A DNA stretch of 64,000 bases from a virus: the IMG/VR virus record IMGVR_UViG_3300003653_000052, positions 1 to 64,000 of that record; one strand, written 5' to 3'. Both the position numbers and the translations under genes were made by a program. The notes under the pieces are model-generated. The model did no database searches and was not told the origin of the DNA. It saw only the letters and a list, made by a program, of their open reading frames with translations. Positions 1 through 64,000 of this stretch are shown piece by piece (positions within the stretch are counted from its first letter, which is position 1; the number at the start of each line of letters is the position of its first letter).

Positions 1-2
1 GT

Positions 3-131
3 GGTTCCACTGATGAAGATTGTTGGTATGATGAAGAGATGTTATATGGAGAAGATGCCAAAGAAGAACTTGATTACTATGAGTATAATGCAGAATTAAT
101 AAAACGTAATAAAAATTCACTTAAATCTTAA
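3..131 (+). CDS. 3' end of a CDS cut by the window edge; hypothetical acidic protein
   Basis: Frame 3 is open from the first bases to TAA at 129-131 (..DEDCWYDEEMLYGEDAKEELDYYEYNAELIKRNKNSLKS*). It is absent from the ORF track because no start lies in the window. Confidence 0.4.
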   Translation, partial: GSTDEDCWYDEEMLYGEDAKEELDYYEYNAELIKRNKNSLKS

Positions 132-136
132 ATCAA

Positions 137-391
137 ATGAACCTATACAAATTAACTCAAGCAATTAATACTGATTATGATACATATGACTCTTGTGTAG
201 TAGCTTCTGAAAGTGAGTCTGATGCAGTGACAATTAGACCTGATAGACGTAATAATCAAGATGATTGGGAAGTGTATGAATGGGCCAGTGTTTGGGCTGA
301 TTACTCTACTGAAGTTAAATGTAAATTAATTGGTCAGGCTATTGAGGGTACTGTTAGAGGAGTTATAATATATTCTTTTAATGCAGGATAG
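137..391 (+). CDS. hypothetical early protein (84 aa)
   Basis: ORF track. It tiles with neighbouring + strand ORFs. The start sits in the shared context CTTAAATCAAATG. Confidence 0.6.
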   Translation: MNLYKLTQAINTDYDTYDSCVVASESESDAVTIRPDRRNNQDDWEVYEWASVWADYSTEVKCKLIGQAIEGTVRGVIIYSFNAG

Positions 392-442
392 TCTTTAGTA
401 GAATAACAACCAAGGCCACCACCTGATAATCAAGTAGTTACA

Positions 443-451
443 AACCCATCA
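443..451 (+). promoter_or_regulatory. early-region motif AACCCATCA (candidate phage promoter core)
   Basis: It lies 24 nt upstream of ATG 467. It is one of six copies, all on the + strand and all upstream of early ORFs. Confidence 0.45.
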
Positions 452-466
452 TTAATATTAATAACA

Positions 467-670
467 ATGACAAAAGAACTTTTTACTCCAACAGTTAGAC
501 ATACAAGTATATTTAATTCTATGTCTGATAAAGAAAAAAATGCCGCAGCTACTTGTGTTCAGTATTTAGGTTATTATGGTTGTATTCAATTTTTAATGTC
601 TATTACTGGTGGTAATAAAACAGAAAAAATGGCAAAATATATAGCCGATATTGGTCTTTATATGGTATAA
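467..670 (+). CDS. hypothetical early protein (67 aa)
   Basis: ORF track. The AACCCATCA motif lies 24 nt upstream of the ATG. Confidence 0.6.
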   Translation: MTKELFTPTVRHTSIFNSMSDKEKNAAATCVQYLGYYGCIQFLMSITGGNKTEKMAKYIADIGLYMV

Positions 671-718
671 AAGAAAAAGAATAATTTTTAATAGTTGAGA
701 GGATAAATTACTCTCTAT

Positions 719-727
719 AATCCATCA
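719..727 (+). promoter_or_regulatory. early-region motif AATCCATCA
   Basis: It lies 24 nt upstream of GTG 743 and is preceded by the hairpin at 697-715. Confidence 0.45.
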
Positions 728-742
728 TTAAATCTTAAAGCC

Positions 743-946
743 GTGAAAATAAGTAAATTAGACCCTTTAACAGGAAAGATAAACACCTTAACTCTTGACA
801 TTACTCAAGAACAGTATGATAACTGGTTCTATGGTATGTTAATACAAAAAGCAATGCCTCATTTATCTGCTGATGATAGAGAATTCTTAATAACAGGTCT
901 TATGCCTGAAAGTTTTGATAAATTACATGATATTGAAGAACCTTAA
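743..946 (+). CDS. hypothetical early protein (67 aa, GTG start)
   Basis: ORF track. The start codon at 743 is GTG. The AATCCATCA motif lies 24 nt upstream. Confidence 0.55.
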   Translation: MKISKLDPLTGKINTLTLDITQEQYDNWFYGMLIQKAMPHLSADDREFLITGLMPESFDKLHDIEEP

Positions 947-968
947 TTAATACTAAAACTTAAATCAA

Positions 969-1319
969 ATGAATATATTACACTTAATTCAATTAAAAAC
1001 GTCTATTATTGAAAGTTTAAATTTGGTTAATTATCAAATTAGAAACTATAAAGATGGTTTCAGCTATATTACTTGTTTAAGAGTATATGGTAGTATCCAA
1101 TATGATTCACATACTAATGAACAAACTGTTCAGGAATTATGTAATGAATATACTGGAGATAATGGTATTGTTGATGTTTATACAACAAATCCAGACCATT
1201 GTATTGGAACATATGATGGAGAAGTTGTTGTATTGTCTGAACAGGAATTAAAAGACTTATCTAAAGATAATGTATCAATGTCCAGAGCTATATCCAATAT
1301 GTATGCATTGATGATTTAA
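969..1319 (+). CDS. hypothetical early protein (116 aa)
   Basis: ORF track. Start context is CTTAAATCAAATG, identical to that of the ORF at 137. Confidence 0.6.
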   Translation: MNILHLIQLKTSIIESLNLVNYQIRNYKDGFSYITCLRVYGSIQYDSHTNEQTVQELCNEYTGDNGIVDVYTTNPDHCIGTYDGEVVVLSEQELKDLSKDNVSMSRAISNMYALMI

Positions 1320-1345
1320 AATAGTGAGGGCTGAAATGTCCTCTT

Positions 1346-1354
1346 AACCCATCA
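1346..1354 (+). promoter_or_regulatory. early-region motif AACCCATCA
   Basis: It lies 26 nt upstream of ATG 1372 and is preceded by the hairpin at 1326-1343. Confidence 0.45.
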
Positions 1355-1371
1355 CTAAATCAAATTATACC

Positions 1372-1620
1372 ATGACAAAACAAGAATTAAGTACCCGTAA
1401 GGCTGAAATTGAATCTATAATCAACAGCCTTCCATACATCTCAACAGTAGATAGTGATGGAGAAACAAATGAAGATAAGTACCAGGAGAAACTGGAGCAA
1501 AATGAGTATAAGGATGAATTATATCATGAGTTAGATGGTATAGATAATCTTCTTACTTCAGAAGAACAGTATCTTGAGTACCAAATGATAAATGCTCAAA
1601 GAGATGCTCAAAACAATTGA
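1372..1620 (+). CDS. hypothetical acidic early protein (82 aa)
   Basis: ORF track. The AACCCATCA motif lies 26 nt upstream. Confidence 0.6.
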   Translation: MTKQELSTRKAEIESIINSLPYISTVDSDGETNEDKYQEKLEQNEYKDELYHELDGIDNLLTSEEQYLEYQMINAQRDAQNN

Positions 1621-1649
1621 ATTAATAATGAGGGTTGAAACACTCTCTT

Positions 1650-1658
1650 AACCTATCA
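1650..1658 (+). promoter_or_regulatory. early-region motif AACCTATCA
   Basis: It lies 13 nt upstream of ATG 1663 and is preceded by the hairpin at 1630-1647. Confidence 0.45.
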
Positions 1659-1662
1659 CACA

Positions 1663-2049
1663 ATGAAACCATACATATTAATAGATAGAGTTCCTGTTCC
1701 ATCTACTTACGAGAACAGTGAATGGCAGAACTGGAACAATGATCACAACAATAAGAGAGTAGCTCTTACGGAGTTACCAAATGACATAGCAGTATCAACC
1801 GTATTTCTAGGACTTGACCACTCATTTGATTATGAAGAAGGTCATATTCCAGTATTGTTTGAAACAATGATATTTGGTGGAGAACATGACCAATATCAGG
1901 TTAGATATTCCACTTGGGATGATGCATTAAATGGTCATCAATTTGCTGTCAATTTAGCTCAAGGTGTAGATAATCCTCCATATGAAGAGAATGCAAAGTT
2001 AGATGAAGCTATTGATGACCATGAACCAGAACCTTATTCTGGAGAATAA
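1663..2049 (+). CDS. hypothetical protein (128 aa)
   Basis: ORF track. The AACCTATCA motif lies 13 nt upstream. A 12-bp stem-loop follows the stop codon. Confidence 0.65.
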   Translation: MKPYILIDRVPVPSTYENSEWQNWNNDHNNKRVALTELPNDIAVSTVFLGLDHSFDYEEGHIPVLFETMIFGGEHDQYQVRYSTWDDALNGHQFAVNLAQGVDNPPYEENAKLDEAIDDHEPEPYSGE

Positions 2050-2058
2050 AGATACAGT

Positions 2059-2088
2059 GATGCTCCGGGGTTATATCCCTGGGGCATC
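2059..2088 (+). terminator. 12-bp stem-loop after the ORF at 1663-2049
   Basis: GATGCTCCGGGG-TTATAT-CCCTGGGGCATC (two G:U pairs) is followed by TTATAGTT, a weak U-tract. Confidence 0.5.
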
Positions 2089-2745
2089 TTATAGTTAGCG
2101 TGTAGCCATACTGTTTGGTTGCGCTTTCAAATACAAACATAGTAGGCCGTAGTTTCTGGGTGTTCCTCTTAGAGGTGCTAGCACACATTGGAGACAGTGG
2201 ATAACTCTATGGGTTACTGTACACATGACTTATACCTTAGAGTCATTATTTAGTGTAAGAATAGTTGCGGTATAATAAGTGTTAAGTAAGGCGAAAATCT
2301 GAGAACATATAAAGACCTGCAAAAGATGGGAAACCAATTGAAGCAATTATTTCTTGCGCTTTATTTAAATAATCAAAAGGTTAATTACTACACCCTATCA
2401 AGGGTCTTTAATGTATAGTATAATGCTTTGTGCCTTAGCATACATTATTAATGTTATTAGGGAATACGTAAGTATTTACCACGCTGAGCTTGCTCAAATA
2501 ACAAGTAGTAGTAATTAACTGATTGGTTGTTTATTTATTAATATTTGTATCAGCTAGGCTGTGTCCATTCAATTGGTATATATGAACGAGCCAGACAGTA
2601 TGGAAGTAATGTTACTGGTTTATGGAGTATGTGTTATTTTTATAAGGATAGACTCTAAATCTAGACTATGTATTAGATACAAGCTCAATTAGGCGTTATT
2701 CCAGTCAACGTGAACCCAGAAGCACCTTTAGAAAGTGTGGAGGGT
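2089..2745 (+). ncRNA. candidate large structured RNA (ORF-free, G+C-enriched island A)
   Basis: No ORF of 60 aa or more lies on either strand. Hand counts give 43-45% G+C in lines 2101 and 2161, against about 22% in coding lines. A 13-bp long-range helix pairs 2106-2118 with 2591-2603 (one G:U, valid only on the + strand). There are many local hairpins, including a GUAA tetraloop hairpin at 2462-2477. Confidence 0.4.
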
Positions 2746-2786
2746 TTACAGACTTAAAATTAATTATTAATCTAATAACAAATCAA

Positions 2787-3026
2787 ATGACAAAACAGGA
2801 AATAAATGAATTAGCTAATACAAGCTACCATTCAGACATTGTGCCAAGAAATGAAACAGATGCTTATATATCGGCATTTAATGCAGGGTATAAAGCCGCA
2901 CAAAAAATACTTACTGAAGAACAATTAAGATTTATATACGATACAGGTGTTCATGCAAATATTGGAGAGCTTAATCATGATGTTGAATTTAAAAGAGTTA
3001 TAAATTTTATTAATAAAACAAAATGA
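2787..3026 (+). CDS. hypothetical protein (79 aa)
   Basis: ORF track. Start context is AAATCAAATG. Confidence 0.6.
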   Translation: MTKQEINELANTSYHSDIVPRNETDAYISAFNAGYKAAQKILTEEQLRFIYDTGVHANIGELNHDVEFKRVINFINKTK

Positions 3027-3211
3027 AAACTATAGCACTATTACTAACGGTGTCTACATTTACAAGTTGTATTTCTAATAAGCATTGGTCTAATAGCATT
3101 AAAAATTCAGATAACTCTGAATATGTTATAGAATGTGGATTCAATTTAGATAAACCTGTAAATAAGATAACACAAAAAGAATTTAATTTAAGATATTTAG
3201 TCATTAACTAA
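3023..3211 (+). CDS. small secreted or lipoprotein-like protein (62 aa)
   Basis: The N-terminus MKTIALLLTVSTFTSC has a signal-peptide-like hydrophobic run ending in Cys16 (lipobox-like). ATGA overlap with the upstream ORF. Confidence 0.55.
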   Translation: MKTIALLLTVSTFTSCISNKHWSNSIKNSDNSEYVIECGFNLDKPVNKITQKEFNLRYLVIN

Positions 3212-3223
3212 TAATTAGAACAA

Positions 3224-3403
3224 ATGAAAACTTATACAAAAGAAGAAGTTATTGAATTAATTAAATCTGCTATTTATAGTGATATTTATTACAGAAATAT
3301 AATAAATGATAGTAGTGATGAAAATGATCCCCATTGGGATGATATGGGAGCAATAATTGAAGAAGAAAATTTTAACAAATGGATTGAAGAAAATTTAAAA
3401 TAA
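3224..3403 (+). CDS. small hypothetical protein (59 aa), below the ORF-track cutoff
   Basis: Hand translation ATG 3224 to TAA 3401-3403 gives MKTYTKEEVIELIKSAIYSDIYYRNIINDSSDENDPHWDDMGAIIEEENFNKWIEENLK. It fills the gap between flanking ORFs. Confidence 0.45.
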   Translation: MKTYTKEEVIELIKSAIYSDIYYRNIINDSSDENDPHWDDMGAIIEEENFNKWIEENLK

Positions 3404-3411
3404 ACCTATCA
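3403..3411 (+). promoter_or_regulatory. early-region motif AACCTATCA
   Basis: It lies 57 nt upstream of ATG 3460. Confidence 0.4.
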
Positions 3412-3459
3412 CAAATTAACCTAAAGCTTAGCAGTAATAAGGAACTGCAACCAAAACCA

Positions 3460-4380
3460 ATGAAAAATTCACTATCAAACACAGGTCTAAGCTTATCACA
3501 AGCACAGTCAATCTCTAATTTATGTTACCAAAGAGGTACTGAAATCAATAACAATTTATCTGGTATTAACAATGCTACCAGAACTGTAAGGATTGGTACA
3601 GAGACCTTTGAGGAAACTGTTGGTAAACCAATGCCAACCAATGTAATAGTATTGTTATTAGAGAAATCTCAATTACATGCTACTCAAGCATTCTTAATGA
3701 CTAACATCAAAGCAAAGGATGAGATGATTAAGAGTATTCAACAGAGGGAATTCTCTTCTGATATTCAGGCTCCTGTTAGAGAACTTTTTGTTCATGCTAA
3801 TTTAAAGTCTAAAGTAGATGAAACTTGGGGTTGGTCACAACTTTCAGTTGCAGAAACTTGTGAGTTTTTAGAACAAGAAGCATTTTCTGCTCACGTGGGT
3901 CAGTTTATCCATAAAGATTCAATTCTTGATAAATTAAGAAGGCAACTTCCTAACATCAAGTCTTTGGAATGGATAACTATTAAAGATGGAGAGAAGACTC
4001 CGTTGATAATAAAGACTCATCATACCTCCGATCAACTTCTTGATTTGCATGAAGAGTTAGCTACATTACATAGAGGATATGAAATGCGGGTTAACTACTT
4101 CAAAGCCAAGGTTAAGAATTTGGTGACTGATCAAAATGCTAAAATTGCAAAAGAAAATGCAATAGAGCAGGATGAAGTCAATGGTAAAAACCTTCTTATC
4201 AATGTAGCTTACGAGAAAGCTATGAAAGAAGTTGATGGCATTGTCAGAAAACTTGTCCATGAGTTTGAAGTTATTAAAGAGCAGGATATTAGAGCTACAG
4301 CAGCTTTAAGAATATCTGTTGACCCACGGTTTCAGGAAACCGTTAATAGGTATTTAGCTAACCTAGACAAAGATGCTTAA
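3460..4380 (+). CDS. hypothetical protein (306 aa); apparently monocistronic early unit
   Basis: ORF track. The AACCTATCA motif lies 57 nt upstream and a strong intrinsic terminator follows immediately downstream. Confidence 0.75.
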   Translation: MKNSLSNTGLSLSQAQSISNLCYQRGTEINNNLSGINNATRTVRIGTETFEETVGKPMPTNVIVLLLEKSQLHATQAFLMTNIKAKDEMIKSIQQREFSSDIQAPVRELFVHANLKSKVDETWGWSQLSVAETCEFLEQEAFSAHVGQFIHKDSILDKLRRQLPNIKSLEWITIKDGEKTPLIIKTHHTSDQLLDLHEELATLHRGYEMRVNYFKAKVKNLVTDQNAKIAKENAIEQDEVNGKNLLINVAYEKAMKEVDGIVRKLVHEFEVIKEQDIRATAALRISVDPRFQETVNRYLANLDKDA

Positions 4381-4393
4381 ATAAATTGAGGGT

Positions 4394-4436
4394 ACCAGAG
4401 AAGATAGTCACAAGATGATTCTTCTCTGGTTTTATG
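4394..4436 (+). terminator. intrinsic terminator
   Basis: ACCAGAGAAGA..TCTTCTCTGGT forms an 11-bp stem followed by TTT. Confidence 0.75.
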
Positions 4437-4516
4437 CTTAATAATAGAGTCTTAACTAAAATAAATAACTTTCATTTGGATATGAAAAATCAGGTTCTTC
4501 ATGAACCAAAAAACCG

Positions 4517-4690
4517 CTTTCTCTACAAATTATTAAAACTTTTGTGTTGGGCCTTGAGCACCAATGTAGTACAGTTAATCTATCCTAAAAGATAGAACTG
4601 GACATACACATACTTTTAGTATGATACACACAACAAGATTTAGTTATTGTCATTGCCTTTGAAGTAGAGAAAGGTCTTTGTTTTTGATTT
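4517..4690 (+). ncRNA. candidate small structured RNA (island B)
   Basis: A perfect 10-bp closing helix pairs CTTTCTCTAC (4517-4526) with GTAGAGAAAG (4664-4673). It encloses the hairpins CTATC-CTAAAA-GATAG and CATAC-TTTTA-GTATG. A T-rich tract (GTCTTTGTTTTTGATTTT) follows. Confidence 0.35.
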
Positions 4691-4744
4691 TAGTTTTATT
4701 TTTATCTATATACTTTATTATTAAGTGACCTTAATTTTATTATT

Positions 4745-4753
4745 AACCCATCA
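4745..4753 (+). promoter_or_regulatory. early-region motif AACCCATCA
   Basis: It lies 24 nt upstream of ATG 4769. Confidence 0.45.
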
Positions 4754-4768
4754 TTAAAACATATTCTT

Positions 4769-5194
4769 ATGGAAACTAAAACATGTACTAAATGTAATGA
4801 AGAAAAATTTATATTAGCTTTTCGTTCTTGGGGTGATAAAAGATGGCCAAATCATATTAATATTGATAAAGATTGTAAATCTTGTCGTTATTTAGAACAT
4901 AGACTTTGGATAAAGAATAATTCTGATAAATATTATCAAAGTGCAATAACAAACTATAATAAATATAAAAATCGTTATATACAATATCGGAAAAAATATA
5001 AAGAAAAATATCGTAATAAAAATAAAGAACTATTAAATGATCAATATATTATATATTTATTATTAAGTAATTCAACATTAATAGTAAAAGATATTTCATT
5101 AGAATTAATTGCACTTAAAAGAAAAGAATTATTAACCAAACAAAAAATCAAAAATTATGAAAAAGAAAGTATTAACTCCAAAGAAAATTGTTAA
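4769..5194 (+). CDS. Zn-ribbon (CxxC..CxxC) basic protein, possibly nucleic-acid binding
   Basis: CTKC at the N-terminus and CKSC about 30 aa later. The C-terminal half is K/R/Y/N-rich. The AACCCATCA motif lies 24 nt upstream. Confidence 0.6.
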   Translation: METKTCTKCNEEKFILAFRSWGDKRWPNHINIDKDCKSCRYLEHRLWIKNNSDKYYQSAITNYNKYKNRYIQYRKKYKEKYRNKNKELLNDQYIIYLLLSNSTLIVKDISLELIALKRKELLTKQKIKNYEKESINSKENC

Positions 5195-5396
5195 AACACA
5201 GACAATAAGTGATATTATTAATGTAACTATGGATATGGGTGATCAAATGATTAATAAATTTGAAGAAAATAAAGATTTTAAATTATTAACATTAGGATTA
5301 CATAGTTATAAAACAGCTATATCAGCAAGTAGAGCACAATTAGTTTATAAAAAACTAACAGGAAAACCAAATATTATACCTTTTCTTGAAAGATGA
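5157..5396 (+). CDS. hypothetical protein (79 aa)
   Basis: ORF track. It overlaps the upstream ORF by 38 nt and is followed by a strong terminator. Confidence 0.5.
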   Translation: MKKKVLTPKKIVKTQTISDIINVTMDMGDQMINKFEENKDFKLLTLGLHSYKTAISASRAQLVYKKLTGKPNIIPFLER

Positions 5397-5429
5397 TAAA
5401 AAACTATCTTTACATCAAATATTATAATG

Positions 5430-5470
5430 ACCCCAAATACACTAATAATTTATTAGTGATTGGGGTTTTT
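5430..5470 (+). terminator. intrinsic terminator
   Basis: ACCCCAA-ATA-CACTAATAA TT TTATTAGTG-A-TTGGGGT forms a long bulged stem followed by TTTT. Confidence 0.8.
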
Positions 5471-5519
5471 AGAAAATGGTTTAAGTTTAAACTGTTTAAA
5501 TACATTAATCTTTAAAATC

Positions 5520-5678
5520 ATGGCAATATTTGTATTACTAGTACTTTGTTTATATGTAATATTAGGATTTATGATTATCATTGCACATGATCATGAAAAT
5601 ACGGATTCTATTGTGGTAGGAACATTTATAATAACAACCGGTGCATTAGCAATTATATTTGAATGTTTAAAATTATAA
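5520..5678 (+). CDS. small two-TM membrane protein (52 aa)
   Basis: The track ORF starts at TTG 5460, which lies inside the terminator stem. The in-frame ATG at 5520 gives MAIFVLLVLCLYVILGFMIII..GTFIITTGALAIIFECLKL with two hydrophobic segments. Confidence 0.5.
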   Translation: MAIFVLLVLCLYVILGFMIIIAHDHENTDSIVVGTFIITTGALAIIFECLKL

Positions 5679-5681
5679 TTT

Positions 5682-5942
5682 ATGAGCTATTATATAGACA
5701 AAGACTCTAAAGGAGTAACATTACCTTCAATGAATAAATTTAATCATTTGATTAAAGATGGAGCAATTGAAGTAAAAGCAGGTTTTCAAGATAATCTATT
5801 ATGTATTATAATTAATCCAACTGTTGGAGATGTTGTAGTATATGTACGTGATAAAGATGAATATAAAGATATTGTGGATATGATTATTCACTATAAAATA
5901 TGGTTAATTCATCCTGAACTTATAAAATCATTATCTTTGTAA
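5682..5942 (+). CDS. hypothetical protein (86 aa)
   Basis: ORF track. Confidence 0.6.
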   Translation: MSYYIDKDSKGVTLPSMNKFNHLIKDGAIEVKAGFQDNLLCIIINPTVGDVVVYVRDKDEYKDIVDMIIHYKIWLIHPELIKSLSL

Positions 5943-5949
5943 ATAATAT

Positions 5950-6335
5950 GGGGCCAACGGGTAAGCACCTTAAGTCTAATTAATAATAAGCAAGTAGAGC
6001 ATTGTCTATTAATGTGAGCTCTTTAAAACTAGTAGATACAAGAATAATTGGCAACAATGATTCAAGCCTTGGACTCGTTCAAGATGTTAAATTTGCAATG
6101 TCTCACAATTTACTCTCTGGAGTATATGTAGGCAATCCAGTTGGAGAACTGGAGCTTGTATAACATAGCAAAACCTCAAAAAACTATCTCTGAGTTATCT
6201 GAGTGCAAAGGTTTGTTAAAACCTTAAAAGATCAAAATAAATTAAATATTCTGTTTGTAGAAGATAATACATTCAAACTTGTAGAAATTTGTTAATTAAC
6301 TTAGGGCAACGAGGGTTCAACTCCCTCTGGCTCCA
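5950..6335 (+). ncRNA. ssrA: tmRNA-like gene (transfer-messenger RNA), about 386 nt
   Basis: The 5' end GGGGCCA (5950-5956) pairs with TGGCTCC (6328-6334) as a 7-bp acceptor stem with G3:U70. The T arm is GAGGG-TTCAACT-CCCTC (6311-6327) and the discriminator is A6335. A long bulged P2 helix forms between GCACCTTAAGTCTAATTAA (5965-5983) and TTAATTAACTTAGGGC (6292-6307). An H-type pseudoknot pairs 5996-6000 with 6018-6022 and 6002-6008 with 6033-6041. It ends 8 nt before an open 37-codon frame (6050-6160, stop 6161-6163). Length and topology match bacterial tmRNA. Confidence 0.78.
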
Positions 6336-6339
6336 CTAA

Positions 6340-6362
6340 ATAACTGATAATTAATCAGTTAT
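6340..6362 (+). terminator. 9-bp hairpin immediately 3' of the tmRNA-like gene
   Basis: ATAACTGAT-AATTA-ATCAGTTAT. There is no U-tract, so it may be a processing or termination signal. Confidence 0.4.
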
Positions 6363-6850
6363 AACAATATTAGTAGATATGGATGAGTGAAATACATACC
6401 GAAAGGATAGTATTCAAAATCCTAAGTTTACTAATCTTATTAACCAGCCAGTTAGGTTAAGATGTGTAATTCATCTCTACAAATATATCCCGTAAGATAT
6501 GTTAGTAGCTGTTATAGACAGCATCATTATAATATAATCCAACGGAGGAATATACACTAATAGGATTGACTCCTAAATAGAAGGACACTCAAAAGGGATA
6601 AAGATAGCCAAAGTCTTAGAAAGGTCTTTATATTATAATTCTTACTATTATTCCCTACAATACCGGTTCCAAGAGAGGAGGATACACATGACGTGTTCTT
6701 GGAAAGCTGATTCCTCATACCAAAATCCAGGACTTCTAAAGAGTTCTATCTTATATGATATCTATGAGTAAAGTTTTGATAGCACTCAGCACTTAAGGCT
6801 GGGTGGAAAAACCACGGATTATATTTTTAACATATAAAATAAATAAACAA
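6363..6850 (+). ncRNA. candidate structured RNA or long structured leader (island C2, downstream of the tmRNA)
   Basis: The region is ORF-free. An 8-bp stem pairs 6667-6674 with 6697-6704 and has an inner ACAC/GTGT hairpin. GAGGA (6675-6679) is complementary to TCCTC (6712-6716), giving pseudoknot potential. An 8-bp hairpin lies at 6783-6805, with further 5-bp hairpins elsewhere. Confidence 0.3.
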
Positions 6851-7306
6851 ATGGCAGAGTCCTTTTCAGTAGAAATACAAAATAGTGAAGTTACTGAATT
6901 ACTTAAAAAAGTAATTCATTCACCCCATAATGAAATTATTACTAATATTATTATAGGTCATTTAAATAGTACATCACAAGGACTTTCTCAATTATTTAAA
7001 GCTTTAAATGGTATTGATAATAAAAGTAAATGGAAAGTAGGCATGAATGTGCTTGTAAAATGTAGTAATTTATATAATTCAAACATTAATATAGAACTAA
7101 TGACTGAAAAAGGAATGTTTCATCAAGGTTATATTAATGCTCATATAACAAATATTGATCCTTTTAATTATTCAAACATAGTGATTATTTATAATATCTT
7201 TAATAAAAAAGAAGAATTTGAACAATGTAATTATTCAGTTAATGAGCAATCAATCATAGAAGGAGAATGTTTTCCTGGAGAAACTGAAAGTGAAATACCT
7301 TTTTGA
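6851..7306 (+). CDS. hypothetical protein (151 aa)
   Basis: The track ORF starts at GTG 6803, inside an 8-bp hairpin (6783-6805). The in-frame ATG at 6851 is preferred. Confidence 0.6.
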   Translation: MAESFSVEIQNSEVTELLKKVIHSPHNEIITNIIIGHLNSTSQGLSQLFKALNGIDNKSKWKVGMNVLVKCSNLYNSNINIELMTEKGMFHQGYINAHITNIDPFNYSNIVIIYNIFNKKEEFEQCNYSVNEQSIIEGECFPGETESEIPF

Positions 7307-7347
7307 TAATTATTTTGCATTTGATGTATTTTTAACAGGTAAAAGAT

Positions 7348-7355
7348 TATATTTG
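7348..7355 (+). promoter_or_regulatory. possible -7 box TATATTTG
   Basis: It matches exactly in the 83-nt gap upstream of the ORF at 7390. Upstream TTTG elements lie at 7314-7317 and 7320-7323, but their spacing (24-30 nt) is longer than typical. Confidence 0.25.
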
Positions 7356-7389
7356 CATATGTTAAAAATTAATCTTATATCATTATATT

Positions 7390-7680
7390 GTGTTGTATCA
7401 ACTTTCTACAGGAAAAACTATAAATATTTCATTGGAACAGTTTCTTGATCTTACAGATGAAGATGAACAATATTTAGTAAGCCTTAATTATGGTGATACC
7501 ATTTTATCTCCTTTTTTTAAATCCTCACTTAGTAATACAACAGAAAGACCTGAAAGAGAAGATGATTCAATAGATTATATTGAAGATTTAGAAGAACTTT
7601 CAGAAGTACAACAAAGAACGTTATCTCTTGATGAAGAACCAGTAGAAATTCCAAACCCAGAAGATTTAGAATTAGAATAG
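7390..7680 (+). CDS. hypothetical acidic protein (96 aa, GTG start)
   Basis: ORF track. An 11-bp perfect hairpin lies downstream. Confidence 0.5.
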   Translation: MLYQLSTGKTINISLEQFLDLTDEDEQYLVSLNYGDTILSPFFKSSLSNTTERPEREDDSIDYIEDLEELSEVQQRTLSLDEEPVEIPNPEDLELE

Positions 7681-7714
7681 TCATAGTGTATTCCGGATAC
7701 ATTATTTTTAGATA

Positions 7715-7746
7715 ATACATGATAAAAAGGACTACTTATCATGTAT
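7715..7746 (+). terminator. 11-bp perfect hairpin after the ORF at 7390-7680
   Basis: ATACATGATAA-(10 nt)-TTATCATGTAT is followed by GTTTACTTT. Confidence 0.55.
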
Positions 7747-7799
7747 GTTTACTTTAGTAGTCTATCAAATCAAATTAATAACCAATAACCAAAAACAAA

Positions 7800-8285
7800 A
7801 TGGAAGATTTAACCAAAGTAACAGTATCTGCGGATGCTGTAGGAAATGTCATTGTCCAATCTATAAGTAATCCTGAATTTGGATACATTAGAGTTAGTCA
7901 AGACAGAACAATTTTTGATGATAATGGATTTATGTCTAAAAAACCAGTTAGTGCCTTAATTCATGGTACTGTATCTGATTTACAGTCATTAAATTGGAAA
8001 AAAGGTCAAGAATTAACAGGTAAAGTTGTAATTAAACAGTCTTTAGTAGCATTTAACAAGAAAAAGCCTGAAATTGATTACAAAGTTGCTGGTAAGACAG
8101 GAATTATATGTACAATAGGAGGATCTCCTATTTACTATAAAACAAACTATTCATCAAATGCGAATGTTGAAGATAGTTTACCTATTAAACATGATAATAC
8201 AGAAGCAATTATAGCAAAACTTGCTGAATTAAAAGTGTTAGAAGCAATTACAAGTAATTCTTCAACTGCTGATTTTACATTATAA
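7800..8285 (+). CDS. hypothetical protein (161 aa)
   Basis: ORF track. An A-rich AACCAATAACC leader lies upstream and an intrinsic terminator downstream. Confidence 0.7.
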   Translation: MEDLTKVTVSADAVGNVIVQSISNPEFGYIRVSQDRTIFDDNGFMSKKPVSALIHGTVSDLQSLNWKKGQELTGKVVIKQSLVAFNKKKPEIDYKVAGKTGIICTIGGSPIYYKTNYSSNANVEDSLPIKHDNTEAIIAKLAELKVLEAITSNSSTADFTL

Positions 8286-8297
8286 ATTAACTTTAAT

Positions 8298-8329
8298 AGG
8301 AGAGATGAATGATTGTCTCTCCTATTTTT
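8298..8329 (+). terminator. intrinsic terminator
   Basis: AGGAGAGA..TCTCTCCT is followed by ATTTTT. Confidence 0.7.
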
Positions 8330-8342
8330 AAACTAACTGGCC

Positions 8343-8882
8343 ATGGAAAAAAGTATTAACTTAGTATATAGCACACGGAATAGTTTGTTATATAAAGGAA
8401 AACTAAACAATTATCAATTAGAGGGTAATAAGTTTAATGATAAAAAGGTATCTAAAATTGAACAAGGACCGTATAACGAATATCAAAATCTATTATATAA
8501 TAGAGTGTTGTATGGATTATCAGTATTTTCTAAAGAAGAATTACAAGTAATGCATTGGGAAAAGAAAAAACGTATAACTAAAGTTAATCTTAGAACTAAA
8601 GCAATATTAAATATTTGGAAACAAGAAATTACTAATAAACTCTTTGATAAATTCTTTAAACCTAAATTCATAAATTCAAAAAGTGAATTTGGTAAAGAGT
8701 TTATAAACCTATATTCTAATGAAACGGATTCTGAAATAGAAATTAAGATTCCTTTTAAAACATTAGGTATATTTAAAAAAGACATCATCACAAAACTAAT
8801 TGTAGAAAGTTTATTACCAAAGAATTTTTATGAACTAAAACCCGTATATTATGGCTTACCCAGACTTCTCATTAAGAGTTAA
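8343..8882 (+). CDS. hypothetical basic protein (179 aa)
   Basis: ORF track. Confidence 0.65.
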   Translation: MEKSINLVYSTRNSLLYKGKLNNYQLEGNKFNDKKVSKIEQGPYNEYQNLLYNRVLYGLSVFSKEELQVMHWEKKKRITKVNLRTKAILNIWKQEITNKLFDKFFKPKFINSKSEFGKEFINLYSNETDSEIEIKIPFKTLGIFKKDIITKLIVESLLPKNFYELKPVYYGLPRLLIKS

Positions 8883-9027
8883 AAAATTTGGTGTTACTAT
8901 AGATTATAATTTATTAGGAAAAGTACTACTTGCAAAACAAGAGTTAATAAATTTTCCTATAATTAAAGATCCTACACAATACCGTGAAAGAAAATTATCA
9001 ATTATTAATACTATTTATCCTGATTGA
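8851..9027 (+). CDS. small hypothetical protein (58 aa), below the track cutoff
   Basis: Hand translation from ATG 8851 gives MAYPDFSLRVKKFGVTIDYNLLGKVLLAKQELINFPIIKDPTQYRERKLSIINTIYPD, with TGA at 9025-9027. It overlaps the upstream ORF by 32 nt. Confidence 0.35.
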   Translation: MAYPDFSLRVKKFGVTIDYNLLGKVLLAKQELINFPIIKDPTQYRERKLSIINTIYPD

Positions 9028-9130
9028 TAAATAGTAAAAAAAGAACAACTGTGATGGGTTGATCTCTGAAACATGGGTAGAGTTATTAATTTAACTTTAT
9101 TCATGCTTTTGGAGGTAATTTAAAAAAAAC

Positions 9131-9553
9131 ATGATAAATAAGAAAAAAATATGTAGTATTTGTAATACTCCACAATATATTTGGAAGTCTTCAGGTACGG
9201 GTGGGAAGAAGATATGTAAAGCTTGTTACCGGAGTTGCCACTTAGGTATCCAGAAACTAAAACCAATAGTTAAGCAGAAAAGAATCTCACCCAAATCTGA
9301 AAGAAGAATTATTCAAGATAAAAAATATACTAAACTTAGGAAACAACTTCTTGAAGAATTTCATGAATGTCAAGCTCAAATAGAAAATATATGTCAGGGA
9401 TATAGTACTACATGTCATCATAAACAAGGTAGAATAGGTAAATTATATACAGATTATTCTAAATTTTTAGCTTGTTGTATGCCGTGTCATTCTTATATTG
9501 AGATAAATCCTATATGGGCTAAAGAACAAGGTTTTTCACTAAATAGATTATAA
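9131..9553 (+). CDS. HNH-like nuclease with N-terminal Zn ribbon
   Basis: CSIC..CKAC at the N-terminus. The C-terminal TCHHKQGR..(x17)..CCMPCHSYIE resembles an HNH (His-Me finger) core. Confidence 0.5.
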   Translation: MINKKKICSICNTPQYIWKSSGTGGKKICKACYRSCHLGIQKLKPIVKQKRISPKSERRIIQDKKYTKLRKQLLEEFHECQAQIENICQGYSTTCHHKQGRIGKLYTDYSKFLACCMPCHSYIEINPIWAKEQGFSLNRL

Positions 9554-9560
9554 CTTAATT

Positions 9561-9773
9561 ATGATTTTAAATATAGCATATAGACCAAGAATTAAAAAAA
9601 AAGAAATTGATAGAGATAAATTAGCAAAACTTATAGAAGTTAGTGCTAATAATTCAATATTCTTTTCTAATCAAATACAAAAAACAATTAACATTGAAAA
9701 AAATGTTAAAACCGTAGGTAAAACATATTTTGACAGACTTAATACTAAACAATATGAAAGAAGTACTATTTAA
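9561..9773 (+). CDS. hypothetical protein (70 aa)
   Basis: ORF track. Confidence 0.45.
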   Translation: MILNIAYRPRIKKKEIDRDKLAKLIEVSANNSIFFSNQIQKTINIEKNVKTVGKTYFDRLNTKQYERSTI

Positions 9774-9936
9774 ATTTAAAACTGAAGAACAAGCATCTGA
9801 ATTTATGAGATGGTTTTCTGAATATGGACAACAAGAGTATATTAATGATGCTACAACAGGTATTATAGAAATAGATCAACTATGTCCTAATATAGAATGT
9901 GATTATGAAAACAACATAATAAACTTATACAAATGA
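9730..9936 (+). CDS. hypothetical protein (68 aa; the start could be the internal ATG at 9754)
   Basis: ORF track. It overlaps the upstream ORF. Confidence 0.5.
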   Translation: MTDLILNNMKEVLFKFKTEEQASEFMRWFSEYGQQEYINDATTGIIEIDQLCPNIECDYENNIINLYK

Positions 9937-10262
9937 GAGAGATAAAATTTAGATTTTGGAATTCTTTAGATTTAAAAATGATATCAGATGATGATTTAAA
10001 AAATCTTACTTTACAGACTATTAGAGAATCTGAAGGAGTATTGTTACAATTTACGGGTATAAAAGATAAAAACAATGTTGAGATTTATGAAGGAGATATT
10101 ATTAAATATACTCAACATCATTTTAATACACCAATGGTAAAAGAACATATTAAAGTAGTTGAATTTGACTATGATAAATGGACTATTTATACAAGTAATG
10201 CTGGAGAATCAAATGTTGAAGTAATAGGTAATATTTATCAAAATAGTGATTTAATAAAATAA
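9933..10262 (+). CDS. YopX-family protein
   Basis: MREIKFRFWN.., ..LLQFTGIKDKNNVEIYEGDII.. and ..VIGNIYQNSDLI follow the characteristic YopX pattern. Confidence 0.8.
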   Translation: MREIKFRFWNSLDLKMISDDDLKNLTLQTIRESEGVLLQFTGIKDKNNVEIYEGDIIKYTQHHFNTPMVKEHIKVVEFDYDKWTIYTSNAGESNVEVIGNIYQNSDLIK

Positions 10263-10299
10263 ATATGTAAAAAATATAGGTATTTTAATAAAATACTTA

Positions 10300-10307
10300 T
10301 ATTTTTG
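10300..10307 (+). promoter_or_regulatory. Bacteroidota-type -7 box TAnnTTTG (TATTTTTG)
   Basis: It matches the -7 consensus exactly and ends 4 nt before ATG 10312, implying a leaderless or near-leaderless mRNA. Confidence 0.4.
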
Positions 10308-10311
10308 TATT

Positions 10312-10899
10312 ATGGAAAATAGACTAACTTTTATAGAAAAAGCTCCTACTAGAAAGGAGAAATCAAGAGGAATATATCAATGTTCTTGTGGAAAAATTAA
10401 AGAAATAGATAATACTCTAGTAAAAAATAATATTGTTAAATCATGTGGGTGTCTTCAAAAAGAAAGAGCTAGTAATTCTTCTAAAACCCACGGTCTTTCT
10501 AAAACCCCTGAATATTATATTTGGAAAGCTATGATTCAAAGAATTACTAATTCTAATAATAAACAATATTTTAATTATGGAGGAAGAGGTCTTACTATTT
10601 CTGAAAAATGGAATGATTTTACAGTATTTATTAAGGATATGGGTAAAAGACCAGCTCCAAAATACTCTATTGAAAGAATTGATAATTCATTAGGATATTG
10701 TAAAGAAAATTGTAAATGGGCTACTATAATAGAACAATCCAATAATAGAAGAAATAATAGAATTCTTACATTAAATGGTAAATCTCAGAATTTATCTCAA
10801 TGGGCTATTGAATTAAGTATTGATCAAACAGTATTAAGAAGAAGATTAGCTTTAGGATGGAATGATATAGAAATGTTAACAACTAAATTATTAAAATAA
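10312..10899 (+). CDS. free-standing homing-endonuclease-like DNA-binding protein (Zn ribbon plus YGGRG / ERIDN..NCKWAT module plus C-terminal HTH-like tail)
   Basis: CSCG..(x19)..SCGCLQKE, then THGLS..YYIWKAM..YGGRGLTISEKW..FIKDMG..SIERIDNSLGYCKENCKWATIIEQSNN. This architecture recurs in phage HNH/AP2-type mobile genes. It has its own TAnnTTTG box ending 4 nt before the ATG. Confidence 0.55.
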   Translation: MENRLTFIEKAPTRKEKSRGIYQCSCGKIKEIDNTLVKNNIVKSCGCLQKERASNSSKTHGLSKTPEYYIWKAMIQRITNSNNKQYFNYGGRGLTISEKWNDFTVFIKDMGKRPAPKYSIERIDNSLGYCKENCKWATIIEQSNNRRNNRILTLNGKSQNLSQWAIELSIDQTVLRRRLALGWNDIEMLTTKLLK

Positions 10900-10901
10900 A
10901 T

Positions 10902-11984
10902 ATGGAATTTTCACAAACACTATTTAAATTAGATTCGCTTCAACGTGAGCGAATATTACATATATATACTATAGAAGGAGAATTAATACAAGAATCTGGA
11001 CTCATTAATGGTAATAAAGTAATACATAAAAAAATGTGTATTTCTAAAAATACAAATAAAAGTAACCAGACTACACCTCAAGAACAAGCTGTATTACAAG
11101 CTAAAAGTAAAATTGAAGAGAAATTAACAGAAGGATATTTTAGAACTATTGAAGAGGCTAAATCTATTAAAGTAGTAATGCCTATGTTAGCTCTGTCTTA
11201 TAATGATGAAAAGCATAAGATTAATTGGAAAGAATCTGTGTATGCATCTAGAAAGTTAGATGGTATGAGATGCCACATTGTAGTAGAAAATGGTACTATC
11301 AAACTTATGTCCAGGGCTGGTAAGGAAATCCTTACTATGGATCATATTAAAACCATACTATACAATATTGTTACTCCAACTACAAATTTTATATTAGACG
11401 GAGAATTATATGCTGATGGTTATAATTTTCAAGAGAATATGAGAATGATTAAGAAAGTTGGTCCAGATACTACAAAGATTGGATTTCATATTTATGATGT
11501 AGTAAGTGCTTTACCTTATAATGATAGATATGCTTTTGCAGAAAAAGTAGTTAATAAAATTAATTCTCCTAATATATTATTAGTATTAAGTGTACAGATA
11601 TATTCTGAAGATGGTTTAAAAACTTGTCATAAATATTTTATATCAGAAGGATATGAAGGTACTATGATAAGACACTCTAATATAGGATATGAAAGTAATA
11701 AACGTAGTAGCAGTCTATTGAAATATAAAGATTTTCAAGACATAGCACTTCCTATTATTGATATAACTCCTAATGATGCTAATCCATTACATGGTACTCC
11801 ATGGTTTGAATTAAATGGTAAAGGTTTTAAATCAGGATTAAAAATGTCTCATAGTGAAAGAGAAGATTTATTATTAAATAAAGAAAAACATATATCTCAA
11901 ATTGCTGAAATTAGATATTTTGAACTTACTGAAGATGGTGTTCCAAGATTTCCAGTAATGATAGGTTTTAGGGAGGACAAATGA
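10902..11984 (+). CDS. ATP-dependent DNA ligase
   Basis: Nucleotidyltransferase motifs are present: KLDGMR (motif I, KxDG), ILDGELY (III), EGTMIRH (IV), LLKYKDF (V). Confidence 0.9.
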   Translation: MEFSQTLFKLDSLQRERILHIYTIEGELIQESGLINGNKVIHKKMCISKNTNKSNQTTPQEQAVLQAKSKIEEKLTEGYFRTIEEAKSIKVVMPMLALSYNDEKHKINWKESVYASRKLDGMRCHIVVENGTIKLMSRAGKEILTMDHIKTILYNIVTPTTNFILDGELYADGYNFQENMRMIKKVGPDTTKIGFHIYDVVSALPYNDRYAFAEKVVNKINSPNILLVLSVQIYSEDGLKTCHKYFISEGYEGTMIRHSNIGYESNKRSSSLLKYKDFQDIALPIIDITPNDANPLHGTPWFELNGKGFKSGLKMSHSEREDLLLNKEKHISQIAEIRYFELTEDGVPRFPVMIGFREDK

Positions 11985-12196
11985 AGTGTATAATCAAAGC
12001 AATGAATGAAACTAAATACAAACCAAGAGCAAGATGGTGGGGATATGTTGATAATGGTGTAAGATATCTTTGCCGTTATCATCATGTTCTATGTATATTT
12101 AAAGATAAAAATAATATTAACGGTTATTGGGAAACAAAAACTGATAAAATAGGTGTTCTTTTTGCAATAGATTATTTTAAAAAACAAAACTTATAA
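11981..12196 (+). CDS. hypothetical protein (71 aa)
   Basis: ORF track. ATGA overlap with the ligase stop. Confidence 0.5.
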   Translation: MKCIIKAMNETKYKPRARWWGYVDNGVRYLCRYHHVLCIFKDKNNINGYWETKTDKIGVLFAIDYFKKQNL

Positions 12197-12205
12197 AGCA
12201 AGATT

Positions 12206-13288
12206 ATGGAAACTAAAGAAAAAATACAGGATCTTGCTTTACAAGCAATACTTCCTTACAAAAGAGCTGGTGTTAATATATCTATGGGAACAGGTAAAAC
12301 ACTATTAGGATTAAATCATATGGAAGATCATTATACAGATTATTGTAGATTTTTAGTAGTGGCTCCTAAAAAGTCAATATTTCAATCCTGGAAAGATGAT
12401 ATAGAAAAGTTTAATATGCAACATCTTCTACCTCATATTACATTTACCACTTACATATCTTTAAGTAAGCAAGATACAGATTATGATGTAGTATATTTAG
12501 ATGAAATGCATAATTTACTTGGTCATTATTCTACATGGTTAGAACTTTATAATGGTAATATATTAGGTTTAACAGGAACACCTCCAAAATCTAAACATTC
12601 TACTAAAAGTAAAATGATTAGTAAATATTGTCCAATAGTTTATACTTATAGTACTGATACAGCTATTGATGATGCTATTTTAAATGATTATGAGATTAAA
12701 ATTCACATGTTATCTTTATCTTCTGAAAAATCTATAAAGATGACTAAAGGAGATAAACAATGGTATACTTCTGAACAAGATACTTATGATTATTGGACTA
12801 GACGAATAGATGATGCATTAACTGGTAAAGAAGTGCAAATTACTAGATTAATGAGAATGAAAGCAATGATGGAATTTCCAAGTAAAGAATACTTAACTAA
12901 GGTATTAATGAATCAAATTCCTAGCAAATGTCTTATATTTGCTAATACAATTGAACAATCTTTAAAATTATGTTCTCACAGTTATAACAGTAAAGACGCA
13001 CTTTCTTTGGCAAATTTACAATTATTTAAAGAAGGAGTTATAAATCAACTTTCTTGTGTATTAATGCTTTCAGAAGGTGTAAATATTCCAGATTTAAAAG
13101 AATCTATAATATTACATTCTTATGGTGCTTCATCTCCTAAAGGACTTCAAAGATTAGGTCGTTGTTTAAGACTTAATCCAAAAGATAAAGCTATTATTAA
13201 TGTATTATGTTATAAAAATACTGTAGATGAGAAATGGTGTAAAGATTCTTTTAGTTCATTGGATCAGTCTAAAATAAAATATGTATAA
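12206..13288 (+). CDS. SF2 (DEAD/DEAH-like) helicase
   Basis: Motifs are MGTGKT (Walker A), LDEMHN (motif II), LTGTPP (III) and LQRLGRCLR (VI). Confidence 0.8.
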   Translation: METKEKIQDLALQAILPYKRAGVNISMGTGKTLLGLNHMEDHYTDYCRFLVVAPKKSIFQSWKDDIEKFNMQHLLPHITFTTYISLSKQDTDYDVVYLDEMHNLLGHYSTWLELYNGNILGLTGTPPKSKHSTKSKMISKYCPIVYTYSTDTAIDDAILNDYEIKIHMLSLSSEKSIKMTKGDKQWYTSEQDTYDYWTRRIDDALTGKEVQITRLMRMKAMMEFPSKEYLTKVLMNQIPSKCLIFANTIEQSLKLCSHSYNSKDALSLANLQLFKEGVINQLSCVLMLSEGVNIPDLKESIILHSYGASSPKGLQRLGRCLRLNPKDKAIINVLCYKNTVDEKWCKDSFSSLDQSKIKYV

Positions 13289-13569
13289 TGGGACAATTTA
13301 TAACAGAGAAAGAAATAGCAGAAGAGCATTTCTCTCAATTAACAGAACAACAACACTCACTTGTATTAATAAATGATGATTTTAATAGTTTTACTCATGT
13401 AATGAATTGTCTTATGACACATTGTGATCATACATTAGAACAAGCAGAACAAATTACTGTTTTAGTTCATCATAAAGGTAGATGTTCAATAAAACACGGA
13501 CCAATTAAGAAATTAACTCCTCTTAGTAATACTTTAAATTTTAACAAATTAACAACTATAATAGAATAA
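13288..13569 (+). CDS. clpS: ClpS-like Clp-protease adaptor homologue
   Basis: LVLINDDFNSFTHVMNCLMTHCDHTLEQAEQITVLVHHKGRCSIKHG follows the ClpS core pattern (vvL.NDd.n.f.fV...L......A......vH..G.a.v). The size (93 aa) is also ClpS-like. Confidence 0.7.
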   Translation: MGQFITEKEIAEEHFSQLTEQQHSLVLINDDFNSFTHVMNCLMTHCDHTLEQAEQITVLVHHKGRCSIKHGPIKKLTPLSNTLNFNKLTTIIE

Positions 13570-13697
13570 TGTCAGAGATTAAACCAAAAAGAAAAAGATG
13601 TATAAGACCTGTGTTTTCTACAAGAAAAATTATTAACATGGTATTAGAAGGTAAAATTCTTAAATATGTACCACCAATATTCACAATATGCCAGTAA
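13569..13697 (+). CDS. possible small basic ORF (42 aa)
   Basis: Hand translation gives MSEIKPKRKRCIRPVFSTRKIINMVLEGKILKYVPPIFTICQ. It bridges two track ORFs with overlaps at both ends. Confidence 0.3.
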   Translation: MSEIKPKRKRCIRPVFSTRKIINMVLEGKILKYVPPIFTICQ

Positions 13698-13966
13698 CAG
13701 CTTTATTACTTCCAGATGCTGGAGGTTCTACTAAAAAAATCAAATTTATTACTCAAGATTCTAAAGAACATTTATCAGTTGATATTTATTTATGTGATGA
13801 GAATTGGAAAGAAATGGGTAAACCAACAGAAGGTACTCATATTGATAATGAAGAAACTTATCATAGAATTCTTAGAGAAGAGGCTTCAAAACGAGATCAT
13901 TATGTATTAGAACATTCTACGAATCCTGAGTGGAACCCTGGACATGTTGCAGAAGAAGACAGATAA
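13688..13966 (+). CDS. hypothetical protein (92 aa)
   Basis: ORF track. Confidence 0.55.
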   Translation: MPVTALLLPDAGGSTKKIKFITQDSKEHLSVDIYLCDENWKEMGKPTEGTHIDNEETYHRILREEASKRDHYVLEHSTNPEWNPGHVAEEDR

Positions 13967-14028
13967 AAAATGTCCAATCAAATGGAGGTAAGAGCAACAG
14001 TATGATATAGTTTATACTGCCTCTTTAG

Positions 14029-14123
14029 GGGTAAGTGAGGGAATTGGCTAAACCTTATACCAGCACTGGTTAGTGGCAAACGAAAATAAGTCCATCTTAT
14101 AGGTTCAAATCCTATCTTATTCA
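14029..14123 (+). tRNA. tRNA-like gene or tRNA mimic, 95 nt, G3:U70 acceptor, anticodon domain not foldable by hand
   Basis: The acceptor GGGTAAG/CTTATTC forms 7 bp, with G2:U71 and G3:U70. T8-G9 follow. The D arm is AGGG-AATTGGCTAAA-CCTT. The T arm is ATAGG-TTCAAAT-CCTAT (14099-14115) and the discriminator is A14123. The 42 nt between the D and T arms gave no 5-bp/7-nt anticodon hairpin. Confidence 0.5.
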
Positions 14124-14478
14124 CAATAACAGACGTTGTCGTGTTATAATCTTATATTTTGTATAAAAAGTGAAGCTCATACTAATTAGAGTTTTTTAAT
14201 AGAGATGTTAATGAGTTTATACATTATATAAGTTGTTATGGAGTTAGAGGTTCCCATCTTATACATACCCTGTTAGTGGTGTATGTTTAAAGGATGTACA
14301 TATTTTATTTTTATTATTTTCTTTATTTTCTATCCTTCTAGAAAGGTTTAAAACACGTCCTTAGGAGCTGAGGGTATTCTTATCTGTTGCAATCAGATGT
14401 GAAACAAGAGTTAGATTATAAATCTAAGACCCCTACTAAAAATAAGAAAAAATGACTTCCAGGAATAGACTGGAATTT
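14124..14478 (+). ncRNA. ORF-free spacer between the two tRNA-like genes with several hairpins; possible RNA
   Basis: Hairpins include ATCTG-TTGCAAT-CAGAT (7-nt loop containing GCA), TTAGAT-TATAA-ATCTAA and ACATACC..GGTGTATGT. No canonical tRNA could be assembled. Confidence 0.25.
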
Positions 14479-14569
14479 GACAAGGTAACTCAGTTGGTTA
14501 GAGTATCTGATATTTGATCTAAAAGGACACTTAATCTTAAAGTCAGTGGTTCGAGTCCACTCCTTGTCA
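14479..14569 (+). tRNA. tRNA gene with canonical acceptor, D and T arms but an aberrant 40-nt anticodon/variable region (identity undetermined)
   Basis: The acceptor GACAAGG/CCTTGTC is a perfect 7 bp, followed by TA. The D arm is ACTC-AGTTGGTTA-GAGT. The T arm is AGTGG-TTCGAGT-CCACT and the discriminator is A. The middle region is about 17 nt longer than in a type-I tRNA. The best candidate stem, TCTGA/TCTAA, has 2 mismatches around loop TATTTGA. Confidence 0.7.
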
Positions 14570-14592
14570 CAAACTAAAATTTAAATAAAAAT

Positions 14593-14733
14593 ATGAATAA
14601 CAAAAAATCGTGGGAAGATATTTATAAAGAATATCATCTATTTAGAATGAAACCAGGAGGATATGATCCTATGGTATTAGAAGTTTGGTTAGAAAAGAAT
14701 TATAACCCACCAATAGAAAAAGTAAATAAATAA
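14593..14733 (+). CDS. small hypothetical protein (46 aa), below the track cutoff
   Basis: Hand translation gives MNNKKSWEDIYKEYHLFRMKPGGYDPMVLEVWLEKNYNPPIEKVNK, with TAA at 14731-14733. Confidence 0.4.
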   Translation: MNNKKSWEDIYKEYHLFRMKPGGYDPMVLEVWLEKNYNPPIEKVNK

Positions 14734-14817
14734 GCCCTTGATGTCCATTCATCCGGCAATGGGATTACTCCTACTTATTCTTTAAATTTTAATTAACCAC
14801 GTAAATATAATAAAAAA

Positions 14818-15039
14818 ATGAAAGTAAATCTTAAAAAAATATATCAGTATTCTGTATTAATAGATGTTTTAATAGGAGATCGTGAAGATAATAATTTTGT
14901 AAAGCATTTAAAAAACCTTAAAAGGTTACTTCAAGAAATAGAAACAGATTTATCATTATCTGGAGAATCTATTGTAGAATTAGATAAAGATAGATTAAAA
15001 TCTATTAAAGAAAGAAATAGTGTAATGATTTATAAATAA
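14818..15039 (+). CDS. hypothetical protein (73 aa)
   Basis: ORF track. Confidence 0.55.
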   Translation: MKVNLKKIYQYSVLIDVLIGDREDNNFVKHLKNLKRLLQEIETDLSLSGESIVELDKDRLKSIKERNSVMIYK

Positions 15040-15040
15040 A

Positions 15041-15262
15041 ATGATGAAAAAAATGATAACTAAAGAAGAAATGAACAGAATTGAAACTGTTTTTAAAGAA
15101 AGGTGCATAGCTTTAAATATAAAATTTGGAAGTAAAGCTTTTTATAAAGAACAATCTGCATTTTTTGTAGGTGCTATGATTGCTCTTGATAATATAGTTC
15201 CTTATTGGGCATTAATTATACCAACAGGTAGAGAAATAATTGAACCTTATAAACTAAAATAA
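15041..15262 (+). CDS. hypothetical protein (73 aa)
   Basis: ORF track. There is a 1-nt spacer to the upstream ORF. Confidence 0.55.
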   Translation: MMKKMITKEEMNRIETVFKERCIALNIKFGSKAFYKEQSAFFVGAMIALDNIVPYWALIIPTGREIIEPYKLK

Positions 15263-15263
15263 T

Positions 15264-15629
15264 ATGGCAAATCATGCAAATACTGAAATGTTTATTATAG
15301 TACATAACATTAAAGAAAAAATTCAAGTTATAAACTATATTAAAGAAGAAGTAGATTTAGATCAATTATATCCAGATAATGAAATAGATGAAACATATCC
15401 TTTACAAATAGAACTTAGTTTTATTACAATTTGGGGATTACCAAAAGAATTATTAAAAGAATTAACAATAAAATTTCCTAATATTTCTTGGAATTGTACA
15501 ACTTCTGAATCATCTCATTCTTATAAAGGATTAGCAGTATATTATTCTAAAGAAGAAAATTTATTAGAACCACCACAAATGCAAATTAATGAATCACATT
15601 TACGAATATGGAAAAACAATTATTTATAA
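15264..15629 (+). CDS. hypothetical protein (121 aa)
   Basis: ORF track. Confidence 0.6.
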   Translation: MANHANTEMFIIVHNIKEKIQVINYIKEEVDLDQLYPDNEIDETYPLQIELSFITIWGLPKELLKELTIKFPNISWNCTTSESSHSYKGLAVYYSKEENLLEPPQMQINESHLRIWKNNYL

Positions 15630-15707
15630 TAGACGGATATAAAATCTGGGCTTTAACTTATGAAGAGGCATATGACTCTTATCTTAGAATTTTAAAACTT
15701 TAAAAAT

Positions 15708-16121
15708 ATGGCACAAGAAAAAGCAATTTTCATAGGAAGTCTTGTAAAGAAAGAAGGTAAATTGGTATATTATAAAGACGGTTCTTCTAAAGACTATGAA
15801 AGATTTGTTAAAACTATAGAAGAAAATCAATTTGTAGATGTATTCTTTGAAGCATGTAAAGATGACGGGACATTAACCCAACTTGCAAAAGTTCATGTAT
15901 GCTTAAGAGAATTAGCTAAAGAAGTTGGACATAGTATTGTAGAACTTAAAATTATAATAAATCAAAGAGCAGGATTATCTTATATAGATGAGCATAAAAA
16001 ATCATGGTCAATCTGTAGTAAAGATGAGTTAAGTTTAGTAATACAAACTATTATTGAAATTGGGGATACTGTTGGTATTGATTTTAGAGATAATGCTCCA
16101 GTAAGACCTATACTTCCTTAG
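15708..16121 (+). CDS. hypothetical protein (137 aa)
   Basis: ORF track. Confidence 0.6.
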   Translation: MAQEKAIFIGSLVKKEGKLVYYKDGSSKDYERFVKTIEENQFVDVFFEACKDDGTLTQLAKVHVCLRELAKEVGHSIVELKIIINQRAGLSYIDEHKKSWSICSKDELSLVIQTIIEIGDTVGIDFRDNAPVRPILP

Positions 16122-16407
16122 TTGGTTCATCTGGTATATCCACTTCTACATCTTTAGTCAGCTTCTGTTCTTGTGCAGCCATTTCTATAGAAAATATAAG
16201 AGCTGTTAAACATATTATGTTTAATTCTTCTATATCAGAAGCAGGTTCGTTATTCTTAAATTTTTCAATAATAGCTTTGTATTTATCTTTTTCTAATGTT
16301 TCAACAAGACCTAATATTAACTGAGCAAGTGATTTGTAGAAAAATCCAGAAATTTTAATACTTATTTCTATATTTTCAGGAATTGTAGGGTAGATAACTT
16401 TAGCCAT
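16108..16407 (-). CDS. hypothetical protein (99 aa), leftward gene inside the rightward block
   Basis: It is the only ORF filling 16122-16441. It converges on the upstream gene and diverges from the UDG gene. Confidence 0.55.
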   Translation of the reverse strand: MAKVIYPTIPENIEISIKISGFFYKSLAQLILGLVETLEKDKYKAIIEKFKNNEPASDIEELNIICLTALIFSIEMAAQEQKLTKDVEVDIPDEPTKEV

Positions 16408-16441
16408 GGTTCAAAGATAAACAAATTTTTAAAATAACAAT

Positions 16442-17167
16442 ATGATTAAACTAACAAAAGATATTGATCTTGAGGATGTAAAAATGAAATTGTATAAAGG
16501 ACTTGAAGAATCAGGTTGGGCTCAAGTACTTAAGATGTTCTTACTTACTGATGCTTTTGATACCATATTAATACAGCTTTTGAATGAAGCCAAGTCTGGA
16601 GAAAGATTTACTCCAGAACTTAAATATGTATTTAGAGCATTTGAAGAATGTAATTATAAAGACCTTAAAGTAGTTATAATAGGTTCTGATCCCTATACTC
16701 AAATAAATCAGGCTACTGGAATTCCGTTTTCAGTTAAACAAGGAACCTATGTACCACCTGCTTTAAAGTTCATATTCAATGAAATACAAGATACAGTTTA
16801 TCCAGGACAAGAGTATTTATGGGATACAGATTTATCTAGATGGTCAAATCAAGGAGTTTTAATGATTAATTCAGCATTTACTACTCCAATAGGTAAAGTT
16901 GGTAAACATTATGAGCTATGGCATCCATTTATAGCTTATTTATTAGATATGTTAAAAACATATAACCCAAAATTAATTTATGTATTTATGGGGAAAACAG
17001 CTAAAGAATGGTCAGAACAAAGTGATGATAATGAAAATTTTGAATTCTTTTGTACACATCCTAGTTCAGCATCTTATACATTAAAAGAGAAATGGGATTC
17101 AGGAAACATATTTAATTTAATAAATTTTACTCTTAAATCAACATATAAATCAGAAATAATATGGTAA
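16442..17167 (+). CDS. ung: uracil-DNA glycosylase (family-1-like)
   Basis: VVIIGSDPY (compare GQDPYH), GVLMINSAFT (compare GVLLLN) and THPSSAS (compare HPSPLS) occur with the correct spacing. Confidence 0.85.
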   Translation: MIKLTKDIDLEDVKMKLYKGLEESGWAQVLKMFLLTDAFDTILIQLLNEAKSGERFTPELKYVFRAFEECNYKDLKVVIIGSDPYTQINQATGIPFSVKQGTYVPPALKFIFNEIQDTVYPGQEYLWDTDLSRWSNQGVLMINSAFTTPIGKVGKHYELWHPFIAYLLDMLKTYNPKLIYVFMGKTAKEWSEQSDDNENFEFFCTHPSSASYTLKEKWDSGNIFNLINFTLKSTYKSEIIW

Positions 17168-18789
17168 AACCAACAAAAGCAGTAAAATTACTTTGGGAAA
17201 GGAGAGTTAAAGAACTTACTACAAAGAGTATAATTGATAAAGATCAGGAAGATAGCTTATTAGAAATGATTAGATCTCCTGATATTGAGAACTTTACAAT
17301 AGTTGAGCAGGTTATTAAAGTTATGATTCGTAGTAAATTAGCAGAGGGTCTTAATGTAGGACAAGCTGATGCTTTAAATAAGATTATAGACTTTATAGAA
17401 AATCCTCAACATGATGCATTAGTTCTTAAAGGATATGCTGGTACTGGGAAAACGTTTCTTATTAAGAGAATCATAGAATACATAGCACAGACTGAAACCA
17501 CTAAAAAAATAGCAATTACAGCTCCTACTAATAAAGCAGTACAAGTATTATATAAATCATCTGCTAGTGCAGGAAAAGACCTTAATACTAATGTTTTTGA
17601 AGATATATTTGATGCTAAATCTAGATTGTCATATAGTACTATTCATAAATTATTAGGGTTAAAGCAGAAAATATCAAGTTCAGGAGAACAAATATTTGAA
17701 GCTGAAAAAAAAGATAGTAATATAAATTCATATCACTTCTTAATTGTTGATGAGGTATCAATGTTAGATGATTTTCTATGTAATGAGATAATGGAACATT
17801 CTAATAGGATGAGAATAATCTTCACTGGGGATCCTTGTCAGATTCCACCAGTTGGTAAGATGGATTGTATTCCATTTAGTAAAAACTCTAAATATAATTT
17901 TGAAAGAGTTGAGCTTACTGAAATCATGAGACAAAAGGGAGAACATCCTATAGTAGATTCATCATTTATAATACGTAATAATTTAAGTAAATCTCAACCA
18001 ATATCCTTATTATCCTCAAAAGTAAATGAAAATGGACATGGTATATTTCATATAGATAGCAAACCTGAAAATAAAGATGTAAATAGAGTTAGAATACTAT
18101 CTATATTAGAACAGTATTTTAAAACAGATGCTTTTAAGGAAGATACTGATTATATGAAAGTTATTGCTTGGAGAAATAAAACAGTTGAATATGTTAATAC
18201 TATGGTACGGGAAATTTTATATGGAATAAATCCTGATACTTATATTATTGGAGAAAAAATTGTAGTACGTACACCCATCTTTCATAAAGTAAAACATCCT
18301 AGTAATAAATATAAGGAATATTATAAAATTTTATTTAATAATTCTGATGAATTAGAAATAACTAGTGTTAACATTCAAAATAGACGATTTGATGAAGGTC
18401 ATTTTTATGGTCTGAATTTAAAAACATATGTAATAGGTGTATTATATGAAGATCCTATCACAGGAGATCATGAACACGAAACTATAACTATTATACATGA
18501 AGATAGTATTAATGATTACAATCAATTACTTAATAAAACTAAACAAAAAGCTATAATAAGCAGACAAGCTGTAAATTGGATTATGTATTATAATATTTTA
18601 AAATGGTCAGCAGATATTAGTTATAATTATGCTATATCAGCTCATAGATCACAAGGAAGTTCATATAAAAATGTATTACTTCTTGAAGATGATTTGGATA
18701 TGAATAAAAATATTGTAGAACGTAATAGAATAAAGTATACTTCTTATACCAGGGCTTCAGAATTATTATATATACTTAGAAAAAATTAA
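17161..18789 (+). CDS. SF1B Dda/RecD-like DNA helicase
   Basis: Motifs are GYAGTGKTF (Walker A), LIVDEVSML (Walker B), GDPCQIPPV (motif III) and SAHRSQGSSYKNVLL (motifs V/VI). Confidence 0.9.
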   Translation: MVKPTKAVKLLWERRVKELTTKSIIDKDQEDSLLEMIRSPDIENFTIVEQVIKVMIRSKLAEGLNVGQADALNKIIDFIENPQHDALVLKGYAGTGKTFLIKRIIEYIAQTETTKKIAITAPTNKAVQVLYKSSASAGKDLNTNVFEDIFDAKSRLSYSTIHKLLGLKQKISSSGEQIFEAEKKDSNINSYHFLIVDEVSMLDDFLCNEIMEHSNRMRIIFTGDPCQIPPVGKMDCIPFSKNSKYNFERVELTEIMRQKGEHPIVDSSFIIRNNLSKSQPISLLSSKVNENGHGIFHIDSKPENKDVNRVRILSILEQYFKTDAFKEDTDYMKVIAWRNKTVEYVNTMVREILYGINPDTYIIGEKIVVRTPIFHKVKHPSNKYKEYYKILFNNSDELEITSVNIQNRRFDEGHFYGLNLKTYVIGVLYEDPITGDHEHETITIIHEDSINDYNQLLNKTKQKAIISRQAVNWIMYYNILKWSADISYNYAISAHRSQGSSYKNVLLLEDDLDMNKNIVERNRIKYTSYTRASELLYILRKN

Positions 18790-19178
18790 AGTGCTAATAA
18801 TACAAGCATTATAACCCCAGTTGAGAGCCAACCAAGTTTAAGTATTTTGTTTTTTAAAGTAAGATCCTTGTTTTTAGATACTTGAATATCAAAGTCTTTT
18901 GTTTTACCAATAATAATAGTATCTTTTAAAGTAATTACTTTGTTTAGATTAAAAATTTCACTATCTTTATTGTCCAATTTAAGCAAAAGACTTTGGTTCT
19001 GTATCTCAGTATTAATTAATAAACTATCACATTCAGTAGCTCTAATCATTTTAGTAGCAATTTTCTGAAGTTCACCCCTATTATAACATTTTAAACTATC
19101 TTGAGCATTAGAAGTTGGCTCTAATAATAGAATCAAGCTCAGAACTAGAAGCAGTTTTAATAAATATGTATTTGTCAT
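18786..19178 (-). CDS. secreted or membrane-anchored protein (130 aa)
   Basis: The N-terminal signal-peptide-like run is MTNTYLLKLLLVLSLILLLEPTSNAQ. The C-terminal hydrophobic tail is GWLSTGVIMLVLLAL. Confidence 0.6.
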   Translation of the reverse strand: MTNTYLLKLLLVLSLILLLEPTSNAQDSLKCYNRGELQKIATKMIRATECDSLLINTEIQNQSLLLKLDNKDSEIFNLNKVITLKDTIIIGKTKDFDIQVSKNKDLTLKNKILKLGWLSTGVIMLVLLAL

Positions 19179-19416
19179 GATAAATTATTTTTATTTTACG
19201 TTTTTTCTTTTCAAGGATATAATATTCAATTGTAAGAGAATCATTTTGTATATGCAGAATATCATTGGCTTTTAATAAAATAGCTATACTATTTTTATAA
19301 GGTTTATCATCAAATGTTGTTATTATTTCTACTGGTTTTCTAAATATTAATATGGTACTTAATAATATAATTATTAATCCCATGAAAATTATAAGATATT
19401 GTTTTATTTTATTCAT
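19108..19416 (-). CDS. single-pass membrane protein (about 102 aa)
   Basis: The track ORF begins at 19449. The internal ATG at 19416 (MNKIKQYLIIFMGLIIILLSTILIF..) removes the overlap with the divergent gene. It overlaps the downstream leftward ORF by 71 nt. Confidence 0.5.
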   Translation of the reverse strand: MNKIKQYLIIFMGLIIILLSTILIFRKPVEIITTFDDKPYKNSIAILLKANDILHIQNDSLTIEYYILEKKKRKIKIIYHDKYIFIKTASSSELDSIIRANF

Positions 19417-19453
19417 ATAACAAATGTACACTAATTTAATTAAATACAATCGG

Positions 19454-19915
19454 ATGGATAAAGCAAATAGGAAAGAAGAACAAACTAAAAGAATTAATCA
19501 AATTAAGAGAGACTTTTTATTAGAATTTGGAATTGAATTATTTATATCTATGAAAGGTATTTCTAATGTTCTAAGATTAGAATTAGATGTACTTACAAAT
19601 ACGATTAATGATATAATTAATAAAGAATATCCTGGAGTATACCCAAACGGATTAAAAACTAAAAATCGTAAACACATTATTGTTAATTTCAGATACTGTT
19701 TTTATAAAATAGCTATTGATATGGGATATACACCTTCTATTCTTGAATTTTATTCAGGATTTGATAGATGTAGTGTATTACATGGATATGGTAGTATTAA
19801 TGATTTATTATTAACCAAACATCCATTAACACTTTATAACTTAAATACTATTTATAATGAACTCCAAGAAAGATTTGGGATTGATGCAGTTCTACGAACT
19901 GACCAACCTTTATAA
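19454..19915 (+). CDS. possible DnaA-C-terminal-like (HTH) replication initiation or DNA-binding protein
   Basis: ..RKHIIVNFRYCFYKIAIDMGYTPSILEFYSGFDRCSVLHGYGSINDLL.. resembles the DnaA domain IV pattern. The start was moved to ATG 19454. Confidence 0.4.
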   Translation: MDKANRKEEQTKRINQIKRDFLLEFGIELFISMKGISNVLRLELDVLTNTINDIINKEYPGVYPNGLKTKNRKHIIVNFRYCFYKIAIDMGYTPSILEFYSGFDRCSVLHGYGSINDLLLTKHPLTLYNLNTIYNELQERFGIDAVLRTDQPL

Positions 19916-20468
19916 AATAACCCCAAACCAATTTTATTTACTTTACTCATTGAGAGAGGGTGTACAAACAGCATATATTAATATTCATGCTGAATTAAGA
20001 ATATTAATAGCATCAGAATTAGTAATGAATGATCATAATATAACTCAAAAGGGTCATGATTTAATATCAGAAGTAGAATCATATTTTAAAATTCAAAAGA
20101 AAAAGACTTCAACTACTATTATGGGAGATGGCTTTATTGAAAATTTAGCTAAATATAATCTACTGTTTCCAAAGATAAAACTACCTAGTGGTAAGTTGGC
20201 CAGAGCATCAGAAACTAATCTAGAAACTAATTTTAAATGGTTTTTTGAAAAACATAAGTATTCATGGGATACTATATTTAAAGCTACTGCTGCTTATGTA
20301 GATGAATATGAGAGAAAGAGTTGGAATTATATGAGAACATCTATGTATTTCATAAAGAAACAAGAGAGTGACAAGAGTATTACTTCAGATTTAGCTGATC
20401 ATTGTGCTATGATTGAATCAGGAGGTACTATAGAAGAACCTAATTATTTTAAAGTTAAAGTTATATAA
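19857..20468 (+). CDS. hypothetical replication-module protein (203 aa)
   Basis: ORF track. It lies between the DnaA-C-like and DnaB-like genes. Confidence 0.55.
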   Translation: MNSKKDLGLMQFYELTNLYKITPNQFYLLYSLREGVQTAYINIHAELRILIASELVMNDHNITQKGHDLISEVESYFKIQKKKTSTTIMGDGFIENLAKYNLLFPKIKLPSGKLARASETNLETNFKWFFEKHKYSWDTIFKATAAYVDEYERKSWNYMRTSMYFIKKQESDKSITSDLADHCAMIESGGTIEEPNYFKVKVI

Positions 20469-20471
20469 AAT

Positions 20472-21512
20472 ATGATAGAAATAACTAAAAGCTATCCGTG
20501 GAAAGATCAAAAAAAAGGATTTTCAGAAGCATTAGGTTACATACAAGGTAGACGTGACGGTACTATTAATAGTATAAAAACTCCTTGGATTAAATTTAAT
20601 GATGCTACTATCAATGGTTTAGAGTGGAATACAATTAATATTATTTGTGGCCGTCCTGGTTCTCTAAAAACACTTGTTAAATCTCAAATTATAAAATCTG
20701 CTTTTATTCTTAATCCTATAGAAGTATTCAGAGTATTAGAATTTCAACTTGAAATGACAGCTAGAACATCTGCTGTAAGAGAATTTTCTAGTGTAGTTAA
20801 TAAAAGTTATAAGCAATTATGTAGTGCTAATGAGAAACTAAGTCAAGAAGATATTAATAACTGTTATCAATATGCTATAACAAGAAAACATATTCCAATT
20901 GATGTGGTTGAAATAGCTCCTACAGTAGTTGAATTTGAATTAATTATAGATAAATATATGGAATTATATCATTTTTATAGTGATGTAAAACATATAAATA
21001 AAGATACTAAAGAAGAAAGTTTTATATCTACTAAATATTATACAAAAACCATAATAACTTTAGATCATACTATATTAATAAAAAAAGGAATTGGTGAAAA
21101 AGATAAACAAGATACTTTACATAAATTAGGTGAATGTTTAACAAAACTTAAAAAGAAATATCCTGTGATTTTTATTATATTAAGTCAACTTAATAGAAAT
21201 ATAGATAATCCTGATAGATGTGAAGAAGGTAAATATGGAAATCTAATAAATGAAGCGGATGTATTTGGTAGTGATGCTATGTTAATGCATGCTGATTTTC
21301 TAATAGCATTAGATCGTCCTTCTAAAAGAAAAATTAGAATATATGGTCCAGATAGATATATCATAGAAGATGATAGTATAATAGCCATGAGTTTTCTAAA
21401 ATGTAGAAATGGAGAACCAGTAATGAGTTTTTTTAAAGCTGTATTTGAAAAGATGGAAATAATTGAAATAGCACCTCCACCTCAACAACAACGTAGAATA
21501 TCAACAATTTAA
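20472..21512 (+). CDS. DnaB-like replicative helicase (RecA-fold domain)
   Basis: Motifs are CGRPGSLKT (Walker A), ITLDHTILI (Walker B-like) and ILSQLNRNID (compare the SQLSR motif H3). Confidence 0.8.
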   Translation: MIEITKSYPWKDQKKGFSEALGYIQGRRDGTINSIKTPWIKFNDATINGLEWNTINIICGRPGSLKTLVKSQIIKSAFILNPIEVFRVLEFQLEMTARTSAVREFSSVVNKSYKQLCSANEKLSQEDINNCYQYAITRKHIPIDVVEIAPTVVEFELIIDKYMELYHFYSDVKHINKDTKEESFISTKYYTKTIITLDHTILIKKGIGEKDKQDTLHKLGECLTKLKKKYPVIFIILSQLNRNIDNPDRCEEGKYGNLINEADVFGSDAMLMHADFLIALDRPSKRKIRIYGPDRYIIEDDSIIAMSFLKCRNGEPVMSFFKAVFEKMEIIEIAPPPQQQRRISTI

Positions 21513-21521
21513 TTAACAATC

Positions 21522-22100
21522 ATGGAAGAAGTAAAGAAAGACAGAAGAGTAGAACAAGAAAAGCGTAGACTTATTCATCAGCATACATTTGATGCATTAG
21601 GAATTCCTAAAGCAACTTTTATGTCAAAGATGGTGTTTATTCCTTCAAAAATAGGATTAACAGAAAGACATATAGGTATATTTCCTAGTGAACTTAAAAC
21701 TAAAGAAGATGTTTATATTGAATTTGGAGATATAAACTGTGCTCCTGAAAAAGTTGATGGATATCCATTAGCAGGATTAGTTAGATGGAGATATAATCCT
21801 AATTATAATGAAGAATATCCATTAGCAGAACCCGAAATCGGGAGTAGATCAAGATTTTTTATACCAATAACAGAATTAATACCTGTTATAAAATCTGTAA
21901 AATTAAGAACAGTCACAACTCCGGAGAAAAAAGAAGTAGAAAGAGAAAGTACATCTAATGAATTAGCAAGTGTACCACCAGATGAGGTAGATCCTCTTAC
22001 CAAGGAAATGACTATACGGGATTATGCAGCTATTCATATGAGAAAACCATGCTCAAAGAAAGCTTGGTTAAACATTTTAATAACTAAATGGAATGACTAA
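21522..22100 (+). CDS. hypothetical protein (192 aa)
   Basis: ORF track. Confidence 0.6.
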   Translation: MEEVKKDRRVEQEKRRLIHQHTFDALGIPKATFMSKMVFIPSKIGLTERHIGIFPSELKTKEDVYIEFGDINCAPEKVDGYPLAGLVRWRYNPNYNEEYPLAEPEIGSRSRFFIPITELIPVIKSVKLRTVTTPEKKEVERESTSNELASVPPDEVDPLTKEMTIRDYAAIHMRKPCSKKAWLNILITKWND

Positions 22101-22905
22101 AAAAGAAGTAAGTAGTGTAGCAGAAATGCCTAAAAAGTTTGAATTACCAATGCAAATTGTTAAGGCAAGTCATAAAAGTCCTAAAAATATCATTATTTTT
22201 AGTAAACCAAAGTGTGGTAAAACAGCTCTTATAGCACAGTTACCAGGATTTTTAATTTTAGATTTAGAAAAGGGATCAGACTATGTAGATGCTTTAAAAG
22301 TACAAGCTAATAATATAGATGAAATTAAGAAAATAGGTACTGCAATTAAAGATGCTGGATATCCATATAAGGGTGTTGCTATAGATAGCATAACTGCATT
22401 AGAAGAAATGTGTATTCCATATGCAGAAATAATCTATTCAAGAACTTCTATGGGTAAGAATTGGTTTAAAGCTAATGCTGATAATACAGGGTATGCTGAA
22501 GATTCTGGTAAAAAGATATATGGAAATATCTTAAATATGCCACAAGGTGGTGGTTATCAGTATTTAAGAGAAGCTTTTAGTAAAATGATTGAGTATATTA
22601 AGACATGGGCACCAAGAATTATTCTTGTAGGACACGTTAAAGATACAATGCTTGAAAAGAATGGTAAAGAGTTTAGTTCATTAGAACTTGATCTTACAGG
22701 TAAAATCAAGAGAATCACAGCAAGTCAGTCTGATGCTATAGGATATATGTTCAGAAAAGGTGAACAAAATATCTTAAGTTTTAAGACTACAGATGAAATT
22801 TCATGTGGTGCAAGACAAGAGCACTTAAGAAATGCAGAAATTGTGATATCAGAAATCATTGATGGAAAGCTAGTTACCTATTGGGAACGTATTTATGTTG
22901 ATTAA
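22093..22905 (+). CDS. AAA_24 / Sak4-like RecA-fold ATPase
   Basis: Motifs are IIIFSKPKCGKT (P-loop) and VAIDSITALEE (Walker B). Size and position next to an SSB-like gene are typical of this family. Confidence 0.7.
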   Translation: MTKKEVSSVAEMPKKFELPMQIVKASHKSPKNIIIFSKPKCGKTALIAQLPGFLILDLEKGSDYVDALKVQANNIDEIKKIGTAIKDAGYPYKGVAIDSITALEEMCIPYAEIIYSRTSMGKNWFKANADNTGYAEDSGKKIYGNILNMPQGGGYQYLREAFSKMIEYIKTWAPRIILVGHVKDTMLEKNGKEFSSLELDLTGKIKRITASQSDAIGYMFRKGEQNILSFKTTDEISCGARQEHLRNAEIVISEIIDGKLVTYWERIYVD

Positions 22906-22968
22906 TAGCATAATATTTTGTATCTTCACAACCCTTTCAAATAAATTATTAACTAATAAAAACAAAAC

Positions 22969-23667
22969 ATGTCAGAAAAATTAAGTACACAAAACATCCC
23001 TGCATCAGGTGGTGGAGTTTCTAAAACATTAAGACCAGGTAATCATTCCTGTGTAGTCAATTCTATTGAATTAAAACCATTTACTTTTAGAGAAGGAGCA
23101 TATGATATTATATTACATATGGTAGGTCCTGATATGGGTTCAGATTTTCAAGGATTCTTTATTGATAAAACCAATGAAAGTCTTGGTCTTCATAAAGGCC
23201 AAGTTGGTAGAGTAAAAGCTGGTGAATGGGCTTTCAGTGATGGTGAGACTAAAAGTAAAGTTAAAATTAGTAGAGATACTGAAATTTTAAAGTGGTTAAA
23301 TAGTTTTTGTGAAGCTATTGGTAAAAAAGAGTGGTTAAATGCACAAGATAATAAGCATGAAAATATTGAATCTATGGTAAACACCTTTATATTAGATGCT
23401 CCTTTTAAAGGATTACTAATTAACTTCTGTATTGCTGGTAAGGAATATGAAAGTAAAGGTTATATGCAACATGATTTATTTTTACCTAAATTCACTAAAG
23501 CAGGTGTTCCATTTGAATTAGCAGGAGTAGTTAAAAGTAAACTAGTTGTATTTAATGAGGCAACTCATATTGTAAAGAAAAAAGTTACAGTAGTTGCTAA
23601 CTTTACCCCAGGTGAAGAAGGTGTTTCTGTTGGAGGTGTTATTACAAATAATGACTTTGAATTGTAG
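22969..23667 (+). CDS. hypothetical protein; possibly ssDNA-binding (DUF669-like) by position only
   Basis: It follows the AAA_24 ATPase, as in many phage recombination modules, and has a strong terminator downstream. No motif was recognised. Confidence 0.4.
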   Translation: MSEKLSTQNIPASGGGVSKTLRPGNHSCVVNSIELKPFTFREGAYDIILHMVGPDMGSDFQGFFIDKTNESLGLHKGQVGRVKAGEWAFSDGETKSKVKISRDTEILKWLNSFCEAIGKKEWLNAQDNKHENIESMVNTFILDAPFKGLLINFCIAGKEYESKGYMQHDLFLPKFTKAGVPFELAGVVKSKLVVFNEATHIVKKKVTVVANFTPGEEGVSVGGVITNNDFEL

Positions 23668-23683
23668 TAATTAACAAATTATA

Positions 23684-23719
23684 AAAGAGAGGATAACATA
23701 ATAATTATCCTCTCTTTTT
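23684..23719 (+). terminator. intrinsic terminator
   Basis: AAAGAGAGGATAA-(8 nt)-TTATCCTCTCTTT is followed by TTATTT. Confidence 0.8.
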
Positions 23720-23736
23720 ATTTAATAATATGAATT

Positions 23737-24726
23737 ATGATAAGTACAAAATCACTTGTATCTAATTTAGATCAAATACCAAAAGAGTGGGCATTTGAAT
23801 TCTATTTAAAACTTAAAGAAAAGTTAACCGGCCAAGATGTTAAAATAAAATCTGTATTTAACAATAATGATAAAGTTCCTTCATTATGTGTATACTTTGC
23901 TAAAGCAACAAATAGATATAAATTTAAAGATTTTTCTACTGATATATCTGGTGACGGTTTAGCATTAGTTCATCATTTATTCAAATTATCTAGTAGAGGA
24001 GAAGCTGCTTATAAACTAATTGAAGATTACAATCAATTTATGTTAACTGCTACTGAAGATTATTCTTTACGTGAGTTTAAAGTTCATCAAAAGTATAAAG
24101 TAACTACTTTTGAAATTAGACCTTGGACAACTCTTGATGAAAAATATTGGACACAATTTCATATAGGTTCAAAAGAGTTAGAAGTATATAATGTTCGTCC
24201 TTTAGAGCATTATATAATGGAAAAGGAAGAAGACTATGATATGAAAGTATTAAAAATCCGAGGTTCATATATATATGGGTATTTTAGAAAAGATGGTACC
24301 TTATATAAAATATATCAACCTTATGTAAAAGATAGTAAATTCATTAAAGTTAAAGACTATATTCAAGGAAGTGATCAACTTACATTGAAAGTACCATATC
24401 TTATAATAGGAAGTTCATTAAAAGATATTATGGCATTTAATAAAATGAAGTTTAAAAATGCAGAATGTATAGCTCCAGACAGTGAAAACACACTTATTCA
24501 AGAAGCTTATATGATGGCTTATAAGCTTAAATATAAAGCTATTATTACTTTGTTTGACAATGATGAACCAGGTATAAGAGCTATGCAAAAATATAAAGAT
24601 AAATATGATTTACCTTTTGTACACTTACCATTATCTAAAGATTTTTCAGATTCAGTACGTGATTTAGGAGTTAAACATGTAAGAGAAATAGTCACACCAT
24701 TATTGAAAGGAGTACTAAATGTATAA
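23737..24726 (+). CDS. DNA primase (Toprim domain)
   Basis: LIIGSSLKDIMAF and LFDNDEPGIRA (DxD) form a Toprim signature. The gene sits in the replication module. Confidence 0.7.
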   Translation: MISTKSLVSNLDQIPKEWAFEFYLKLKEKLTGQDVKIKSVFNNNDKVPSLCVYFAKATNRYKFKDFSTDISGDGLALVHHLFKLSSRGEAAYKLIEDYNQFMLTATEDYSLREFKVHQKYKVTTFEIRPWTTLDEKYWTQFHIGSKELEVYNVRPLEHYIMEKEEDYDMKVLKIRGSYIYGYFRKDGTLYKIYQPYVKDSKFIKVKDYIQGSDQLTLKVPYLIIGSSLKDIMAFNKMKFKNAECIAPDSENTLIQEAYMMAYKLKYKAIITLFDNDEPGIRAMQKYKDKYDLPFVHLPLSKDFSDSVRDLGVKHVREIVTPLLKGVLNV

Positions 24727-24889
24727 AATAAGTGGAGAATTACTTAAAGAATGTAAAAAAGAATTAAGAGATTATCAGAAATTTTTAAATCTAAAAGCAA
24801 AAAAATTAAAATTACCACCACTTTTAAAAAAAGGACTTTTACATGGTGTTGATAATGTACTTAAAAAATTGGAGGAATATAATCTATGA
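24719..24889 (+). CDS. small hypothetical protein (56 aa), below the track cutoff
   Basis: Hand translation gives MYKISGELLKECKKELRDYQKFLNLKAKKLKLPPLLKKGLLHGVDNVLKKLEEYNL. ATGA overlap with the next ORF. Confidence 0.4.
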   Translation: MYKISGELLKECKKELRDYQKFLNLKAKKLKLPPLLKKGLLHGVDNVLKKLEEYNL

Positions 24890-25311
24890 GTTGGATGTAT
24901 CAAAGAATAGATTTTCAAGATCAGGATATTCCAAATGGAGCCGTAGGTTTTATATACATAATGACTGCTATAATAAATGGAAATTCTGTATCTTATATTG
25001 GTAAAAAGAACTTTTATTCAAATAAAAAGAAACCTTTAGGTAAGAAGAAAGCACCTACTGATAAAAGAAAGAAAACATACACCAGAGTAAGTAAACTAGC
25101 ATATCATAATTATTATAGTAGTAATGATATACTAAAACAAGCTCATAAAGATGGTATTAGTATTAAAAGAGATATCATTAAAATCTGTTATAGTAAAACA
25201 GAATTAACCTATCATGAAGTCAAACAGCAATTTTTATATGAAGTTTTAGAACATGACTATTACTTAAATGGTAATATTTTAGGACGTTGGTTCCGAGGAA
25301 AACTTAAATGA
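24886..25311 (+). CDS. GIY-YIG-like (Seg-type) endonuclease homologue
   Basis: GAVGFIYIMTAIINGNSVSYIGKK resembles the GIY-(x10-11)-YIG motif. A basic linker follows. Confidence 0.5.
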   Translation: MSWMYQRIDFQDQDIPNGAVGFIYIMTAIINGNSVSYIGKKNFYSNKKKPLGKKKAPTDKRKKTYTRVSKLAYHNYYSSNDILKQAHKDGISIKRDIIKICYSKTELTYHEVKQQFLYEVLEHDYYLNGNILGRWFRGKLK

Positions 25312-25342
25312 AAATATATTAGGATATTATTATAATATTTTA

Positions 25343-25350
25343 TATATTTG
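25343..25350 (+). promoter_or_regulatory. Bacteroidota-type -7 box TAnnTTTG (TATATTTG)
   Basis: It matches exactly and ends 4 nt before ATG 25355. The geometry is the same as at 10300. Confidence 0.4.
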
Positions 25351-25354
25351 CTAT

Positions 25355-26245
25355 ATGAGAAAACAAACAGGAACCTATAAAACATACTTTGATATGTTAA
25401 AAGATTTACCTAAAATTGGTAGATTAAAAATATTAAAATTATCACATAAAAATAAATGGGGAGCTTATTACTTATTTTGTAAATGTGATTGTGGAAATAT
25501 AAAAAGTATTGATTTTACATCGTTAAATCAAAAGAAAACTAATTCTTGTGGTTGTTTACAAAAAGAAAAGGTAAAAAATACTGGTATAAATAATAAAAAA
25601 TATTTTATAAATCAAAATACATTAGTAGATAATAATAGTACAGCTTATATTTCTGGTATTCTTGCTGCTGATGGTTGTAATGAAGGAACTGGTATTTCTA
25701 TTTCTTTAGCTATAAAAGATAAAGAAATTGTAGAATTTATAAAATTTTATTTTGAATATTCTGGTTCATTATTTATACGTAAAAAAGGAATTAATGAATC
25801 TGATCAAATAAGATTATTTATTTCAGATAAAAAATTAATAGAATTTTTTAGAAGTAGGGGAATTGTAAAAAGAAAAAGTAATATTTACCGTGTTTCAAAA
25901 ATTTACAAATATAATAAGCATTTTTGGAGAGGAATAATAGATGGTGATGGTTGTATATTTAATTATAAATATAAATATAGTTTTTATGGATTTACATTGT
26001 GTGGTACAAAAAATACTATAGAAAATTTTAAAAAATATTGTGAATCTATTATAAAAACATCTATAAAAGTAAATATTTATACCATAAATAGTAAATCTAA
26101 TAGTTATTCAATACATCTTATAGGAGCTAGATATTTAAAAATATTAGATGAATTATATTCAGATTTATCTACTAATTTATATTTAAAAAGAAAATATGAA
26201 AAATATTTAGAAATAAAAGAAACATATAAACAAAATATTAAATAA
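25355..26245 (+). CDS. LAGLIDADG homing endonuclease with N-terminal Zn ribbon
   Basis: Two LAGLIDADG-type motifs are present (YISGILAADGC and FWRGIIDGDGC). The N-terminal CKCDCG..(x19)..SCGCLQKE parallels the ORF at 10312. It has its own TATATTTG box ending 4 nt before the ATG. Confidence 0.75.
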   Translation: MRKQTGTYKTYFDMLKDLPKIGRLKILKLSHKNKWGAYYLFCKCDCGNIKSIDFTSLNQKKTNSCGCLQKEKVKNTGINNKKYFINQNTLVDNNSTAYISGILAADGCNEGTGISISLAIKDKEIVEFIKFYFEYSGSLFIRKKGINESDQIRLFISDKKLIEFFRSRGIVKRKSNIYRVSKIYKYNKHFWRGIIDGDGCIFNYKYKYSFYGFTLCGTKNTIENFKKYCESIIKTSIKVNIYTINSKSNSYSIHLIGARYLKILDELYSDLSTNLYLKRKYEKYLEIKETYKQNIK

Positions 26246-26247
26246 AA

Positions 26248-26685
26248 ATGAAAAAAAAAGAAAAAGAAAAAGAAATAATAATATCTTCAACAGTTCCTTT
26301 AGATAGTGGTTTTACTCATGTTCTTTTTAATTTAGCTAGTCAAGGTTATTCACATATTAGAGCTGAATATTCTGGTGGAGGAGATGATGGTGCTATAGAT
26401 AATATAGTGTTAATTGAAAGAGGTGGTATATTAGAAGTAAGAGATGGTTTTGTAGAAGAATCTTCTGATCTCACAACAAATGAAATAGAATCAAATCTTA
26501 AAGAGGTTATAGAACATAAAATATATGATTATATTCTTAAAGATGCTTCTGATTGGGTTAATAATGATGGAGGTGGTGGTACAGTATATATTTCAACAGA
26601 AGATTATAAATATCATTGTAATCATTATTATAATATAATGACTCAAGTAGATGAAACATTAACAGGAGTATTAGGAGATAAATAA
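26248..26685 (+). CDS. hypothetical protein (145 aa) with two G/D-rich loops
   Basis: ORF track. It contains SGGGDDGAIDN and NNDGGGGTVY. Confidence 0.6.
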   Translation: MKKKEKEKEIIISSTVPLDSGFTHVLFNLASQGYSHIRAEYSGGGDDGAIDNIVLIERGGILEVRDGFVEESSDLTTNEIESNLKEVIEHKIYDYILKDASDWVNNDGGGGTVYISTEDYKYHCNHYYNIMTQVDETLTGVLGDK

Positions 26686-27033
26686 ATGGCACATCCAATA
26701 ATACATAGTAAATCTAGTGCCAAGAAATTTGGTGGTAGGCCTGATGAATATATAGGTATTCATGAATGGTTTGATGAAACTAAGGCTTGGATAGGACATT
26801 CTAACCATAGAGTATTTAGACATCACTCTGAAGGTATATTTGAAATGGAAAAGATATTTGGTAAATCATTTATTAATTCTGAAGATAAAGTAGTATATAC
26901 CAGATATATAGGAGAGCAACACGTTAAAGAAGATTGTAATGGATATATTCCATCAGCTTCAGAATGGATAAAAATGTTTCAATCAAAGGAAATACCCTTA
27001 TGGGCAATTAAAACACTTAAAATAGAAGATTAA
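26686..27033 (+). CDS. hypothetical conserved phage protein (115 aa)
   Basis: ORF track. It is His-rich: HSKSSAKKFGG..IHEWFDE..HSNHRVFRHHSEG. Confidence 0.6.
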   Translation: MAHPIIHSKSSAKKFGGRPDEYIGIHEWFDETKAWIGHSNHRVFRHHSEGIFEMEKIFGKSFINSEDKVVYTRYIGEQHVKEDCNGYIPSASEWIKMFQSKEIPLWAIKTLKIED

Positions 27034-27035
27034 AT

Positions 27036-27398
27036 ATGAAATTAGTAGATAAAACATTATATCATTGGTATAGTGAAGTGTATAAAAATTATAAATCAAA
27101 ATCAGTACAAATTTCATTAGACTTTAACTTTTATAAATCAATTGCTATTGATATTGATTTTATTAGAAAATATGATAATATAGGTATGGTTAGTATTGAT
27201 TTTTTAGGTCTTTTTATTTTTCATCTATATAAAGATGAAAATTGTGACCATGCTGGTTTAACATTTCAACTTAATATATTAGGTTTAGATTTTGAATATA
27301 ATAATAGAGACGTGAGACACTGGGATGATGATTTCAGAAATTTTGAATATTGTGATATTGAAGAATTAAATAAAAAATATTATGAGAGAACTAAATAA
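27036..27398 (+). CDS. hypothetical protein (120 aa)
   Basis: ORF track. Confidence 0.55.
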   Translation: MKLVDKTLYHWYSEVYKNYKSKSVQISLDFNFYKSIAIDIDFIRKYDNIGMVSIDFLGLFIFHLYKDENCDHAGLTFQLNILGLDFEYNNRDVRHWDDDFRNFEYCDIEELNKKYYERTK

Positions 27399-27585
27399 TA
27401 AACAAGTTTTAAATACTAAATATAATATTATAGAAGATATTATTGATACTACATCTAATAGTATACAAATACATTTAAAAGATAAGAAAACACATCTTGA
27501 TAAAGAAACAGGTAATTCATTAGGTACAGATTGTTATCAATGGTTTACAGAAAAAGAATTTTATACTAAATTTAAAGTAATTTAA
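27382..27585 (+). CDS. hypothetical protein (67 aa)
   Basis: ORF track. Confidence 0.5.
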   Translation: MRELNNKQVLNTKYNIIEDIIDTTSNSIQIHLKDKKTHLDKETGNSLGTDCYQWFTEKEFYTKFKVI

Positions 27586-27586
27586 T

Positions 27587-27997
27587 ATGCCTTGTAAAAC
27601 GGACTGTATAATCGGAGAATTAACTCCTTATGATGGAGGTCATAAGGAATATGAAAATAACTCATTATATAAAAATTTATTTGATTTATATAAGGGATTA
27701 TTATATCAAAGAGCAGATGAATCTGACTTTTTTAGAACAATAAAAAATGAACATGAAACAAAAGTTTGTTTATATCGTAATATAATAATAAATAATAATT
27801 TACAATCTCAATTGGGTATTATAGAAGGACAACAATTATATAATGAACAATTAGAACATAGATTAGAAGATAAAAAGAAAAAAATAAGTAAATTATGTGA
27901 TCAATTATTAACCGCAAATACATATCTAGAAAATCATTTAGAAATGGCTTTTTATAAAATTGAAAAAGAAAATATATTAAACCAATTAATGGAATAG
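27587..27997 (+). CDS. hypothetical protein (136 aa)
   Basis: ORF track. Confidence 0.55.
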   Translation: MPCKTDCIIGELTPYDGGHKEYENNSLYKNLFDLYKGLLYQRADESDFFRTIKNEHETKVCLYRNIIINNNLQSQLGIIEGQQLYNEQLEHRLEDKKKKISKLCDQLLTANTYLENHLEMAFYKIEKENILNQLME

Positions 27998-28125
27998 GTA
28001 AATATTATCCAGAATTATTAAAACTTGCTAGATCATGCAGAGAAGAAGATAATTATGATAAATTACTTCAAGATAAAAATAATAAAAAATTTACTAGAAA
28101 ACAAGTATTTATTCTGTTAGATAAA

Positions 28126-28308
28126 ATGTGGATGAATGTATCTGATAGAAGCAAAATGGAATCTTTTCATGGTTATTGTAGACTTCTTGAAGATGATATG
28201 GAAGAAATGCAAAATCCTACAAAATGGGAAGTTGAATTAGAAGTAAATAATATCACAGGACAATTAGAAATTACAGAGGGGTATGTTAATATAATCAAAT
28301 TATTATGA
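28126..28308 (+). CDS. hypothetical protein; the true 5' end is probably upstream of the annotated ATG
   Basis: The frame stays open for 54 codons upstream (27964-28125) with no ATG. See findings. Confidence 0.45.
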   Translation: MWMNVSDRSKMESFHGYCRLLEDDMEEMQNPTKWEVELEVNNITGQLEITEGYVNIIKLL

Positions 28309-28724
28309 CAGAAACAATTAAGTTAACAGAAAAAACATTTGATAATGTAATGTCAATGTTAAATTCACCAGATAAAGAAAATGTAGTCTTAGGATTAAGT
28401 TGTATTGAAGAACTGAATATTAAAACAGGTCTTGTATACTTATTATTAATGAAAAAATTAGGAAATGTTACAGATGAATTATGGAGAGAAAATGCTCCTA
28501 AAAAATTAAAATATTTAAAAGGTATGGGAGTAGAAGGAACACTTACTTATAAAAAGGTATTAGACTTACTCCGTGAAAGAAAAGTACCTATTAAAGATAT
28601 ACAGTTCTTTCTAAATAAATTTGCATTATATCTTCATCAATCAGTTAGAGAAGATTATGCAATAATAGATGCAATTGATATTCAAATAAAACTTAAATTA
28701 CATGACACAGTTACTAATGAATAA
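28305..28724 (+). CDS. hypothetical protein (139 aa)
   Basis: ORF track. ATGA overlap upstream. Confidence 0.6.
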   Translation: MTETIKLTEKTFDNVMSMLNSPDKENVVLGLSCIEELNIKTGLVYLLLMKKLGNVTDELWRENAPKKLKYLKGMGVEGTLTYKKVLDLLRERKVPIKDIQFFLNKFALYLHQSVREDYAIIDAIDIQIKLKLHDTVTNE

Positions 28725-29934
28725 AATTTCTAGAGAGGACTCTTTATCAAAAGCTAGTAAAACACTGCTTCTTAAAGAACCTTTTTATGGTATGTTTCTA
28801 ATAATGTTGCATAAGATTTGGGATAAGAGAGTTCCTACAGCAGGAGTGGGGTTAAACGGAATTAATTATCAACTTGTAATTAATGAAGGTTTTTGGAATA
28901 GTTTAAATGAAAAACAACATGTTCAACTTACAAAACATGAACTTTTACATATTGGATTTTTTCATATTACAGAATTTAGTCATCTTACAGATCGTGAGTT
29001 ATCTAATATTGCTCAGGATCTTGAAATAAACCAATATCTTATAAGAGATGAAATGCCTCCTGGTGGATTGCACATTGAACAATTTCCAGAACTTAATTTA
29101 GAACCTAAACAAGGATGTGTTTATTATTATGATAAATTACAACAAGGTAAAAAAGATGGTAATTGTCCTAACTTAAATGCAATGTTAAAAGCTATTGCTG
29201 ATGGAGAAGGAGAATGTACAATTTCAATACCTGGTGATGGTACAGATACTATTAAAATTCCACAACATGATTGGGAGGAATTTGAAAAATTAGATGAAGC
29301 AACTCAAAGATTAATTCAGAAACAAACTGAACATATTCTTAAAGAACTTGCTGAACAAACTAAAAAATCTTGTGGTAATATTCCTGGAGAATTTAAGGAT
29401 ATATTAGATAGGATTAATACTGTTGAGCCACCTAAATTTGATTGGAAAGGATATCTTAGAAGATATGTTGGTTCTACAGGTAAAACCTTTACTAAATTAA
29501 CTAGAAGAAAATCCTCTAAATATATTGAAGGCAATCCTGGTTTAAGAGTATTATGTCACAAACATATACTATTAGCTTTAGATACATCTGGTTCAGTATC
29601 AAAATCAGAGCTTAAAGAATTTTTAGGTGAAATGAATCATATTTATAAAACTAAATGTAAAATTACAGTAATACAAGCTGATACTGCTATAAGTAATATA
29701 GCAGTTTTTAATCCTAAAATAGATTATAGTATTTTTGGTAGAGGTGGTACAGATTTTACACCAGCATGTGATTATTATAATAAACATTATAAACAGTTTT
29801 CATGTATGATTTATATGACAGACGGAGAAGCATCTGCTCCACAAAACCCAATGAAAGGAAAGATATTATGGGTACTATCTTCCGCTTCAGCAGAATGTAC
29901 TCATTTACCCGGTCACACAATTAAATTAAATTAA
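28717..29934 (+). CDS. DUF2201-type putative metallopeptidase plus VWA domain protein
   Basis: HELLHIGFFH (HExxH) lies in the N-terminal half and LALDTSGS (MIDAS DxSxS) in the C-terminal half. An alternative start is at 28702. Confidence 0.85.
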   Translation: MNKISREDSLSKASKTLLLKEPFYGMFLIMLHKIWDKRVPTAGVGLNGINYQLVINEGFWNSLNEKQHVQLTKHELLHIGFFHITEFSHLTDRELSNIAQDLEINQYLIRDEMPPGGLHIEQFPELNLEPKQGCVYYYDKLQQGKKDGNCPNLNAMLKAIADGEGECTISIPGDGTDTIKIPQHDWEEFEKLDEATQRLIQKQTEHILKELAEQTKKSCGNIPGEFKDILDRINTVEPPKFDWKGYLRRYVGSTGKTFTKLTRRKSSKYIEGNPGLRVLCHKHILLALDTSGSVSKSELKEFLGEMNHIYKTKCKITVIQADTAISNIAVFNPKIDYSIFGRGGTDFTPACDYYNKHYKQFSCMIYMTDGEASAPQNPMKGKILWVLSSASAECTHLPGHTIKLN

Positions 29935-29942
29935 TAATAAAT

Positions 29943-31262
29943 ATGGACATAGTAAATCTTAATATTAAAGAAGCTAAAAGTGTAGTTGAATACTTCATTA
30001 ACAATAATTTATATCTTGAGAGTATAAATAAAAAGCCATTGGCTCTTAATTTACAAGGTCCTGCTGGAATTGGTAAGACTAGTTTAATTAAACAAATAGC
30101 TAAAGAATTAGATATGCATATTGTATGTTTAAATCTTGCTCAATTTGATGAATTAGGAGAACTTACAGGTTTTCCAGTAAAACAGTATCAACTATGTAAA
30201 GAAGGTACTCCTTCTGCAGGAGTTCCTATATATGAAACTAAAGTAATAACAAAACAAGTTCTTGAAAATGGTAAAATGGTAATTAAAGAATTATCAGAAA
30301 CAGTTCAAGTTGGAATTACAGCTAGTGCTTCTATTGCAGAAGATTCTTGTTTATGGATAGATGAAGTAGCTGTTAATGAATATATCAAACAAGGATATAT
30401 ATTTACAGGTAATAAAAGAATGGCCATAGCAGCTCCTGAGTTTATAGCTGGAATAGAAAAGCCAATATTGTTCTTTATGGATGATTTTTCAAGAGCACAG
30501 ACTAGGTTTTTACAAGCAACAATGCAATTAATTCAAGATTATGCTTATGCATCTTGGAAATTACCTAAAGGTTCTACTATCCTACTTTCTACAAATCCTG
30601 ATTCAGGAACCTATGCTGTAGAAAGTTTTGATGATGCCATGAAGTCTAGATTTATGACTATTAACATTAAACAAGATGTACCAAGTTGGGGTGAATGGGC
30701 TGAAAAAGATATTCTAGATACTAGATTGATTAATTTTCTTTTACTTAATCCTGAATTAGCTGATAATAAAGATGAAAGTATTAACCTTAGAAGTTTTACT
30801 AATTTCTTTAATTCTATATCTAGTATGCCTGATTTCTCTGCTCAATTACCTTTAATACAGATGTTAGGAGAAGGCTCAATAGGTTCTGAAGCAACAGTTA
30901 TGTTTACTATGTTCATTAATAATAAATTAGATAAATTAATTACTCCAACAAAAATCTTATTTGATAATAATGAAGCACAAGTAATGAGAGAACTTAGTGA
31001 TTGTATTGGTACAGGTAATAATTATAGAGCTGATATTGCAAGTATACTTGTAACAAGAATTATTAATGTGGCTATTAATTTTGCTGAACATAATTCTATT
31101 GAACAAAAAACTATTGACAGATTAATTACGTTAACTACAACACCAAATACATTAACTAATGATCTTAAATACATATTAATTAAAAAGATAATTAATGGTA
31201 ATAAACAGAAATTCGCTAGGTTATTAACTAATGCTGATGTAGTAAAAATTGCAGTAAAATAA
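29943..31262 (+). CDS. MoxR-like AAA+ ATPase
   Basis: Motifs are LQGPAGIGKTS (Walker A) and FFMDDFSRA (Walker B). It is paired with the upstream VWA protein, as in MoxR-VWA systems. Confidence 0.85.
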   Translation: MDIVNLNIKEAKSVVEYFINNNLYLESINKKPLALNLQGPAGIGKTSLIKQIAKELDMHIVCLNLAQFDELGELTGFPVKQYQLCKEGTPSAGVPIYETKVITKQVLENGKMVIKELSETVQVGITASASIAEDSCLWIDEVAVNEYIKQGYIFTGNKRMAIAAPEFIAGIEKPILFFMDDFSRAQTRFLQATMQLIQDYAYASWKLPKGSTILLSTNPDSGTYAVESFDDAMKSRFMTINIKQDVPSWGEWAEKDILDTRLINFLLLNPELADNKDESINLRSFTNFFNSISSMPDFSAQLPLIQMLGEGSIGSEATVMFTMFINNKLDKLITPTKILFDNNEAQVMRELSDCIGTGNNYRADIASILVTRIINVAINFAEHNSIEQKTIDRLITLTTTPNTLTNDLKYILIKKIINGNKQKFARLLTNADVVKIAVK

Positions 31263-31265
31263 TAT

Positions 31266-31293
31266 AAAGGAGAAGATTATATCTTCTCCTTTT
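31266..31293 (+). terminator. intrinsic terminator
   Basis: AAAGGAGAAGAT-TAT-ATCTTCTCCTTT. Confidence 0.75.
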
Positions 31294-31305
31294 AATATAA
31301 AAAAT

Positions 31306-32703
31306 ATGTTATCAGATTATACAAAAAATATAAAAATTATACATATAGATACCGATACCGGAATTTTAAAATGGAAAATAGTTTATAATACTAATATAGA
31401 GTATAATGACCGTTCAGATGAAATTACAAAATTAGAAGAATCATTAATCACTACTAATAGAACCCCTGGTTCTGGAGATAAAATGTATTTTCTAAATGGT
31501 GTAATTGTTCCAAGATTTAAATTAAAAGCATTTCATAAAAATAAAGATACAACATTAGTAAAATATATTGAATCAGCTAATATAGTTGTTGTGGGTAAAA
31601 GTACTATTAATAACTTTTTTGAACATTCTACTACATATACAGTTAATATACGAAAAATTGAAAATTATTTATATACATGGTTATTAACAAATCATGATAG
31701 ACATAATAATTATGATTTTTTAGATGATGAATGGGCATTAAAATTATTAGATGAAATTAAAATAATTGATGAAGATCTTTTAGTTGGATATAATTATAAA
31801 TATAAAGCATATTTAGAAAAACTTAAAATCAATTTAGAAGATTATAACTTTACTAATGTTATTTTATCTCAAGAACAATATATAGCTCTTGAAAAAATAA
31901 TGAATTTAAAATGTGATATTATTAAGGAAGAGATTATTCTTAAAGAATTAAATAGTACTCTTACTATGGATAAAACTATGTATGAGTCTATTAAAAATTT
32001 AATGGATAGTAAAGATAATGATAATCTAAAGTTAGCTATGGAAATGATGGCTAATTGTGATTATGATACTTCTTCTTTATATTTATTATTACTTTTAAAA
32101 GAGTATGATTATAAAATAGCTCGTAATAGTACTAAACATCATGTTAATTTTAAAGCGATGTTACATTATTTTGATTATACACCCACTTCAAATTTTACTA
32201 TAGACATTGATGGAATTATTACTAAATTAAAAGATAGAAAAATACCAATTATAAATTTTATAGATGTTCTTACACCATTAATACTTGCTGATTTTAAAGA
32301 TGATTCTGTTCATTATAAAGCAGCATCAGTTATATTACTTGATGAAGAAGGTAATGATATTATTTTAGAACAAAATATAGAAAATATATGGATTGAAAAA
32401 ATAGTAAAGGAAGATATAATAGAAGAAATAATTATACCAGAAGGTATTATTGAAATAGAAAGTTGTATTAAAGATATAATATTATCATATAAAGAGTTAG
32501 ATAACGTTATCTACGATGAATTAGGAGAAGTATTTTTATTTTGTAAAATTAATGAAGTAACAACATATAGAGATATTATTTTTGATGTTAAGCATGGTGG
32601 TAGAAATCCAGATGATTTACTTCAAATAATTGAATTTCTAGAAAATGAAAATTATCATGAACAAGTTACAGTATTAACCCAATGTTATTTAGATATAATA
32701 TGA
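31306..32703 (+). CDS. hypothetical protein (465 aa)
   Basis: ORF track. Confidence 0.65.
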   Translation: MLSDYTKNIKIIHIDTDTGILKWKIVYNTNIEYNDRSDEITKLEESLITTNRTPGSGDKMYFLNGVIVPRFKLKAFHKNKDTTLVKYIESANIVVVGKSTINNFFEHSTTYTVNIRKIENYLYTWLLTNHDRHNNYDFLDDEWALKLLDEIKIIDEDLLVGYNYKYKAYLEKLKINLEDYNFTNVILSQEQYIALEKIMNLKCDIIKEEIILKELNSTLTMDKTMYESIKNLMDSKDNDNLKLAMEMMANCDYDTSSLYLLLLLKEYDYKIARNSTKHHVNFKAMLHYFDYTPTSNFTIDIDGIITKLKDRKIPIINFIDVLTPLILADFKDDSVHYKAASVILLDEEGNDIILEQNIENIWIEKIVKEDIIEEIIIPEGIIEIESCIKDIILSYKELDNVIYDELGEVFLFCKINEVTTYRDIIFDVKHGGRNPDDLLQIIEFLENENYHEQVTVLTQCYLDII

Positions 32704-33497
32704 TTATAGGAATAAATGGAAAAATAGGCAGTGGAAAAGATACAGTAGGATTAATTATTTTATTTTTAACAGATGAAATACCAAAAGCAAATCTTAACTC
32801 ATTTAAAGAATGGTTAAAAATTGGATTTTATGCATCTCCTTGGCAAATAAAGAAATTTGCTGGAAAATTGAAAGAAATAGTATGTTTACTTACAGGTTGT
32901 ACGTTAGAGCAGCTAGAATCTCAAGAATTTAAAGATTCTAAATTAGAAAAAGAGTGGGATTATGTATTAAATGAAAATAATGAACCTGTTAATATTTTAA
33001 GATATAAAGATAATGATACTTTTAAACTAACTCCTAATCAGTTTATACAAAATTATACTTATAGACAATTATTACAATTTATAGGTACTCAATCTATGAG
33101 AAATATAATACATGAAGATTGTTGGGTTAATGCTTTATTTAATGATTATGAGATTAAATACATTAATCAAGCACAAGGTATAAAAGTTCGTGCTAGTGAT
33201 TATGAATATTATGAAGCAGGGTTAGATTCTAAAGAAGAAATTGTTACTAAACATGAACCTAATTGGATTATTACTGATTTAAGGTTTCCTAATGAATTTC
33301 AAGCTATTAAAGATAGAAAAGGTATTACTATTAGAGTTAATAGATATAATAGTAATAAAGATCTTGATTTCGATTCACATGAATCAGAAAATGCATTAGA
33401 TAATGTTGTATCTGATTATATTATTGATAATAATGGTACCATTGAGCAATTAATTGAACGAGTTAAACAAATTCTTAAACTAGAAAAACTAATATGA
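32700..33497 (+). CDS. deoxynucleoside monophosphate kinase-like P-loop kinase
   Basis: It contains MIIGINGKIGSGKDT (P-loop) and ITDLRFPNEFQAIK. The start was moved to ATG 32700, which forms an ATGA overlap. Confidence 0.8.
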   Translation: MIIGINGKIGSGKDTVGLIILFLTDEIPKANLNSFKEWLKIGFYASPWQIKKFAGKLKEIVCLLTGCTLEQLESQEFKDSKLEKEWDYVLNENNEPVNILRYKDNDTFKLTPNQFIQNYTYRQLLQFIGTQSMRNIIHEDCWVNALFNDYEIKYINQAQGIKVRASDYEYYEAGLDSKEEIVTKHEPNWIITDLRFPNEFQAIKDRKGITIRVNRYNSNKDLDFDSHESENALDNVVSDYIIDNNGTIEQLIERVKQILKLEKLI

Positions 33498-34492
33498 AAG
33501 AAAGATCAGAAGAAGACAAACATTTAGAAGCAGAATTTTATGCTAAAAAGTTTTACTTATCTTATAGTGGATTAAGTAAGTTGATGACATCTCCAACAGA
33601 GTTTTATAGACACTATATACTCAATCAAAGAGATAACCTGGACTCAGAAGGTATAAACATGGGTAAAGCTATTCACTGTCTATTATTAGATAGAGAAATG
33701 TTTGACAATCAGTTTGTAGTATCATCATCAAATATACCTACAGAAAATACAAAAGTAATAGTAGATAGAGTATATGCACAAGTTCAAGAGACTCCTGGTA
33801 TATTAGATGATTATCAAATTGAAATTTTAGGATTTCTTACAGAAATTAACTTACATCAATCACTTAAAACAGATGCCCAAAGAATAGATAAAATTATTAA
33901 TCAACAATCAAAAGATTATTTTGAATACTTGAAATTAGCAAAAGGAAAGACTATCATAGACCTGGAAACCTATGATAACTGTATTCTTGCAGTAGAAAGT
34001 ATTGAATCTAATGACCACCTCAACAGTCTGTTAGGACTAAATGAAAGTAACCCGGAGAACGTGATATACAATGAGTATATGTTAAAGATTGAAGCAGATG
34101 ATTATCCTTTTGGATTACATGGAATTCTTGATAATATTAAAGTAGAGAAAGCTACAAAAACTATCTATATTAATGATTTAAAAAGAACAGGTAAATCCTT
34201 AGTGCATTTTGAAGAAAGTGTAGAAAAGTATAATTATGGAATTCAAGCTGCAATGTATATGACTCTTGTGAAAGAGAATTTTAAGGAAATAATCACTGAC
34301 GGTTGGGATGTAAGATTTAATTTTATTGTTGTAGATAAATTTAATCAAAGTTATGCTTTTGGGGTAAGCCATAGGACTATGAAAGATTGGACATGTTTAT
34401 TAGAAGAAAAATTAAAAGAAGTTAAATATCACTATCTAAATCATGATTATCAGTTACCTTATGCTTTTGCCATAGGAAAAGTAACACTTTAA
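33494..34492 (+). CDS. PD-(D/E)XK (Cas4/RecB-like) nuclease
   Basis: It contains GILDNIKVE.., ..IYINDLKRTGK (D..D/ExK) and YGIQAAMY (QxxxY). Confidence 0.75.
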   Translation: MKERSEEDKHLEAEFYAKKFYLSYSGLSKLMTSPTEFYRHYILNQRDNLDSEGINMGKAIHCLLLDREMFDNQFVVSSSNIPTENTKVIVDRVYAQVQETPGILDDYQIEILGFLTEINLHQSLKTDAQRIDKIINQQSKDYFEYLKLAKGKTIIDLETYDNCILAVESIESNDHLNSLLGLNESNPENVIYNEYMLKIEADDYPFGLHGILDNIKVEKATKTIYINDLKRTGKSLVHFEESVEKYNYGIQAAMYMTLVKENFKEIITDGWDVRFNFIVVDKFNQSYAFGVSHRTMKDWTCLLEEKLKEVKYHYLNHDYQLPYAFAIGKVTL

Positions 34493-34505
34493 TCCTGTAA
34501 AATGT

Positions 34506-35090
34506 ATGGCTATTAAATCTTTATTTAGAGATTATGTTCAGAAGAGTAGGTTATTTTTATATCCTACTCTGGGTATTGAACGAGGGGGTAGTGTTACTCC
34601 CATAGAAACATATGTTTCTTGGGAAGGACATTACGAAATAACAGATTGTAAACTAATCTGTCTTTATCATCTACGTGATGATACTGAATTTATACATTTT
34701 GAGAGAACCAAGTTAATTGGTAATCCAAAATATCATGATTTTAAACAAGTAATAGATAACAAAGGAATTTATGTTTTTGATTTCAGTACTGAGAAAGAAA
34801 ATTGGGATAACTTTATTGTTGGACATTATTCAAAATTAACAGACACTCATAAGAGGAAAATTCAATCATTTTTTGGTAATTCAGGTAGTAATTATGCTTA
34901 TATAGAGAGTTATCTCTATCCAGAGAAATATTATGCCCTATATGCTGAAATACTAGCGGAGAAAGGAGATAGAAGGAGTATGGAAGGTCATTTAAGGTAT
35001 GCAAATGAACTTTGTGATAAACCTGTATGGGCTTTAGAACATCTTGAAATCACAATAAAAGATTTGGAAATGAAGAAAGAAATGAGTTAA
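34506..35090 (+). CDS. hypothetical protein (194 aa)
   Basis: ORF track. Confidence 0.6.
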   Translation: MAIKSLFRDYVQKSRLFLYPTLGIERGGSVTPIETYVSWEGHYEITDCKLICLYHLRDDTEFIHFERTKLIGNPKYHDFKQVIDNKGIYVFDFSTEKENWDNFIVGHYSKLTDTHKRKIQSFFGNSGSNYAYIESYLYPEKYYALYAEILAEKGDRRSMEGHLRYANELCDKPVWALEHLEITIKDLEMKKEMS

Positions 35091-35091
35091 T

Positions 35092-35541
35092 TTGCATAAT
35101 AAACCAATAATTAAAGATATGACAACAAATTCTCCAGAAGCTACAATGCTTCTTATCTCCAGTACATGGGATAGCAAAAAAACATTTAAACTAATGCCTA
35201 TTAAACCAGGTCTTTTTGTAGAAGGTATATTTGACCTTGATCACAAAATATTAGTAATGATAACCACAGTTAAGAAGGATACCTTTCATATGGTACCTCA
35301 TCTTAATGTAGATGGTGATCCAACAAAGTCTTCTAAAGGACCAAGACCAAATGGAAAAACATATCAAGAAGAACGGAGACAGCTTGAAACATTTCAAGAA
35401 TACTACATTACGGAGAAAGCAGAAATAGAAACATTTATTAAAATGGTAGCATTAAACAGTGATTCTTTTGATTATAAACAATATACTGAAAAGTCAAACT
35501 TAATCATTGAACCAGAGAAAAAAACTCTGATATCAATTTAG
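35092..35541 (+). CDS. hypothetical protein (149 aa; TTG start, or ATG at 35119)
   Basis: ORF track. A terminator lies downstream. Confidence 0.55.
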   Translation: MHNKPIIKDMTTNSPEATMLLISSTWDSKKTFKLMPIKPGLFVEGIFDLDHKILVMITTVKKDTFHMVPHLNVDGDPTKSSKGPRPNGKTYQEERRQLETFQEYYITEKAEIETFIKMVALNSDSFDYKQYTEKSNLIIEPEKKTLISI

Positions 35542-35565
35542 TAAATTAATAAAACCATGGCAGAG

Positions 35566-35596
35566 AAAGAGGGGGTAACTACTCCCTCTTTTTATT
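35566..35596 (+). terminator. intrinsic terminator
   Basis: AAAGAGGG-(10 nt)-CCCTCTTT is followed by TTATTT. Confidence 0.7.
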
Positions 35597-35639
35597 TCTA
35601 TAGTTACCAAGAGTAATCAGCTACTTAAAATATTGATAA

Positions 35640-37577
35640 ATGAATAGAGGAAAAACTAATTGGGTGATGGATTATGAGACACTGGCTAATTGTACAGTTC
35701 TCTGTGTAGAAGATTGGAAAACAGAAGAAATTAAAACTTTTATAGTACATGAATTACATAATGATATCAAAGAGTTAATACAATTTTTACAAGAAAATAG
35801 AGAATATCAAGAATATCATGTATCTTATAATGGAATTGGATTTGATGCTCAAATAAGTCAGTATATACTCAAATATGTTCATACACTTATTACTTTATCT
35901 CCAAATGAATTTGCTAAAACTATTTATGCAAAAGCTCAAGACATTATAGGAAGACAAAACAGGAGAGAATTCCAGGAATTTCCTGAATGGAGAATACAAA
36001 TACCACAAATTGATGTATTTAAACTAAATCATTGGGATAATCCAGCAAAAATGTCTGGATTAAAATGGATACAGTATAGTATGGATTGGTATAATTTACA
36101 AGAAATGCCAATACATCATACTACTGAAATCACAACTCAAGATGAAATTGATATAATAGTTGATTATTGCAGAAATGATGTAAAATCAACTAAAAAAATC
36201 ATGCATTTATGCAAAGATCAAATTAATCTCAGAAAAACAATAGGAAATAAATATGATATGCCTTGTTATAACTTCTCAAATACTAAAATTGGTAGTGAAT
36301 TATTACTAAAATTATATTGTGAAAGAACAGGTAAAGATCCAAGGATAATTAAAAAGACAGGAACAATTAGGAATCAAATTATTATGAAAGACATAGTATT
36401 TCCTTATATTTCCTTTAAAACAGAAGTATTTCAACAATTTTTAGAAAAAGTTAAAAGTACAGTGATTAAGAACACTAAAGGTGGATTTAAACACTCGGTA
36501 AAATTCAAAGGATATAATTTTGATTTTGGTACTGGTGGAATTCATCAATGTATAAAATCAGGTATTTATGAGGTTGATGATGAGTTTGTAATAAAAGATC
36601 TTGATGTAGCATCTCTATATCCAAGTATTGCTATTGTAAATAAGATGTTTCCAGCTCATTTGGGAGTAGATTTCTATAATGTATACAAAGAAGATGTTGT
36701 AGATGTTAGACTAGCTGAAAAGGCCAAGAAAGCACTAGGAGATAAAGCTATTGTTGAAGGATTTAAGGAGGCTGCTAATGCAACTTATGGTAATAGTAAT
36801 AGTCATCATTCCTGGTTATATGATCCTCAATATACAATGCAAACAACAATTAACGGTCAATTAATGATAGTTATGTTGGTTGAAGAATTAATGTTAGAAC
36901 TAAATGATGCCGTGTTACTTCAGGTAAATACAGATGGTGCTAGTATAAAATTAAAAGCTACTGATGTACCAAGATATCATGAAATATGTAGTGCATGGGA
37001 AGCAAAAACTCAATTATTACTTGAATTTGTAGACTATAAGAAGATGTTTATTTGGGATGTAAATAATTACATAGGACTTTATACTAATGGTAAGACTAAA
37101 TGTAAAGGAAGGTTTGAATGGGAAGATTTACAAAATAATAAACCAAGTCATCTTCATAAAAATAAGAGTCATCTCATAATTCCTAAAGCAATTTATAATT
37201 ATTTTATTAATGATATTCTTCCTGAACAGTATCTACAAGATAATCAAAACATCTTTGATTATTGTGCAGGTGCCAAAACCAAAGGAGGTTGGGAATTTAT
37301 TATGAAATGCATTGTTGACAAAGAATATTGTGAAGTACCATTACAAAAAACTATCAGATATTATATCTCAAATACAGGATGTAAAATTGTAAAGAAAAGT
37401 AAAGACGGAAGAGAAATTCAAACAGAGGCAAAACATTGGGTACAAACATTATTTAATCAATATGAAGTTCATTTTTGGCTTGATTATAATATTAATGAAA
37501 AATACTATTTAGATGCTATCTATAAAGAGATAGCTAATATATGTCCATTAAAAACACAATTATCATTAGAAATATGA
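35640..37577 (+). CDS. family-B DNA polymerase with 3'-5' exonuclease
   Basis: Exo I is VMDYET, Exo II is YNGIGFDAQ and Exo III is YCRNDVKS. Motif A is DVASLYPS, motif B is KEAANATYGN and motif C is QVNTDGA. Confidence 0.95.
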   Translation: MNRGKTNWVMDYETLANCTVLCVEDWKTEEIKTFIVHELHNDIKELIQFLQENREYQEYHVSYNGIGFDAQISQYILKYVHTLITLSPNEFAKTIYAKAQDIIGRQNRREFQEFPEWRIQIPQIDVFKLNHWDNPAKMSGLKWIQYSMDWYNLQEMPIHHTTEITTQDEIDIIVDYCRNDVKSTKKIMHLCKDQINLRKTIGNKYDMPCYNFSNTKIGSELLLKLYCERTGKDPRIIKKTGTIRNQIIMKDIVFPYISFKTEVFQQFLEKVKSTVIKNTKGGFKHSVKFKGYNFDFGTGGIHQCIKSGIYEVDDEFVIKDLDVASLYPSIAIVNKMFPAHLGVDFYNVYKEDVVDVRLAEKAKKALGDKAIVEGFKEAANATYGNSNSHHSWLYDPQYTMQTTINGQLMIVMLVEELMLELNDAVLLQVNTDGASIKLKATDVPRYHEICSAWEAKTQLLLEFVDYKKMFIWDVNNYIGLYTNGKTKCKGRFEWEDLQNNKPSHLHKNKSHLIIPKAIYNYFINDILPEQYLQDNQNIFDYCAGAKTKGGWEFIMKCIVDKEYCEVPLQKTIRYYISNTGCKIVKKSKDGREIQTEAKHWVQTLFNQYEVHFWLDYNINEKYYLDAIYKEIANICPLKTQLSLEI

Positions 37578-37765
37578 AAAAATACACAATAGAGGAGTTT
37601 AAAAGTTATCTTTTATCTCAAAATACGTTATCCAATATATATCTTAATCTTAATGAAGTTAATATGGATAAACTAATTAATAAAAAAGTTATAAATGTTA
37701 ATCAAATTACTCTTGAACAAATGATTAATGATGTAGAAACCAATAAAACTAAATCAGATGAATGA
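37574..37765 (+). CDS. hypothetical protein (63 aa)
   Basis: The track ORF was trimmed to ATG 37574, which forms an ATGA overlap with the polymerase stop. Confidence 0.5.
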   Translation: MKKYTIEEFKSYLLSQNTLSNIYLNLNEVNMDKLINKKVINVNQITLEQMINDVETNKTKSDE

Positions 37766-38366
37766 TACGTATGAATTAAAATCAGGAAACATATTACAAA
37801 TAATACCAGATGAATCCGGAGAAAGCCCTCGTGAGTGGGATAATGTAGGAATAATGGCTGCTTTTCATAAAAGATATACTCTTGGAGATAAAAATCTTAA
37901 TTTCTCAGATAAAGACTTTGATGGTTGGGAAGAAATGGGAGATCATATTATTAAAAATGAAGATGCTATAGCAATACTTGGATTATATCTTTATGATCAC
38001 GGGGGAATTACAATGAGTACTGGTTCTTTTAGTGATAGATGGGATTCTGGTCAAGTAGGATTTATATATACTACTCAAGAAATATTAACTAAAAACGGTA
38101 TATCTCAAGGTACTTCAGATGGTCTATTAGATGATGAATCTGAAGTAGACTATACTAAAAGAGTTACTGACTATCTTGAAAGTGAAGTAAAAACATATTC
38201 ACAATATCTTGAAGGAGATATATATGGATTTAAAGTTATTAAAAGAGAAAAATGTGATTTAGGAGAAGAACATGAGATAGAATTAGATTCTTGTTGGGGC
38301 TTCTATGGTTCTGATCCAAAAACTAATGGTATGATGGATCATATAAATGAAGAACTTTTAAACTAA
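37758..38366 (+). CDS. hypothetical protein (202 aa)
   Basis: ORF track. Confidence 0.6.
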   Translation: MNDTYELKSGNILQIIPDESGESPREWDNVGIMAAFHKRYTLGDKNLNFSDKDFDGWEEMGDHIIKNEDAIAILGLYLYDHGGITMSTGSFSDRWDSGQVGFIYTTQEILTKNGISQGTSDGLLDDESEVDYTKRVTDYLESEVKTYSQYLEGDIYGFKVIKREKCDLGEEHEIELDSCWGFYGSDPKTNGMMDHINEELLN

Positions 38367-38376
38367 AAATCAAAAG

Positions 38377-39150
38377 ATGAAAAGAGTAGTTAGTCATGAA
38401 AAAGTAATAGAACTATGGTATAATCAAACACAAGATAATGCTAGAACTTCTAATGGTTGTTTTTATTTTGAAAAAGATACTATTTATAGTTTTGGTTCTC
38501 ATTTTCCTATAGCAAAACATGTTGAGTTTAAAGGTAAGAAAGCTGTTTTATTTACTAAAGCTAAATGGGGATCAAGAACATCTAAGCATATTAGTTGGAT
38601 TAGTAATATTATTGGTTTTAATGATTATGTTTTAGATTGTTATGATTTAGATTCTAATAATCATAAAACCAGATTAAAAAGTTATCTTAATGATGTAGAA
38701 GCTATACTTGAAGATTTATTAAAGTGTAGAAAAGTTGAAAATAGAATTTATAAGTTAATTAGTTATAATCAACAAGTTAATCATTATTGTGAATTCTATG
38801 AACTTGATATAAAAAAAGAAAATAAAAAATTATATGATATACTTAATTTTAAAGATAAAGAATTGAAAAAAAGATGTTTTGATTATATTAGTAGTAAATC
38901 TATAAAATGGTGGAAAGAACAAACTCCAGAAAGTCGTAATATTGTAAAAACATTAGTATTTCCTGATGAAATTAACAGATTATTTAAAAAGGAATTGATA
39001 TCTACTACAGAAAAAGATAGTTTACTATCTATGATAAAATCTAATGATGTTGAAAATTTAACATTAGCAATTATATTAATAGAACAATTAAATAAAACAT
39101 GGAAATCAAAACGTACAGTGCAGCAGCAAAAAGAACTATGTCTGACTTAG
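38377..39150 (+). CDS. hypothetical protein (257 aa)
   Basis: ORF track. Confidence 0.6.
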   Translation: MKRVVSHEKVIELWYNQTQDNARTSNGCFYFEKDTIYSFGSHFPIAKHVEFKGKKAVLFTKAKWGSRTSKHISWISNIIGFNDYVLDCYDLDSNNHKTRLKSYLNDVEAILEDLLKCRKVENRIYKLISYNQQVNHYCEFYELDIKKENKKLYDILNFKDKELKKRCFDYISSKSIKWWKEQTPESRNIVKTLVFPDEINRLFKKELISTTEKDSLLSMIKSNDVENLTLAIILIEQLNKTWKSKRTVQQQKELCLT

Positions 39151-39512
39151 GTACCTTACAACTTAATAATCTACATATGATATTAGGTTTGGGTACTGAA
39201 GTAGGAGAATTAGCTGATGTATTCAAGAAAGAACTTGCATACAAGAATTCTCTTGATTTAGTAAATATAAAAGAAGAAGTTGGGGATATCATGTGGTATC
39301 TTGTAAACTTCTGTTCATTAAACAATATAGATTTAGAAGAATGTCTAGGAATTAACATTGCTAAATTATATGCACGGTTTCCTAGTAAATTCTCTGAAGA
39401 AAAAGCTATGATAAGAAATCTCCAGGAGGAACGTAGGATTCTGGAGTCTGGAGGATTTGAGAGTATCTCTGTAAATCCATTTCCTACCACAACACTAAAT
39501 ATAATTAAATAG
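39099..39512 (+). CDS. mazG: MazG-like nucleoside triphosphate pyrophosphohydrolase
   Basis: LGTEVGELADVFKKE and EEVGDIMWYL form the MazG EExxE/D metal-binding helices. Confidence 0.8.
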   Translation: MEIKTYSAAAKRTMSDLGTLQLNNLHMILGLGTEVGELADVFKKELAYKNSLDLVNIKEEVGDIMWYLVNFCSLNNIDLEECLGINIAKLYARFPSKFSEEKAMIRNLQEERRILESGGFESISVNPFPTTTLNIIK

Positions 39513-39514
39513 TT

Positions 39515-39835
39515 ATGAATATTAATGATACAATATATTGTTTATCTGGATATAGTCTTATGATAGGAACTGTTTTATCTATAGGTAAAAAGAATGTAAA
39601 AGTTAAATTTAAAGCTCAACATTTTCTAATAGAACATATAAAATATATTCCATTTGATAAAATAGCTGAAGAAAATGAAAAAATATGTATTGTATGGGAA
39701 AAATGGAAAGGAAAAAATGGTAGAGGTGGTTATAGACTTGAAAAAATAGCATATAAAGAACAGTTAATAATAGCAAAAGAGTACCCATATCAAAAATTAA
39801 TTTGGGAAGATTCTTGTAATATAATCCTTAAATAA
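39515..39835 (+). CDS. hypothetical protein (106 aa)
   Basis: ORF track. Confidence 0.55.
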   Translation: MNINDTIYCLSGYSLMIGTVLSIGKKNVKVKFKAQHFLIEHIKYIPFDKIAEENEKICIVWEKWKGKNGRGGYRLEKIAYKEQLIIAKEYPYQKLIWEDSCNIILK

Positions 39836-40114
39836 ATGAATTATCTAATACCTCCTTTTCATAAGGGTAATGGTCTTGATGGTGAAGAACTTATTCTATT
39901 TATGACAGAATTAGTACTACAATATGATATTATTATAACTCAAAATACTGATTTACATGTAATAAGTGTAGAACATATTAATGAAGGAGATTTTATAGAA
40001 GAATATTATATTGTAACAACGAAAGTCATTCATTATATGTTTAATGACACATTTACTATTAAAGATTATAATGATTTACAAGTATATAGGGTTATCGCAT
40101 CCATTTTAAAATAA
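39836..40114 (+). CDS. hypothetical protein (92 aa)
   Basis: ORF track. Confidence 0.55.
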   Translation: MNYLIPPFHKGNGLDGEELILFMTELVLQYDIIITQNTDLHVISVEHINEGDFIEEYYIVTTKVIHYMFNDTFTIKDYNDLQVYRVIASILK

Positions 40115-40145
40115 ACCAATAAATAAACCAATAAATAAATAAACA
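40111..40145 (+). repeat. tandem 12-nt repeat (ATAAACCAATAA x2) plus ATAAATAAACA leader
   Basis: Read directly. The 3' 21 nt are nearly identical to 40539-40559, upstream of the ORF at 40561. Confidence 0.8.
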
Positions 40146-40358
40146 ATGAAAAAAGCAGTATTATTTCAGTATACCATATTATGGCATCCAACTGAAAAAC
40201 AAGCTAAAGATGATGATAAAAAATCTTTAGTAATTAGTGAAGTAAAAACCATATTATCTGAAAACCAAGGTTCAGCAGCTATGGCTGCAGCTATGCAAAT
40301 TTCTACAGAATATAAAGATCAGTTAGATCAAATAGAAATTGTAATGCGTCCTTTTTAA
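40146..40358 (+). CDS. hypothetical protein (70 aa)
   Basis: ORF track. It is preceded by the repeated leader ATAAACCAATAAATAAATAAA. Confidence 0.55.
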   Translation: MKKAVLFQYTILWHPTEKQAKDDDKKSLVISEVKTILSENQGSAAMAAAMQISTEYKDQLDQIEIVMRPF

Positions 40359-40537
40359 ATGCCCATGAAGACATAGGACGATTACCGTACCCACCTAATA
40401 CAACTAATATTAGACCTTATAATCATGGTAATACAATGAATAACCTTACTACAAGTCAATTCGGTATTCATGGGCAAAGTTTCTTAACTAATACTTCAAC
40501 AAGTTATAATGCAAGTACAATATTAACACCAATAATA

Positions 40538-40560
40538 AATAAACCAATAAATAAATAAAT
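40538..40560 (+). repeat. second copy of the leader ATAAACCAATAAATAAATAAA
   Basis: Read directly. It lies immediately upstream of ATG 40561. Confidence 0.8.
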
Positions 40561-40803
40561 ATGAAAACAGTAACATTAAAAAAGAGTGAATTAGCCAAGC
40601 AAAAAGGTCTTGGTAATGATTATGACACTATTGCAAAGTCATATGGTATTAAAGCTGCTGAAGTTAAATCAGCAATGATGTTCTTTGGATTAAGTAAAGC
40701 TAAACCTAAAGCTAAAAAAGAAGGAGAGTATGAAATAGTACTTGTAGATGATGTAACAGTTAATAACACTCCAGTAGAAAGTCCTGCTGAAATGTCGTTG
40801 TAA
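40561..40803 (+). CDS. hypothetical basic protein (80 aa)
   Basis: ORF track. It has the same leader as the ORF at 40146 and is followed by the bidirectional terminator. Confidence 0.55.
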   Translation: MKTVTLKKSELAKQKGLGNDYDTIAKSYGIKAAEVKSAMMFFGLSKAKPKAKKEGEYEIVLVDDVTVNNTPVESPAEMSL

Positions 40804-40810
40804 TTAAGTA

Positions 40811-40856
40811 AAAACAAAGAAACCAGTATGCATTTTGCATACTGGTTTTTTTTCTT
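40811..40856. terminator. bidirectional intrinsic terminator at the convergence of the rightward and leftward blocks
   Basis: AAACCAGTATGCA-TTT-TGCATACTGGTTT forms a 13-bp stem. It is flanked by an A-rich run on the left and an 8-T run on the right. Confidence 0.85.
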
Positions 40857-40874
40857 TTTCCCACATCTTTTTTG

Positions 40875-43800
40875 TTAATGTCTATTACTAAATATTTGAT
40901 CCATTGTATTTAATGTAGACTGGTAACTACTTAATCCAGGCACCATTTTATAAAATGATTGTGCTGTTTTAGAGCCTCCTTCATGTCTTCCTCTTTTATA
41001 AATATCTGATTGAGGATCATCCAAATAATTCCACATATTACCAACTAGTTTATGACCATCTCTAATTGTTTTGTACAAAGGAATAGGGTCTTTAGTAATT
41101 GCCGTAATAGAATTAAAACTATAAAAGAAAGTCATATCTTGATATAACCTAGTTAATGTATTTATTGTCATATTCATTTCTTTATCTGGAGGTTCTTTAC
41201 CTGCTAATGCAGCTAATGTCATTAATATTAAGGACATATATATAATATACTGTAACTCTCTTATATTAACTCTCATATTTTGAATATCTAAATCTGTTAA
41301 TCCTAGTTTTTTAAGATCTTTTTCATATTTTTCTTCACATAATTCAGATAATGACTTCATTCCTAATTGACTAAATCCGGGAATATTTGCTATTTTAGTA
41401 AGTAATGTAAGCATTGTTCCTCCTGCTAATGAACCCATACCTTTCCAAAATCCATTTTCTTCAGTATATGCTTGTCCAACATCTCTCCATGTGGTATATC
41501 TACCTTTAAATTGACCTTCAATTTCAGCACCAAATCTTTGATGAATTGCCCTAGGCAACCAAGTTCTAAACATCATAAGAACTCTTCCCGACACTGTAGA
41601 TTTTATACCCATAGTGCTTTGATAATCTCCTTGTGTTTGTTTTCTAATTTCTCTAACTCTATCTTTTATTTTTTTAATGTATAGAGGATCTAATTCACCA
41701 TACTTTTCTGTATTAAAGTTAAAATCATCATCAAATGCGTCCCATAAATTATCACCATTTAAAAATGCAGGTCTTTCATATTTCATTTTAGCAATTAATA
41801 ATTGACTTGCAAGAATATATTCTCCAGAGGTTTGCCAAGTTAACCCAAACTTTGCAATTTTACTAGTATACGTTTGACTATCTTCTATAAAACTCTCTTC
41901 AGAGATTCCCATAACTTCATTGGCTTTTTTAATCTTTTTAGCTACACTGGTTGGAATTTTACCTAAAGTAGTATAATTAAGAGCTGAATTACCAAGAATT
42001 CTTAAAGCTTGATATAATTCTTTATCTGTAAAATCAATTTTTCTAGCAGCATGTAAAAAATTATTTTCTAAACCAATTGTTAAATTGACAATAGCTGATA
42101 ATGGTTTTAAAAACATTAAATTAATTCTAGTATAATCTATTATTGCATCAATTACTTTTACTCCTGATAATTTATATAATATAGGTTCTTCTGGAATAGG
42201 TAATCCTTTTTGAATAGCCTCTGCTCTTAATATTTCCCATTTTCTATACTGTATTTTAAGTTGAGTGGCTTCTTTTTCAGTAGGAGGATTGCTTTCTGCA
42301 TCTAATCTTCTTTTACCATATAATTCAGATAAAATATTATATAACGCTAAATCTTTAGCGTTAGTTAATCCACCTTCAATTACAGATGGATCTCCCATAT
42401 TATGTATAGTTATACCTTTATTAACTCTAATAGCCTTTTGTTTATCTAATAGTCCTTTTAACAACCAAATATCAGGTTCTATTTCACTTTTATGTTCATA
42501 TGCTGTAGCTAATTGATAAAAATCTTTAATTAAATCTAATGGATTAGTATATCGTCTTTCTTTTTGTAATTCACCTATTTCTTTAGGATATACTTTTTCT
42601 TTAGGATTACCTTTTTCATCTGTTGCTTTTCCAGAATATCCACTTATATCTTGTTGTGTAATAGCTTTTCTAAATGTACTATTCATCCAATTCCCCATAC
42701 CTTCCCATGTTCTCTTTAATATAGTTGTATCTTCTTTATTAAAGTCAAATAATATACTATTTAGTACTTTATCAAATGAATTTAAATCCACTAACATTCT
42801 ATGAGGAATTTTTTTCATACCGTTTGTAATTGTATTAACTACAAATTTATATAAATCATCATCTTTAATTTTATTAAATTCAGGATTTATAAATTCTGCT
42901 TTTGGTGATTGATTAAGATATCTATACCAAAAGTTATTACCTTGAGTTTGAACTCCTGTATTTGCATAAGCTAATCCCAAATAAGGTGAATTTGAGTTTT
43001 CCCAATGTCTAATATAAGCTTCATCATCAGGACTTAAAAGTTCATCTTCATTTACCATAGCAAGACGTTCTTTTAATGAATCTAATCTTGCATTATATAT
43101 AGCTTCTCCTTCAGCAGTTAATGTATAGTTGTTTCTATCCATATACCATCTATCTCTATGATTGTACATCATTCTTCTATTATAAGCACTCTTAGTAGTA
43201 TTTGGCTTAAAGGTAGATTCAAGATATGTGCTTACTTTTGTTAACATAAGTTTTTCTTCGTCAAAATAAGAACCTTTGGTTTCAGTTATTAATCTTCCTG
43301 AAGCATCTAAAAACTTTTTAATAGCATCTTTATCTTTATATTTTGCACTAATTGCATCAAATTCTTTATTAAAAATAAACATTGCATCATTTGTCTTTCT
43401 TCTAGTTGTTTCAAATCTACTATCCATTAATCTTAATATAGGAATGATTGTAGTATCCATACCTAAAAATAGAAGTGTAGTTTTACTAATGTCTTTTACA
43501 GCAGCATTCATTCTTTCAAAGGTCATAGGTATTCCTTCTTCTACTGATTGATTTTCAATATTAGTACTTTGTCCTATCTTCCATTTTTCTAATAATATTA
43601 AACTTTCCGTTCTAGTATGTTGTAACTTTTTTCTATATTCAGCATCAAGCATATTTTTATCTATTGCTTCATCTAAAATTACAATTCTGTTTAATGTAGC
43701 TTCAATAAAAATTAATTCTCTACCTGAAAATTTAGATTTATTTAATATGCTATTTACTTCTTTTAGATCTCTTAAAGCAACATTAATAATATTATTATAT

Positions 43801-44102
43801 GACACTTCTTTTTGAAGTGCTTCTATAGATCTTTTAATTGTTTCTATATTGGCCCAGATAACATCTTTTTTAATAGTATCTTTTTCACCTATTAATTCTA
43901 GTTTTCTATTTTTTAATGATAAAATTTGTTTTTGATGAAGTGCTATTAACTTCTCATCTATTTTTTCTTCCTCCTCATAAAGATTAAGAGGATTTTCTTC
44001 AGTTATACCTTCATTAATTACATAAGAAGCTCTCTCTTCAGATACTTTTTCTGAATATTCTTCAAGTTCTTCATGACTTATTGGACAATTAATATCGCTC
44101 AT
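40875..44102 (-). CDS. large virion-associated (cargo-type) protein, 1075 aa, function unknown
   Basis: It is an uninterrupted 3.2-kb ORF and the last gene of the leftward giant-gene block. It has hydrophobic segments near the C-terminus (..YIIYMSLILMTLAALAG..). Confidence 0.8.
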   Translation of the reverse strand: MSDINCPISHEELEEYSEKVSEERASYVINEGITEENPLNLYEEEEKIDEKLIALHQKQILSLKNRKLELIGEKDTIKKDVIWANIETIKRSIEALQKEVSYNNIINVALRDLKEVNSILNKSKFSGRELIFIEATLNRIVILDEAIDKNMLDAEYRKKLQHTRTESLILLEKWKIGQSTNIENQSVEEGIPMTFERMNAAVKDISKTTLLFLGMDTTIIPILRLMDSRFETTRRKTNDAMFIFNKEFDAISAKYKDKDAIKKFLDASGRLITETKGSYFDEEKLMLTKVSTYLESTFKPNTTKSAYNRRMMYNHRDRWYMDRNNYTLTAEGEAIYNARLDSLKERLAMVNEDELLSPDDEAYIRHWENSNSPYLGLAYANTGVQTQGNNFWYRYLNQSPKAEFINPEFNKIKDDDLYKFVVNTITNGMKKIPHRMLVDLNSFDKVLNSILFDFNKEDTTILKRTWEGMGNWMNSTFRKAITQQDISGYSGKATDEKGNPKEKVYPKEIGELQKERRYTNPLDLIKDFYQLATAYEHKSEIEPDIWLLKGLLDKQKAIRVNKGITIHNMGDPSVIEGGLTNAKDLALYNILSELYGKRRLDAESNPPTEKEATQLKIQYRKWEILRAEAIQKGLPIPEEPILYKLSGVKVIDAIIDYTRINLMFLKPLSAIVNLTIGLENNFLHAARKIDFTDKELYQALRILGNSALNYTTLGKIPTSVAKKIKKANEVMGISEESFIEDSQTYTSKIAKFGLTWQTSGEYILASQLLIAKMKYERPAFLNGDNLWDAFDDDFNFNTEKYGELDPLYIKKIKDRVREIRKQTQGDYQSTMGIKSTVSGRVLMMFRTWLPRAIHQRFGAEIEGQFKGRYTTWRDVGQAYTEENGFWKGMGSLAGGTMLTLLTKIANIPGFSQLGMKSLSELCEEKYEKDLKKLGLTDLDIQNMRVNIRELQYIIYMSLILMTLAALAGKEPPDKEMNMTINTLTRLYQDMTFFYSFNSITAITKDPIPLYKTIRDGHKLVGNMWNYLDDPQSDIYKRGRHEGGSKTAQSFYKMVPGLSSYQSTLNTMDQIFSNRH

Positions 44103-44103
44103 A

Positions 44104-44601
44104 TTAACATAGTTTTTTTAGTAATTCATTAAAATCAGATATAGTTCTTGATGTGTTTAATTCTTCTTGTAATAACCCTTTTTCTAATCCTGTAAAACTA
44201 CTCATTATTATACCATTTTTAATACTATCATATGTTTTTTGTAAATTTGGAATAAGAGTAGTTGTTTGTTCTATAATAGTATTAATTTGAGAATCAGGTA
44301 TAAACTTTTCTTGAAATTCATCAACAAATTCTCTATTAACTACAGCAAAATCAGCGGCAAATGTATTTGCACCTTTATGACTATAAACATTAAGAGGACC
44401 AGTATGAGATAATCTTACAACATTAATATCAAAAAATAATCCTGGATTAGTAACTCCATGTTTAGATCTTGCTAAATCAGAATATAGTTGATTTAGAGTA
44501 TTAAATCTAACTAAATCTTCAATCCTGGTTGTACCATTCTTTAATACACCTTTTTTCCAAAGGTCTTTGAATCCTAAATCTATTACACTACACGTTGCCA
44601 T
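44104..44601 (-). CDS. hypothetical protein (165 aa)
   Basis: ORF track. It is separated by 1-3 nt from both giant neighbours. Confidence 0.65.
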   Translation of the reverse strand: MATCSVIDLGFKDLWKKGVLKNGTTRIEDLVRFNTLNQLYSDLARSKHGVTNPGLFFDINVVRLSHTGPLNVYSHKGANTFAADFAVVNREFVDEFQEKFIPDSQINTIIEQTTTLIPNLQKTYDSIKNGIIMSSFTGLEKGLLQEELNTSRTISDFNELLKKLC

Positions 44602-44604
44602 ATT

Positions 44605-47600
44605 TTAACATTTAAAAGGGTCATTACTATTTTCTAAAGTAGCTAGAGTTTTCTTATATACATCTCTAATTGCTTGTTTACCTATTTCAGTGGTATTACT
44701 ACTAGTACCTATACCAGCAAAGTTTTTAGTAAGAATAGGTGTATCTATTTTAATAAAATCATTTTCTTTCCATGTATACCAGCCTATATCATATTTATTT
44801 TTTATTTGATTAAATACATAAACAGGTTTATTTTCATTTATAGCCATTTGAACAGCACCACTAGTACCTCCATTAACTTGAGGTATTAATGCTATTTTAG
44901 TTACAGAACCTCCACTTAATGTTATGTTATCTCCTTTTGCAACTAAACTACCTATTGCAAATATAGCATCTGCATTTTTAACTTGAGCCCAATTTCTTAT
45001 TTTTTTACTATTTCTTGTTGTATGAGTAGGTTCTATTCGTCCCATTTGTCTTTCAGCAAGTGTTATTTTAAGTTGACCTTCTCCTACTTTGTTAGTAGAA
45101 GGTTTACCATTTCTATCTACACTACCTTCAGCAGCAGTTGCTACAGGTCCAACATCTTTTGTAGCATCTATGGGAGTTACTCCTTTATTTTGTAATCTTT
45201 TATCTGATACTGCTCCATCAGAAGGTAATAAATAATGTTTATGATTTATAAACTCAAAATCATTACCTATTAAATCCCATTCTGCATCATATCCTTGTGC
45301 TCCTCCTGAATGATTTATATAATCTTTTATATTATTAATTGTTGCGGTAGATACAGATTGTTCATCTATTTTTAAAAAAGCATCATTAAGAGCTTTGATA
45401 AACCAATTTTTACCTCCTGTTTCCCAAACAGTATTTTGTTTAGTTGGTTGATGAGTAGATGATAATATCCAAGCAGATCCTCCTACTTTATTTATTTCTT
45501 CAACAAGTCTAGGATGTTGTTTTAATTTTTCTTTAATAATTTGAACCATTAAATTATAAGTATTATTAGGCCCATCATCTTTAGTAGCTGTATTTTTAAG
45601 AGCTTGATAAGCAGCTTCAGCATCTTTATAAAATTTACTTTTAAAATCAACAGGATATGAATTTGATATATTACCTTTTGATTTAGCTAATTCAGTTGGA
45701 TTAGTAAGTGCTGCTCCTAATCCTTTAGCATTACTTGATATTTCAATACCATTAATTACTGTTGTTAGAACTGATGTGGTTTTACTTCTATTATTAATCA
45801 TTTCAAGTAATACATCAGCATGAGAAAAATAAGGATATGGTTTATAATAAAGTAATGTTTTACCATCTAAATTTCCAGAATTAATCTCTTTTAATATCCA
45901 ATTTCTTCTTTCTTGTTGAATATCTTGATGAGCAGTACCATTTAACCAATTTCTATAAGCTTCTGTAGCTTCTTTTACAGTAGGTACAATAATTAATCCG
46001 TCAACTAATCTACTAATAACTTTCCCATCTACTACTTTATCTTTTGGTGTACTCCATTGATTACCAAAATAATGAAACTCAGTTGCTTTAGTTAATTTCA
46101 TAATTCCTGCAGGTCTCATTGTCCAAATACCCTTAGCTGCAAAATAAGCTTCTTTAGCTGCTGCATAAGTTGAATAATTAATGACTTTAGCTGCAGGTGT
46201 AGGTACGATAGTAAGTTGAGGTTGTACTTCAAATACTGTATTTCCTTTTACTTTTTTAATTTCAGCATACATTTTATCACCAAATACAACATTTATTGGA
46301 ATTAATCTTCCTCCAAATGCATTGGCTAATTCATTTAAGCTATTTTTGTTTAAATTAGTATCTGAGTTATAGGGTATTATAAATCTTTTGTTTGGGTTAG
46401 CTCTAGCAACGGTATAAAGTTCTTGTATATTAGTTCCAAGTTCTACATAATTTAAAGGTTGTCCTGGTTTTTCAACAGTAATTAGTCCATATCCAGTACC
46501 TTTAGTTCCAACCATTAACCCAGTCTTTCCAGCTATTGCAAAATCACCTACTTTATTGTCAACTACATCTTTACTTAAATTTAGATTCCAGTTTCTATAA
46601 TTATCAGTAGTATTAGCATAAGCTAATGCTGCCATTCCTTGACCATGAAAACCTGCTCTATTTGCACCAAATACCATGACATCATTTTTACCAAACATAT
46701 CTTGAGATAAGTTTCCTGTAAAAGCAACTTTATTGTTAACAGTAGAAACAGGTTCAACATTCTTTTTAGTTAATTTAATATTATCTAATGTTTCAGTTCC
46801 CATAACTTTTCTTAATGTTAATACTGTTCTATAATTATCAGTTTTAACCATTTTATCAGCATGGCCTAATCCTGTAAATGCTTTATTAACAGTTAGTGTT
46901 GGAAATCCTTGAGGCATTGGTAAATCATTAGTTTCTTTATCAAAAACTATTTCATGCATTACATTTCTATTGTTTCCTGAAAATATAAGTATAGCTCCAT
47001 TATTTAAAATATATTCTGATTTAACAGTTCCTTTAAATGATTTAGGTAAAACATCTTTTACATAATCTATAATTTTTGTATCTCCTGTTTTTTCAGCATA
47101 TTTTAAAATATTAGAAGGTGTTATTTGTCCATAAGTAATTTTCTCTTTTAGGTTTTTAGTAACTAAATTTAAAGCAATTCTATATGGAGTTACATTACTA
47201 TCTGTTAAATTAAATTCATTACTGTCTTGTAATTCATAAGTAATAAATTTCATAGGTCTTCCTAATGAAATAGTAATAATTGGAGATTTATTAGTTTCTG
47301 TATTATCTTGATGTATTATTAAACTTCCATTATCTTCTTTATCATATACAGAGTTATAACTTGCTTCATATTCTGAAGCATCAATACCTTTAGTTGCTAA
47401 TAATTGAATGATATTTGAAGGTATATTTGGTAGTATTTTTCCATTTCTATCAATATTAGTATAGCCATATAAAGGAAATCCTCCAATTTGATTCATAGAT
47501 TCTCCTTTAACCCATCTATCTTTCATAGCTTGAGTAATAGATTTACCATTTAATTGTTTACCTACTACAAATCCTTTTTTAGTTTCAATAGACATTGTAT

Positions 47601-50600
47601 CATTTAATCTTACCCATCTGTGCCCAAAATCCCAAGATATTGAACCTTTAGTTTGTTTGTAAGAAGTTTCAGCAATTAAACCTTTAAAGCTATTTACTAA
47701 ATCAATACTTGTTTTTAAATCTATAGCATTTTCAATTATAATTAATCCATCTTCATTTTTAATAATCTTTTCATTAAGCATAGGTTGAGATGTAACAAGT
47801 GTAGTAACTTGTTTAATCATTTGTAAACCTGTTTTAAGATCTACATTAGAAATATATACTTCTCCTGATTCTAAATCTATTAAATCATATGTATCAGTAA
47901 GATTTAATATCCATTTAGCTGATTGAGGAGCTTTCTCACGTTTACTTGTTTGAGGATTATAGAATTCTTTAAATGTTGTTTTAGAAGTGAAAAACTCTTT
48001 AGGTAATTTACCTTCAGATTTAGTTAAATAACTTTTAAAAGCAGCAAGATCTTCAGAATTAATTATTTTTATTGTAATAATAGATTCTGGTAATATATAA
48101 TCAGGGTTTACAAATCCAAATTCTTTAAGTAATCTTTTATTTAAATGTTCTAAAACAAGTTTATCAGTAATATTATGACCATATCCTTTTTCATCAAATA
48201 TTAATGCAATACCTGATATTAAATCAAACACCATATTTTTAACACTTTCATCAATATCATTAATAGAATCTACTTTTATTTTAAAACCAGTATCTAAAAA
48301 ATCATCACCACTAGTAATGAAACGTGCTTTACCTAAATATATATCTGATATTATTTGTTTTTCATTTTCTGCAATATTTACTGTATTGAGAGTATAAATT
48401 CCTTCAATTGCAGTAGGGGTTATTCTATCAAATTCTTTATCACTAGTTATTATGTTTTCTCTAATAATCTCTTCTCCAGCCTTTTTAAGCTCTAAAACAT
48501 CTGTAGTAGAAAGATAGTTAATACCATTAATTCTTTGATTTAATTTTTTATTAGCTACAAGATTGTTTCTTAAAAATAAATTAAAAACAACCTCTAATAT
48601 ATCTTTATTCAAATTATGAGTTATTTTTTCAATAGCATCATTCATTATTAATGATTGAGCAGAACCTACAGGAAATATACTTGGATATGCAAATTGATGT
48701 TTATTCATACCACCTTGTAGAAAAGCATAAATAGAAAACTTTCTAAATAATTCAGATAATCTTTCATTATCTTCTCTGGCTTCTAAAGTATCTCCCATTA
48801 TTTTTTTAACAGAAGAATCAGATAATTTAGCAAGATCATCTGCATATTGTTCAGTGCTCTCTGGAGTTAAATCTCCTGAATCTTTTAAAGTAATATTTAC
48901 AAGACCTGATGCAAACTTATTTTTATTATTTGTATCATTTAAAGTATCTGAATAATAACTTGGTTGTAATTGTTGTATTATACCATATTTTGCTGAAAGA
49001 TTGTGTTTTTCTGAAAGATTATATTTATTAATAAGTGACATTAAAGTAGTAGCATAAGATGCAATACCAGACTGTTGATTATTAAAAAACATTGTTTTAA
49101 TATTATAAGAATTTTCTAAAGCTCTAGTTTTTAGATAATCTTCATAAATTAGTTCAGGAGTTCTTCCATCTTTTTTTTCTAATTTACTTGTAAAATAATA
49201 TGTTTTAGTAAACTCCTCCATAGGAGTAAGTGATCTTAATAATTCACGTTCTATAACAAAATCATAATAAGCTTTAGCACCTGCTAATTTACTTGTATAA
49301 TTATTAGGTAAATAAAATACATCTGAGGTAAGTGTTGATAATCCTTTTTTACGGTAAGATGTATCTCCAATAGCACTTAAAGTATAATCATTGTTTTTAA
49401 ATTCTTTTCTTAATATATTTTCATTAATATAAATAGCATCTGATTTAACTTCAACAGCATTTTTTCCCGTAGTAATATAAATTACAGGAGTACCCTTATA
49501 CATTTTGGATTTTCCTATTGAAAATGATTTAAGATTATTTACAAATAAATAATTCATTAAAGCATTTTTAAATCTTTTTGGAAAAGAATCTTTATCAAAT
49601 CCTGTTCTATCTCTAATAGTATTAATTTTTTTATAATCATTTAGAGTATCATAAATAAATTCATTTAAAAGATTATTATTTCTTAATGTAAACAATCTAC
49701 TGAATAAATCTTGTGCAAGTTCTGTTACTTTAAAAGCACGTATAGCACTTTCGTCAGTGATATACTTTATAATCTTAACCGGCATTTTAGTACTTGCAGT
49801 TACTTCATCAAGTCTTAATTGTCTAGAAAATACATCAAATAAATCCCCAGATTTAGTAGTATCAAAACTTGTTACTTTTCTTGGTTCATCAAAATTTGTA
49901 GCTAATTCTTCAATATATAAATAATGTAAAAAACCATTAATAGCATCTTTATCTTTAATACTATCTGAAAGTTTAGATTTAGCTATCTTTTCTAATTCTT
50001 TTGTAGTAAATATTCTATCTCCATGTTCTTTATTTAAATTTTCAGCAATAGCCACAGTGTCTCTCATATCCATAATGGTACCTGCTTTTTTAACCATTTC
50101 ATATATAGAGGTTCTTGCATTGGCTTTGGCAAATTCAGGACTACTATCTTGTTTCTTTAATCTATTTAACAATCCTTTATTAATCTTCATATTTTTAATA
50201 TATGCTCTTATTATAGGATTATTTACATAATAAATGACATCTTTTATAGGTACTCCTGATTCTAATAAAAATAAGATAATAGGAGTTACCTCTTTATTAC
50301 CTTGTATAAAAGCAATCCAAGCATCTTTTTCAGAATCTACATAACCATTCATTAATTGAGAAATGATTTCTGAAATTTCATGTTCATTATTTGAGTCATA
50401 TAAATTTGATAGAGATATTACTTTACGTTCTATACCATTTTCATCTAATATGATTATTCTATTGTGTTTTAATAATAATTTTGTAGGAACATTAATTATA
50501 ACATCTGTTTTCTTTTGAACACCTTCTTCATCTGGTACCATTCTTTTACTTATAAAAGGTACTTCAAAAGGTATATAAGCTCCAGCACTATTATAAACAA

Positions 50601-53600
50601 TATTACCTTTATTACCCAAAGCCGCAATACCTAATGCTTCTTTACTAACAAAGTTATCTGTGTGTTTCTTAAGATTAAACCCATATTCAAGATTACGTGT
50701 AGGACTTACTCCTTTTAAAGTAGGAGTTCCGTTTTTTCTTTTTGAAGACTTATAATCATAATCCTGAACATGTTTTTCCATATCATATGCTATGGGCTTA
50801 GTTTTATGAGTATCATTAGGAGTTAATAATCTTATGGCATTTTCAGGTAATTCAAGAATACTGATTATATCATTAATCAATGAGTTTTCTATAGCTTTGA
50901 TGAAGTTTCTTCTATGATCTTTTAATGCTGCATATTCTTTATTTAATTTTTTAAGTTCAGGATAATCTTTTAAATAATCTTTTTTTTCATCGTGTTTTTC
51001 ATTTAATGCTGTCTCAATTTCACTAAGTATTTTTGAATTTTCTTTAATATTATTAAATGCTGTAAGCATATCTCCTTTAGATAACATAGTAGGAACAGTT
51101 TTAAAATCATTAATGATTTTTACTATTTCTTTATTATCCCTAGAAGTCATAATTACATTTAACCCAGCATAAACTTTACTTACAGCGTTTTTATTTACAA
51201 TAAATGATTGTATATCACTTATATCTTGAGATAATACATCTTTTATATTAGTTTTTTGTATACCTAATGCTACAATTATCTTTCCCTTATCTGCTTTTTC
51301 TGAATAAAAACTATTTATTAAATCTTTAACTTTATCTCCTACAATACCTTCTTTAGTTAGTATTTTAGTTATTTTACTTTCTATTAGTTTTATTTCATTA
51401 TTTAATTCTTCTCTTGTTGCATATTTATCTGAAAACCATTCTCCTGTTTTACTAATTGTAGGCATATAAGTAGTTAACTTATCTACGTCAAAGTCAGTAC
51501 CAGATTTGGCTACAATTTCAGCAGGTAAGATTATAATATTACCTGCAATTGTGGGTAGAAATTCAGCTATTATAGCAAATTCCATAGAATTATGACCTTG
51601 AACAGGAATACGTACACCAGTTAATCTTAATTTTTTTCTATTATCTCCAATATTTAACCATTCTTCATCTCTAATTAATTGATTGAGTCTAGCTAAACTT
51701 CTATCAGTATTAAGAACATCTATAGTTTTTTTAGGATCTTTAGGATCTATAATTGTATCATATTGAGCAATTTCAATACCTTTAGTATCAAGAAGATTAT
51801 AAAGATTTAAAAAACTTCCTTGCATTGCAATTTTTACTTGACATCCAATTGTGACCTTAATACCATCAATGTCAGCAGTATAAAAATCTAAATCTCCATC
51901 ACCATATTTTTCTAATTCAGCATCAATGTTCTTAAACTTTAATGTACTGGATACAGAAACTTCAACTAAAGGTTCACCATTAACTAGTTGTTTAAGAATT
52001 TTGTTATTAAGAACAGCCATTAATTTCTGTTCAAATTTATCAGCAATAGGAGAACCACTAAGATCTCTCATTAATCCCCCTTGTCCATTATTCTCAATAT
52101 ATTCTAATTCATGTTTTGTTAACCCTTGTTTTTCTAATTCGTCATGTACAAACTGAATTAAACTACTTAAATTATCTTCAGGACCTTCATAATGTCCTGT
52201 TTTAGCATTCCAACTCCATCCAGTAATACTTGTTATTAAATCATGTTTTTTTATCTGAATTAATTTAGAAACTCTATCTTCATATGTTCTTACTAATTTA
52301 AAGAAAGGAGAGATGGCCATTTGTTCAGCTTCTGTTAATGCTTCCCAAGCAAGTGTTCTTTTTACACCAGATATATCTTTTGTTATAAAATCAATTGGAA
52401 TACCATTTTCAATTAATCCAGCAGATAATAAAGTACGTAATTGAGTAGACATAGCGGCATGTCCTTTAAACTCACTATTAATTTCTGTTTGATTTTTTAA
52501 ATAATCAACATAAATTGTATTTTTTGTTAATTGAACATTTGGTTTCATTTTACCAGTTTGTTCATCAAATACATCATCTGCTATTTGTTTATTATTATTT
52601 GTTATAGAAGATAATTTAGAACCAGATGAGTATGTAGCATATTGTACACTCTGTTTCATCATAGTTTCATGTAATTCTTCTAAAGGAGTTCCTTCTATTA
52701 CAGAAGGAATTAATGGAAATAATGCAAATTTATGACCAGATGTTATTGGTAATAACCCGAGTGCTGTTTTAAGATTACCTGCATATTGTAATTTATAAAC
52801 CGGAAAGAATTCAACTATATCTTCTGTTAAGATGGGTTCTTTTCTTACAATTTTTTGATAAATTCTTTCTTGATGATCACTCCAAGATCCTTCTAAGTCT
52901 TTTAATCTTCTATAAGCATCTAATGAAATATAACCTTGACCATCTGTTACAGTAGGATTTTCATAAGGATCCATCATTAAGTCTAATTCTGTAGATAACT
53001 CATTATCTTTTTTACCCTTTTTTATAAGATGTTTTTTAAAAAGTTCTCTTAACTTTTTATTTACATGAGCTCTTGGTGTTTTATAATCTTTAATAATAGC
53101 TGTATTAAAAGTGCCATTAAACAAATCATCAATACCTGTAAGTTGTTTTGTAAGTGCTGTTCCTAATATATTAGCATTATCTCTAGCTGCCCGATCTGTT
53201 GGAAACATAATACCACTTGATTGAAATAAAGAATATCTTTTAGTAGCTTCATCTTTAAAATGGTCATAAGTATGTAATTCACCATTATGTAATAAAGTGA
53301 TTTCATAATTATTTATCCAACTATTATAAGTAAAGGAAGCTAATGCAGCATTATTTAATCTTTCTACATATGCTGGTTCTTTCAATAATGATATATCTCC
53401 TTTTATTGATTTTACAATATTTTCACGTATTCCTGGAGCTGTATAACCATATTGAGATATTAAAACTTCTTTATATTCATTATTTAAAGTAGTAAAATAA
53501 TGTTTTAGTTCTGTTTTAATTTTTCCTAATAATACTTCACCTTTTGTAGTACTATTAAGTAAATCTAATAAAGTTTTATTTTTATTAGCATTATATTTGT

Positions 53601-56600
53601 TTAGTTGTTCTGTAGTTATTCCATTTGGTGCATAAGGATATATTCCATTTTCTAATTCTTTAGCAATATGTAATAGTTCCTTTTTAGTTGTTTCTTCAAG
53701 AACATCATCAAATACTACAAATTTTCCTACAATATCACCTATAAAGTTACCTTTCTTATCTAATTGACTAAATCCTTTATAGTTATCATATACGTCTTTG
53801 TTTTGATTATACTTATAAATTCTTTCTACTTCTGATTGAATATAAGGTAATAATATAGTAAATGCTTTTTCAAATCCTCTATGATTTCCTTCTTCGTCAG
53901 CTATAAATTCATCAGTTCCTACATATAAATGATTAAAACTTTTATTTTTTCCATCATAAGTTTTTATATTACTTAATTTGGTAGCATAATGTGTACTTTT
54001 TCCACCAGTTACAGGATGAATGACTACACCATCTAATAATAACATGTTATAATCACTAATAAATTTATCCATAGTATCCATAGCTGCTTGAGATGACCCT
54101 TCATCTTTGGAGTCATTTCCATTACGAACAATATAAGAGGTACCCGGAACATTTATTATATTTATACTAGTTTTTGTATGTTTACCATCTACTTTTGAAA
54201 ATAATGTATTTAATAATACAGAAGACTTAGCTGATGGATTATTAAAATGACTTAAATATGACATATAAGACCATTGACTATCTTCATTTGAGAAATCTTC
54301 AATATTAGTTGCTTCTTGTAGTGCATATGCATGTTTAGAGACTGTGGATTGTAATGCCATTTCATCTCTCTTTTCTCCATCTGGAGTAATTCTACTTGTA
54401 CTTGAATATTTATCAGAATGATCAGATTCAAGTCTGGCTAATTTATTTATAAAAGCACCGTGTTCTTCAATTTTAGTATTTAAGTAAGTTGTATTATTAT
54501 TACTGTCAATTACTTCTTCTAAACCATGATTTATTTTTGAAAAAAACTCAATAGGATCTATTATTTTAATAATAATTGGTGTTTTATCATCACTTTCTAT
54601 TAAATTTTTATTATTTAATAATCCTATAGCATTTGCTAATACGTTTATACTATTGATAATACTATCATCAATATTTATACTAGATACCGTTTCGGTATTT
54701 AATGTAAGATTAAGACCTATAGCATTTAAAAATTGTATATGATCATCAGTAGTATTTTTAACTGTATATGATATATGTGTTTTCTTATTTTTAATAGTTT
54801 CTTGTCTAATTAAAAACTTTTGTCTAATAGCATCAAGATGTAAATAATTTTCATTTTCAGATGTCTGTAATATATAAGGGCTTTCTTTAGTTTCAGCCAT
54901 CTTAAATTCTGATTGCCAATTAGATTTAACTTTATGAAAATCACCACCAGCTCTACCTGTTGTGGTAGTAACAATTGATGATATTACTTTACCATATTCA
55001 TTAGTTTCAACCTTATTTGTTATAGTATGGGAAATTAATTCTTGTTTTGTTTTACTAAATACTTTTACCATTTTAGACCATAAACGTCTTTGTTCAACAT
55101 TTCCTGAAGTAGGATGACCTAATCTAGCTAGTAATTGTTTAAATAAAATATTATGATTAACAACAGCTTCTTTTTCTATTTTATTATATAAAGTACTCAT
55201 ATAAGGAGTACTATTTAATCTTCTTATTAAAGCATTCTTAGTCATTGTATAATTTACTAGCATTGGAAAACCTAATGAATTTAATTCGTAAATTCCATCA
55301 CTAGTTTGTTGCAATAAGCTTTTGATTACATAAACCACTTGGTTATCAGCATCTTCATATGGATCTTTTGCATTAGGTCCTTTATCACCATAACCTGCTG
55401 AACTATTTTTAAATATATCTGCTGGATTACCATCAATATCTAATTCATCTTCTTTATTTGAAATTCTTAATAAATCATTAAAATCACTATTGATAAGATG
55501 ATATCCTACAACACCACTGTTATTTTCTTTTTGAGAAAAATTATCAACTGAATTTTGTATATTTCCAAAATTAGCTATAGTCCAGGCTAATATTTCAACA
55601 TTATGATCAAGAGTAGCTTTATCATCTGCTGATAATTTTGTGTTTTTTTGCTCCTCTATTAATTCAAGATGTCTTTTTTTTATTCTTCTTTCTACTTCTT
55701 CATAGATCTTTATTTTATTGGCATTAATAGTAAGTCCTCTTATTGTAAATAAAGCTCCATTTTCAGTTATTATTTTAGACATTAAAGCATCAATACTTTC
55801 TTTTACAAGTTTAGTATCAGTATGATTTAATCCATCATTTACATCAGCAATAGTTAACATACCAGCGTTTGCTATAGAGAATGATACATTTTCTACAGAA
55901 GGGGCATAATTATTTATATCTCCTACATAAAGAGCTTTGTACATCTCCTGTACGGATTTTATTGATTGTAAACCACTAACAGCATCTTGAATAGTAACTC
56001 CTTTGAAAATACTATTAATAAATTCCCATATTCTTTTAAATATAGATTTAGTAACTCCTTTTAAATTTTTAGCATCTCCTTTATTTATAGCAAAATCTCT
56101 AAATCCTTCAGCCAAATACTCTTCTAATTCTCTTTTAGTAGCTTTAGAAAATTCTCTATCTACTAATAAGGGTACTACATTTCCATTCTCATCTAATCCT
56201 CTACTGATAACTTTAAAGGTTCCTTTTAATTTAGAAGTTTCTTCATATAATTTATTTTTTTCTTCTTTAGTTAAGAATAGTTGACTAAATCCATGCCATG
56301 CTTCGTGATATATATGAGTGTCATCTGAACCATTAAATAATTTAATACCAGCCACTGACCAAGTAGCAAATGCTGTTGAATTAACTATATTTCTTAGTCT
56401 TTCTAATGAAATTGCCAATTCACCATTAATCTTAATTGTTGATAATGGACTATTAATCCACCATTTATCAGCAATTTTTTGTTGTTCTGGTGTTGTTTTT
56501 CTATCAATTAGTTTATTTAATTCAAGATTTAAAAAATTATTAGGTTCATCTATTATTGTATTTAATTTTGCAGCATTTTCTATTATTTTATCTTCTTCAA

Positions 56601-58272
56601 CTTTTGTTATTACAGGAGAATGATGCAAATAAAAATAACCATTTAAAGCTACTATTTTACCTTCATCATTAGGTACGGCATTAAGTTTAGTATACTTATA
56701 TACTAAATCAGTAAATTTTTTAGTTTCTTTTGTAACAATTCCATTAAGATCAACTGTAATATGAGTATAATCTGTATTTTTAATATGATCAGCACTAATA
56801 TTAAAGAATAAACGACTATTTAATAAAAGATTTAATACATCTTCTGATGTTGATTTACTTAATGTAATTGTTTTACCTCTTACTTCTAACATTAATTCTC
56901 CTCTAAGATCATAGATACTAACATGAGCTGAATCTTTAGCACTTTTTTTCATCTGAAGATATACCCTCAAATAATTAATTTTATCTTGATTAGTTAAATT
57001 TTTAGCAGAGGTCATTAATACATTAACTACTTGCTCTATATCATTACTAAAGTTATCGAGAGGTAGTGCTTCAATAATTATGTGCTTATCAACACCATCA
57101 ATTCTTATAGTTGTTTTACCAGATTTTGGATAAGAAATTTTTTGAAGAGCATCTTCTTGATTTTCAAATTTAAATTTTGATGTATTTGGATAACCACCTT
57201 TACCAGTACCTGGTTCATTTACATAACCGGTGCTTCCTCCAGTAAAATCAAGTAAAGTATTTCTTTTGGGATCCATTCTATAATAAGAAAGAATAGAATC
57301 CATATTTGCTTTTTCAAAATCTCTTTTATTTTCTAATTGTTCTTTATCATTAGCAATTTCAATATCAATTTGTTCTTTTGTAAGTTTTGTCTTTTCTAAG
57401 TTTTCTCTTCTTGTAGCTAAAGTTTCTTTAATAAAAATATTAATATCTGTTATAGTTCTTTCTCCAGGCATTAAAAATGAATAATAAATTGCTTGTCCTT
57501 TATCATTAATATTACCATCTTTATCAAAAAAATAAGGAATACCATTATTATCTGTAATTAATAAAACCATGTTTCGTTCATCTCTAGGATGTTCTAAATC
57601 AGCTATATTATCAGGTAATTGAGTTTCATTTATTAATTTAAGTTTAAATCCTTTTTTAAATGAATATACTAATTCTGAACTTGATGATAATCCATCATGA
57701 CGTAATTGAGTAATTAAATTGGCACGTATATCAATAGCTAATTGTCTAATAGGTTTTATGATACCTGTATATTTACCAGCTACTATTTTCGTATCACTTC
57801 CTGTAGATCTTTGTATACTAGATGCTATAGCAGAATTTCTCTCTACTATGTTTATAAGATCGTCACCAGTAATAATAGGGAGAATATTAGAACCAGATGT
57901 TGGTAATCCTTGTAAGGCATTGTCTATTTCTTCTTGATCAATTTTTTTAGGAATTATATAATCTAAAGCATTTTGAGAATCTGCAGCAAAGGATTTTGCT
58001 AAATGTCTTATTTCTATATTATGTTCTGTAGTAAATAATTCATTTGTTTCTTCCCAATTTAATCCTTCAATAGTTATCATATGCCTTGGTATAATAAGTA
58101 TATAAGCCAATGCAAGATCTGGATCTTTAGTTTTATCTAAAATGGTATCATAAATATCTTTAATATATAATTTTATATCAAGAGGTTCTTTAGATTTAGC
58201 AATATCAAATAAATCAGAAGCAATTTTTTTATAAAATTGTAAATGTTGTTCTTTAGTTAGTACACAGTTCAT
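44605..58272 (-). CDS. giant polyvalent virion protein (4555 aa) with a crAss-type two-barrel RNA polymerase core, an HExxH metallopeptidase and C-terminal AlkB/SLOG/DUF4326/NADAR-like modules
   Basis: It is a single 13.7-kb ORF. GVRIPVQGHNSMEF..(x27)..GTDFDVDK parallels the beta-prime R.P..H..S ... NADFDGD catalytic loop found in single-polypeptide DPBB RNAPs. The other modules are listed as separate sub-features. Confidence 0.9.
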   Translation of the reverse strand: MNCVLTKEQHLQFYKKIASDLFDIAKSKEPLDIKLYIKDIYDTILDKTKDPDLALAYILIIPRHMITIEGLNWEETNELFTTEHNIEIRHLAKSFAADSQNALDYIIPKKIDQEEIDNALQGLPTSGSNILPIITGDDLINIVERNSAIASSIQRSTGSDTKIVAGKYTGIIKPIRQLAIDIRANLITQLRHDGLSSSSELVYSFKKGFKLKLINETQLPDNIADLEHPRDERNMVLLITDNNGIPYFFDKDGNINDKGQAIYYSFLMPGERTITDINIFIKETLATRRENLEKTKLTKEQIDIEIANDKEQLENKRDFEKANMDSILSYYRMDPKRNTLLDFTGGSTGYVNEPGTGKGGYPNTSKFKFENQEDALQKISYPKSGKTTIRIDGVDKHIIIEALPLDNFSNDIEQVVNVLMTSAKNLTNQDKINYLRVYLQMKKSAKDSAHVSIYDLRGELMLEVRGKTITLSKSTSEDVLNLLLNSRLFFNISADHIKNTDYTHITVDLNGIVTKETKKFTDLVYKYTKLNAVPNDEGKIVALNGYFYLHHSPVITKVEEDKIIENAAKLNTIIDEPNNFLNLELNKLIDRKTTPEQQKIADKWWINSPLSTIKINGELAISLERLRNIVNSTAFATWSVAGIKLFNGSDDTHIYHEAWHGFSQLFLTKEEKNKLYEETSKLKGTFKVISRGLDENGNVVPLLVDREFSKATKRELEEYLAEGFRDFAINKGDAKNLKGVTKSIFKRIWEFINSIFKGVTIQDAVSGLQSIKSVQEMYKALYVGDINNYAPSVENVSFSIANAGMLTIADVNDGLNHTDTKLVKESIDALMSKIITENGALFTIRGLTINANKIKIYEEVERRIKKRHLELIEEQKNTKLSADDKATLDHNVEILAWTIANFGNIQNSVDNFSQKENNSGVVGYHLINSDFNDLLRISNKEDELDIDGNPADIFKNSSAGYGDKGPNAKDPYEDADNQVVYVIKSLLQQTSDGIYELNSLGFPMLVNYTMTKNALIRRLNSTPYMSTLYNKIEKEAVVNHNILFKQLLARLGHPTSGNVEQRRLWSKMVKVFSKTKQELISHTITNKVETNEYGKVISSIVTTTTGRAGGDFHKVKSNWQSEFKMAETKESPYILQTSENENYLHLDAIRQKFLIRQETIKNKKTHISYTVKNTTDDHIQFLNAIGLNLTLNTETVSSINIDDSIINSINVLANAIGLLNNKNLIESDDKTPIIIKIIDPIEFFSKINHGLEEVIDSNNNTTYLNTKIEEHGAFINKLARLESDHSDKYSSTSRITPDGEKRDEMALQSTVSKHAYALQEATNIEDFSNEDSQWSYMSYLSHFNNPSAKSSVLLNTLFSKVDGKHTKTSINIINVPGTSYIVRNGNDSKDEGSSQAAMDTMDKFISDYNMLLLDGVVIHPVTGGKSTHYATKLSNIKTYDGKNKSFNHLYVGTDEFIADEEGNHRGFEKAFTILLPYIQSEVERIYKYNQNKDVYDNYKGFSQLDKKGNFIGDIVGKFVVFDDVLEETTKKELLHIAKELENGIYPYAPNGITTEQLNKYNANKNKTLLDLLNSTTKGEVLLGKIKTELKHYFTTLNNEYKEVLISQYGYTAPGIRENIVKSIKGDISLLKEPAYVERLNNAALASFTYNSWINNYEITLLHNGELHTYDHFKDEATKRYSLFQSSGIMFPTDRAARDNANILGTALTKQLTGIDDLFNGTFNTAIIKDYKTPRAHVNKKLRELFKKHLIKKGKKDNELSTELDLMMDPYENPTVTDGQGYISLDAYRRLKDLEGSWSDHQERIYQKIVRKEPILTEDIVEFFPVYKLQYAGNLKTALGLLPITSGHKFALFPLIPSVIEGTPLEELHETMMKQSVQYATYSSGSKLSSITNNNKQIADDVFDEQTGKMKPNVQLTKNTIYVDYLKNQTEINSEFKGHAAMSTQLRTLLSAGLIENGIPIDFITKDISGVKRTLAWEALTEAEQMAISPFFKLVRTYEDRVSKLIQIKKHDLITSITGWSWNAKTGHYEGPEDNLSSLIQFVHDELEKQGLTKHELEYIENNGQGGLMRDLSGSPIADKFEQKLMAVLNNKILKQLVNGEPLVEVSVSSTLKFKNIDAELEKYGDGDLDFYTADIDGIKVTIGCQVKIAMQGSFLNLYNLLDTKGIEIAQYDTIIDPKDPKKTIDVLNTDRSLARLNQLIRDEEWLNIGDNRKKLRLTGVRIPVQGHNSMEFAIIAEFLPTIAGNIIILPAEIVAKSGTDFDVDKLTTYMPTISKTGEWFSDKYATREELNNEIKLIESKITKILTKEGIVGDKVKDLINSFYSEKADKGKIIVALGIQKTNIKDVLSQDISDIQSFIVNKNAVSKVYAGLNVIMTSRDNKEIVKIINDFKTVPTMLSKGDMLTAFNNIKENSKILSEIETALNEKHDEKKDYLKDYPELKKLNKEYAALKDHRRNFIKAIENSLINDIISILELPENAIRLLTPNDTHKTKPIAYDMEKHVQDYDYKSSKRKNGTPTLKGVSPTRNLEYGFNLKKHTDNFVSKEALGIAALGNKGNIVYNSAGAYIPFEVPFISKRMVPDEEGVQKKTDVIINVPTKLLLKHNRIIILDENGIERKVISLSNLYDSNNEHEISEIISQLMNGYVDSEKDAWIAFIQGNKEVTPIILFLLESGVPIKDVIYYVNNPIIRAYIKNMKINKGLLNRLKKQDSSPEFAKANARTSIYEMVKKAGTIMDMRDTVAIAENLNKEHGDRIFTTKELEKIAKSKLSDSIKDKDAINGFLHYLYIEELATNFDEPRKVTSFDTTKSGDLFDVFSRQLRLDEVTASTKMPVKIIKYITDESAIRAFKVTELAQDLFSRLFTLRNNNLLNEFIYDTLNDYKKINTIRDRTGFDKDSFPKRFKNALMNYLFVNNLKSFSIGKSKMYKGTPVIYITTGKNAVEVKSDAIYINENILRKEFKNNDYTLSAIGDTSYRKKGLSTLTSDVFYLPNNYTSKLAGAKAYYDFVIERELLRSLTPMEEFTKTYYFTSKLEKKDGRTPELIYEDYLKTRALENSYNIKTMFFNNQQSGIASYATTLMSLINKYNLSEKHNLSAKYGIIQQLQPSYYSDTLNDTNNKNKFASGLVNITLKDSGDLTPESTEQYADDLAKLSDSSVKKIMGDTLEAREDNERLSELFRKFSIYAFLQGGMNKHQFAYPSIFPVGSAQSLIMNDAIEKITHNLNKDILEVVFNLFLRNNLVANKKLNQRINGINYLSTTDVLELKKAGEEIIRENIITSDKEFDRITPTAIEGIYTLNTVNIAENEKQIISDIYLGKARFITSGDDFLDTGFKIKVDSINDIDESVKNMVFDLISGIALIFDEKGYGHNITDKLVLEHLNKRLLKEFGFVNPDYILPESIITIKIINSEDLAAFKSYLTKSEGKLPKEFFTSKTTFKEFYNPQTSKREKAPQSAKWILNLTDTYDLIDLESGEVYISNVDLKTGLQMIKQVTTLVTSQPMLNEKIIKNEDGLIIIENAIDLKTSIDLVNSFKGLIAETSYKQTKGSISWDFGHRWVRLNDTMSIETKKGFVVGKQLNGKSITQAMKDRWVKGESMNQIGGFPLYGYTNIDRNGKILPNIPSNIIQLLATKGIDASEYEASYNSVYDKEDNGSLIIHQDNTETNKSPIITISLGRPMKFITYELQDSNEFNLTDSNVTPYRIALNLVTKNLKEKITYGQITPSNILKYAEKTGDTKIIDYVKDVLPKSFKGTVKSEYILNNGAILIFSGNNRNVMHEIVFDKETNDLPMPQGFPTLTVNKAFTGLGHADKMVKTDNYRTVLTLRKVMGTETLDNIKLTKKNVEPVSTVNNKVAFTGNLSQDMFGKNDVMVFGANRAGFHGQGMAALAYANTTDNYRNWNLNLSKDVVDNKVGDFAIAGKTGLMVGTKGTGYGLITVEKPGQPLNYVELGTNIQELYTVARANPNKRFIIPYNSDTNLNKNSLNELANAFGGRLIPINVVFGDKMYAEIKKVKGNTVFEVQPQLTIVPTPAAKVINYSTYAAAKEAYFAAKGIWTMRPAGIMKLTKATEFHYFGNQWSTPKDKVVDGKVISRLVDGLIIVPTVKEATEAYRNWLNGTAHQDIQQERRNWILKEINSGNLDGKTLLYYKPYPYFSHADVLLEMINNRSKTTSVLTTVINGIEISSNAKGLGAALTNPTELAKSKGNISNSYPVDFKSKFYKDAEAAYQALKNTATKDDGPNNTYNLMVQIIKEKLKQHPRLVEEINKVGGSAWILSSTHQPTKQNTVWETGGKNWFIKALNDAFLKIDEQSVSTATINNIKDYINHSGGAQGYDAEWDLIGNDFEFINHKHYLLPSDGAVSDKRLQNKGVTPIDATKDVGPVATAAEGSVDRNGKPSTNKVGEGQLKITLAERQMGRIEPTHTTRNSKKIRNWAQVKNADAIFAIGSLVAKGDNITLSGGSVTKIALIPQVNGGTSGAVQMAINENKPVYVFNQIKNKYDIGWYTWKENDFIKIDTPILTKNFAGIGTSSNTTEIGKQAIRDVYKKTLATLENSNDPFKC
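44608..45339 (-). other. C-terminal SLOG/DprA-like Rossmann domain (aa about 4312-4555)
   Basis: It contains HSGGAQGYDAEW.., ..ADAIFAIG.. and ..VNGGTSGAVQMAINENKPVYVFNQ (compare SGGA.G.D..w ... GGT......A...gkPv.v). Confidence 0.45.
45367..45759 (-). other. NADAR (YbiA/DUF1768)-like domain (aa about 4172-4302)
   Basis: The segments SYPVDFKSKFYKDAEAAYQALK.., ..IIKEKLKQHPRLVEEI.., ..ILSSTHQ.. and ..VWETGGKNWFIKALNDAF are collinear with YbiA FSNF..PI.VDG..W.TSEHYFQA.K .. AL.AKF.QH..L .. LVEHT..D..WG.GG.G.N.LG.LLM. Confidence 0.5.
45787..46134 (-). other. DUF4326-like domain (aa about 4047-4162)
   Basis: It contains YFGNQWS.., ..ATEAYRNWLNG.. and ..LLYYKPYPYFSHADVLLEMI (compare GNPF..Y..WL..C.C.P..CHADVL, with Ser in place of the last Cys). 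Confidence 0.55.
46243..46728 (-). other. A1S_2505-like / SLOG-type Rossmann domain (aa about 3849-4010)
   Basis: VMVFGANRAGFHGQGMAALA..GYGLITVE..ANPNKRFIIPY follows the pattern VFGSN.AG.HG.GAA...G.SYAIPT...P...F of this phage-associated family. Confidence 0.6.
46804..47646 (-). other. AlkB-like 2OG-Fe(II) dioxygenase domain (aa about 3543-3823)
   Basis: LIIHQDNTETNKSPIITISLGRPMKF matches the HxD motif (compare AlkB LHQDKDE..PIVSVSLG). ILIFSGNNRNVMHEIV supplies the second His. NYRTVLTLRKV matches RxxxxxR. There is a long insert between the two halves. Confidence 0.8.
51481..51612 (-). other. RNAP catalytic DPBB segment (R2221 .. D2260-F-D-V-D2264)
   Basis: The codons were checked by hand: 51610-51612 encodes R and 51481-51495 encodes DFDVD. 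Confidence 0.8.
56293..56307 (-). other. HExxH zinc-metallopeptidase motif (HEAWH, aa 656-660 of the 4555-aa protein)
   Basis: IYHEAWHGFSQLF is followed about 60 aa later by EEYLAEGFRDF. This is the layout of zincin-like peptidase modules in phage polyvalent proteins. Confidence 0.6.
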
Positions 58273-58273
58273 A

Positions 58274-61200
58274 TTATTTACATCCTAAATTGTTAAAAAA
58301 ATCTTTATTTATGTCATTATTAGATTGGTTCTTAGCTTCATCATTGGCTTTTTGTAAATCTTCTTTAGAAACTACTTCTAAAGCAGTATTAACAATATCT
58401 TTAACTTGCTCTTTAATTTCTTCAGAAATTTCAATTGGTTTTGGCATTGCTTCTCTAGTTATTTTCTCAATTTCTGAAATATTTATATTAGTTTTTTTAG
58501 TCTTTAAAGGACTAAGAATACCTACTGTAGTTATTGATTTATCATCTACAATTTTTGTTTTATTGATTGTAAATGTAGGATAAAAAACCCCATCTATTAC
58601 AATTTTATAACCTTTTGTTTTTGCAGATTTTAGATTTTCTGGAGTTATTACAGTCCATAATTCTGATTGTCTGTTACTAATGGCAGTATTAATTAAAGTA
58701 TCTATTTCAATAGACTCTCCCGTTGTATTCTTCAGTGCCTCATCCCCTGATTTATCAAGTTCATCAAAGGTTTTTGATTCTTTTATATTATTTAATTCTT
58801 TATTGATATCAACCTCAGATAACATTTTTTCTAATCCTTTTTCTATTGCTTCTTTTTCAGTATCTCCTTTTGCTATTGGAATTCCTGGGTTAGTAGTTGT
58901 AAGAAGAACAAAAAAGTATTCTTTTCCTTTTTTATATACAAAAAACTGATTTCCTTCAGCTTCAATAAGATTTCCTTTTAAAGGACCTTGTGGAAAATCA
59001 AATTCAAGATCTCTTAATATAGTATATGGGGGAACTTTAAAAACAATTTCTTTTTCACTTGTTTTTTCACTTATTTTTTCTAAAGCATCTAATTCTTTTA
59101 ATTCTAATTCATATATAGCATTAATTTCTGAAACGGGTCTTTTATAATAATAAAAACTACTCCTATCTAATTTTGGATTAAAACTTAATATTGGTCCATT
59201 ATTAATAGTATATTCAAGACTTCTACCATATTTATCTTTTCTTGATATTATTTTGTATTTATTTCCATCTTTATCTAATAGAGTATCACCAATGTTACCA
59301 GAAGCTAATCTTACTTCATTTGTTTTTAATGCCCATTTCCATCTATCAAATATATCAGCTCTTTTGGCGGCATTAGACATAGCAGCTTTTTGTATTGGGG
59401 GTTTACCTATAGCATCTAATTCAGCATCATATTTATTATTAATAGTTTCTCTTAATCTCCAATCACTTGGGTACTTTGAAGGATCTGCTTGATCTCCTAT
59501 GTGTTCAATAGTACCATCACTATTATATATAATAGCCTCTTTTATTTCTATATCAGTACCTTTAATGCCTTCTCCCCATGTTATAGAAGCTAATGATTTA
59601 TCTCTTCTTTTTTCTATATCGGCTTTTTGAGCATTTATATCATCTTCATTAGTTGATTTATTTAATAATTTTGTTAATTCTTCATCATATTTAGCATTAA
59701 TAGCATCATATTTATCAATAAATGCTACAGCTCGTTTATCACTTCTTTCGGCTATAGCATCAACACTTTTTTTATTTAAAGCAATTTCTCCAAGTTCTTT
59801 TACTAATTCTTCATCTCTTCTTCTCTGAAGATTATCTATTTGAATATTTATATCATCTTTATCACCTGGTACAGAAGTAATGATCGGTATAGATTTAGCA
59901 ATTATATTATTTATATCAGATGTTTTATTAACAAATATATTATTTTCTCTATCAGAAAGTTTTTTCTTATTTTTAACTTTATCAGCAATATTATTTAATC
60001 TTTCATCTGATACTATACCATTATCAAGAAAATCATTATATTCAGTATCACTTATACTATCTAATACAGTTTCAACTACTTTTTTTACTTTTTTAGCTCT
60101 TGGTTTTCTTGGTTTTACTACTTTAGTAACAACTGTAGTTATAGTTTCTACGGGTACTTTTTCTTCTTCAATAGGCTCAATAGGTTCTACAACCTCATCT
60201 TCTTTAACAAACTCAATCATACCTGTTAAATATCTAATTTGTCTTTGATATTTAATTAAACTATCTTTTAATTCACTAAGTTTTTTATTCTCTTTATTAA
60301 CTGCTTTTTCAACTATATCTCCATGTTCAAAAGCTTCTGATACCATATCTTCTAATGCTGTGTGTATTTTATTTAATTCAGCATAATCAAGTAACATTGC
60401 CTTACCTGGTTTATTAAGCACACCTTTTTTATCAAATTTTAATAACTGAGCTAATTTATCATTCTTTTTAATATTAGTAAAATAAGGATGTTCTGATTCA
60501 AACTTACTAAATAGTTTAAATCTATCAGAAATAATATTAGCCAAATCTCTTAGTATATCAAGAGAAGAATTAATTAATTCTTTTAATTTATTAATTAATG
60601 TTTGAATAGTAGATACTTTTTTCTCAAGTTTTGCCTTTTTATCTATAACTTCTTTTAATCTTAAATTAGGATTAGCTAAAATCATATCAGTATAATACTG
60701 AATAGCATTTAGTAAATCATCTCGTAATACCTCTAATTTATCAATATTATCTCTAATTTCTTTAATATTAGTTTTAATTGTATCAGAAACACTAAACAAA
60801 TTTGTATAATCTGATTGAACTTGTGTAAGTCTTTCTTTATTATGATTTAAATTACCTACTCCTGAATCAATGTCTTTTTGTATAGACGCAATATCTTCAC
60901 TAACAATACCTATTATTGATTGTAAATTATTTGTAGCTATTTGTAATTCTCTATTTAAACTATTTAAGGTTTTCTTATTATCTTTAATATTTTGATTAAT
61001 AGTTTCTAATTCATCTTCTTGTTTTAATACTAATCCTTCAGGTGTGGTTGGATATTTCTCAATTTCTTTTTCCTCTTCTTCTTCTATATTAATTACCGGA
61101 ATTATTCCTGGGATAATTATAGGAACAATTTTAGTTTTTTTAATAAGTTTAGTACTAATATAACCCGTTAATGGAGTACCTTTTTTATTAGCTTCTTTTA

Positions 61201-64000
61201 AAGCTGATTTTTCACGTTCTTGAATTATAGTTTTAGCATCATCTGTTTTTCCTCTAATTAAAGATTCATCTTGTTGTTGATAAATTAAATCAGCATCTTT
61301 AATAAAATACGTAGATCCTGTAAGTACAGTTTTACCTGCTGTAGTTAAGTCTTTAATTTTAGTACTAACTCCATCATAAACTTTTTTCCATAATCCCGGA
61401 TGATATTTTGTAATTCCAGTGAATCTGTGTATTGTATCTTGAGGATTTTCCTTTTCAAATATAATAAATTCAGGAAGTTGTATTAGAATTTCAGCAATAA
61501 GTAATTGATCAGCATCTTCATAAAATTCTTTATTATCATCTTGAGAAATCCACCATGTTTTACCTGCTCCTGGAGTAGCATATATTAATTGACCTTTTTC
61601 TATTAGAGGAACTTCTGAGGTTTCTGTAGATGCTGGGGTTATAGGATTAGTTGCTTGAATAGCTTTAATTATATCATTCCATACAAGAGTTGCTTCAATG
61701 AATTTTGGATCTATTTCATCAGTAATTTCTACTAATTCAGATTTAACAACAACTATAAATGATTTAGCCGGTTCTATTACTTGATTTTTAGATAATGCAT
61801 ATTCTACATAATTAGTATATCTATCTGTTAATACTACCCCTGTTCTTTTATATAATTCGTTTACAGCATTATTTAATTGTACATTATTAGCAAATTTTTT
61901 AAGATTAGCATCTATAAAATCCTTTCTGTTTTTAACTATTTCTTTATGTATATCAACTAAATTTCTTTGTAAATTTAAAAATCCTTTTGGATTATTAATA
62001 ACATTTATACTCTTAACTAAAGAGGCTCTTTCATCTTTTAATGTATAATTATCTTTAATAAGTCCTAATGCATGATTTAATTCATCATCAAATACTATGT
62101 CATCAGTAGTTCCTGCAATATGATTAATATAATTTTTAAAAGCTTTTTTTAAAGGTGCATCATATTCTGGTTTTTGATCTACCCCTAATGTTTCAAACCT
62201 AAGAGAAAGCTCAGTTAAAAAAGATAACCTATCTTCTTTTTCTTTGGCTATTTTTTTACCTTCTGGAGTAGTGGTATCAGTATTTTTAATATCAACTTTT
62301 AAAGAATTAGTAGTAATACTCATTTGTTCTCTGCTCATTAAAACAAATAGATCTTGTGAACTAACATTTTTAATAGGATTTCTTTTAGTAATTAAAACAT
62401 CTCCTAAATCTTTAATACGTTTGTTATGATTAATAAATTCTGTTCTTGCAAATACAAGATTTTTTTTAGCTCCTTCCCATGCTTCATATGCAATTTCTTG
62501 AGCTATTCTTTCTTCTGAACCTTTTTCATATCTAAATGGATCATAAGGATTAGGATAACTGGAAGACACATCATTATAATTTTCTTGAATTGATTTAGCT
62601 CTTGTTATAACTTCGTCTATCATAGATAATGCTTTTACACCATCTTTAACATGAAATGCTTCAGCAGCTTGTTCTGGAGTAAAGTCTTTAAATGTCTTAA
62701 ACTTATCTAACATTATATCAAGTTTACCAGTACTTAATGCTGTATATAAATGTTCAAATTTAGATGTGGATTTAGCATCTTCAGCTTCTTTTCTATTGTT
62801 TTCTTGATTGGCATTATGAAAATCTTTTTGTAAAACCCCTTGATTTATTGCATTTATTATATCAGGAGCAAGATAATTCCCTGTGTTATGATAAAATTCA
62901 TTGAGTATAGTTGCTGTATTAACAAGTTGTTCATCTCTTTGAGTTTGATATGCAATATGATCTTTTTTATTTATAGTATTATTTAATATAGTTTGTCCAG
63001 CCCACATTGGAGCAGACATAAAAGGATGTGCCATAGCTCCCATTACAAATCCACCAGCAAATGTCTCTGCACCTTGAGCACTAAATTGATCTTTTACACC
63101 ATTCATAAAATGACCCATATAACCTTCATAAGCACCTCTATCAGGATTATTATAAGTAGACAATGCATGTGCTTTAGCTCCAGAACTAATTGCTTCTTGT
63201 ATGTTCTCTTGAACACCTTCTGCTGAATTTAGTTTTAAATAATTATATCCAAATTTACCCCAAGCTTTAGGTTGTGTAATACCTGCTGCAATCTTTTGAG
63301 CAGTTCCTGCTAATCCTGCTTTAACAGCAGTAAATCCAATATCTTTTTTAAATAAAAGGTCATCAACTAAATTACTCATACCTTTTTTAGCAGTTTTTTC
63401 AAAAGGAGCAAACATAGTTTCATACATAAACTTATTACTCCACATAATAGCCGGTAAATTCCATAATGCTGTTGTATTAGCTTTATCTCTAGCAATATTT
63501 TCTATTTTAGCTAACTCTTCTCCTGTTGGTTCTGCTCCATTGTTTTTATCTCTGAATACCTGAATTAGATCTTTAGTAACATCTAAATGTACCATACCTC
63601 CTTCTAATTGAGCTTCTGATACAGCAGTTTTTATCATAACAACATCTTTTGCAAATTCTCCAAAGTTTTTAGACCATCTTGCAAATTCATTAATTTTTCC
63701 TAATTTAGTAGCAGATAAAGCATTAGCTCCACTAAGAATATCTTTACCTACTTCCCAAGTACGTTCTAAAGGATTTATAATAGATCCTGTTTTAGCTAAT
63801 ACTTGTCCTACTTTATTAGTATCAAAGAAAGTTTTAAGAGCACTTATTTTAGGAACTTCTTTTACGGCTCCTAATATTTCAGATGCTTGAGCAATCTTAG
63901 TTCCTGCTCTAGCAAATACTCCAGGTAATCCCATACCTCTTGTTACAGCAGTTACTACAGCCATTTCAGCTAATATATCTACACCTATACCAATTGTATA
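58274..64000 (-). CDS. giant virion-associated protein, more than 1896 aa, 5' end outside the window
   Basis: The track ORF starts at ATG 63964, but the frame stays open to position 64000 (..YTIGIGVDILAE-MAVV..). It has a P-loop (TPGAGKTW), long coiled-coil-like stretches and a K/R-rich tract (KPRKPRAKKVKK). Confidence 0.85.
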   Translation of the reverse strand, partial: YTIGIGVDILAEMAVVTAVTRGMGLPGVFARAGTKIAQASEILGAVKEVPKISALKTFFDTNKVGQVLAKTGSIINPLERTWEVGKDILSGANALSATKLGKINEFARWSKNFGEFAKDVVMIKTAVSEAQLEGGMVHLDVTKDLIQVFRDKNNGAEPTGEELAKIENIARDKANTTALWNLPAIMWSNKFMYETMFAPFEKTAKKGMSNLVDDLLFKKDIGFTAVKAGLAGTAQKIAAGITQPKAWGKFGYNYLKLNSAEGVQENIQEAISSGAKAHALSTYNNPDRGAYEGYMGHFMNGVKDQFSAQGAETFAGGFVMGAMAHPFMSAPMWAGQTILNNTINKKDHIAYQTQRDEQLVNTATILNEFYHNTGNYLAPDIINAINQGVLQKDFHNANQENNRKEAEDAKSTSKFEHLYTALSTGKLDIMLDKFKTFKDFTPEQAAEAFHVKDGVKALSMIDEVITRAKSIQENYNDVSSSYPNPYDPFRYEKGSEERIAQEIAYEAWEGAKKNLVFARTEFINHNKRIKDLGDVLITKRNPIKNVSSQDLFVLMSREQMSITTNSLKVDIKNTDTTTPEGKKIAKEKEDRLSFLTELSLRFETLGVDQKPEYDAPLKKAFKNYINHIAGTTDDIVFDDELNHALGLIKDNYTLKDERASLVKSINVINNPKGFLNLQRNLVDIHKEIVKNRKDFIDANLKKFANNVQLNNAVNELYKRTGVVLTDRYTNYVEYALSKNQVIEPAKSFIVVVKSELVEITDEIDPKFIEATLVWNDIIKAIQATNPITPASTETSEVPLIEKGQLIYATPGAGKTWWISQDDNKEFYEDADQLLIAEILIQLPEFIIFEKENPQDTIHRFTGITKYHPGLWKKVYDGVSTKIKDLTTAGKTVLTGSTYFIKDADLIYQQQDESLIRGKTDDAKTIIQEREKSALKEANKKGTPLTGYISTKLIKKTKIVPIIIPGIIPVINIEEEEEKEIEKYPTTPEGLVLKQEDELETINQNIKDNKKTLNSLNRELQIATNNLQSIIGIVSEDIASIQKDIDSGVGNLNHNKERLTQVQSDYTNLFSVSDTIKTNIKEIRDNIDKLEVLRDDLLNAIQYYTDMILANPNLRLKEVIDKKAKLEKKVSTIQTLINKLKELINSSLDILRDLANIISDRFKLFSKFESEHPYFTNIKKNDKLAQLLKFDKKGVLNKPGKAMLLDYAELNKIHTALEDMVSEAFEHGDIVEKAVNKENKKLSELKDSLIKYQRQIRYLTGMIEFVKEDEVVEPIEPIEEEKVPVETITTVVTKVVKPRKPRAKKVKKVVETVLDSISDTEYNDFLDNGIVSDERLNNIADKVKNKKKLSDRENNIFVNKTSDINNIIAKSIPIITSVPGDKDDINIQIDNLQRRRDEELVKELGEIALNKKSVDAIAERSDKRAVAFIDKYDAINAKYDEELTKLLNKSTNEDDINAQKADIEKRRDKSLASITWGEGIKGTDIEIKEAIIYNSDGTIEHIGDQADPSKYPSDWRLRETINNKYDAELDAIGKPPIQKAAMSNAAKRADIFDRWKWALKTNEVRLASGNIGDTLLDKDGNKYKIISRKDKYGRSLEYTINNGPILSFNPKLDRSSFYYYKRPVSEINAIYELELKELDALEKISEKTSEKEIVFKVPPYTILRDLEFDFPQGPLKGNLIEAEGNQFFVYKKGKEYFFVLLTTTNPGIPIAKGDTEKEAIEKGLEKMLSEVDINKELNNIKESKTFDELDKSGDEALKNTTGESIEIDTLINTAISNRQSELWTVITPENLKSAKTKGYKIVIDGVFYPTFTINKTKIVDDKSITTVGILSPLKTKKTNINISEIEKITREAMPKPIEISEEIKEQVKDIVNTALEVVSKEDLQKANDEAKNQSNNDINKDFFNNLGCK
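61556..61570 (-). other. Walker-A P-loop (GAGKT, about aa 798-802 of the more-than-1896-aa protein)
   Basis: LIYATPGAGKTWWISQDD was checked codon by codon. It heads a roughly 150-aa kinase-sized segment. Confidence 0.5.

Follow-up and report, generated by a model that had tools for sequence, protein, structure and literature searches.

The locus described here raises the question of what an otherwise densely coded phage genome carries in a long stretch that lies between two small early genes and contains no apparent gene of its own. The window, that is, the whole 64,000-nt stretch of DNA that was analyzed (positions 1 to 64,000 of IMG/VR record IMGVR_UViG_3300003653_000052), has seven gaps of at least 200 nt, two of which hold a tmRNA and a tRNA. 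Amongst these, the 737-nt gap at positions 2050-2786, here called island A, is exceptional. It is flanked on the + strand by a 128-aa ORF upstream (1663-2049) and a 79-aa ORF downstream (2787-3026). The statement in an initial annotation of this DNA that the region has no ORF of at least 60 aa on either strand holds across the whole gap, where the longest ORF has 59 aa, lies on the - strand and extends into the end of the 128-aa gene. We tentatively favor the reading that island A is a lineage-specific large structured RNA, belonging to no known family and produced from the early + strand transcript, and we give this reading a little less than even weight.

Island A is non-coding. Each of its six frames contains 13 to 25 stop codons of at least two, and mostly all three, kinds, so that no single codon reassignment opens any frame. 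A codon-usage score trained on the 22 long ORFs of the phage placed the small ORFs of island A between -0.57 and +0.06 bits per codon, as is seen for spurious ORFs (mean -0.43, sd 0.41), and the nine flanking small genes between +0.15 and +0.80. Recoded or tiny genes were ruled out by this stop-codon pattern and these codon scores. The stop-free stretches of all six frames gave no tblastn match in 855 kb of translated relatives and none in Pfam, and a decayed gene was rejected on this basis. The 59-aa ORF, compared with 1.84 billion representative proteins, matched repetitive giant proteins only. It is very improbable that the region is instead a cluster of protein genes shorter than 60 aa, for example at 2326-2418, 2411-2518 and 2561-2692. 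Although the neighboring real genes are themselves small (59-128 aa) and the first two of these ORFs overlap by 8 nt, which is compatible with translational coupling, the three score -0.36, +0.06 and -0.31 bits per codon, below every flanking gene. Additionally, none of them is preceded by the motif found before early genes (described below), the A content is unlike that of coding sequence, and no gene is called at island A in the near-identical contig L071.

Island A has a G+C and base-skew signature. Its overall G+C content is 35%, compared with a window mean of 27.3%, and its A content is 32-33%, compared with 38-41% in coding sequence. The G+C enrichment reported in the initial annotation proved to be correct for the 5' ~250 nt, which is the richest part of the 64 kb, and did not extend to the rest. 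Values of 44-47% were found over positions ~2050-2250 only (the 5' 200-250 nt of the gap), and the highest value in the 64 kb, which exceeds the mean by 4.5 sd, lies at 2051-2200, where a G+C-rich 12-bp hairpin (2059-2088) forms part of the peak. The remainder of island A is at 31-33%, no higher than the neighboring early genes (31-39%).

A long non-coding stretch close to the start of the early region could also be a DNA-level element such as a replication origin, a packaging site or a recombination site. This is highly unlikely for island A, which is not AT-rich, contains no iterons and no tandem or substantial direct repeats, and does not coincide with a turning point in cumulative GC skew; moreover, a DNA element does not predict the strand-specific fold described next.

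The predicted fold of positions 2100-2610, a segment that leaves out the terminator-like hairpin, has an energy of -144.1 kcal/mol on the + strand (z -4.68), with none of 100 shuffled sequences folding as well, and this was the lowest energy amongst the same-sized windows tested. The z-score of the - strand was -1.24. For the whole gap the corresponding values were -209 kcal/mol and z -4.3 on the + strand versus -147 kcal/mol and z -0.5 on the - strand. The z-scores of this genome are negative in general, with sense-strand background windows of 511 nt having a mean of -1.3 (sd 1.5); the strongest of these, at -4.94, lies in the downstream 306-aa gene, and four others, including the window of the tmRNA, reach about -4.2. 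The fold of island A therefore stands at roughly the 2nd to 3rd percentile of the genome background, in its tail and not outside it, and since a coding window of the same genome reaches about -4.9, this signal is suggestive and not decisive.

Measures of how well the fold is defined pointed in the same direction, although they are correlated with the z-scores and not independent of them. Mean positional entropy was 0.64 in island A compared with 1.14 +/- 0.24 in the background, with a lower value in only one of 56 windows (rank 2nd of 57). The fraction of bases paired at P > 0.9 was 0.35, which ranked 1st of 57 and above the tmRNA window, and the - strand was background-like in these ensemble measures. 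Local 200-nt windows inside island A were unremarkable, which indicates that the fold signal comes from long-range organization. The initial label of a candidate large structured RNA is thus a fair one as regards a non-coding region with a strand-specific, stable and well-defined fold, with the reservation that its z-score falls within the tail of the background.

The minimum-energy, centroid and maximum-expected-accuracy structures agree for island A and include five helices of 7-24 bp with pair probabilities of at least 0.93. The long-range helix proposed in the initial annotation is amongst the predicted features. CCATACTGTTTGG (2106-2118) is complementary to CCAGACAGTATGG (2591-2603), with T2115:G2594 as the single T:G wobble, which is a legal pair only in an RNA of the + strand and becomes an A:C mismatch on the - strand, as had been noted. 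The rarity attributed to this 13-bp match was less well founded, with 8% of dinucleotide shuffles containing a match as good (at most one G:U pair). In its full form the helix has 15 contiguous pairs, including two G:U pairs, at 2106-2120 / 2589-2603 (P = 0.02 against shuffles). The 13-bp helix with one G:U pair is thus not significant by itself (P = 0.08), and the 15-pair form is modestly so. In the predicted + strand structure this helix is extended to P1, whose 5' strand at 2106-2123 holds the 13-mer and forms 17 pairs with 2587-2603 at a mean probability of 0.95. The hairpin at 2059-2088 resembles a terminator belonging to the upstream gene, so the candidate RNA would start at about 2092-2106.

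Inside P1, a second long-range + strand helix, P2, is predicted between 2131-2137 and 2544-2550, and the two enclose several subdomains on the same strand. Domain A (2139-2220) is a predicted three-way junction with a 13-bp closing helix, the outer helix having a probability of 0.96. This domain, in which the CCUC-UUA-GAGG hairpin and a GAGA-capped hairpin are found, coincides with the G+C maximum of the window and forms the G+C-rich core. It is followed by a 7-bp hairpin, AUGACUU / GAGUCAU (2225-2246, pair probability 0.96), and by domain B (2252-2360), in which a 17-bp helix with a pair probability of 0.93 surrounds a branched interior and a GAAA-capped hairpin. Domain C (2366-2533), which contains the inverted repeat I1, is a 24-bp interrupted helix with pair probabilities of 0.98-1.00 that closes three hairpins, including GAAUAC-GUAA-GUAUUU. 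The fold is closed at 2544-2603, where the 3' strand of P2 (2544-2550) is separated from that of P1 (2587-2603) by two small hairpins; the inverted repeats I3 and I9 agree with this part of the fold. A 3' extension on the same strand (2618-2754) comprises a long hairpin at 2618-2694 (probabilities 0.5-0.76) and a stable hairpin at 2703-2754 (0.95-1.0), with 33 nt between its end and the ATG of the 79-aa gene. The segment 2604-2786 on its own has a z-score of -1.95, and the modeled extension may be part of the candidate RNA or a leader of the downstream genes.

The smaller elements listed in the initial annotation were all found where it had placed them, namely the hairpins CCTC-TTA-GAGG, GTGCTAGCAC, GACT..AGTC, ATGCT-9-AGCAT, GAATAC-GTAA-GTATTT and CTGAT..ATCAG, and the two copies of the 9-mer TTGCGCTTT at 2119 and 2354. 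Hairpins capped by GNRA loops are not enriched in island A, where two were found (P = 0.11).

Searches for known RNA families agreed with the earlier failure to recognize one in this region. Rfam 15, with 4227 models that include group I/II introns, RNase P, 6S, SRP, OLE, HEARO, raiA and self-cleaving ribozymes, gave no match at the gathering threshold in 2050-2786. With permissive filters and E <= 10, the best matches within 1900-2950 reached 17.7-18.7 bits (E ~1-3). One of these, RAGATH-12 at 2717-2790, was discarded as chance level (17.7 bits against a cut-off of 75, E ~1). ARAGORN found nothing within island A. The suggestion that the region could be a new member of ROOL or GOLLD was not supported, as both covariance models were run and neither gave a match even at E <= 10. 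GOLLD membership (RF02032) was rejected both at the gathering threshold and at E <= 10 with a model that scores 306 bits in a related phage, and ROOL membership (RF03087) was likewise rejected for lack of a covariance-model match. The Rfam model of GOLLD covers the universally conserved 3' domain of this RNA and leaves its 5' half uncovered.

The initial annotation had proposed a collection of homologous regions from related phages and metagenomes; this was carried out and returned one near-identical copy and no diverged relative in the collections searched. The only other copy of island A is on L071, a 4.9-kb JGI contig that is 99.6% identical overall to positions 1-4831 of the window. All 20 differences lie outside 1810-4831, and island A is identical in both, so that L071 is uninformative on island A. 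As a separate observation, most of the 20 differences fall into two clusters, 13 in 1607-1809 and five in 793-835, a mosaic divergence that suggests recent recombination between co-existing strains.

No homologue of island A was found in 1.9 Mb of fetched loci, IMG/VR, JGI metagenomes, GTDB genomes or GenBank phages. This includes blastn against GenBank phages, which gave no DNA match, and blastn and nhmmer against sets of 74, then 87 and then 24 fetched loci, which gave no relative. Two single-sequence covariance models were also built, R1 on 2139-2246 (domain A) and R2 on domain C. R2 scored 200.8 bits on the + strand versus 28 bits on the - strand, and over 1.05 Mb both models matched themselves only. 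Exact-word scans with the G+C-rich core gave no match in IMG/VR and two chance matches in GTDB genomes, and the early-gene motif, used as bait in IMG/VR, returned 87 single-copy chance matches, none of them from the lineage of island A. Motifs common to island A and other ORF-free gaps were limited to chance-level 10-mers.

The neighboring genes were followed as an additional route to relatives. The 79-aa neighbor is an ORFan, with no relative in IMG/VR, JGI metagenomes or a set of 5.8 billion proteins, and no relative of the 116-aa neighbor was found in IMG/VR. For the 128-aa gene, the best match is a 118-aa gene on L188 (64% aa identity), a contig whose motifs, the early one included, assign it to the same lineage; it ends 118 nt past the gene, and those 118 nt are unlike island A. 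The 306-aa protein has 2420 homologues, of which the nearest is 62% identical, and island A was absent, by blastn, nhmmer and the R1 and R2 models, from 38 loci of the clade taken from IMG/VR, Logan and JGI metagenomes. The same protein has no match amongst GenBank phages and none in Pfam, PDB or PHROG. The DNA polymerase is at most 34% identical to those of GenBank phages, and the phage has no cultured relative.

The link drawn in the initial annotation to large phage-associated RNAs held up insofar as GOLLD, Hatchet and tmRNA genes were found in this neighborhood in related phages. In the relative L061, GOLLD was identified at 8528-8942 (306 bits). Hatchet ribozymes scoring about 81 bits lie directly upstream of the 306-aa gene in four other relatives (L063 712-848, L064 5493-5629, L067 5561-5697 and L178 7561-7697). 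A permuted tmRNA (L068 2819-2970), a tmRNA (L073 11661-12035) and a group I intron (L061 7274-7461) were also detected, together with arrays of up to ~25 tRNAs near the 306-aa gene. All of these lie within a few kb of this conserved gene. The window itself carries a phage tmRNA (RF00023) on the + strand at 5950-6338, 3.2 kb downstream of island A, which was missed by ARAGORN and gave a full-length match of 59.7 bits. This neighborhood is thus a hot spot in which non-coding RNAs with no relation to each other take each other's place. A non-coding orphan region that lies here and folds well, as island A does, therefore has a higher prior of being an RNA gene. As a positive control, we examined positions 8100-8527 of L061, the segment that immediately precedes the GOLLD match and should hold the 5' half of GOLLD. 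This region had z-scores of -5.75 on the + strand and -1.28 on the - strand and a G+C content of 0.38 compared with a locus mean of 0.33, which is the same strand-specific fold and G+C signature as in island A.

The orphan status of island A also bears on another explanation, in which the region is a non-functional spacer that folds well by chance and is left over from DNA that was deleted, has decayed or was recently acquired from a foreign source. A complete orphan in all collections searched, next to a 79-aa gene that is an ORFan amongst 5.8 billion proteins and thereby suggests a young, fast-turning-over segment, speaks for this explanation, and the high G+C content at one end fits a foreign origin. 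Coding windows of the same genome that reach z -4.9 add to this. Against it, no protein remnant was found in any frame and no donor of the G+C-rich 18-mer was found in GTDB. Junk DNA in a genome of 27% G+C should drift towards AT, but island A holds the G+C maximum. Its fold is strand-specific, with the lowest energy and the most high-probability pairs and only one background window of lower entropy, and long non-coding stretches are otherwise rare in this genome. We regard such a spacer as rather unlikely, with the orphan status, the ORFan neighbor and the generally negative z-scores of the genome keeping this explanation alive.

The transcription context provides some information about how an RNA could be produced from island A. 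Between 1 and 39 kb, every gene lies on the + strand. A recurring early-gene motif, consisting of a short GAGGG...CTCTC hairpin followed by TAACCCATCAYTAAA, lies a few to ~15 nt before start codons, with five strong + strand copies at 442-456, 718-732, 1345-1359, 1649-1663 and 4744-4758. Within the window the motif occurs in the first 5 kb only, and it is conserved in the nearest relatives (L072, L073 and L188); this marks it as a regulatory signal specific to the lineage, which probably acts as an early promoter or as a terminator-promoter unit. The copy at 1649-1663 would then likely be the start signal of the unit that contains island A. The likely end of this unit is a strong + strand terminator after the 306-aa gene (4394-4434), read from the sequence as an 11-bp stem, ACCAGAGAAGA / TCTTCTCTGGT, followed by TTTT; the gap that holds it (4381-4768) has a z-score of -7.6. 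The apparent order within the unit is the 128-aa gene, the hairpin at 2059-2088, island A and then the 79-, 62-, 59- and 306-aa genes. This G+C-rich 12-bp hairpin, on the + strand just after the stop codon of the 128-aa gene, is terminator-like with a poor T-tract, TTATAGTT, and accounts for the z-score of -4.8 of window 1901-2100. Its role may be that of a leaky terminator, of a processing site or of a stabilizing stem.

No promoter-like or terminator-like signal of its own was found for island A. In the promoter scan sigma-70-like sites were at chance level, and no Bacteroidota -7 box was found near island A on the + strand. If island A gives rise to a free RNA, this would have to be processed from a read-through transcript. 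The tmRNA at 5950, in contrast, has a Bacteroidota-type -7 box, TATCTTTG (TAnnTTTG), 11 nt upstream at 5932-5939.

An element that lies inside one apparent transcription unit, with no promoter-like motif between 1649 and 4744, no terminator after it and a last stable hairpin ending 33 nt before the next ATG, could instead act in cis as a structured leader or intercistronic element that controls the stability, processing or translation of the 79-, 62-, 59- and 306-aa genes, and not as a free RNA. We consider this distinctly unlikely. With ~700 nt, island A greatly exceeds in length the known leaders of bacteria and phages and the known RNase III processing sites. Elsewhere in the early region the intergenic spacers measure ~10 to ~75 nt, and no riboswitch or leader family matches island A. 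The RNase III sites of T7, for example, are single hairpins of ~50-60 nt in phage early mRNAs. Island A resembles them in its position between early genes of one unit and in its stable sense-strand hairpins, but it differs in having a predicted multi-domain fold of 500-700 nt with a long-range closing helix.

Under the favored reading of a large structured RNA, island A would be transcribed on the + strand together with the early genes, starting at the promoter-like motif (~1649) and running towards the terminator (~4394-4434), with read-through past a leaky hairpin at 2059-2088. The transcript would fold into a domain of ~500 nt (2106-2603), in which the 17-bp long-range helix closes a junction of subdomains A, B and C, and a hairpin-rich extension of ~180 nt would follow. 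The structured RNA could then be cut out of the early transcript or could function within it, and it would be functionally analogous, not homologous, to GOLLD, ROOL and the ribozymes of related phages. Transcription, processing and any function are inferred in this scheme. The structured-RNA reading is weakened by the lack of any diverged homologue in the collections searched, the unlike tail of L188, the lack of a promoter or terminator of its own and the lack of GNRA enrichment. It is further weakened by the negative z-scores found genome-wide and by the raised G+C content, which could also reflect foreign DNA.

Amongst large phage RNAs, ROOL is roughly 500-600 nt long with pseudoknots as a typical feature, and GOLLD and ROOL form RNA-only nanocages. 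By analogy, island A might be a self-assembling RNA-only particle like these two, or it might be an early-expressed decoy against host functions. The Hatchet (RF02678) and tmRNA (RF00023) RNAs share its neighborhood, but neither model matches island A, whose length is four to five times that of Hatchet. GOLLD is a large, highly base-paired phage non-coding RNA of several hundred nt whose function is unknown, and ROOL is phage-associated and multi-domain with no known protein partner (PMC12286853). Island A is similar to both in its size, phage location, lack of a partner gene and predicted multi-domain fold (PMC12286853). In L061, GOLLD lies ~1.6 kb downstream of the same conserved 306-aa gene, whereas island A lies upstream of this gene, has no sequence similarity to the L061 region and has no tRNA array beside it, and its structure is predicted from a single sequence. 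Island A also differs from ROOL in being away from any tRNA island. GOLLD is found in phages or prophages, often next to tRNA genes; island A likewise lies in a phage, and the tRNA-like genes closest to it, the tmRNA at 5950 and a tRNA-Lys at 14479, are not adjacent.

It is possible, though on the doubtful side, that island A represents a class of phage structured RNA (~500-700 nt) not described before, and that it arose in the GOLLD/Hatchet/tmRNA hot spot. If real, it would add to the very short list of large structured phage RNAs (GOLLD, ROOL), and one neighborhood in a widespread uncultured phage clade would be seen to swap unrelated non-coding RNAs between lineages. The swapped set would consist of GOLLD, Hatchet, tmRNA, tRNA arrays and island A, and further RNA classes could then profitably be sought in this hot spot. 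Being a singleton, island A is of immediate value as a candidate for in vitro probing or cryo-EM.

Several other features of the window and its relatives were recorded. Within the 306-aa gene, the + strand coding window 3751-4261 folds at -140 kcal/mol (z -4.9), and the 200-nt window 4001-4200 also has a z-score of -4.9; judging from these predictions, a structured element may be embedded in the gene at 3751-4261. Just downstream of this gene, a non-coding block of ~110 nt (4623-4741, in gap 4381-4768) is 73-83% identical at the nt level in nine relatives, although protein identity in these is only 50-60%. Amongst its many invariant bases are TTGCCTTTG, AAAGGTCTTTG and CTATATAC, and AGAAAGGTCTTT recurs at 6618. 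The block is conserved with no consensus fold (alifold -4 kcal/mol) and therefore looks like a regulatory DNA element.

Two further ORF-free gaps, 6339-6802 (~460 nt) and 13967-14478 (~510 nt), fold moderately well on the + strand (z-scores of about -2.5) and hold G+C peaks that are amongst the highest of the window, of 39% (6651-6800) and 41% (13926-14075), respectively; neither has an Rfam match or a homologue in relatives. A tRNA-like T-arm, GGTTCAAATCC, called by no tool, lies near 14103 in the second of these gaps. In the relative L060, a 533-nt ORF-free gap (7551-8083) with no Rfam match has z-scores of -5.0 and -6.2 on its two strands. The tRNA-Lys(UUU) at 14479-14570 (+) is 92 nt long, with an insertion of ~20-30 nt in the anticodon region that is possibly an intron, and similarly long tRNA matches occur in relatives (L062 3315-3442 and L170 1694-1817). 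On the - strand, opposite the replication genes, lie an ORF of 1075 aa, whose protein has no PHROG or Pfam match, and two adjacent giant ORFs at 44605-58272 (4555 aa) and 58274-63964 (1896 aa).

Follow-up and report, generated by a model that had tools for sequence, protein, structure and literature searches.

We conclude from comparative sequence analysis that positions 5950–6338 on the plus strand of the 64-kb stretch of DNA analysed here (the window) are very probably a functional one-piece tmRNA gene of an uncultured, distantly crAss-related phage (contig of ~126 kb). The mature RNA probably extends from 5950 to 6335, with CCA added; the features of the gene are listed in Table 1. A preliminary description of this region had proposed a tmRNA and had suggested Infernal with Rfam, and ARAGORN, as checks. 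The Infernal search was positive: the locus aligned to model positions 1–374 of 374 of Rfam RF00023 with a score of 59.7 bits (E = 7e-21), above the curated gathering cut-off of 47 bits. ARAGORN was negative, making no tmRNA call in the window. The full-length match above the gathering score, covariation of the core and coding selection on the tag frame uphold the proposed tmRNA identity. An unconstrained MFE fold of the locus had a z-score of -3.8. G+C enrichment was found relative to the upstream coding flank (0.30–0.35 versus 0.23–0.27), but the downstream region 6339–6802 is equally G+C-rich. Contrary to what had been stated, the locus is not strictly free of open reading frames, since the tag frame sits inside a 53-codon ORF at 6002–6163.

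Table 1. Features of the predicted tmRNA gene and its immediate 3' flank.
Feature	Position	Strand	Basis or remarks
One-piece tmRNA (ssrA) gene (predicted)	5950..6338	+	Rfam RF00023, MFE fold
Acceptor stem 5' strand, GGGGCCA	5950..5956	+	7/7 pairs form; G5952 is G3 of G3:U70
P2 5' strand, segments 5968-5975, 5977-5986, 5990-5995	5968..5995	+	MFE fold, seven-sequence alignment
PK1, stem 1 5996-6000/6018-6022, stem 2 6003-6011/6030-6038	5996..6038	+	Covariation in seven-sequence alignment
Tag frame, resume codon GGC 6050-6052, 37 codons encoding GNNDSSLGLVQDVKFAMSHNLLSGVYVGNPVGELELV, stop TAA 6161-6163	6050..6163	+	Rfam consensus, relatives
Variable 3' domain, in place of PK2-PK4	6164..6276	+	Rfam alignment, comparison with L290
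P2 3' strand, including conserved AAACTTGTAGAAA motif	6277..6306	+	MFE fold, seven-sequence alignment
T arm, stem 6311-6315/6323-6327, loop TTCAACT	6311..6327	+	5/5 pairs form, 3/5 covary (seven-sequence alignment)
Acceptor stem 3' strand TGGCTCC 6328-6334, U70 at 6332, discriminator A6335, tail CTA 6336-6338	6328..6338	+	Rfam, seven-sequence alignment
9-bp hairpin ATAACTGAT/ATCAGTTAT directly 3' of the gene (candidate terminator or processing signal)	6340..6362	+	MFE fold of 6339-6802

To assess the predicted structure we scored 46 base pairs in an alignment of seven related phage tmRNAs (A4). Paired cells made up 96.3% of the total, as compared to 35–47% in shifted controls in which the partners had been slid, and compensatory changes were present at 23 of the 46 pairs, as compared to 5–10 in the slid controls. 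None of 500 shuffles matched any of the observed pairing measures. The acceptor stem and a P2 of 21–30 bp also appeared in the unconstrained folds of six of nine related RNAs, including the window RNA and that of the relative L099. Covariation thus shows conservation of the tRNA-like domain as well as of P2 and PK1.

The acceptor stem pairs as had been claimed, with G3:U70 and discriminator A6335. G3:U70 is the alanine identity pair. The G1-C, G2-C and G3:U pairs were invariant in 7/7 relatives (G3:U also in 8/8), and acceptor positions 4–7 all covaried. The T arm likewise has the sequence described for it, GAGGG-TTCAACT-CCCTC. The D-loop analog, ACGGGTAAGCA (5957–5967), retains the GG dinucleotide, with the usual UUCGAC/UUUGAC motif replaced; its alignment to the Rfam model needs one insertion and one deletion, and its sequence varies among relatives. 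The gene ends in ACTA, as had been noted, and the tails of relatives read ACTA, ACAA, ACCG or ACAAA. The suggestion that CCA is added post-transcriptionally is consistent with the phage's own tRNA gene, which is followed by CAA and does not encode CCA, and with the many phage tmRNA genes from which an encoded CCA is absent. The hairpin directly downstream may serve in termination or in RNA processing. The L099 tmRNA also adjoins a hairpin at its 3' end (GAGGA...TCCTC); the window hairpin has no T run behind it and was not called by a simple terminator scan. Further downstream, a second conserved RNA was considered for the ORF-free region 6339–6802 and rejected, with no Rfam match and an identity to the closest relative, L290, of only 0.47.

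In the MFE fold, P2 comprises 24 bp (5968–5975/6299–6306, 5977–5986/6289–6298 and 5990–5995/6277–6282) and overlaps the helix proposed previously (5965–5983/6292–6307). Its three segments were 93–100% paired in the seven-sequence alignment, with 10 of the 12 lower pairs covarying and the upper six invariant. At least 120 IMG/VR contigs contain the AAACTTGTAGAAA motif together with the T loop. For PK1, stem 1 was exactly as described (100% paired, 3/5 pairs covarying), but comparative data place stem 2 (92% paired, 3/11 pairs covarying) at 6003–6011/6030–6038 instead of 6002–6008/6033–6041, so that 11 nt, rather than 8 nt, separate PK1 from the resume codon at 6050. Compensated changes in PK1 were found relative to both L099 and L290. 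The 3' domain aligned to the Rfam model with posterior probabilities of 0.1–0.3 and large deletions; its first 17 nt were identical to L290 at 16 positions, and identity over the remainder was 0.43. Judging from these comparisons, the PK2–PK4 region appears to evolve fast, almost freely. A PK4-like 3' pseudoknot read by eye after a conserved AATAT box was rejected, its stem 2 being not beyond chance (p of 0.2–0.9 per sequence), and an unconstrained search for a 3' pseudoknot gave inconsistent answers.

The Rfam alignment puts the consensus resume codon at 6050, and in relatives ARAGORN has the tag begin at the homologous G. The tag frame has neither a start codon nor a Shine-Dalgarno sequence, is closed by an in-frame stop, and encodes a peptide of 37 aa, GNNDSSLG...GELELV. 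Differences between tags at codon positions 1/2/3 numbered 51/27/78, with 44 synonymous changes, and this pattern rotated in control frames; relative to L099, different synonymous codons are used at 7 of 10 conserved residues. On shuffling, the probability of a frame open over 36 codons or more was 0.05 for one and 0.09 for the other of these two RNAs. These patterns indicate that the tag is under selection at the protein level. The tag was also the RNA segment best conserved relative to L290, with an identity of 0.88–0.94 as compared to 0.43 in the 3' domain. Because the last 18 tag codons are identical in nucleotide sequence between the window and L290, part of this conservation could reflect RNA-level constraint or recent exchange. 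Homologous tags, 33–37 aa long in this clade, were found in at least 25 sequences, with the internal consensus GNNDSSLG.IQDLKYALANN.L. The window tag ends ...GELELV and not in the C-terminal ...(Y)A(L/V)AA degron. This AA-less ...LELV end is conserved in six distinct sequences from two sub-lineages, that of the window included; in all other members of the clade the last two residues are AA or LA, and those with AA have ...ELVAA, ...ELLAA or ...ELELQAA. Although such an AA end is typical for tmRNAs, not all of them have it, and ...LELV is therefore no bar to membership of the family.

The window RNA belongs to a subclade of tmRNAs from uncultured phages (L190, L198, L204/L258, L259/L287, L292-L294, L099 and L290/L291) that are homologous along the whole RNA, at 54–62% identity in a seven-sequence alignment of the subclade; relative to L290, the window RNA is ~74–94% identical in conserved segments. 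The members have in common PK1, P2, the resume context AAUARUUGG, tags of the form GNNDSSLG...EL.. and related phage backbones. The tags of most end in AA and their RNAs are called by ARAGORN, whereas those of the window, L290 and the L099 group end in ...LELV and are not called. The tmRNA-bearing relatives have polymerase, helicase or ligase genes in common with the window phage, and the contexts of their tmRNAs are phage-like. Since related phages have homologous tmRNAs, the gene is a trait of the lineage rather than a captured fragment. RF00023 scores ranged from 33.6 to 63.1 bits across the clade (L099, 63.1; L204, 56; L290, 45.8). Lower thresholds and a purpose-built search for tRNA-like domains brought up the tmRNAs of L005, L030 and L099, overturning an initial indication, from Rfam scans at the gathering threshold and ARAGORN scans, that the ligase-bearing relatives lack a tmRNA. 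A blastn search against deposited phages gave no match for the window tmRNA or for that of L190.

The preliminary description had placed the gene in a crAss-like phage. This placement is partly supported: the primase had 60 deposited homologs, essentially all from crAss-like/Crassvirales phages, at 28–30% identity; however, the best matches of the DNA polymerase were non-crAss phages, and a block of giant ORFs on the opposite strand had no detectable homologs. The structural genes are located beyond the window. No CCA-adding enzyme was found in the 64-kb window. No SmpB is encoded there either, and function would therefore hinge on compatibility with the host SmpB. Scans for sigma-70 promoters and terminators around the gene were at background level. 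A TAnnTTTG box 10–17 nt upstream of the gene in the window, L030 and L099 was rejected as a promoter of its own, the window containing 89 matches as compared to 113 expected and the box being absent from L290.

By analogy with established trans-translation biology, the RNA would be transcribed along with early or replication-side genes, its 5' end being generated by an RNase P cut or by direct initiation and its 3' end by trimming after A6335, followed by addition of CCA by the host. Host AlaRS would charge it with alanine via G3:U70, and it would enter stalled ribosomes with host SmpB and EF-Tu; translation would resume at GGC 6050, appending alanine and the 37-residue peptide ...GELELV, and the ribosome would be released at TAA 6161. 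We infer expression, charging and dependence on host SmpB on the same basis, and the benefit to the phage would be that ribosomes are kept available during infection. Because the tags of this sub-lineage end in ...LELV, the fate of tagged chains probably differs from that of classical ...LAA substrates, with weaker or different protease recognition.

The same features could indicate a repurposed RNA, with an AA-less tmRNA competing against its host counterpart for SmpB and stalled ribosomes, and rescued chains being spared or redirected, possibly with the help of the phage's ClpS homolog. The long peptide would then either not be a ClpXP/ClpAP degron or be a phage-specific signal. The conservation of ...LELV across two sub-lineages of a clade that otherwise ends in AA or LA, the strong conservation of the internal tag, the standing of the tag as the best-conserved RNA segment and a ClpS homolog at 13288–13569 are all consistent with such a role, and there is a precedent in a TLD-only molecule, resembling a phage DS6A sequence, that strongly inhibits tmRNA (PMC4131195, PMC11915505). 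However, ...LELV is still aliphatic and hydrophobic, and since other phage tags that we found end in VA, LA, AV or SV, it is perhaps just one variant of a tolerant degron. The pairing of ClpS with a tmRNA is, moreover, limited to the window and L030: ClpS was absent from the fetched parts of other subclade loci, and the ClpS-bearing relatives L027, L029 and L031 had no tmRNA within 10 kb of the ligase gene. We regard this proposal as unlikely; if true, a degradation-tagging device would in this sub-lineage have been turned to protecting the products of stalled ribosomes or sending them to a fate chosen by the phage, which could thus out-compete the host tmRNA.

Far less probable is a reading of the locus as a pseudogene in decay or as part of a host ssrA gene picked up by the phage, such as an attP remnant left by integration at that gene, without function in the phage. 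Integration commonly takes place at tmRNA genes, and 3' fragments of these are often found in phages (PMC4383910, PMC9004378); the negative ARAGORN result, the degenerate 3' domain and the unusual tag end could be read in the same way. By contrast, the gene is full-length with both acceptor strands present, every core helix shows compensatory evolution, the tag carries a coding signature, and the gene has been kept in a lineage of phages whose proteins have come to be ~45–57% identical. The tag type was seen only in metagenomic, phage-like contigs, and the same 3' strand was present in no tmRNA of a GTDB species representative. A search for the exact 23-nt T-arm/acceptor strand in 185,579 bacterial species genomes gave three matches, none in a tmRNA (two ordinary tRNAs and one sequence without an RNA call). 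Covariation and the codon-position pattern thus largely refute decay or capture. We consider it equally improbable that the 53-codon ORF is an ordinary small protein gene flanked by helices of an unrelated RNA structure, even though its frame is open from a TTG start at 6002, it is annotated at 6002–6163 by JGI's gene caller, similar ORFs are annotated in many relatives and the peptide is under selection. We rejected this reading because the stretch upstream of GGC 6050 coincides with PK1 and owes its conservation to base pairing; because L099 has stop codons four codons upstream of the GN start; because the called starts vary between contigs; and because the whole locus matches the tmRNA model from end to end. 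A tmRNA gene remains our preferred reading.

Like the standard bacterial tmRNA (SsrA, RF00023), the window RNA has a G3:U70 acceptor stem, a discriminator A, a T arm, a long P2, and PK1 followed by a tag frame without a start codon, in a length of ~386 nt. It differs in its tag (37 aa versus most often 10 aa, ending ...LELV versus ...(L/V)AA), the poorly conserved stretch where PK2–PK4 would lie, its atypical D-loop analog, the lack of an encoded CCA and its location in a phage, the window of which contains no smpB. The gene is not the novelty among crAss-like phages that it had been taken for: at least five RefSeq genomes of crAss-like phages already have a tmRNA annotation (cr52_1 (NC_055888.1, Buchavirus copri), cr125_1, cr114_1, cr60_1 and cr115_1), and ARAGORN-detectable tmRNAs occur in ~2.3% of phage genomes (PMC9004378). 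The gut Crassvirales tmRNAs are likewise encoded by a phage with a crAss-type genome, and the cr52_1 tag, GNTSYVTDYTRLVA, also begins with GN and has a hydrophobic, non-AA end; however, ARAGORN calls the cr52_1 gene as a permuted two-piece form with a 14-aa tag, unlike the one-piece gene with a 37-aa tag described here, and blastn found no similarity between the window tmRNA and those of gut Crassvirales. Other phage tmRNAs are found in the mycobacteriophage Bxz1 group, Bacillus phage G, huge phages, pelagiphage/Melnitz (two-piece) and DS6A (TLD-only). These belong to different lineages and hosts, some huge phages also encode SmpB, and some of the RNAs are permuted or tagless, whereas the window carries a complete one-piece gene and no SmpB. 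It has been proposed that phages use an ssrA gene of their own to keep translation going or to manipulate proteolysis (PMC4131195, PMC7162821, PMC9004378).

What is distinctive here is a clade-conserved tag of 33–37 aa, an ...LELV end in two sub-lineages, and the failure of ARAGORN to detect the AA-less members. ARAGORN called the AA-ending relatives, and L099 and L290, like the window, went uncalled; its silence is a limitation of the tool and not evidence against the gene. About half of the scored clade members fell below the Rfam gathering score, so that the clade straddles the cut-off. Because ARAGORN misses AA-less members and about half of the clade scores below the Rfam threshold, counts of phage tmRNAs are underestimates. 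Pharokka and large virome surveys rely on ARAGORN for calling tmRNAs. As every AA-less member of the clade escapes it, AA-less tmRNA variants would be systematically missing from current phage annotations.

Long tags are also known from Mycoplasma, where tmRNA tags of ~27 aa have co-evolved with Lon and internal residues are recognition determinants as well. These bacterial tags, which differ in sequence, offer an analogy for the conservation of a long tag over its whole length. Tags of ~23–37 aa recurred in several groups of phage tmRNAs found in the same analysis, as compared to a most frequent length of 10 aa for bacterial tags (PMC11915505). Our data add a well-supported one-piece tmRNA to the distantly crAss-related environmental phages and, given the length of phage tags and the standing of this clade's tag as its most conserved segment, suggest that selection by phages goes beyond a C-terminal degron.

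The preliminary description proposed a tmRNA gene at positions 5950-6335 of the window and suggested the Rfam tmRNA model (RF00023) and ARAGORN as checks. RF00023 aligned full length to 5950-6338 with a score of 59.7 bits (E 7e-21), above its gathering score of 47 bits, which supports tmRNA identity end to end; ARAGORN reported no tmRNA in the window. The acceptor stem with G3:U70, the discriminator A, the CTA tail and the T arm had been read correctly, as had the enrichment in G+C (0.30-0.35 in the tmRNA region, 0.23-0.27 in the coding sequence that flanks it upstream). Contrary to the claim that the stretch is free of ORFs, a 53-codon ORF at 6002-6163 contains the tag frame, and was annotated as a protein by the JGI gene caller on an identical 4.7-kb contig. 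The first pseudoknot, PK1, was upheld, with stem 2 shifted slightly by comparative placement, to 6003-6011 paired with 6030-6038. The unconstrained minimum free energy fold of 5950-6338 yielded the acceptor stem, the T arm and an interrupted 24-bp P2 (the long helix joining the tRNA-like domain to the pseudoknot part), at -97.8 kcal/mol compared with -78.5 ± 5.0 for shuffled sequences (z -3.8). We conclude that the tmRNA is real and that its identity was correctly assigned.

Features of the tmRNA and of the surrounding phage DNA
Feature	Position	Strand	Details
Acceptor stem	5950-5956 / 6328-6334	+	GGGGCCA / TGGCTCC; G3:U70 included
Tag frame	GGC 6050 to TAA 6161-6163	+	37 codons, encodes GNNDSSLGLVQDVKFAMSHNLLSGVYVGNPVGELELV
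T arm	6311-6327	+	GAGGG-TTCAACT-CCCTC
Discriminator and tail	6335	+	A, then CTA
ClpS (ClpAP adaptor) homolog	13288-13569	+	93 aa; PF02617, E 2e-12, 47 bits vs cut-off 23
Replication module		+	ATP-dependent DNA ligase, SF2 and Dda-like helicases, DnaB-like helicase, primase
Replication module, continued		+	Exonuclease, DNA polymerase, dNMP kinase, MazG, homing endonucleases
Giant ORFs (three, consecutive)	40875-44102, 44605-58272, 58274-63964	-	1075, 4555, 1896 aa

We counted 46 core pairs (acceptor stem, three P2 segments, both PK1 stems and T arm) on a seven-sequence alignment of the window's tmRNA subclade. With a structure partly taken from this same alignment, sequences that are akin, and a slid control and distinct pair types as safeguards, 96.3% of cells were paired, compared with 35-47% when partners were slid by 1-3 columns, and 23 of 46 pairs had changed on both sides, compared with 5-10 in the slid controls. 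None of 500 shuffles equalled any observed pairing measure. The G1-C, G2-C and G3:U pairs were invariant, and PK1 stem 1 occurred in five versions, all complementary (AGAGC/GCTCT, AGTCC/GGACT, ATCCC/GGGAT, AACGC/GCGTT and ATCAC/GTGAT). The closest relative of the window tmRNA, on phage contigs L290/L291 (~74-94% identity in conserved segments), supplied further compensatory substitutions, GGGGGCG/CGCCTCC in the acceptor stem and ACACC/GGTGT in PK1 (both L290). Unconstrained folding of nine related phage tmRNAs gave the acceptor stem and a P2 of 21-30 bp in six, including those of the window and of L099, another uncultured phage contig. In the segment that separates the stop codon from the P2 3' strand, the position of PK2-PK4, posterior probabilities in the Rfam alignment are low and deletions large, and identity to L290 is only 0.43. 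A 3' pseudoknot placed there by eye was no better than chance. PK2-PK4 of E. coli tmRNA can be replaced, and the unrecognisable region is therefore no argument against function. Directly 3' of the tmRNA, 464 nt (6339-6802, + strand) lack an ORF and have a G+C content of ~0.33 and moderate structure (z -3.1). Because this segment has no Rfam match and only 0.47 identity to L290, it is unlikely to be a second conserved RNA.

The consensus resume codon of the Rfam alignment falls on the GGC at 6050, and ARAGORN begins the tags of relatives ending in Ala-Ala at the homologous G. Among five subclade members, differences at codon positions 1, 2 and 3 numbered 51, 27 and 78, a pattern that rotated in two control frames; 44 codon differences were synonymous and 65 non-synonymous. 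Between the window and L099, 7 of 10 conserved residues had differing synonymous codons (e.g. CTG GAG CTT GTA vs CTT GAG TTA GTC). The codon-position pattern and the synonymous-only differences argue that the tag is a translated sequence under protein-level selection. Compared with L290, the best-conserved part of the RNA is the tag and the next 17 nt (0.88-0.94). At the nucleotide level the two are identical over the final 18 codons of the tag, the stop and the next 10 nt, and differ once in the following 7 nt (6107-6180 in all); the remaining RNA differs by 14-57%. Because the last 18 codons are nucleotide-identical, an RNA-level constraint, for example a binding site or a helix-5-like element, or recent exchange or recombination may contribute to tag conservation.

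Most clade members have tags ending ...VEELVAA, ...VEELLAA, ...EELELLAA or ...EELELQAA. A ...LELV end without Ala-Ala (AA-less) occurs in two sub-lineages, one comprising the window and P0005/L290, the other L099, P0011, P0021 and P0022; the window's ...G-E-L-E-L-V* ends two codons sooner than ...T-E-E-L-E-L-L-A-A*. Judging by its conservation across substantial divergence, the AA-less end is no lesion. Too much should not be made of it, since other recovered phage tags vary (VA, LA, AV and SV ends) and ...LELV is still aliphatic. Many of the recovered phage tmRNAs have long tags (AEDIMSIPTSLTRG..AELAIAA, AKTEVDMAPSLAEADAILAKFGWAEEAAVAA, ADLYPSQKAS...ELELAA and DEMSTMTFEDLMAFVGADYAVAA), a tendency that appears general among phage tmRNAs and of which we found no published description. 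The commonest length of bacterial tags is 10 aa (PMC11915505). Several groups of IMG/VR contigs (L170-L288, L143, L144, L161, L152) have long, internally conserved tags, among them AEDIMSIPTSLTRGNAVFARNAELAIAA (many contigs), AKTEVDMAPSLAEADAILAKFGWAEEAAVAA, ADLYPSQKASAKVIKLTPVAEQELELAA and DEMSTMTFEDLMAFVGADYAVAA.

Scans at standard thresholds gave relatives without a tmRNA, a sensitivity artefact overturned by nhmmer, a custom scan for closed tRNA-like domains and Rfam at relaxed thresholds. These searches detected tmRNAs in L030 (Rfam score 29.9 bits), L005 (44.1) and L099 (63.1), phage contigs that have ligase or polymerase in common with the window and for which ARAGORN made no tmRNA call. 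A pattern scan of IMG/VR found at least 77 closed tRNA-like domains among the matches listed, including the window's subclade (L190, L198, L204/L258, L259/L287), whose phages share a helicase (57% aa) and/or polymerase (36-50%) with the window. Searching a 5.8-billion-protein collection with the tag alignment recovered 20 tag "proteins" mis-called by gene callers; metagenome assemblies were the source of all 20, and neither NCBI genomes nor UniRef contributed any. Their contigs have phage-like contexts. Some relatives lack a tmRNA within 10 kb of ligase. Because phages with related tmRNAs share ligase, helicase or polymerase with the window, we infer that the tmRNA is a patchy but inherited trait of the phage lineage and not a single capture.

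The window is phage DNA. For its giant ORFs almost no homologs could be detected: residues 3600-3792 of the 4555-aa protein match a 2OG-Fe(II) oxygenase below threshold, and this protein also matches a PHROG of unknown function; the 1896-aa protein gave a marginal match to a tape-measure protein and matched nothing in a homolog search. Their layout resembles that of the block of giant virion proteins in crAss-like phages. The ORF neighbouring the tmRNA is also present on a 126-kb contig and has no homologs at all. The crAss-like context assumed previously held in part: the primase has 60 deposited homologs, essentially all from crAss-like phages/Crassvirales (28-30% identity; Bacteroides and Cellulophaga phages included), whereas the DNA polymerase reaches no more than 34% identity with any deposited phage, with best matches that are not crAss-like, and the 1896-aa ORF is unmatched. 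This mixed evidence partly supports a distant crAss-like relationship. Several ORFs are of homing-endonuclease type, including a segE-like GIY-YIG ORF (24886-25311) and an HNH-family ORF (28702-29934, PHROG), and group I introns (RF00028, 83 and 91 bits) lie near ligase in related contigs (L004 8199-8452, L008 5800-6131). At 28702-31262 (+ strand), a putative metallopeptidase/VWA protein (DUF2201_N and DUF2201) adjoins an AAA ATPase, a conserved gene pair in this phage group; L292 and L293 have a similar MoxR-like AAA gene downstream of the tmRNA region.

Pfam scans of the window's substantial ORFs except the DNA polymerase and the 1896-aa ORF found neither SmpB nor a CCA-adding enzyme, nor did tblastn with E. 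coli SmpB as query find SmpB; the phage tmRNA would thus use host factors. Post-transcriptional CCA addition, anticipated from the CTA tail, fits a host activity, since CAA follows the phage's own tRNA gene and relatives' tmRNA tails are non-CCA. That tRNA-like gene (14479-14570, + strand; ARAGORN tRNA-Lys(UUU), Rfam 47.5 bits) is normal in its acceptor, D and T arms but has 39 nt in place of the ~22 that an anticodon arm and variable loop would need; two Lys-type loops are possible (UAUUUGA and CACUUAA), both with A at the expected U33; its fold is no better than shuffles (z -0.8). ARAGORN gives tRNAs with two-base "anticodons" in related contigs L005, L043 and L290. The window's ClpS homolog retains the NDD and VH motifs, and related phage loci (L009/L031, L027, L029, L030) carry ClpS homologs too. 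In E. coli, ClpS prevents ClpAP from degrading ssrA-tagged proteins, and by analogy a phage ClpS beside a tmRNA suggests manipulation of Clp proteolysis. The association is weak: the window and L030 are the only two in which both were observed.

Catalogues of phage tmRNAs go back to the mycobacteriophage Bxz1 group and Bacillus phage G (PMC4131195). Such tmRNAs occur together with SmpB in huge phages (PMC7162821) and were found by ARAGORN in 402 of 18,146 phage genomes (2.3%; PMC9004378). We found no paper discussing tmRNA in Crassvirales. The rarity previously supposed for crAss-like phages does not hold, as RefSeq annotates "transfer-messenger RNA, SsrA" in at least five such genomes: CrAssphage cr52_1 (Buchavirus copri), cr125_1, cr114_1, cr60_1 and cr115_1. 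Homologous sequence, unannotated, is present in about a dozen more crAss-like records. Eight RefSeq records without a tmRNA annotation under the match (NC_055889.1, NC_055896.1, NC_055893.1, NC_055890.1, NC_055869.1, NC_055873.1, NC_055894.1 and NC_055892.1) are 74-87% identical to parts of the annotated permuted cr52_1 tmRNA, and may hold unannotated or partial tmRNA genes. The cr52_1 tmRNA is a permuted, two-piece molecule with a 14-aa tag (GNTSYVTDYTRLVA), whereas that of the window is one-piece with a 37-codon tag, and the two have no blastn-level similarity. What is worth keeping, on the comparative evidence, is a clade of one-piece phage tmRNAs whose long tags are selected at the protein level, and the conserved AA-less ...LELV end in the window's sub-lineage. 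ARAGORN missed all three AA-less members tested (window, L099 and L290) and called all AA-ending relatives, and Rfam scores across the clade (33.6-63.1 bits) lie on either side of the 47-bit cut-off, pointing to a systematic detection blind spot.

Follow-up and report, generated by a model that had tools for sequence, protein, structure and literature searches.

The stretch of viral DNA analysed here (the window, 64,000 nucleotides) carries a putative tmRNA with an unusual tag-reading frame. tmRNA tags usually have a hydrophobic end, mostly Ala-Ala, and the protease that destroys a tagged protein is determined by the last residues of its tag. An earlier note, made from the letters of the window, described at this locus an unusually long tag frame that lacks the ..ALAA end, and speculated that the tagged products might meet a different fate. 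This raises the questions of whether the RNA is a genuine tmRNA, whether its long frame is translated, and what an end other than -AA would mean for the tagged proteins.

The Rfam tmRNA model RF00023 matched positions 5950-6338 of the window on the plus strand with 59.7 bits (gathering score, 47; E-value, 7e-21), and the match covered the full model (positions 1-374). This match and the covarying tRNA-like domain bear out the earlier reading of the RNA as a tmRNA. The gene is of the one-piece class, neither permuted nor tag-less; CCA is not encoded, and the bases after A6335 are CTA. ARAGORN made no call of the window tmRNA. No riboswitch was seen with it, and searching the 460-nt gap on its 3' side with Rfam by E-value returned no match. 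The features of the gene are collected in Table 1.

Table 1. Features of the tmRNA gene, with positions counted from the first letter of the window.
Feature	Position	Strand	Basis and remarks
tmRNA gene	5950..6335	+	386 nt to discriminator A6335; Rfam RF00023 match; ends set by acceptor pairing
Acceptor stem, 5' strand, GGGGCCA	5950..5956	+	Pairs with 6328-6334; perfect 7 bp in the window
Helix 2 (long connecting helix), 5' strand	5968..5995, approximate	+	Rfam alignment; paired with about 6276-6306 in the minimum-free-energy fold
Pseudoknot PK1	5996..6036	+	Helix a and helix b; covariation in 14 sequences
U(-5)A(-4), frame-setting nucleotides	6045..6046	+	Invariant in 14/14; equivalent to E. 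coli U85 A86
Resume codon GGC (Gly)	6050..6052	+	Rfam consensus resume codon aligned here; GGN-AAC in 14/14
Tag frame, 37 sense codons, GNNDSSLGLVQDVKFAMSHNLLSGVYVGNPVGELELV	6050..6160	+	Family: open frame, pN/pS, in-phase lengths
Hairpin A, CTTGGA-CTCG-TTCAAG, codons 7-12	6068..6083	+	98% paired (14 sequences); 2/6 pairs changed on both sides
Closing helix (helix-5-like), 5' strand ATGTTA, codons 12-14	6084..6089	+	Pairs with TAACAT 6161-6166
Long internal hairpin C, codons 18-28	6100..6133	+	Predicted in every ..ELELV member
Hairpin B, CCAGTT-GGAG-AACTGG, codons 30-35	6137..6152	+	100% paired in the 11 sequences having it; 2/6 pairs changed on both sides
Tag stop TAA	6161..6163	+	Inside the 3' strand of the closing helix (6161-6166)
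Post-stop domain	6164..6275	+	In the place of PK2-PK4 of standard tmRNAs; poorly conserved
Helix 2, 3' strand, holding the conserved CTTGTAGAAA motif (6278-6287)	6276..6306, approximate	+	Rfam alignment, family alignment, fold
T arm, GAGGG-TTCAACT-CCCTC	6311..6327	+	96% paired (14 sequences); 4/5 pairs changed on both sides
Acceptor stem, 3' strand TGGCTCC, with discriminator A6335	6328..6335	+	Acceptor pairing

Relatives of the tmRNA were sought by several routes. A blastn search against 50,697 GenBank phage records returned no match, and a 24-mer taken from the T arm and acceptor had 0 exact matches in IMG/VR. A probe with a degenerate acceptor matched L013/L014, which was an unrelated high-GC huge-phage tmRNA and was discarded. 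In 11 phage relatives, reached through a 306-aa protein encoded 1.6 kb upstream, the tmRNA was absent by Rfam, ARAGORN, blastn and nhmmer; other RNAs lie at the corresponding spot in these phages. A protein search with the 53-aa ORF that includes the tag frame found P0002, 73% identical, on contigs L015 and L016, and these two peptides, used as degenerate probes, recovered seven viral loci and twelve metagenome loci. After removal of duplicates, 14 distinct and mutually related sequences of 374-395 nt were retained (the window and 13 others), only five of which reach the Rfam gathering score. L012 was dropped as a comparison, since it is the same phage (99.96% identity) and adds nothing.

One of the relatives, L026, shares synteny with the window: the 86-aa protein upstream and the 167- and 96-aa proteins downstream all have homologs there (31-68% identity), and the tmRNA of L026, at the same locus as in the window, has a 37-codon tag ending in ..GELELV. 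The flanks of the other family loci are unrelated to those of the window. A scan of bacterial genome contigs for a bacterial source of the tag gave a lone match (L036), which was a spurious one in a Paenibacillus coding region. ORFs of 4,555 and 1,896 aa had suggested a crAss-like phage, an assignment that was given up because the DNA polymerase is at most 34% identical to those of scattered, unrelated phages.

The tRNA-like domain, which lacks an anticodon arm and has the long helix 2 in its stead, was compared across the 14 sequences. The acceptor stem was paired in 98% of the alignment cells, and five of its seven pairs had changed on both sides. G3:U70, the alanine identity pair, is found in 13 of the 14 members, the window included, and the T loop of the window tmRNA fits the canonical UUCRANU. 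In PK1, helix a (AGAGC 5996-6000 with GCTCT 6018-6022) was 100% paired, with both sides changed in three of five pairs, and helix b (TCTATTA 6005-6011 with TAGTAGA 6030-6036) was 97% paired, with both sides changed in one of seven. The window copy has no defect in the acceptor stem, the T arm or PK1. Odd tRNA-like domains occur in three relatives: L017 has U3:A70 together with an unusual T loop, L027 has two acceptor mismatches and a discriminator U, and L025 has the T loop GGCAGCU. Decay of a part of the family, or assembly errors, may lie behind these three.

The start of the tag frame was then located. In E. coli tmRNA, U85 and A86 are frame-setting, and A86 fixes the frame 4 nt downstream (PMC2481249). 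The context before the frame in all 14 sequences is GA.UA..U, followed directly by GGN-AAC, and in six relatives the tag start given by ARAGORN is the homologous codon. GGC 6050 can thus be assigned as the resume codon by the U(-5)A(-4) rule, the Rfam alignment and the ARAGORN choice in the six relatives. The coordinates and the peptide given in the earlier note, 37 codons from GGC 6050 to TAA 6161-6163, are exact, and the tag indeed ends in ..LELV and not in ..ALAA; at 37 codons it is about four times the usual length, and with the charged Ala counted the appended tag has 38 aa. The 8 nt that had been given from PK1 to GGC need correction: the 3' strand of PK1 ends at 6036, and the spacer is 13 nt (6037-6049).

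The tag frame is also open for 20 codons on the 5' side of GGC, so that 57 codons are open in all, as had been stated earlier and as we confirmed on the window sequence. With a stop probability of 0.076 per codon, calculated from composition, the chance of 57 open codons is 0.011 and that of 37 open codons is 0.053. The chance of about 0.01 put forward for this run therefore holds for one frame picked beforehand, but not for any forward frame: of 5000 mononucleotide-shuffled versions of the 386-nt RNA, 962 (19%) had an open run of at least 57 codons in some forward frame. Therefore, the length of the run is not significant by itself, and the case rests on the relatives. Ten of the 14 sequences have in-frame stops 3-26 codons upstream of GGC, within 3-11 codons in five of them (L019, L023, L025, L026 and L027), and the remaining four show no in-frame stop as far as the 5' end of the RNA. 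By this comparison, the 20 extra codons of the window belong to PK1 RNA and are incidentally open, not coding: they overlap PK1, and relatives have in-frame stops there.

Downstream of the resume codon, the situation is different. All 14 sequences are open from GGN to the aligned stop, with tags of 32, 33, 34, 37 or 38 codons that begin GN(N/T/S/R)(D/E)S.LG, and the differences in length are whole codons only. In the tag frame, there are 0 stops in 483 codons and the summed pN/pS is 0.48. In the +1 frame, there are 42 stops in 469 codons with a summed pN/pS of 1.08, and in the +2 frame 52 stops in 469 codons with 1.10; these stops fall at scattered positions across the family. Since the shifted frames share their nucleotides with the tag frame, they serve as a control for constraint on the RNA. 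At least 26, 25 and 43 changes are needed at codon positions 1, 2 and 3, respectively. ARAGORN itself calls a long tag in L019, L022, L028, L029, L031 and L033, for example GNNDSKLGTILDLKYALANNMLVKTEVEELLAA followed by a stop.

The earlier note had reasoned that homologs with stops or out-of-phase indels in the frame, but with the RNA kept, would speak against a tag, and had proposed to look for a synonymous-substitution pattern among relatives. The frame survived the first comparison, with no stop and with in-phase indels, and the second gave the pattern of a translated frame, with third positions varying most. The 37-codon frame is thus real, open and conserved in 14 of 14 sequences. As for the long, unusual tag, its length stands, but it is not peculiar to the window phage, the whole family having 32-38 codons. 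The comparative evidence supports translation of a long tag without -LAA. The coding signal, as estimated from these alignments, is moderate and is entangled with constraints from RNA structure. For the -ELELV end itself, the last 14 codons and about 13 nt past the stop are nucleotide-identical in the window, L015 and L025 (the ~90 nt beyond can hardly be aligned), and these three therefore give no synonymous-site information on it. Taking structure and frame together, we consider it likely, with a probability of about 0.72, that positions 5950-6335 form a functional one-piece tmRNA that belongs to a phage-borne family with very long, structured tag frames.

The ends of the tags divide the family. 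All 14 tags have a hydrophobic end: -AA in eight (..ELVAA, ..ELSAA, ..ELELQAA, ..EELLAA), -LA in one (L017, ..ELVLA) and ..GELELV in five (the window, L015, L025, L026 and L027). Judged from this distribution, -LV is the derived end of the window's subclade, and the long tag is a trait of the family. The route was probably from -AA through -LA to -LV by substitution. A frameshift from -AA to ..ELELV, considered for the shared AGCTT, was rejected: hairpin B lies 8 nt from the stop in the -AA and the -LV group alike, and plain substitutions therefore explain the difference between -AA and -LV. ARAGORN misses all five ..ELELV members, and also L017 and L023; the non-AA end probably explains why the window copy is missed.

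From the known mechanism of trans-translation (PMC8012679), we infer how such an RNA would be charged, use SmpB, tag proteins and determine what becomes of them. The RNA would be excised from a longer transcript and gain CCA; the host AlaRS would charge it with alanine through G3:U70, and SmpB, presumably that of the host, would deliver it to stalled ribosomes. The invariant U(-5)A(-4) would put GGC 6050 into the A site. The ribosome would then read the 37 codons, unwinding three hairpins, and terminate at UAA 6161 in the helix-5-like closing helix. The rescued nascent chain would end in the 38-residue extension A-GNNDSSLGLVQDVKFAMSHNLLSGVYVGNPVGELELV, so that the C-termini of rescued chains in this model end in AGNNDSSLGLVQDVKFAMSHNLLSGVYVGNPVGELELV. 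No SmpB gene was found among the 30 window ORFs scanned, nor by tblastn, in a 64-kb window that is about half of a contig of ~126 kb. The same 30 ORFs included no Clp, Lon or other protease gene and no adaptor gene.

What would become of the tagged proteins? Since -AA is the end found in most relatives, the family tag most likely served ancestrally as a proteolysis signal. For ..ELELV, a weaker degron, or a degron read by a different protease or adaptor, would be most likely: a degron is expected because the end is still hydrophobic, and its strength is uncertain because two acidic residues lie near the end. In E. coli, the last three residues set the strength of degradation, and AAV and ASV are weaker or slower than LAA and LVA but still lead to degradation; the long tag of Mesoplasma florum is read by its own Mf-Lon and largely escapes the E. 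coli proteases (PMC9097571). Stabilisation or marking by the ..ELELV tag is possible as a speculation.

The proposal that the tag is translated and that its ..ELELV end, with or without the helical body, gives a fate other than ClpXP (stabilisation, another protease or adaptor, marking) seems to us rather unlikely, although it has several points in its favour. The -AA end changed to -LV in one subclade, and ..GELELV was then kept in five distinct sequences. Residues 5-22 of the tag are conserved in the family and predicted to be helical, which is beyond the needs of a C-terminal degron. A single-sequence AlphaFold model of the tag (mean pLDDT 71) has a helix at residues 5-22 (pLDDT 76-84) and leaves the last 15 residues unstructured, a hint that the conserved body may be helical. 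Long tags of Mesoplasma that are mostly spared by E. coli proteases, as noted above, and the -ALV end of the tag of phage Bxz1 point in the same direction. Against the proposal, relatives have the same tag body with the canonical -AA, so that the body is compatible with a standard degron; variants ending in Val are still degraded in E. coli (PMC9097571); the 30 ORFs scanned in the window include no protease or adaptor gene; and the conservation of ..GELELV, which is one of nucleotides in a part shared with hairpin B and the closing helix, may reflect RNA constraints.

A wider form of this proposal, which we offer tentatively and consider unlikely, is that a freshwater or groundwater phage lineage has its own tag 'language' (33-39 residues, a helical body and an exchangeable C-terminus). 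The change from -AA to -LV would divert tagged proteins from the host ClpXP, so that they are spared or passed to another protease or adaptor, and the phage would control the fate of truncated proteins arising from the infection or from the RNA cleavage of the host's abortive defence.

As well as encoding a peptide, the tag region has RNA structure of its own. Every member leaves unpaired the 18 nt that follow the resume codon; hairpins A, C and B and the 5' strand of the closing helix come after them. In hairpin A, a switch from U-A to A-U forces Gln to Leu. Hairpin B has the family form ..AGUU-GRRG-AACU..; its first base always opens a codon, and 8 nt separate its end from the stop. In L026, CCAG/CUGG has become UUAG/CUAG by compensatory change, with Pro replaced by Leu. 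In place of hairpin C, a shorter hairpin is predicted in the -AA group. The closing helix was paired in 88% of cells across the 14 sequences, with both sides changed in two of six pairs (pair 3 being G-C, C-G or A-U), and its 3' strand consists of the stop codon and the next three bases, as in canonical helix 5. Since compensatory base changes force the Q/L and P/L replacements, peptide and RNA constraints are superimposed, which is probably the reason for a pN/pS that is no more than moderately low. According to a review (PMC8012679), recruitment of RNase R requires the 3' end of the tag frame, which makes an RNA-level role at this end plausible. The post-stop domain has a low posterior probability in the Rfam alignment, and its members can barely be aligned and have indels; the RNA after the tag stop is 172 nt long in the window and 169-185 nt across all members.

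Such structure invites the explanation that only the RNA matters, for rescue or as a decoy of SmpB or AlaRS like the TLD-only RNA of DS6A, and that the open frame is a by-product of a multi-hairpin domain. The tag region is highly structured, with covariation in hairpins A and B as well as in the closing helix, and base-pair compensation drives some of the amino-acid changes. Ribosome release and phage growth in E. coli are independent of the identity of the tag (PMC2481249), and a known TLD-only phage tmRNA inhibits the host tmRNA (PMC4131195). We nevertheless regard this explanation as improbable, since the stop-free frame stands against 42 and 52 stops in the other frames of the same nucleotides, and since a pN/pS of 0.48 against about 1.1 in the shifted frames already controls for RNA constraint. 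The in-phase indels, the hydrophobic end of every tag (-AA in eight of 14) and the invariant U(-5)A(-4) also argue against it; a decoy would need none of these frame features.

The window copy and its ..ELELV relatives could also be decaying, non-functional tmRNA genes that have lost the canonical tag end. All five are missed by ARAGORN, four of them (L015, L025, L026 and L027) score below the Rfam gathering score, and the tRNA-like domains of L025 and L027 are aberrant. In the window copy, however, the acceptor stem, G3:U70, the discriminator A, the T loop, PK1 and the upstream UA are all flawless. The frame is open over 37-38 codons throughout the subclade, with pN below pS in every pair; hairpin B of L026 shows compensatory changes, and L026 keeps its gene at the same locus despite flanking proteins that have diverged to 31-68% identity. 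Decay is thus very improbable as an account of the window gene.

Finally, an ordinary small protein gene of 53 aa from TTG 6002 (ORF 6002-6163), as suggested by the JGI calls of a 53-aa gene here (in L012) and of a 93-aa gene in L015/L016 (P0002), is almost certainly the wrong reading, since the region before GGC is covarying PK1 RNA, in-frame stops interrupt it 3-11 codons ahead of GGC in five relatives, no start codon is shared, and the whole element is a full-length tmRNA match.

The preferred reading, a functional phage-borne tmRNA with a long, structured tag, bears first on annotation. ARAGORN is the tmRNA finder in common phage annotation pipelines. Since it misses all ..ELELV members and gene callers have entered the tag frame as a hypothetical protein (53 or 93 aa), elements of this sort are under-counted and mislabelled. 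The practical relevance lies in the annotation of phage tmRNAs, and the elements should interest biologists working on tmRNA or phages. The same nucleotides serve both as tag codons and as a conserved multi-hairpin RNA, and one subclade has swapped -AA for -LV, an end seen independently in Bxz1. Should the fate of tagged proteins be altered by the long body or by the new end, phages would manipulate the protein quality control of the host, beyond providing extra ribosome rescue.

Tags are quoted as ranging from 8 to 35 aa (PMC8012679), with 10 as the commonest length (PMC11915505). What is new here is a coherent phage tmRNA family with tags at or beyond the longest of these lengths; the kind of RNA itself is already known. 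In the literature, of which our coverage was incomplete, we found no paper on this family or on phage tags of such length, and the six members that ARAGORN can detect may already lie unremarked in databases. Phage ssrA genes have been described in the Bxz1 group, phage G and DS6A (PMC4131195) and are present in about 2.3% of isolate phage genomes (PMC9004378); huge phages also carry tmRNA (PMC7162821). Phage tmRNAs have been proposed to keep hijacked ribosomes running or to tag proteins for recycling.

Compared with the standard one-piece tmRNA (SsrA, RF00023, E. coli), the window tmRNA has the same G3:U70 acceptor, T arm, long helix 2 and PK1. Its U(-5)A(-4) likewise lies in a spacer of about 12 nt, its tag frame opens with a resume codon and without a start codon, its stop is inside the closing helix, and its total length, 386 nt, is also in keeping. 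The window tmRNA differs in its 37-codon tag, in the three extra hairpins within the tag frame, in its -LV in place of -AA, in a post-stop domain that is shorter (172 nt) and poorly conserved, in that CCA is not encoded and in being carried by a phage. The tmRNA of the mycobacteriophage Bxz1 group is likewise phage-encoded and one-piece, with a long tag and an -LV end. The Bxz1 tmRNA scores 73.9 bits with Rfam, and its tag as given by ARAGORN, ATDTDATVTDAEIEAFFAEEAAALV followed by a stop, has 25 codons and ends in -ALV; there is thus precedent both for long tags in phages and for -LV as an end. The two have no sequence relationship, Bxz1 being a high-GC actinophage whereas the window phage has a GC content of 27%, and the Bxz1 tag is 12 codons shorter, of other composition and recognised by ARAGORN. 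Mollicute tmRNAs (Mesoplasma florum, Mycoplasma) resemble the window tmRNA in coming from AT-rich genomes and in having long tags; they are cellular and not phage-borne, and recognition is spread along their tags and specific to the cognate protease Lon (PMC9097571). Among the other phage tmRNAs, those of the OM43 phage Melnitz and of pelagiphages are two-piece and that of DS6A is TLD-only, whereas the window tmRNA is one-piece with a complete tag frame.

In the phage relatives found via the 306-aa protein encoded 1.6 kb upstream of the window tmRNA, the corresponding neighbourhood holds different structured RNAs (see the table). The tmRNA neighbourhood in the window phage and its relatives has the appearance of a site at which RNA genes are exchanged. 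On its 3' side, the window tmRNA is followed by about 460 nt without genes (6336-6802), for which no Rfam match was obtained at E<=1. A perfect 9-bp inverted repeat, ATAACTGAT/ATCAGTTAT, is located directly after the tmRNA 3' end (6340-6362), and a hairpin of different sequence was found at the equivalent place in the family members L026 and L027. Conservation of the gap is partial, the syntenic L026 being 73% identical to the window over 6440-6534 and 77% over 6650-6810.

Within the tmRNA family, the tRNA-like domain is atypical in three members (L017, L025 and L027), which may be decaying copies, may have an altered charging identity, or may reflect assembly errors. In the tag frame, codons 12-14 read GAC UUA AGA in the member L022, whereas those of L023 and L019 read GAU CUU AAG. 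Judged from these codons, L022 seems to have lost a single base, with compensation three bases downstream; it stays in frame, its pairing with the stop region is intact, and the sole residue change is Lys to Arg.

Several loci of these phages gave tRNA matches of excessive length (90-146 nt). Since the window tRNA-Lys(ttt) carries a 30-nt insert 3' of the anticodon stem, we suggest that tRNA genes of these phages have introns or inserts. For L015, L017 and L019, the ARAGORN output also includes 'tRNA-???' entries whose anticodon has 2 nt. Among the window ORFs, the 1,075-aa one (40875-44102) adjoining two giant ORFs had no PHROG match. One 317-kb IMG/VR contig (L014), which belongs to an unrelated, high-GC huge phage, encodes RNase P RNA of the bacterial type (191 bits), a conventional tmRNA (124 bits) and a tRNA array.

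Features in the window, in relatives of its phage, in loci of the tmRNA family and in an unrelated huge phage (L013, L014); L numbers denote loci
Feature	Location	Strand	Remarks
Giant ORF, 4,555 aa	window 44605-58272	-	
Giant ORF, 1,896 aa	window 58274-63964	-	
LAGLIDADG homing-endonuclease-like ORF	window 25355-26245	+	within replication module
GOLLD RNA	L002 8528-8942		306 bits; about where the window has its tmRNA
Group I intron	L002 7274-7461		
Suppressor-type tRNA	L002 5843-5920		anticodon tta
Hatchet ribozymes	L004 712-848; L005 5493-5629; L008 5561-5697		
'Permuted tmRNA' match	L009 2819-2970		within 23-tRNA array
Atypical family tmRNA	L017 2920-3314		U3:A70 replaces G3:U70 (alanine identity pair); T loop AUCGUAC; discriminator G
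Atypical family tmRNA	L027 201-588		two acceptor mismatches; discriminator U
Atypical family tmRNA	L025 208-598		T loop GGCAGCU
Over-long tRNA matches	window 14479-14570; L003 3315-3442; L019 1939-2084; L033 806-950; L022 4173-4262; L028 1319-1415		
RNase P RNA and conventional tmRNA	L014 1231-1539 and 3697-4050		also L013
Gene calls over tag frame and PK1	L012 1048-1209; L015 1127-1408; L016 423-704		

In the public gene calls (JGI, ENA), the tmRNA tag frame and the upstream pseudoknot PK1 have been mis-annotated: they appear there as hypothetical proteins, 53 and 93 aa long. Because the tag frame is mis-annotated as protein, the tmRNA family can be found by protein search. For mycobacteriophage Bxz1, the features listed in the GenBank record AY129337 for the stretch 100059-100493 include no tmRNA; at these positions (14060-14494 of our stretch of that genome, L039), the Bxz1 tmRNA was detected by ARAGORN and matched in Rfam with 73.9 bits.

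Follow-up and report, generated by a model that had tools for sequence, protein, structure and literature searches.

What is the role of a tRNA-shaped element that has no recognizable anticodon arm? Such an element, hereafter shell 1, lies within a window comprising the first 64 kb of a complete phage record (126,226 bp, direct terminal repeats, approximately 27% G+C). The initial annotation offered three readings of it: an alanine-accepting tRNA mimic, a processing punctuation mark for the flanking structured RNA, or a divergent type-II tRNA missed by hand folding. We consider it fairly probable that shell 1 is a non-decoding tRNA shell serving as RNase P/RNase Z-type punctuation, which would release a new phage non-coding RNA.

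The phage is presumed to be crAss-related, with a host from Bacteroidota. The cassette that contains shell 1 (Table 1) occupies a 627-nt gap between a 92-aa and a 46-aa open reading frame, and a second assembly record carries the same 628 bases with 0 differences. Helicase and ClpS genes are located upstream of the gap; the ClpS gene (13288–13569 in the window) accompanies the helicase gene in 74 of the 80 related helicase-anchored loci. Sigma-70 sites occur at chance level (10 vs. 9.1). The 92-aa protein, which belongs to no PHROG family and has only weak fold look-alikes obtained from a low-confidence predicted model, was used as the anchor for collecting syntenic loci in related phages. Matches to a CCA enzyme, RtcB (PF01139), splicing endonuclease (PF01974), Ro60/TROVE, integrase (PF00589), and reverse transcriptase were all absent from the phage genome, and thus host enzymes would act on any transcript of the cassette.

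The tRNA-like anatomy described in the initial annotation was confirmed. The acceptor (14029–14035/14116–14122) pairs at all 7 positions, including G2·U71 and G3·U70; U8 is present; the D stem AGGG/CCTT pairs at 4/4 positions and is accompanied by G18G19; and the T arm (14099–14115) combines a 5/5 stem with the loop TTCAAAT. A73 is located at 14123 and is followed by CAA. Compared with the canonical tRNA family (RF00005), shell 1 has the acceptor, U8, the D arm, and the T stem with a TTCRANY loop, and lacks the 5-bp/7-nt anticodon arm with U33; the Rfam alignment skips this arm (28.1 bits at a cut-off of 29 bits, E-value 5e-5 for the genome). A strict scan for acceptor, D, and T arms identified two shells in 126 kb vs. 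none in 40 dinucleotide shuffles, the second match (14479–14569) being the element termed shell 2.

As had been reported, the middle of shell 1 contains no register with a 5-bp/7-nt hairpin; the best candidate pairs at 4/5 positions, lies 10 nt too far downstream, and lacks U33. ARAGORN, which had been proposed as a check, makes no call at shell 1 with intron mode on or off; under relaxed thresholds it produces hundreds of noise calls, and among the calls listed there is no intron-free one at 14029. The hairpin CACT-GGTT-AGTG, previously given as the best local fold, yields to ACCA-GCAC-TGGT (14059–14070) plus GTGG/CCAT, which RNAfold prefers; the two folds are mutually exclusive, and neither is better than shuffles (z = +0.1). 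Nor did a missed type-II tRNA emerge, as no anticodon arm appears in any register or after any modeled intron excision. The length of 95 nt would agree with a tRNA whose anticodon loop holds a short, protein-spliced intron, and in some distant-relative shells (L100, L102, and L109) a long insert does sit on a retained 5-bp stem. This explanation is nonetheless scarcely plausible, since no excision restores a type-I anticodon arm (excisions were modeled for type-I products), the ortholog in locus L123 (65 nt) is shorter than a tRNA, and neither a splicing endonuclease nor RtcB is matched in the phage genome. Shell 1 is a real, selected, non-decoding tRNA shell. A prophage attachment site was also considered and rejected, since the element is a full shell, not the 3′ portion of a tRNA, and the genome has no integrase match.

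Table 1. Features of the shell cassette, with positions given in window coordinates.
Feature	Position	Strand	Remarks
92-aa protein, upstream syntenic anchor of the cassette	13688–13966	+	No PHROG family
Conserved leader with hairpin 13990–14025 ending 3 nt before shell 1	13969–14027	+	Common to loci L238, L239, and L245
Shell 1, tRNA-shaped: acceptor, D, and T arms and A73 present; anticodon arm and encoded CCA absent	14029–14123	+	Rfam, strict scan, slot in 9 distinct orthologous shells
Variable middle of shell 1, replacing anticodon and variable arms; forms nothing beyond weak 4-bp hairpins	14057–14098	+	42 nt
Enclosed structured RNA, 355 nt (343–456 nt in relatives)	14124–14478	+	From N73+1 of shell 1 to the base before shell 2
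Near-invariant 5′ hairpin, motif stem-RRC-GT(N)-GYY-G-stem	14126–14147	+	After every orthologous shell
GNRA (GAGA) tetraloop hairpin, predicted branched 5′ domain	14196–14211	+	Closing pair changes from G-C to A-U
Predicted 3′ domain closed by long-range U-rich/A-rich helix	14305–14455	+	Helices hand-assigned
Hairpin with loop palindrome TTGCAA (14387–14392), candidate kissing loop	14382–14398	+	Palindrome present in each of the 6 distinct full-length copies
Final hairpin with purine-rich loop of the GAATAG type, located 3 nt before shell 2	14457–14475	+	Double changes at 5/5 pairs
Shell 2, ARAGORN "tRNA-Lys", Lys-like 5′ half	14479–14569	+	Called anticodon stem pairs at 3/5 positions only

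Most of the syntenic loci share one layout: leader, shell 1, conserved non-coding RNA, hairpin, and shell 2. The leader hairpin is paired in 36/36 alignment cells, with a double change at one pair, which is not above shuffles. Nine distinct shell-1 sequences, 65–113 nt long, were compared. Their acceptor and T stems are paired in 104 of 108 cells by many pair types; G1-C72, U8, and A73 are invariant, U precedes the shell (position −1) in 8/9 sequences, and the trailer is CAA. The middles vary between 13 and 61 nt and show identity at the shuffled level, except for near-identical sister copies and the pair L239/L245 (73%). In the 65-nt shell of L123, the middle has shrunk to a 13-nt tetraloop hairpin.

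Judging from pairwise sequence comparison, shell 1 is exchanged as a whole unit. Loci L242 and L257 are 94% identical in the enclosed RNA, 100% in shell 2, and 51% in shell 1, and L245 and L261 are 97% identical in the leader, 82% in the enclosed RNA, and 49% in shell 1, at a shuffled baseline of 45–51% in both cases. Exchange of shell 1 with retention of the enclosed RNA is the expected outcome if it is shape that is selected at this position, rather than identity or anticodon. In every copy, the enclosed RNA with its invariant start follows directly on the 3′ boundary of shell 1, and all 7 of the 7 distinct sequences preceding the invariant 5′ motif of that RNA are tRNA top halves. A decaying tRNA pseudogene might be suspected from the T arm, which exactly matches that of tRNA-Tyr(GUA) of another phage (the top half resembles a phage tRNA-Tyr, with 21 identical bases, L118), from the G·U pairs in the acceptor, and from a middle that folds no better than shuffles. 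Decay, however, would not spare 16/16 stem pairs while erasing one arm, nor would it produce this outcome in each of nine shells that differ in sequence and share one slot; we regard this explanation as largely refuted and very improbable.

An alanine-accepting mimic, similar to the tRNA domain of tmRNA, would agree with A73 and with the G3·U70 pair, which by itself can confer alanine acceptance on tRNA-Tyr (PMC9976931). The bacterial alanine identity set, however, comprises A73, G2-C71, G3·U70, G4-C69, and G20 (PMC9976931), and the window shell has two of these five elements, with G2-C71, G4-C69, and G20 missing. Among the nine orthologous shells, G3·U70 is present in two, A3-U70 in five, and G3-C70 in two; alanine mimicry is therefore not the conserved role, and we find it extremely unlikely for shell 1. 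Both times G3·U70 stands beside G2·U71, a combination that C-to-U drift would be expected to produce when the genome is AT-rich.

Shells of this kind are not confined to the syntenic loci. One pattern in IMG/VR produced at least 97 distinct matches, and 90 of those listed are full shells with long unrelated middles (L124–L237). Among these 90, four have a canonical-looking anticodon arm and nine encode CCA; U48 is found in 86/90 and A73 in 76/90, neither being part of the pattern, although a Leu-type D loop is imposed by it. Other T arms lie near approximately one-half of the listed shells, and many of the shells are solitary.

This retention of U48 and A73 bears on a further possibility, that shell 1 is a leucine-charged non-decoding tRNA, for instance, one that donates leucine for N-terminal tagging, the tag being recognized by ClpS, whose gene lies 460 nt upstream. 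The window shell has A73, A15:U48, G18G19, and U54/U55/C56/A58; of the leucine identity elements (A73, A15:U48, G18G19, A20a, and D/T loop contacts), it has all but A20a. Moreover, E. coli tRNA-Leu variants that lack both the anticodon arm and the variable arm can still be charged (PMC9976931). If charged at all, shell 1 would appear from its features to fit LeuRS better than AlaRS. Conservation speaks against leucine charging, as A15:U48 is present in only 4/9 orthologs and G18G19 is lost or shifted in several of them, and most of the 74/80 helicase-anchored loci with ClpS have no shell within 5 kb. A link between ClpS and the shell was rejected as non-specific on the latter ground, and leucine charging appears improbable.

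Shell 2 shows a similar loss of the anticodon arm, which Rfam also drops. When compared by blastn with cultured phages, only its 5′ half finds matches, in tRNA-Lys genes. The middle of shell 2 resembles two tandem degenerate Lys-type anticodon arms, first TTT-like and then CTT-like, neither of which is canonical. A phage tmRNA was found at 5950–6338 of the window (Rfam, 59.7 bits); it was missed by ARAGORN and is followed by approximately 500 nt of largely non-coding sequence. Since shell 2 has no real anticodon arm, the phage possesses a tmRNA and two shells, and no convincing decoding tRNA. In relatives, the slot of shell 2 is occupied by a 77–78-nt shell with a conserved 18-nt loop (L239:1151–1228, L245:1129–1206, L242:4123–4200, L261:2795–2872, and L001:3353–3429). 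The loop is almost invariant, contains AGAAACA twice, and is carried by a covarying 3-bp stem; 12 nt of this family match the variable arm of a phage tRNA-Tyr (L118:1600–1790). One relative (L001/L121) has kept shell 2, and shell 1 and the enclosed RNA are absent from it; together with the invariant loop in relatives, this suggests that shell 2 may have a job of its own. A covariance model of shell 2 (R1), applied to 33 phage records that are more distant, recovered no family member other than the known copy.

The RNA enclosed by the two shells matches no Rfam family, exact patterns for it gave no match in IMG/VR or GTDB, and a covariance model of part of it (R2) likewise gave no member other than the known copy when run on 33 more distant phage records. 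Six distinct full copies, collinear and derived from one narrow clade, were aligned. RNAalifold reported double changes at 21/68 and 29/62 predicted pairs, some of the long-range pairs probably being alignment artifacts. The predicted fold, built from helices assigned by hand, consists of a branched 5′ domain with the GNRA hairpin and a 3′ domain closed by the U-rich/A-rich helix. The inner helix of the 3′ domain, AGGG/CCCT in the window and AGGA/TCCT or AGGAG/CTTCT in relatives, was recovered by RNAalifold. Folding z-scores are modest (−1.3 to −2.3, with −0.6 to −2.2 for the opposite strand). A short hydrophobic peptide in the U-rich stretch was rejected, as its frame and start are not conserved and the stretch instead pairs with the A-rich strand. 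A search for antisense targets in the phage's own genome returned only low-complexity A/T matches of 12–29 nt.

Two elements of the enclosed RNA may point to its activity. The core of the palindromic loop is UGCA or AGCU across copies, and in OLE and GOLLD, loops that kiss between molecules are marked by palindrome switching (10.1101/2024.12.08.627333). By this analogy, the enclosed RNA probably dimerizes via the palindromic loop; the UGCA/AGCU switch is one lineage-level change, in AU-rich sequence with 8–11 palindromes per copy. The RRC-GT(N)-GYY-G hairpin motif of the 5′ end has one copy in this genome, one match in 20 shuffles, and up to four copies in the longer cassettes of relatives, and its recurrence hints at a shared protein or nuclease site. 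As a guess, the enclosed RNA would bind protein or self-assemble in the manner of RNAs such as GOLLD, ROOL, and OLE. In relatives, extra non-coding modules upstream of the leader each carry this hairpin (L261:1940–2300, L245:400–620, L238:415–530, and L239:518–640); they are absent from the window and have no Rfam match. A different conserved upstream non-coding module, likewise without Rfam match, was observed in L242:3345–3553, L257:4450–4654, and L246:2081–2288. Another segment of the window (2050–2786), a 738-nt, ORF-free, G+C-enriched gap, contains neither a tRNA shell nor the repeated hairpin motif.

From the observed anatomy, conservation, shell exchange, and covariation we infer the following processing route. 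A plus-strand transcript would carry the leader hairpin, shell 1, the 355-nt RNA, and shell 2, along with the surrounding early/replication genes. Host RNase P would cut the 5′ end of each shell, and an RNase Z-type 3′-end nuclease would cut at or just after N73 of shell 1. These cuts would free the enclosed RNA, the putative payload and a new family, with defined ends, the 5′ end being set by shell 1 and the 3′ end by shell 2. RNase P measures the acceptor–T stack, depends more on the T loop than on the D loop, and also processes the tRNA-like marks of the long non-coding RNAs MALAT1 and MENbeta; precursors that lack CCA are cut by RNase Z (PMC4919913). If only the acceptor–T stack and the elbow matter, the anticodon region can drift or carry unrelated inserts, and whole shells can be replaced. 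Punctuation of a flanking structured RNA, one of the roles suggested initially, is well supported by the comparative evidence: as expected of a processing mark, a conserved tRNA top half is fixed at the boundary of a conserved RNA, and the anticodon is dispensable. Several observations count against punctuation. Shell 2 persists in L001/L121 without shell 1 or the enclosed RNA and may act on its own, the folding z-scores of the enclosed RNA are modest, and the RNA is represented by six distinct full copies with several helices assigned by hand. A C74 at the start of the trailer, as after shell 1, slows Bacillus RNase Z, and many of the 90 shells listed from other phages stand alone between genes.

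The latter observation would suit a different role, in which the end product is the mature shell. With CCA added, it would act as a decoy or scaffold, sequestering host proteins that read the tRNA top half (acceptor-end toxins, tRNA-sensing defenses, or EF-Tu) or displaying its insert, and the neighboring RNA would simply be a co-transcribed operon member. The size of the class (90 of the 97 distinct pattern matches listed from IMG/VR are full shells, many of them alone) and the conserved loop of the relatives' shell 2, which survives alone in L001, favor such a product. Shell 1, however, conserves shape only, its middle can be a tetraloop, and its 3′ boundary coincides with the start of the enclosed RNA throughout. 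We consider a decoy or scaffold unlikely as the main role of shell 1, although it and punctuation can both hold.

Punctuation by shell 1 can be extended to a broader model, which we put forward tentatively and hold to be possible but doubtful. Phages would possess operons of non-coding RNAs in which interchangeable non-decoding shells, forming a large unannotated class, serve as punctuation, and the present cassette would release a new RNA family of approximately 350 nt that self-assembles via the palindromic kissing loop and whose repeated hairpin motif is read by one protein.

The principle of a processing mark is already known from eukaryotes. In mitochondrial tRNA punctuation, tRNA-shaped modules set the ends of adjacent RNAs. 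The mascRNA and menRNA modules likewise set the end of the adjacent RNA on MALAT1 and MENbeta, with no need for decoding (PMC4919913). These marks are eukaryotic or real tRNAs, whereas the phage cassette has two full shells with D arms, which are swapped between lineages and for which cleavage is proposed from comparison. Partial precedent comes from the stable T4 species 1 and 2 RNAs (rnaC and rnaD), phage RNAs of a tRNA region whose function is unknown (PMC3014915, PMC12685909); rnaC ends in a perfect T arm with 5/7 acceptor-like pairing. Unlike the phage shells described here, rnaC has no D arm, encloses its own hairpins, and shows no sequence relation to them, and its T4 neighbors are real tRNAs.

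The tRNA-like domain of YrlA has a permuted arm order. Together with other YrlA-type Y RNAs and the tRNA-like domain of tmRNA (PMC4201824), it belongs to the tRNA mimics that retain the top half without an anticodon. Shell 1 differs from tmRNA by the absence of a conserved G3·U70 and of a tag frame, and the phage has a separate tmRNA; it differs from YrlA by its canonical arm order, and there is no Rfam Y RNA match and no Ro60/TROVE match in the genome. In engineered tRNA scaffolds, foreign sequence similarly replaces the anticodon arm and the tRNA frame is processed and stabilized (PMC3753655, PMC3401473); shell 1 is natural, and the insert is dispensable in its slot. The enclosed RNA can be compared with GOLLD, ROOL, and OLE (10.1101/2024.12.08.627333), large structured RNAs of which GOLLD and ROOL are phage-borne near tRNA islands. 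It has no match among Rfam covariance models, is smaller (343–456 nt) and AU-rich, and is flanked by non-decoding shells. A literature search of partial coverage returned no account of this cassette or of anticodon-less shells as a class in phages; the new elements here are the enclosed RNA family, the shell swaps documented above, and the minimal shell of 65 nt.

Among phage "pseudo-tRNAs" and unusual ARAGORN calls, such as the "tRNA-Lys" at shell 2, many may be selected processing marks or scaffolds rather than decoding tRNAs or debris, and codon-usage arguments built on phage tRNA counts would be affected if pseudo-tRNAs are processing marks. Paired shells may also point to the ends of unknown non-coding RNAs and thus provide a search handle. 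With the natural swaps and the 65-nt minimal shell, punctuation lends itself to a direct test with RNase P, and the compact enclosed RNA is a candidate for structural studies alongside GOLLD, ROOL, and OLE.

Individual shells of the wider class show further variation. The most common acceptor among the 90 shells listed is AGTCAGG/CCTGACT. Three tRNA-Arg(TCT)-like shells (L102:1501–1610, L109:1501–1603, and L100:1501–1610) carry a structured insert of 35–45 nt on an intact anticodon stem, and two of them have A19 opposite U56 in place of G19:C56. Finally, two long tRNA-shaped elements, L113:2719–2871 (153 nt) and L003:6077–6238 (162 nt), combine a near-normal anticodon arm with a giant variable arm, and the former encodes CCA.
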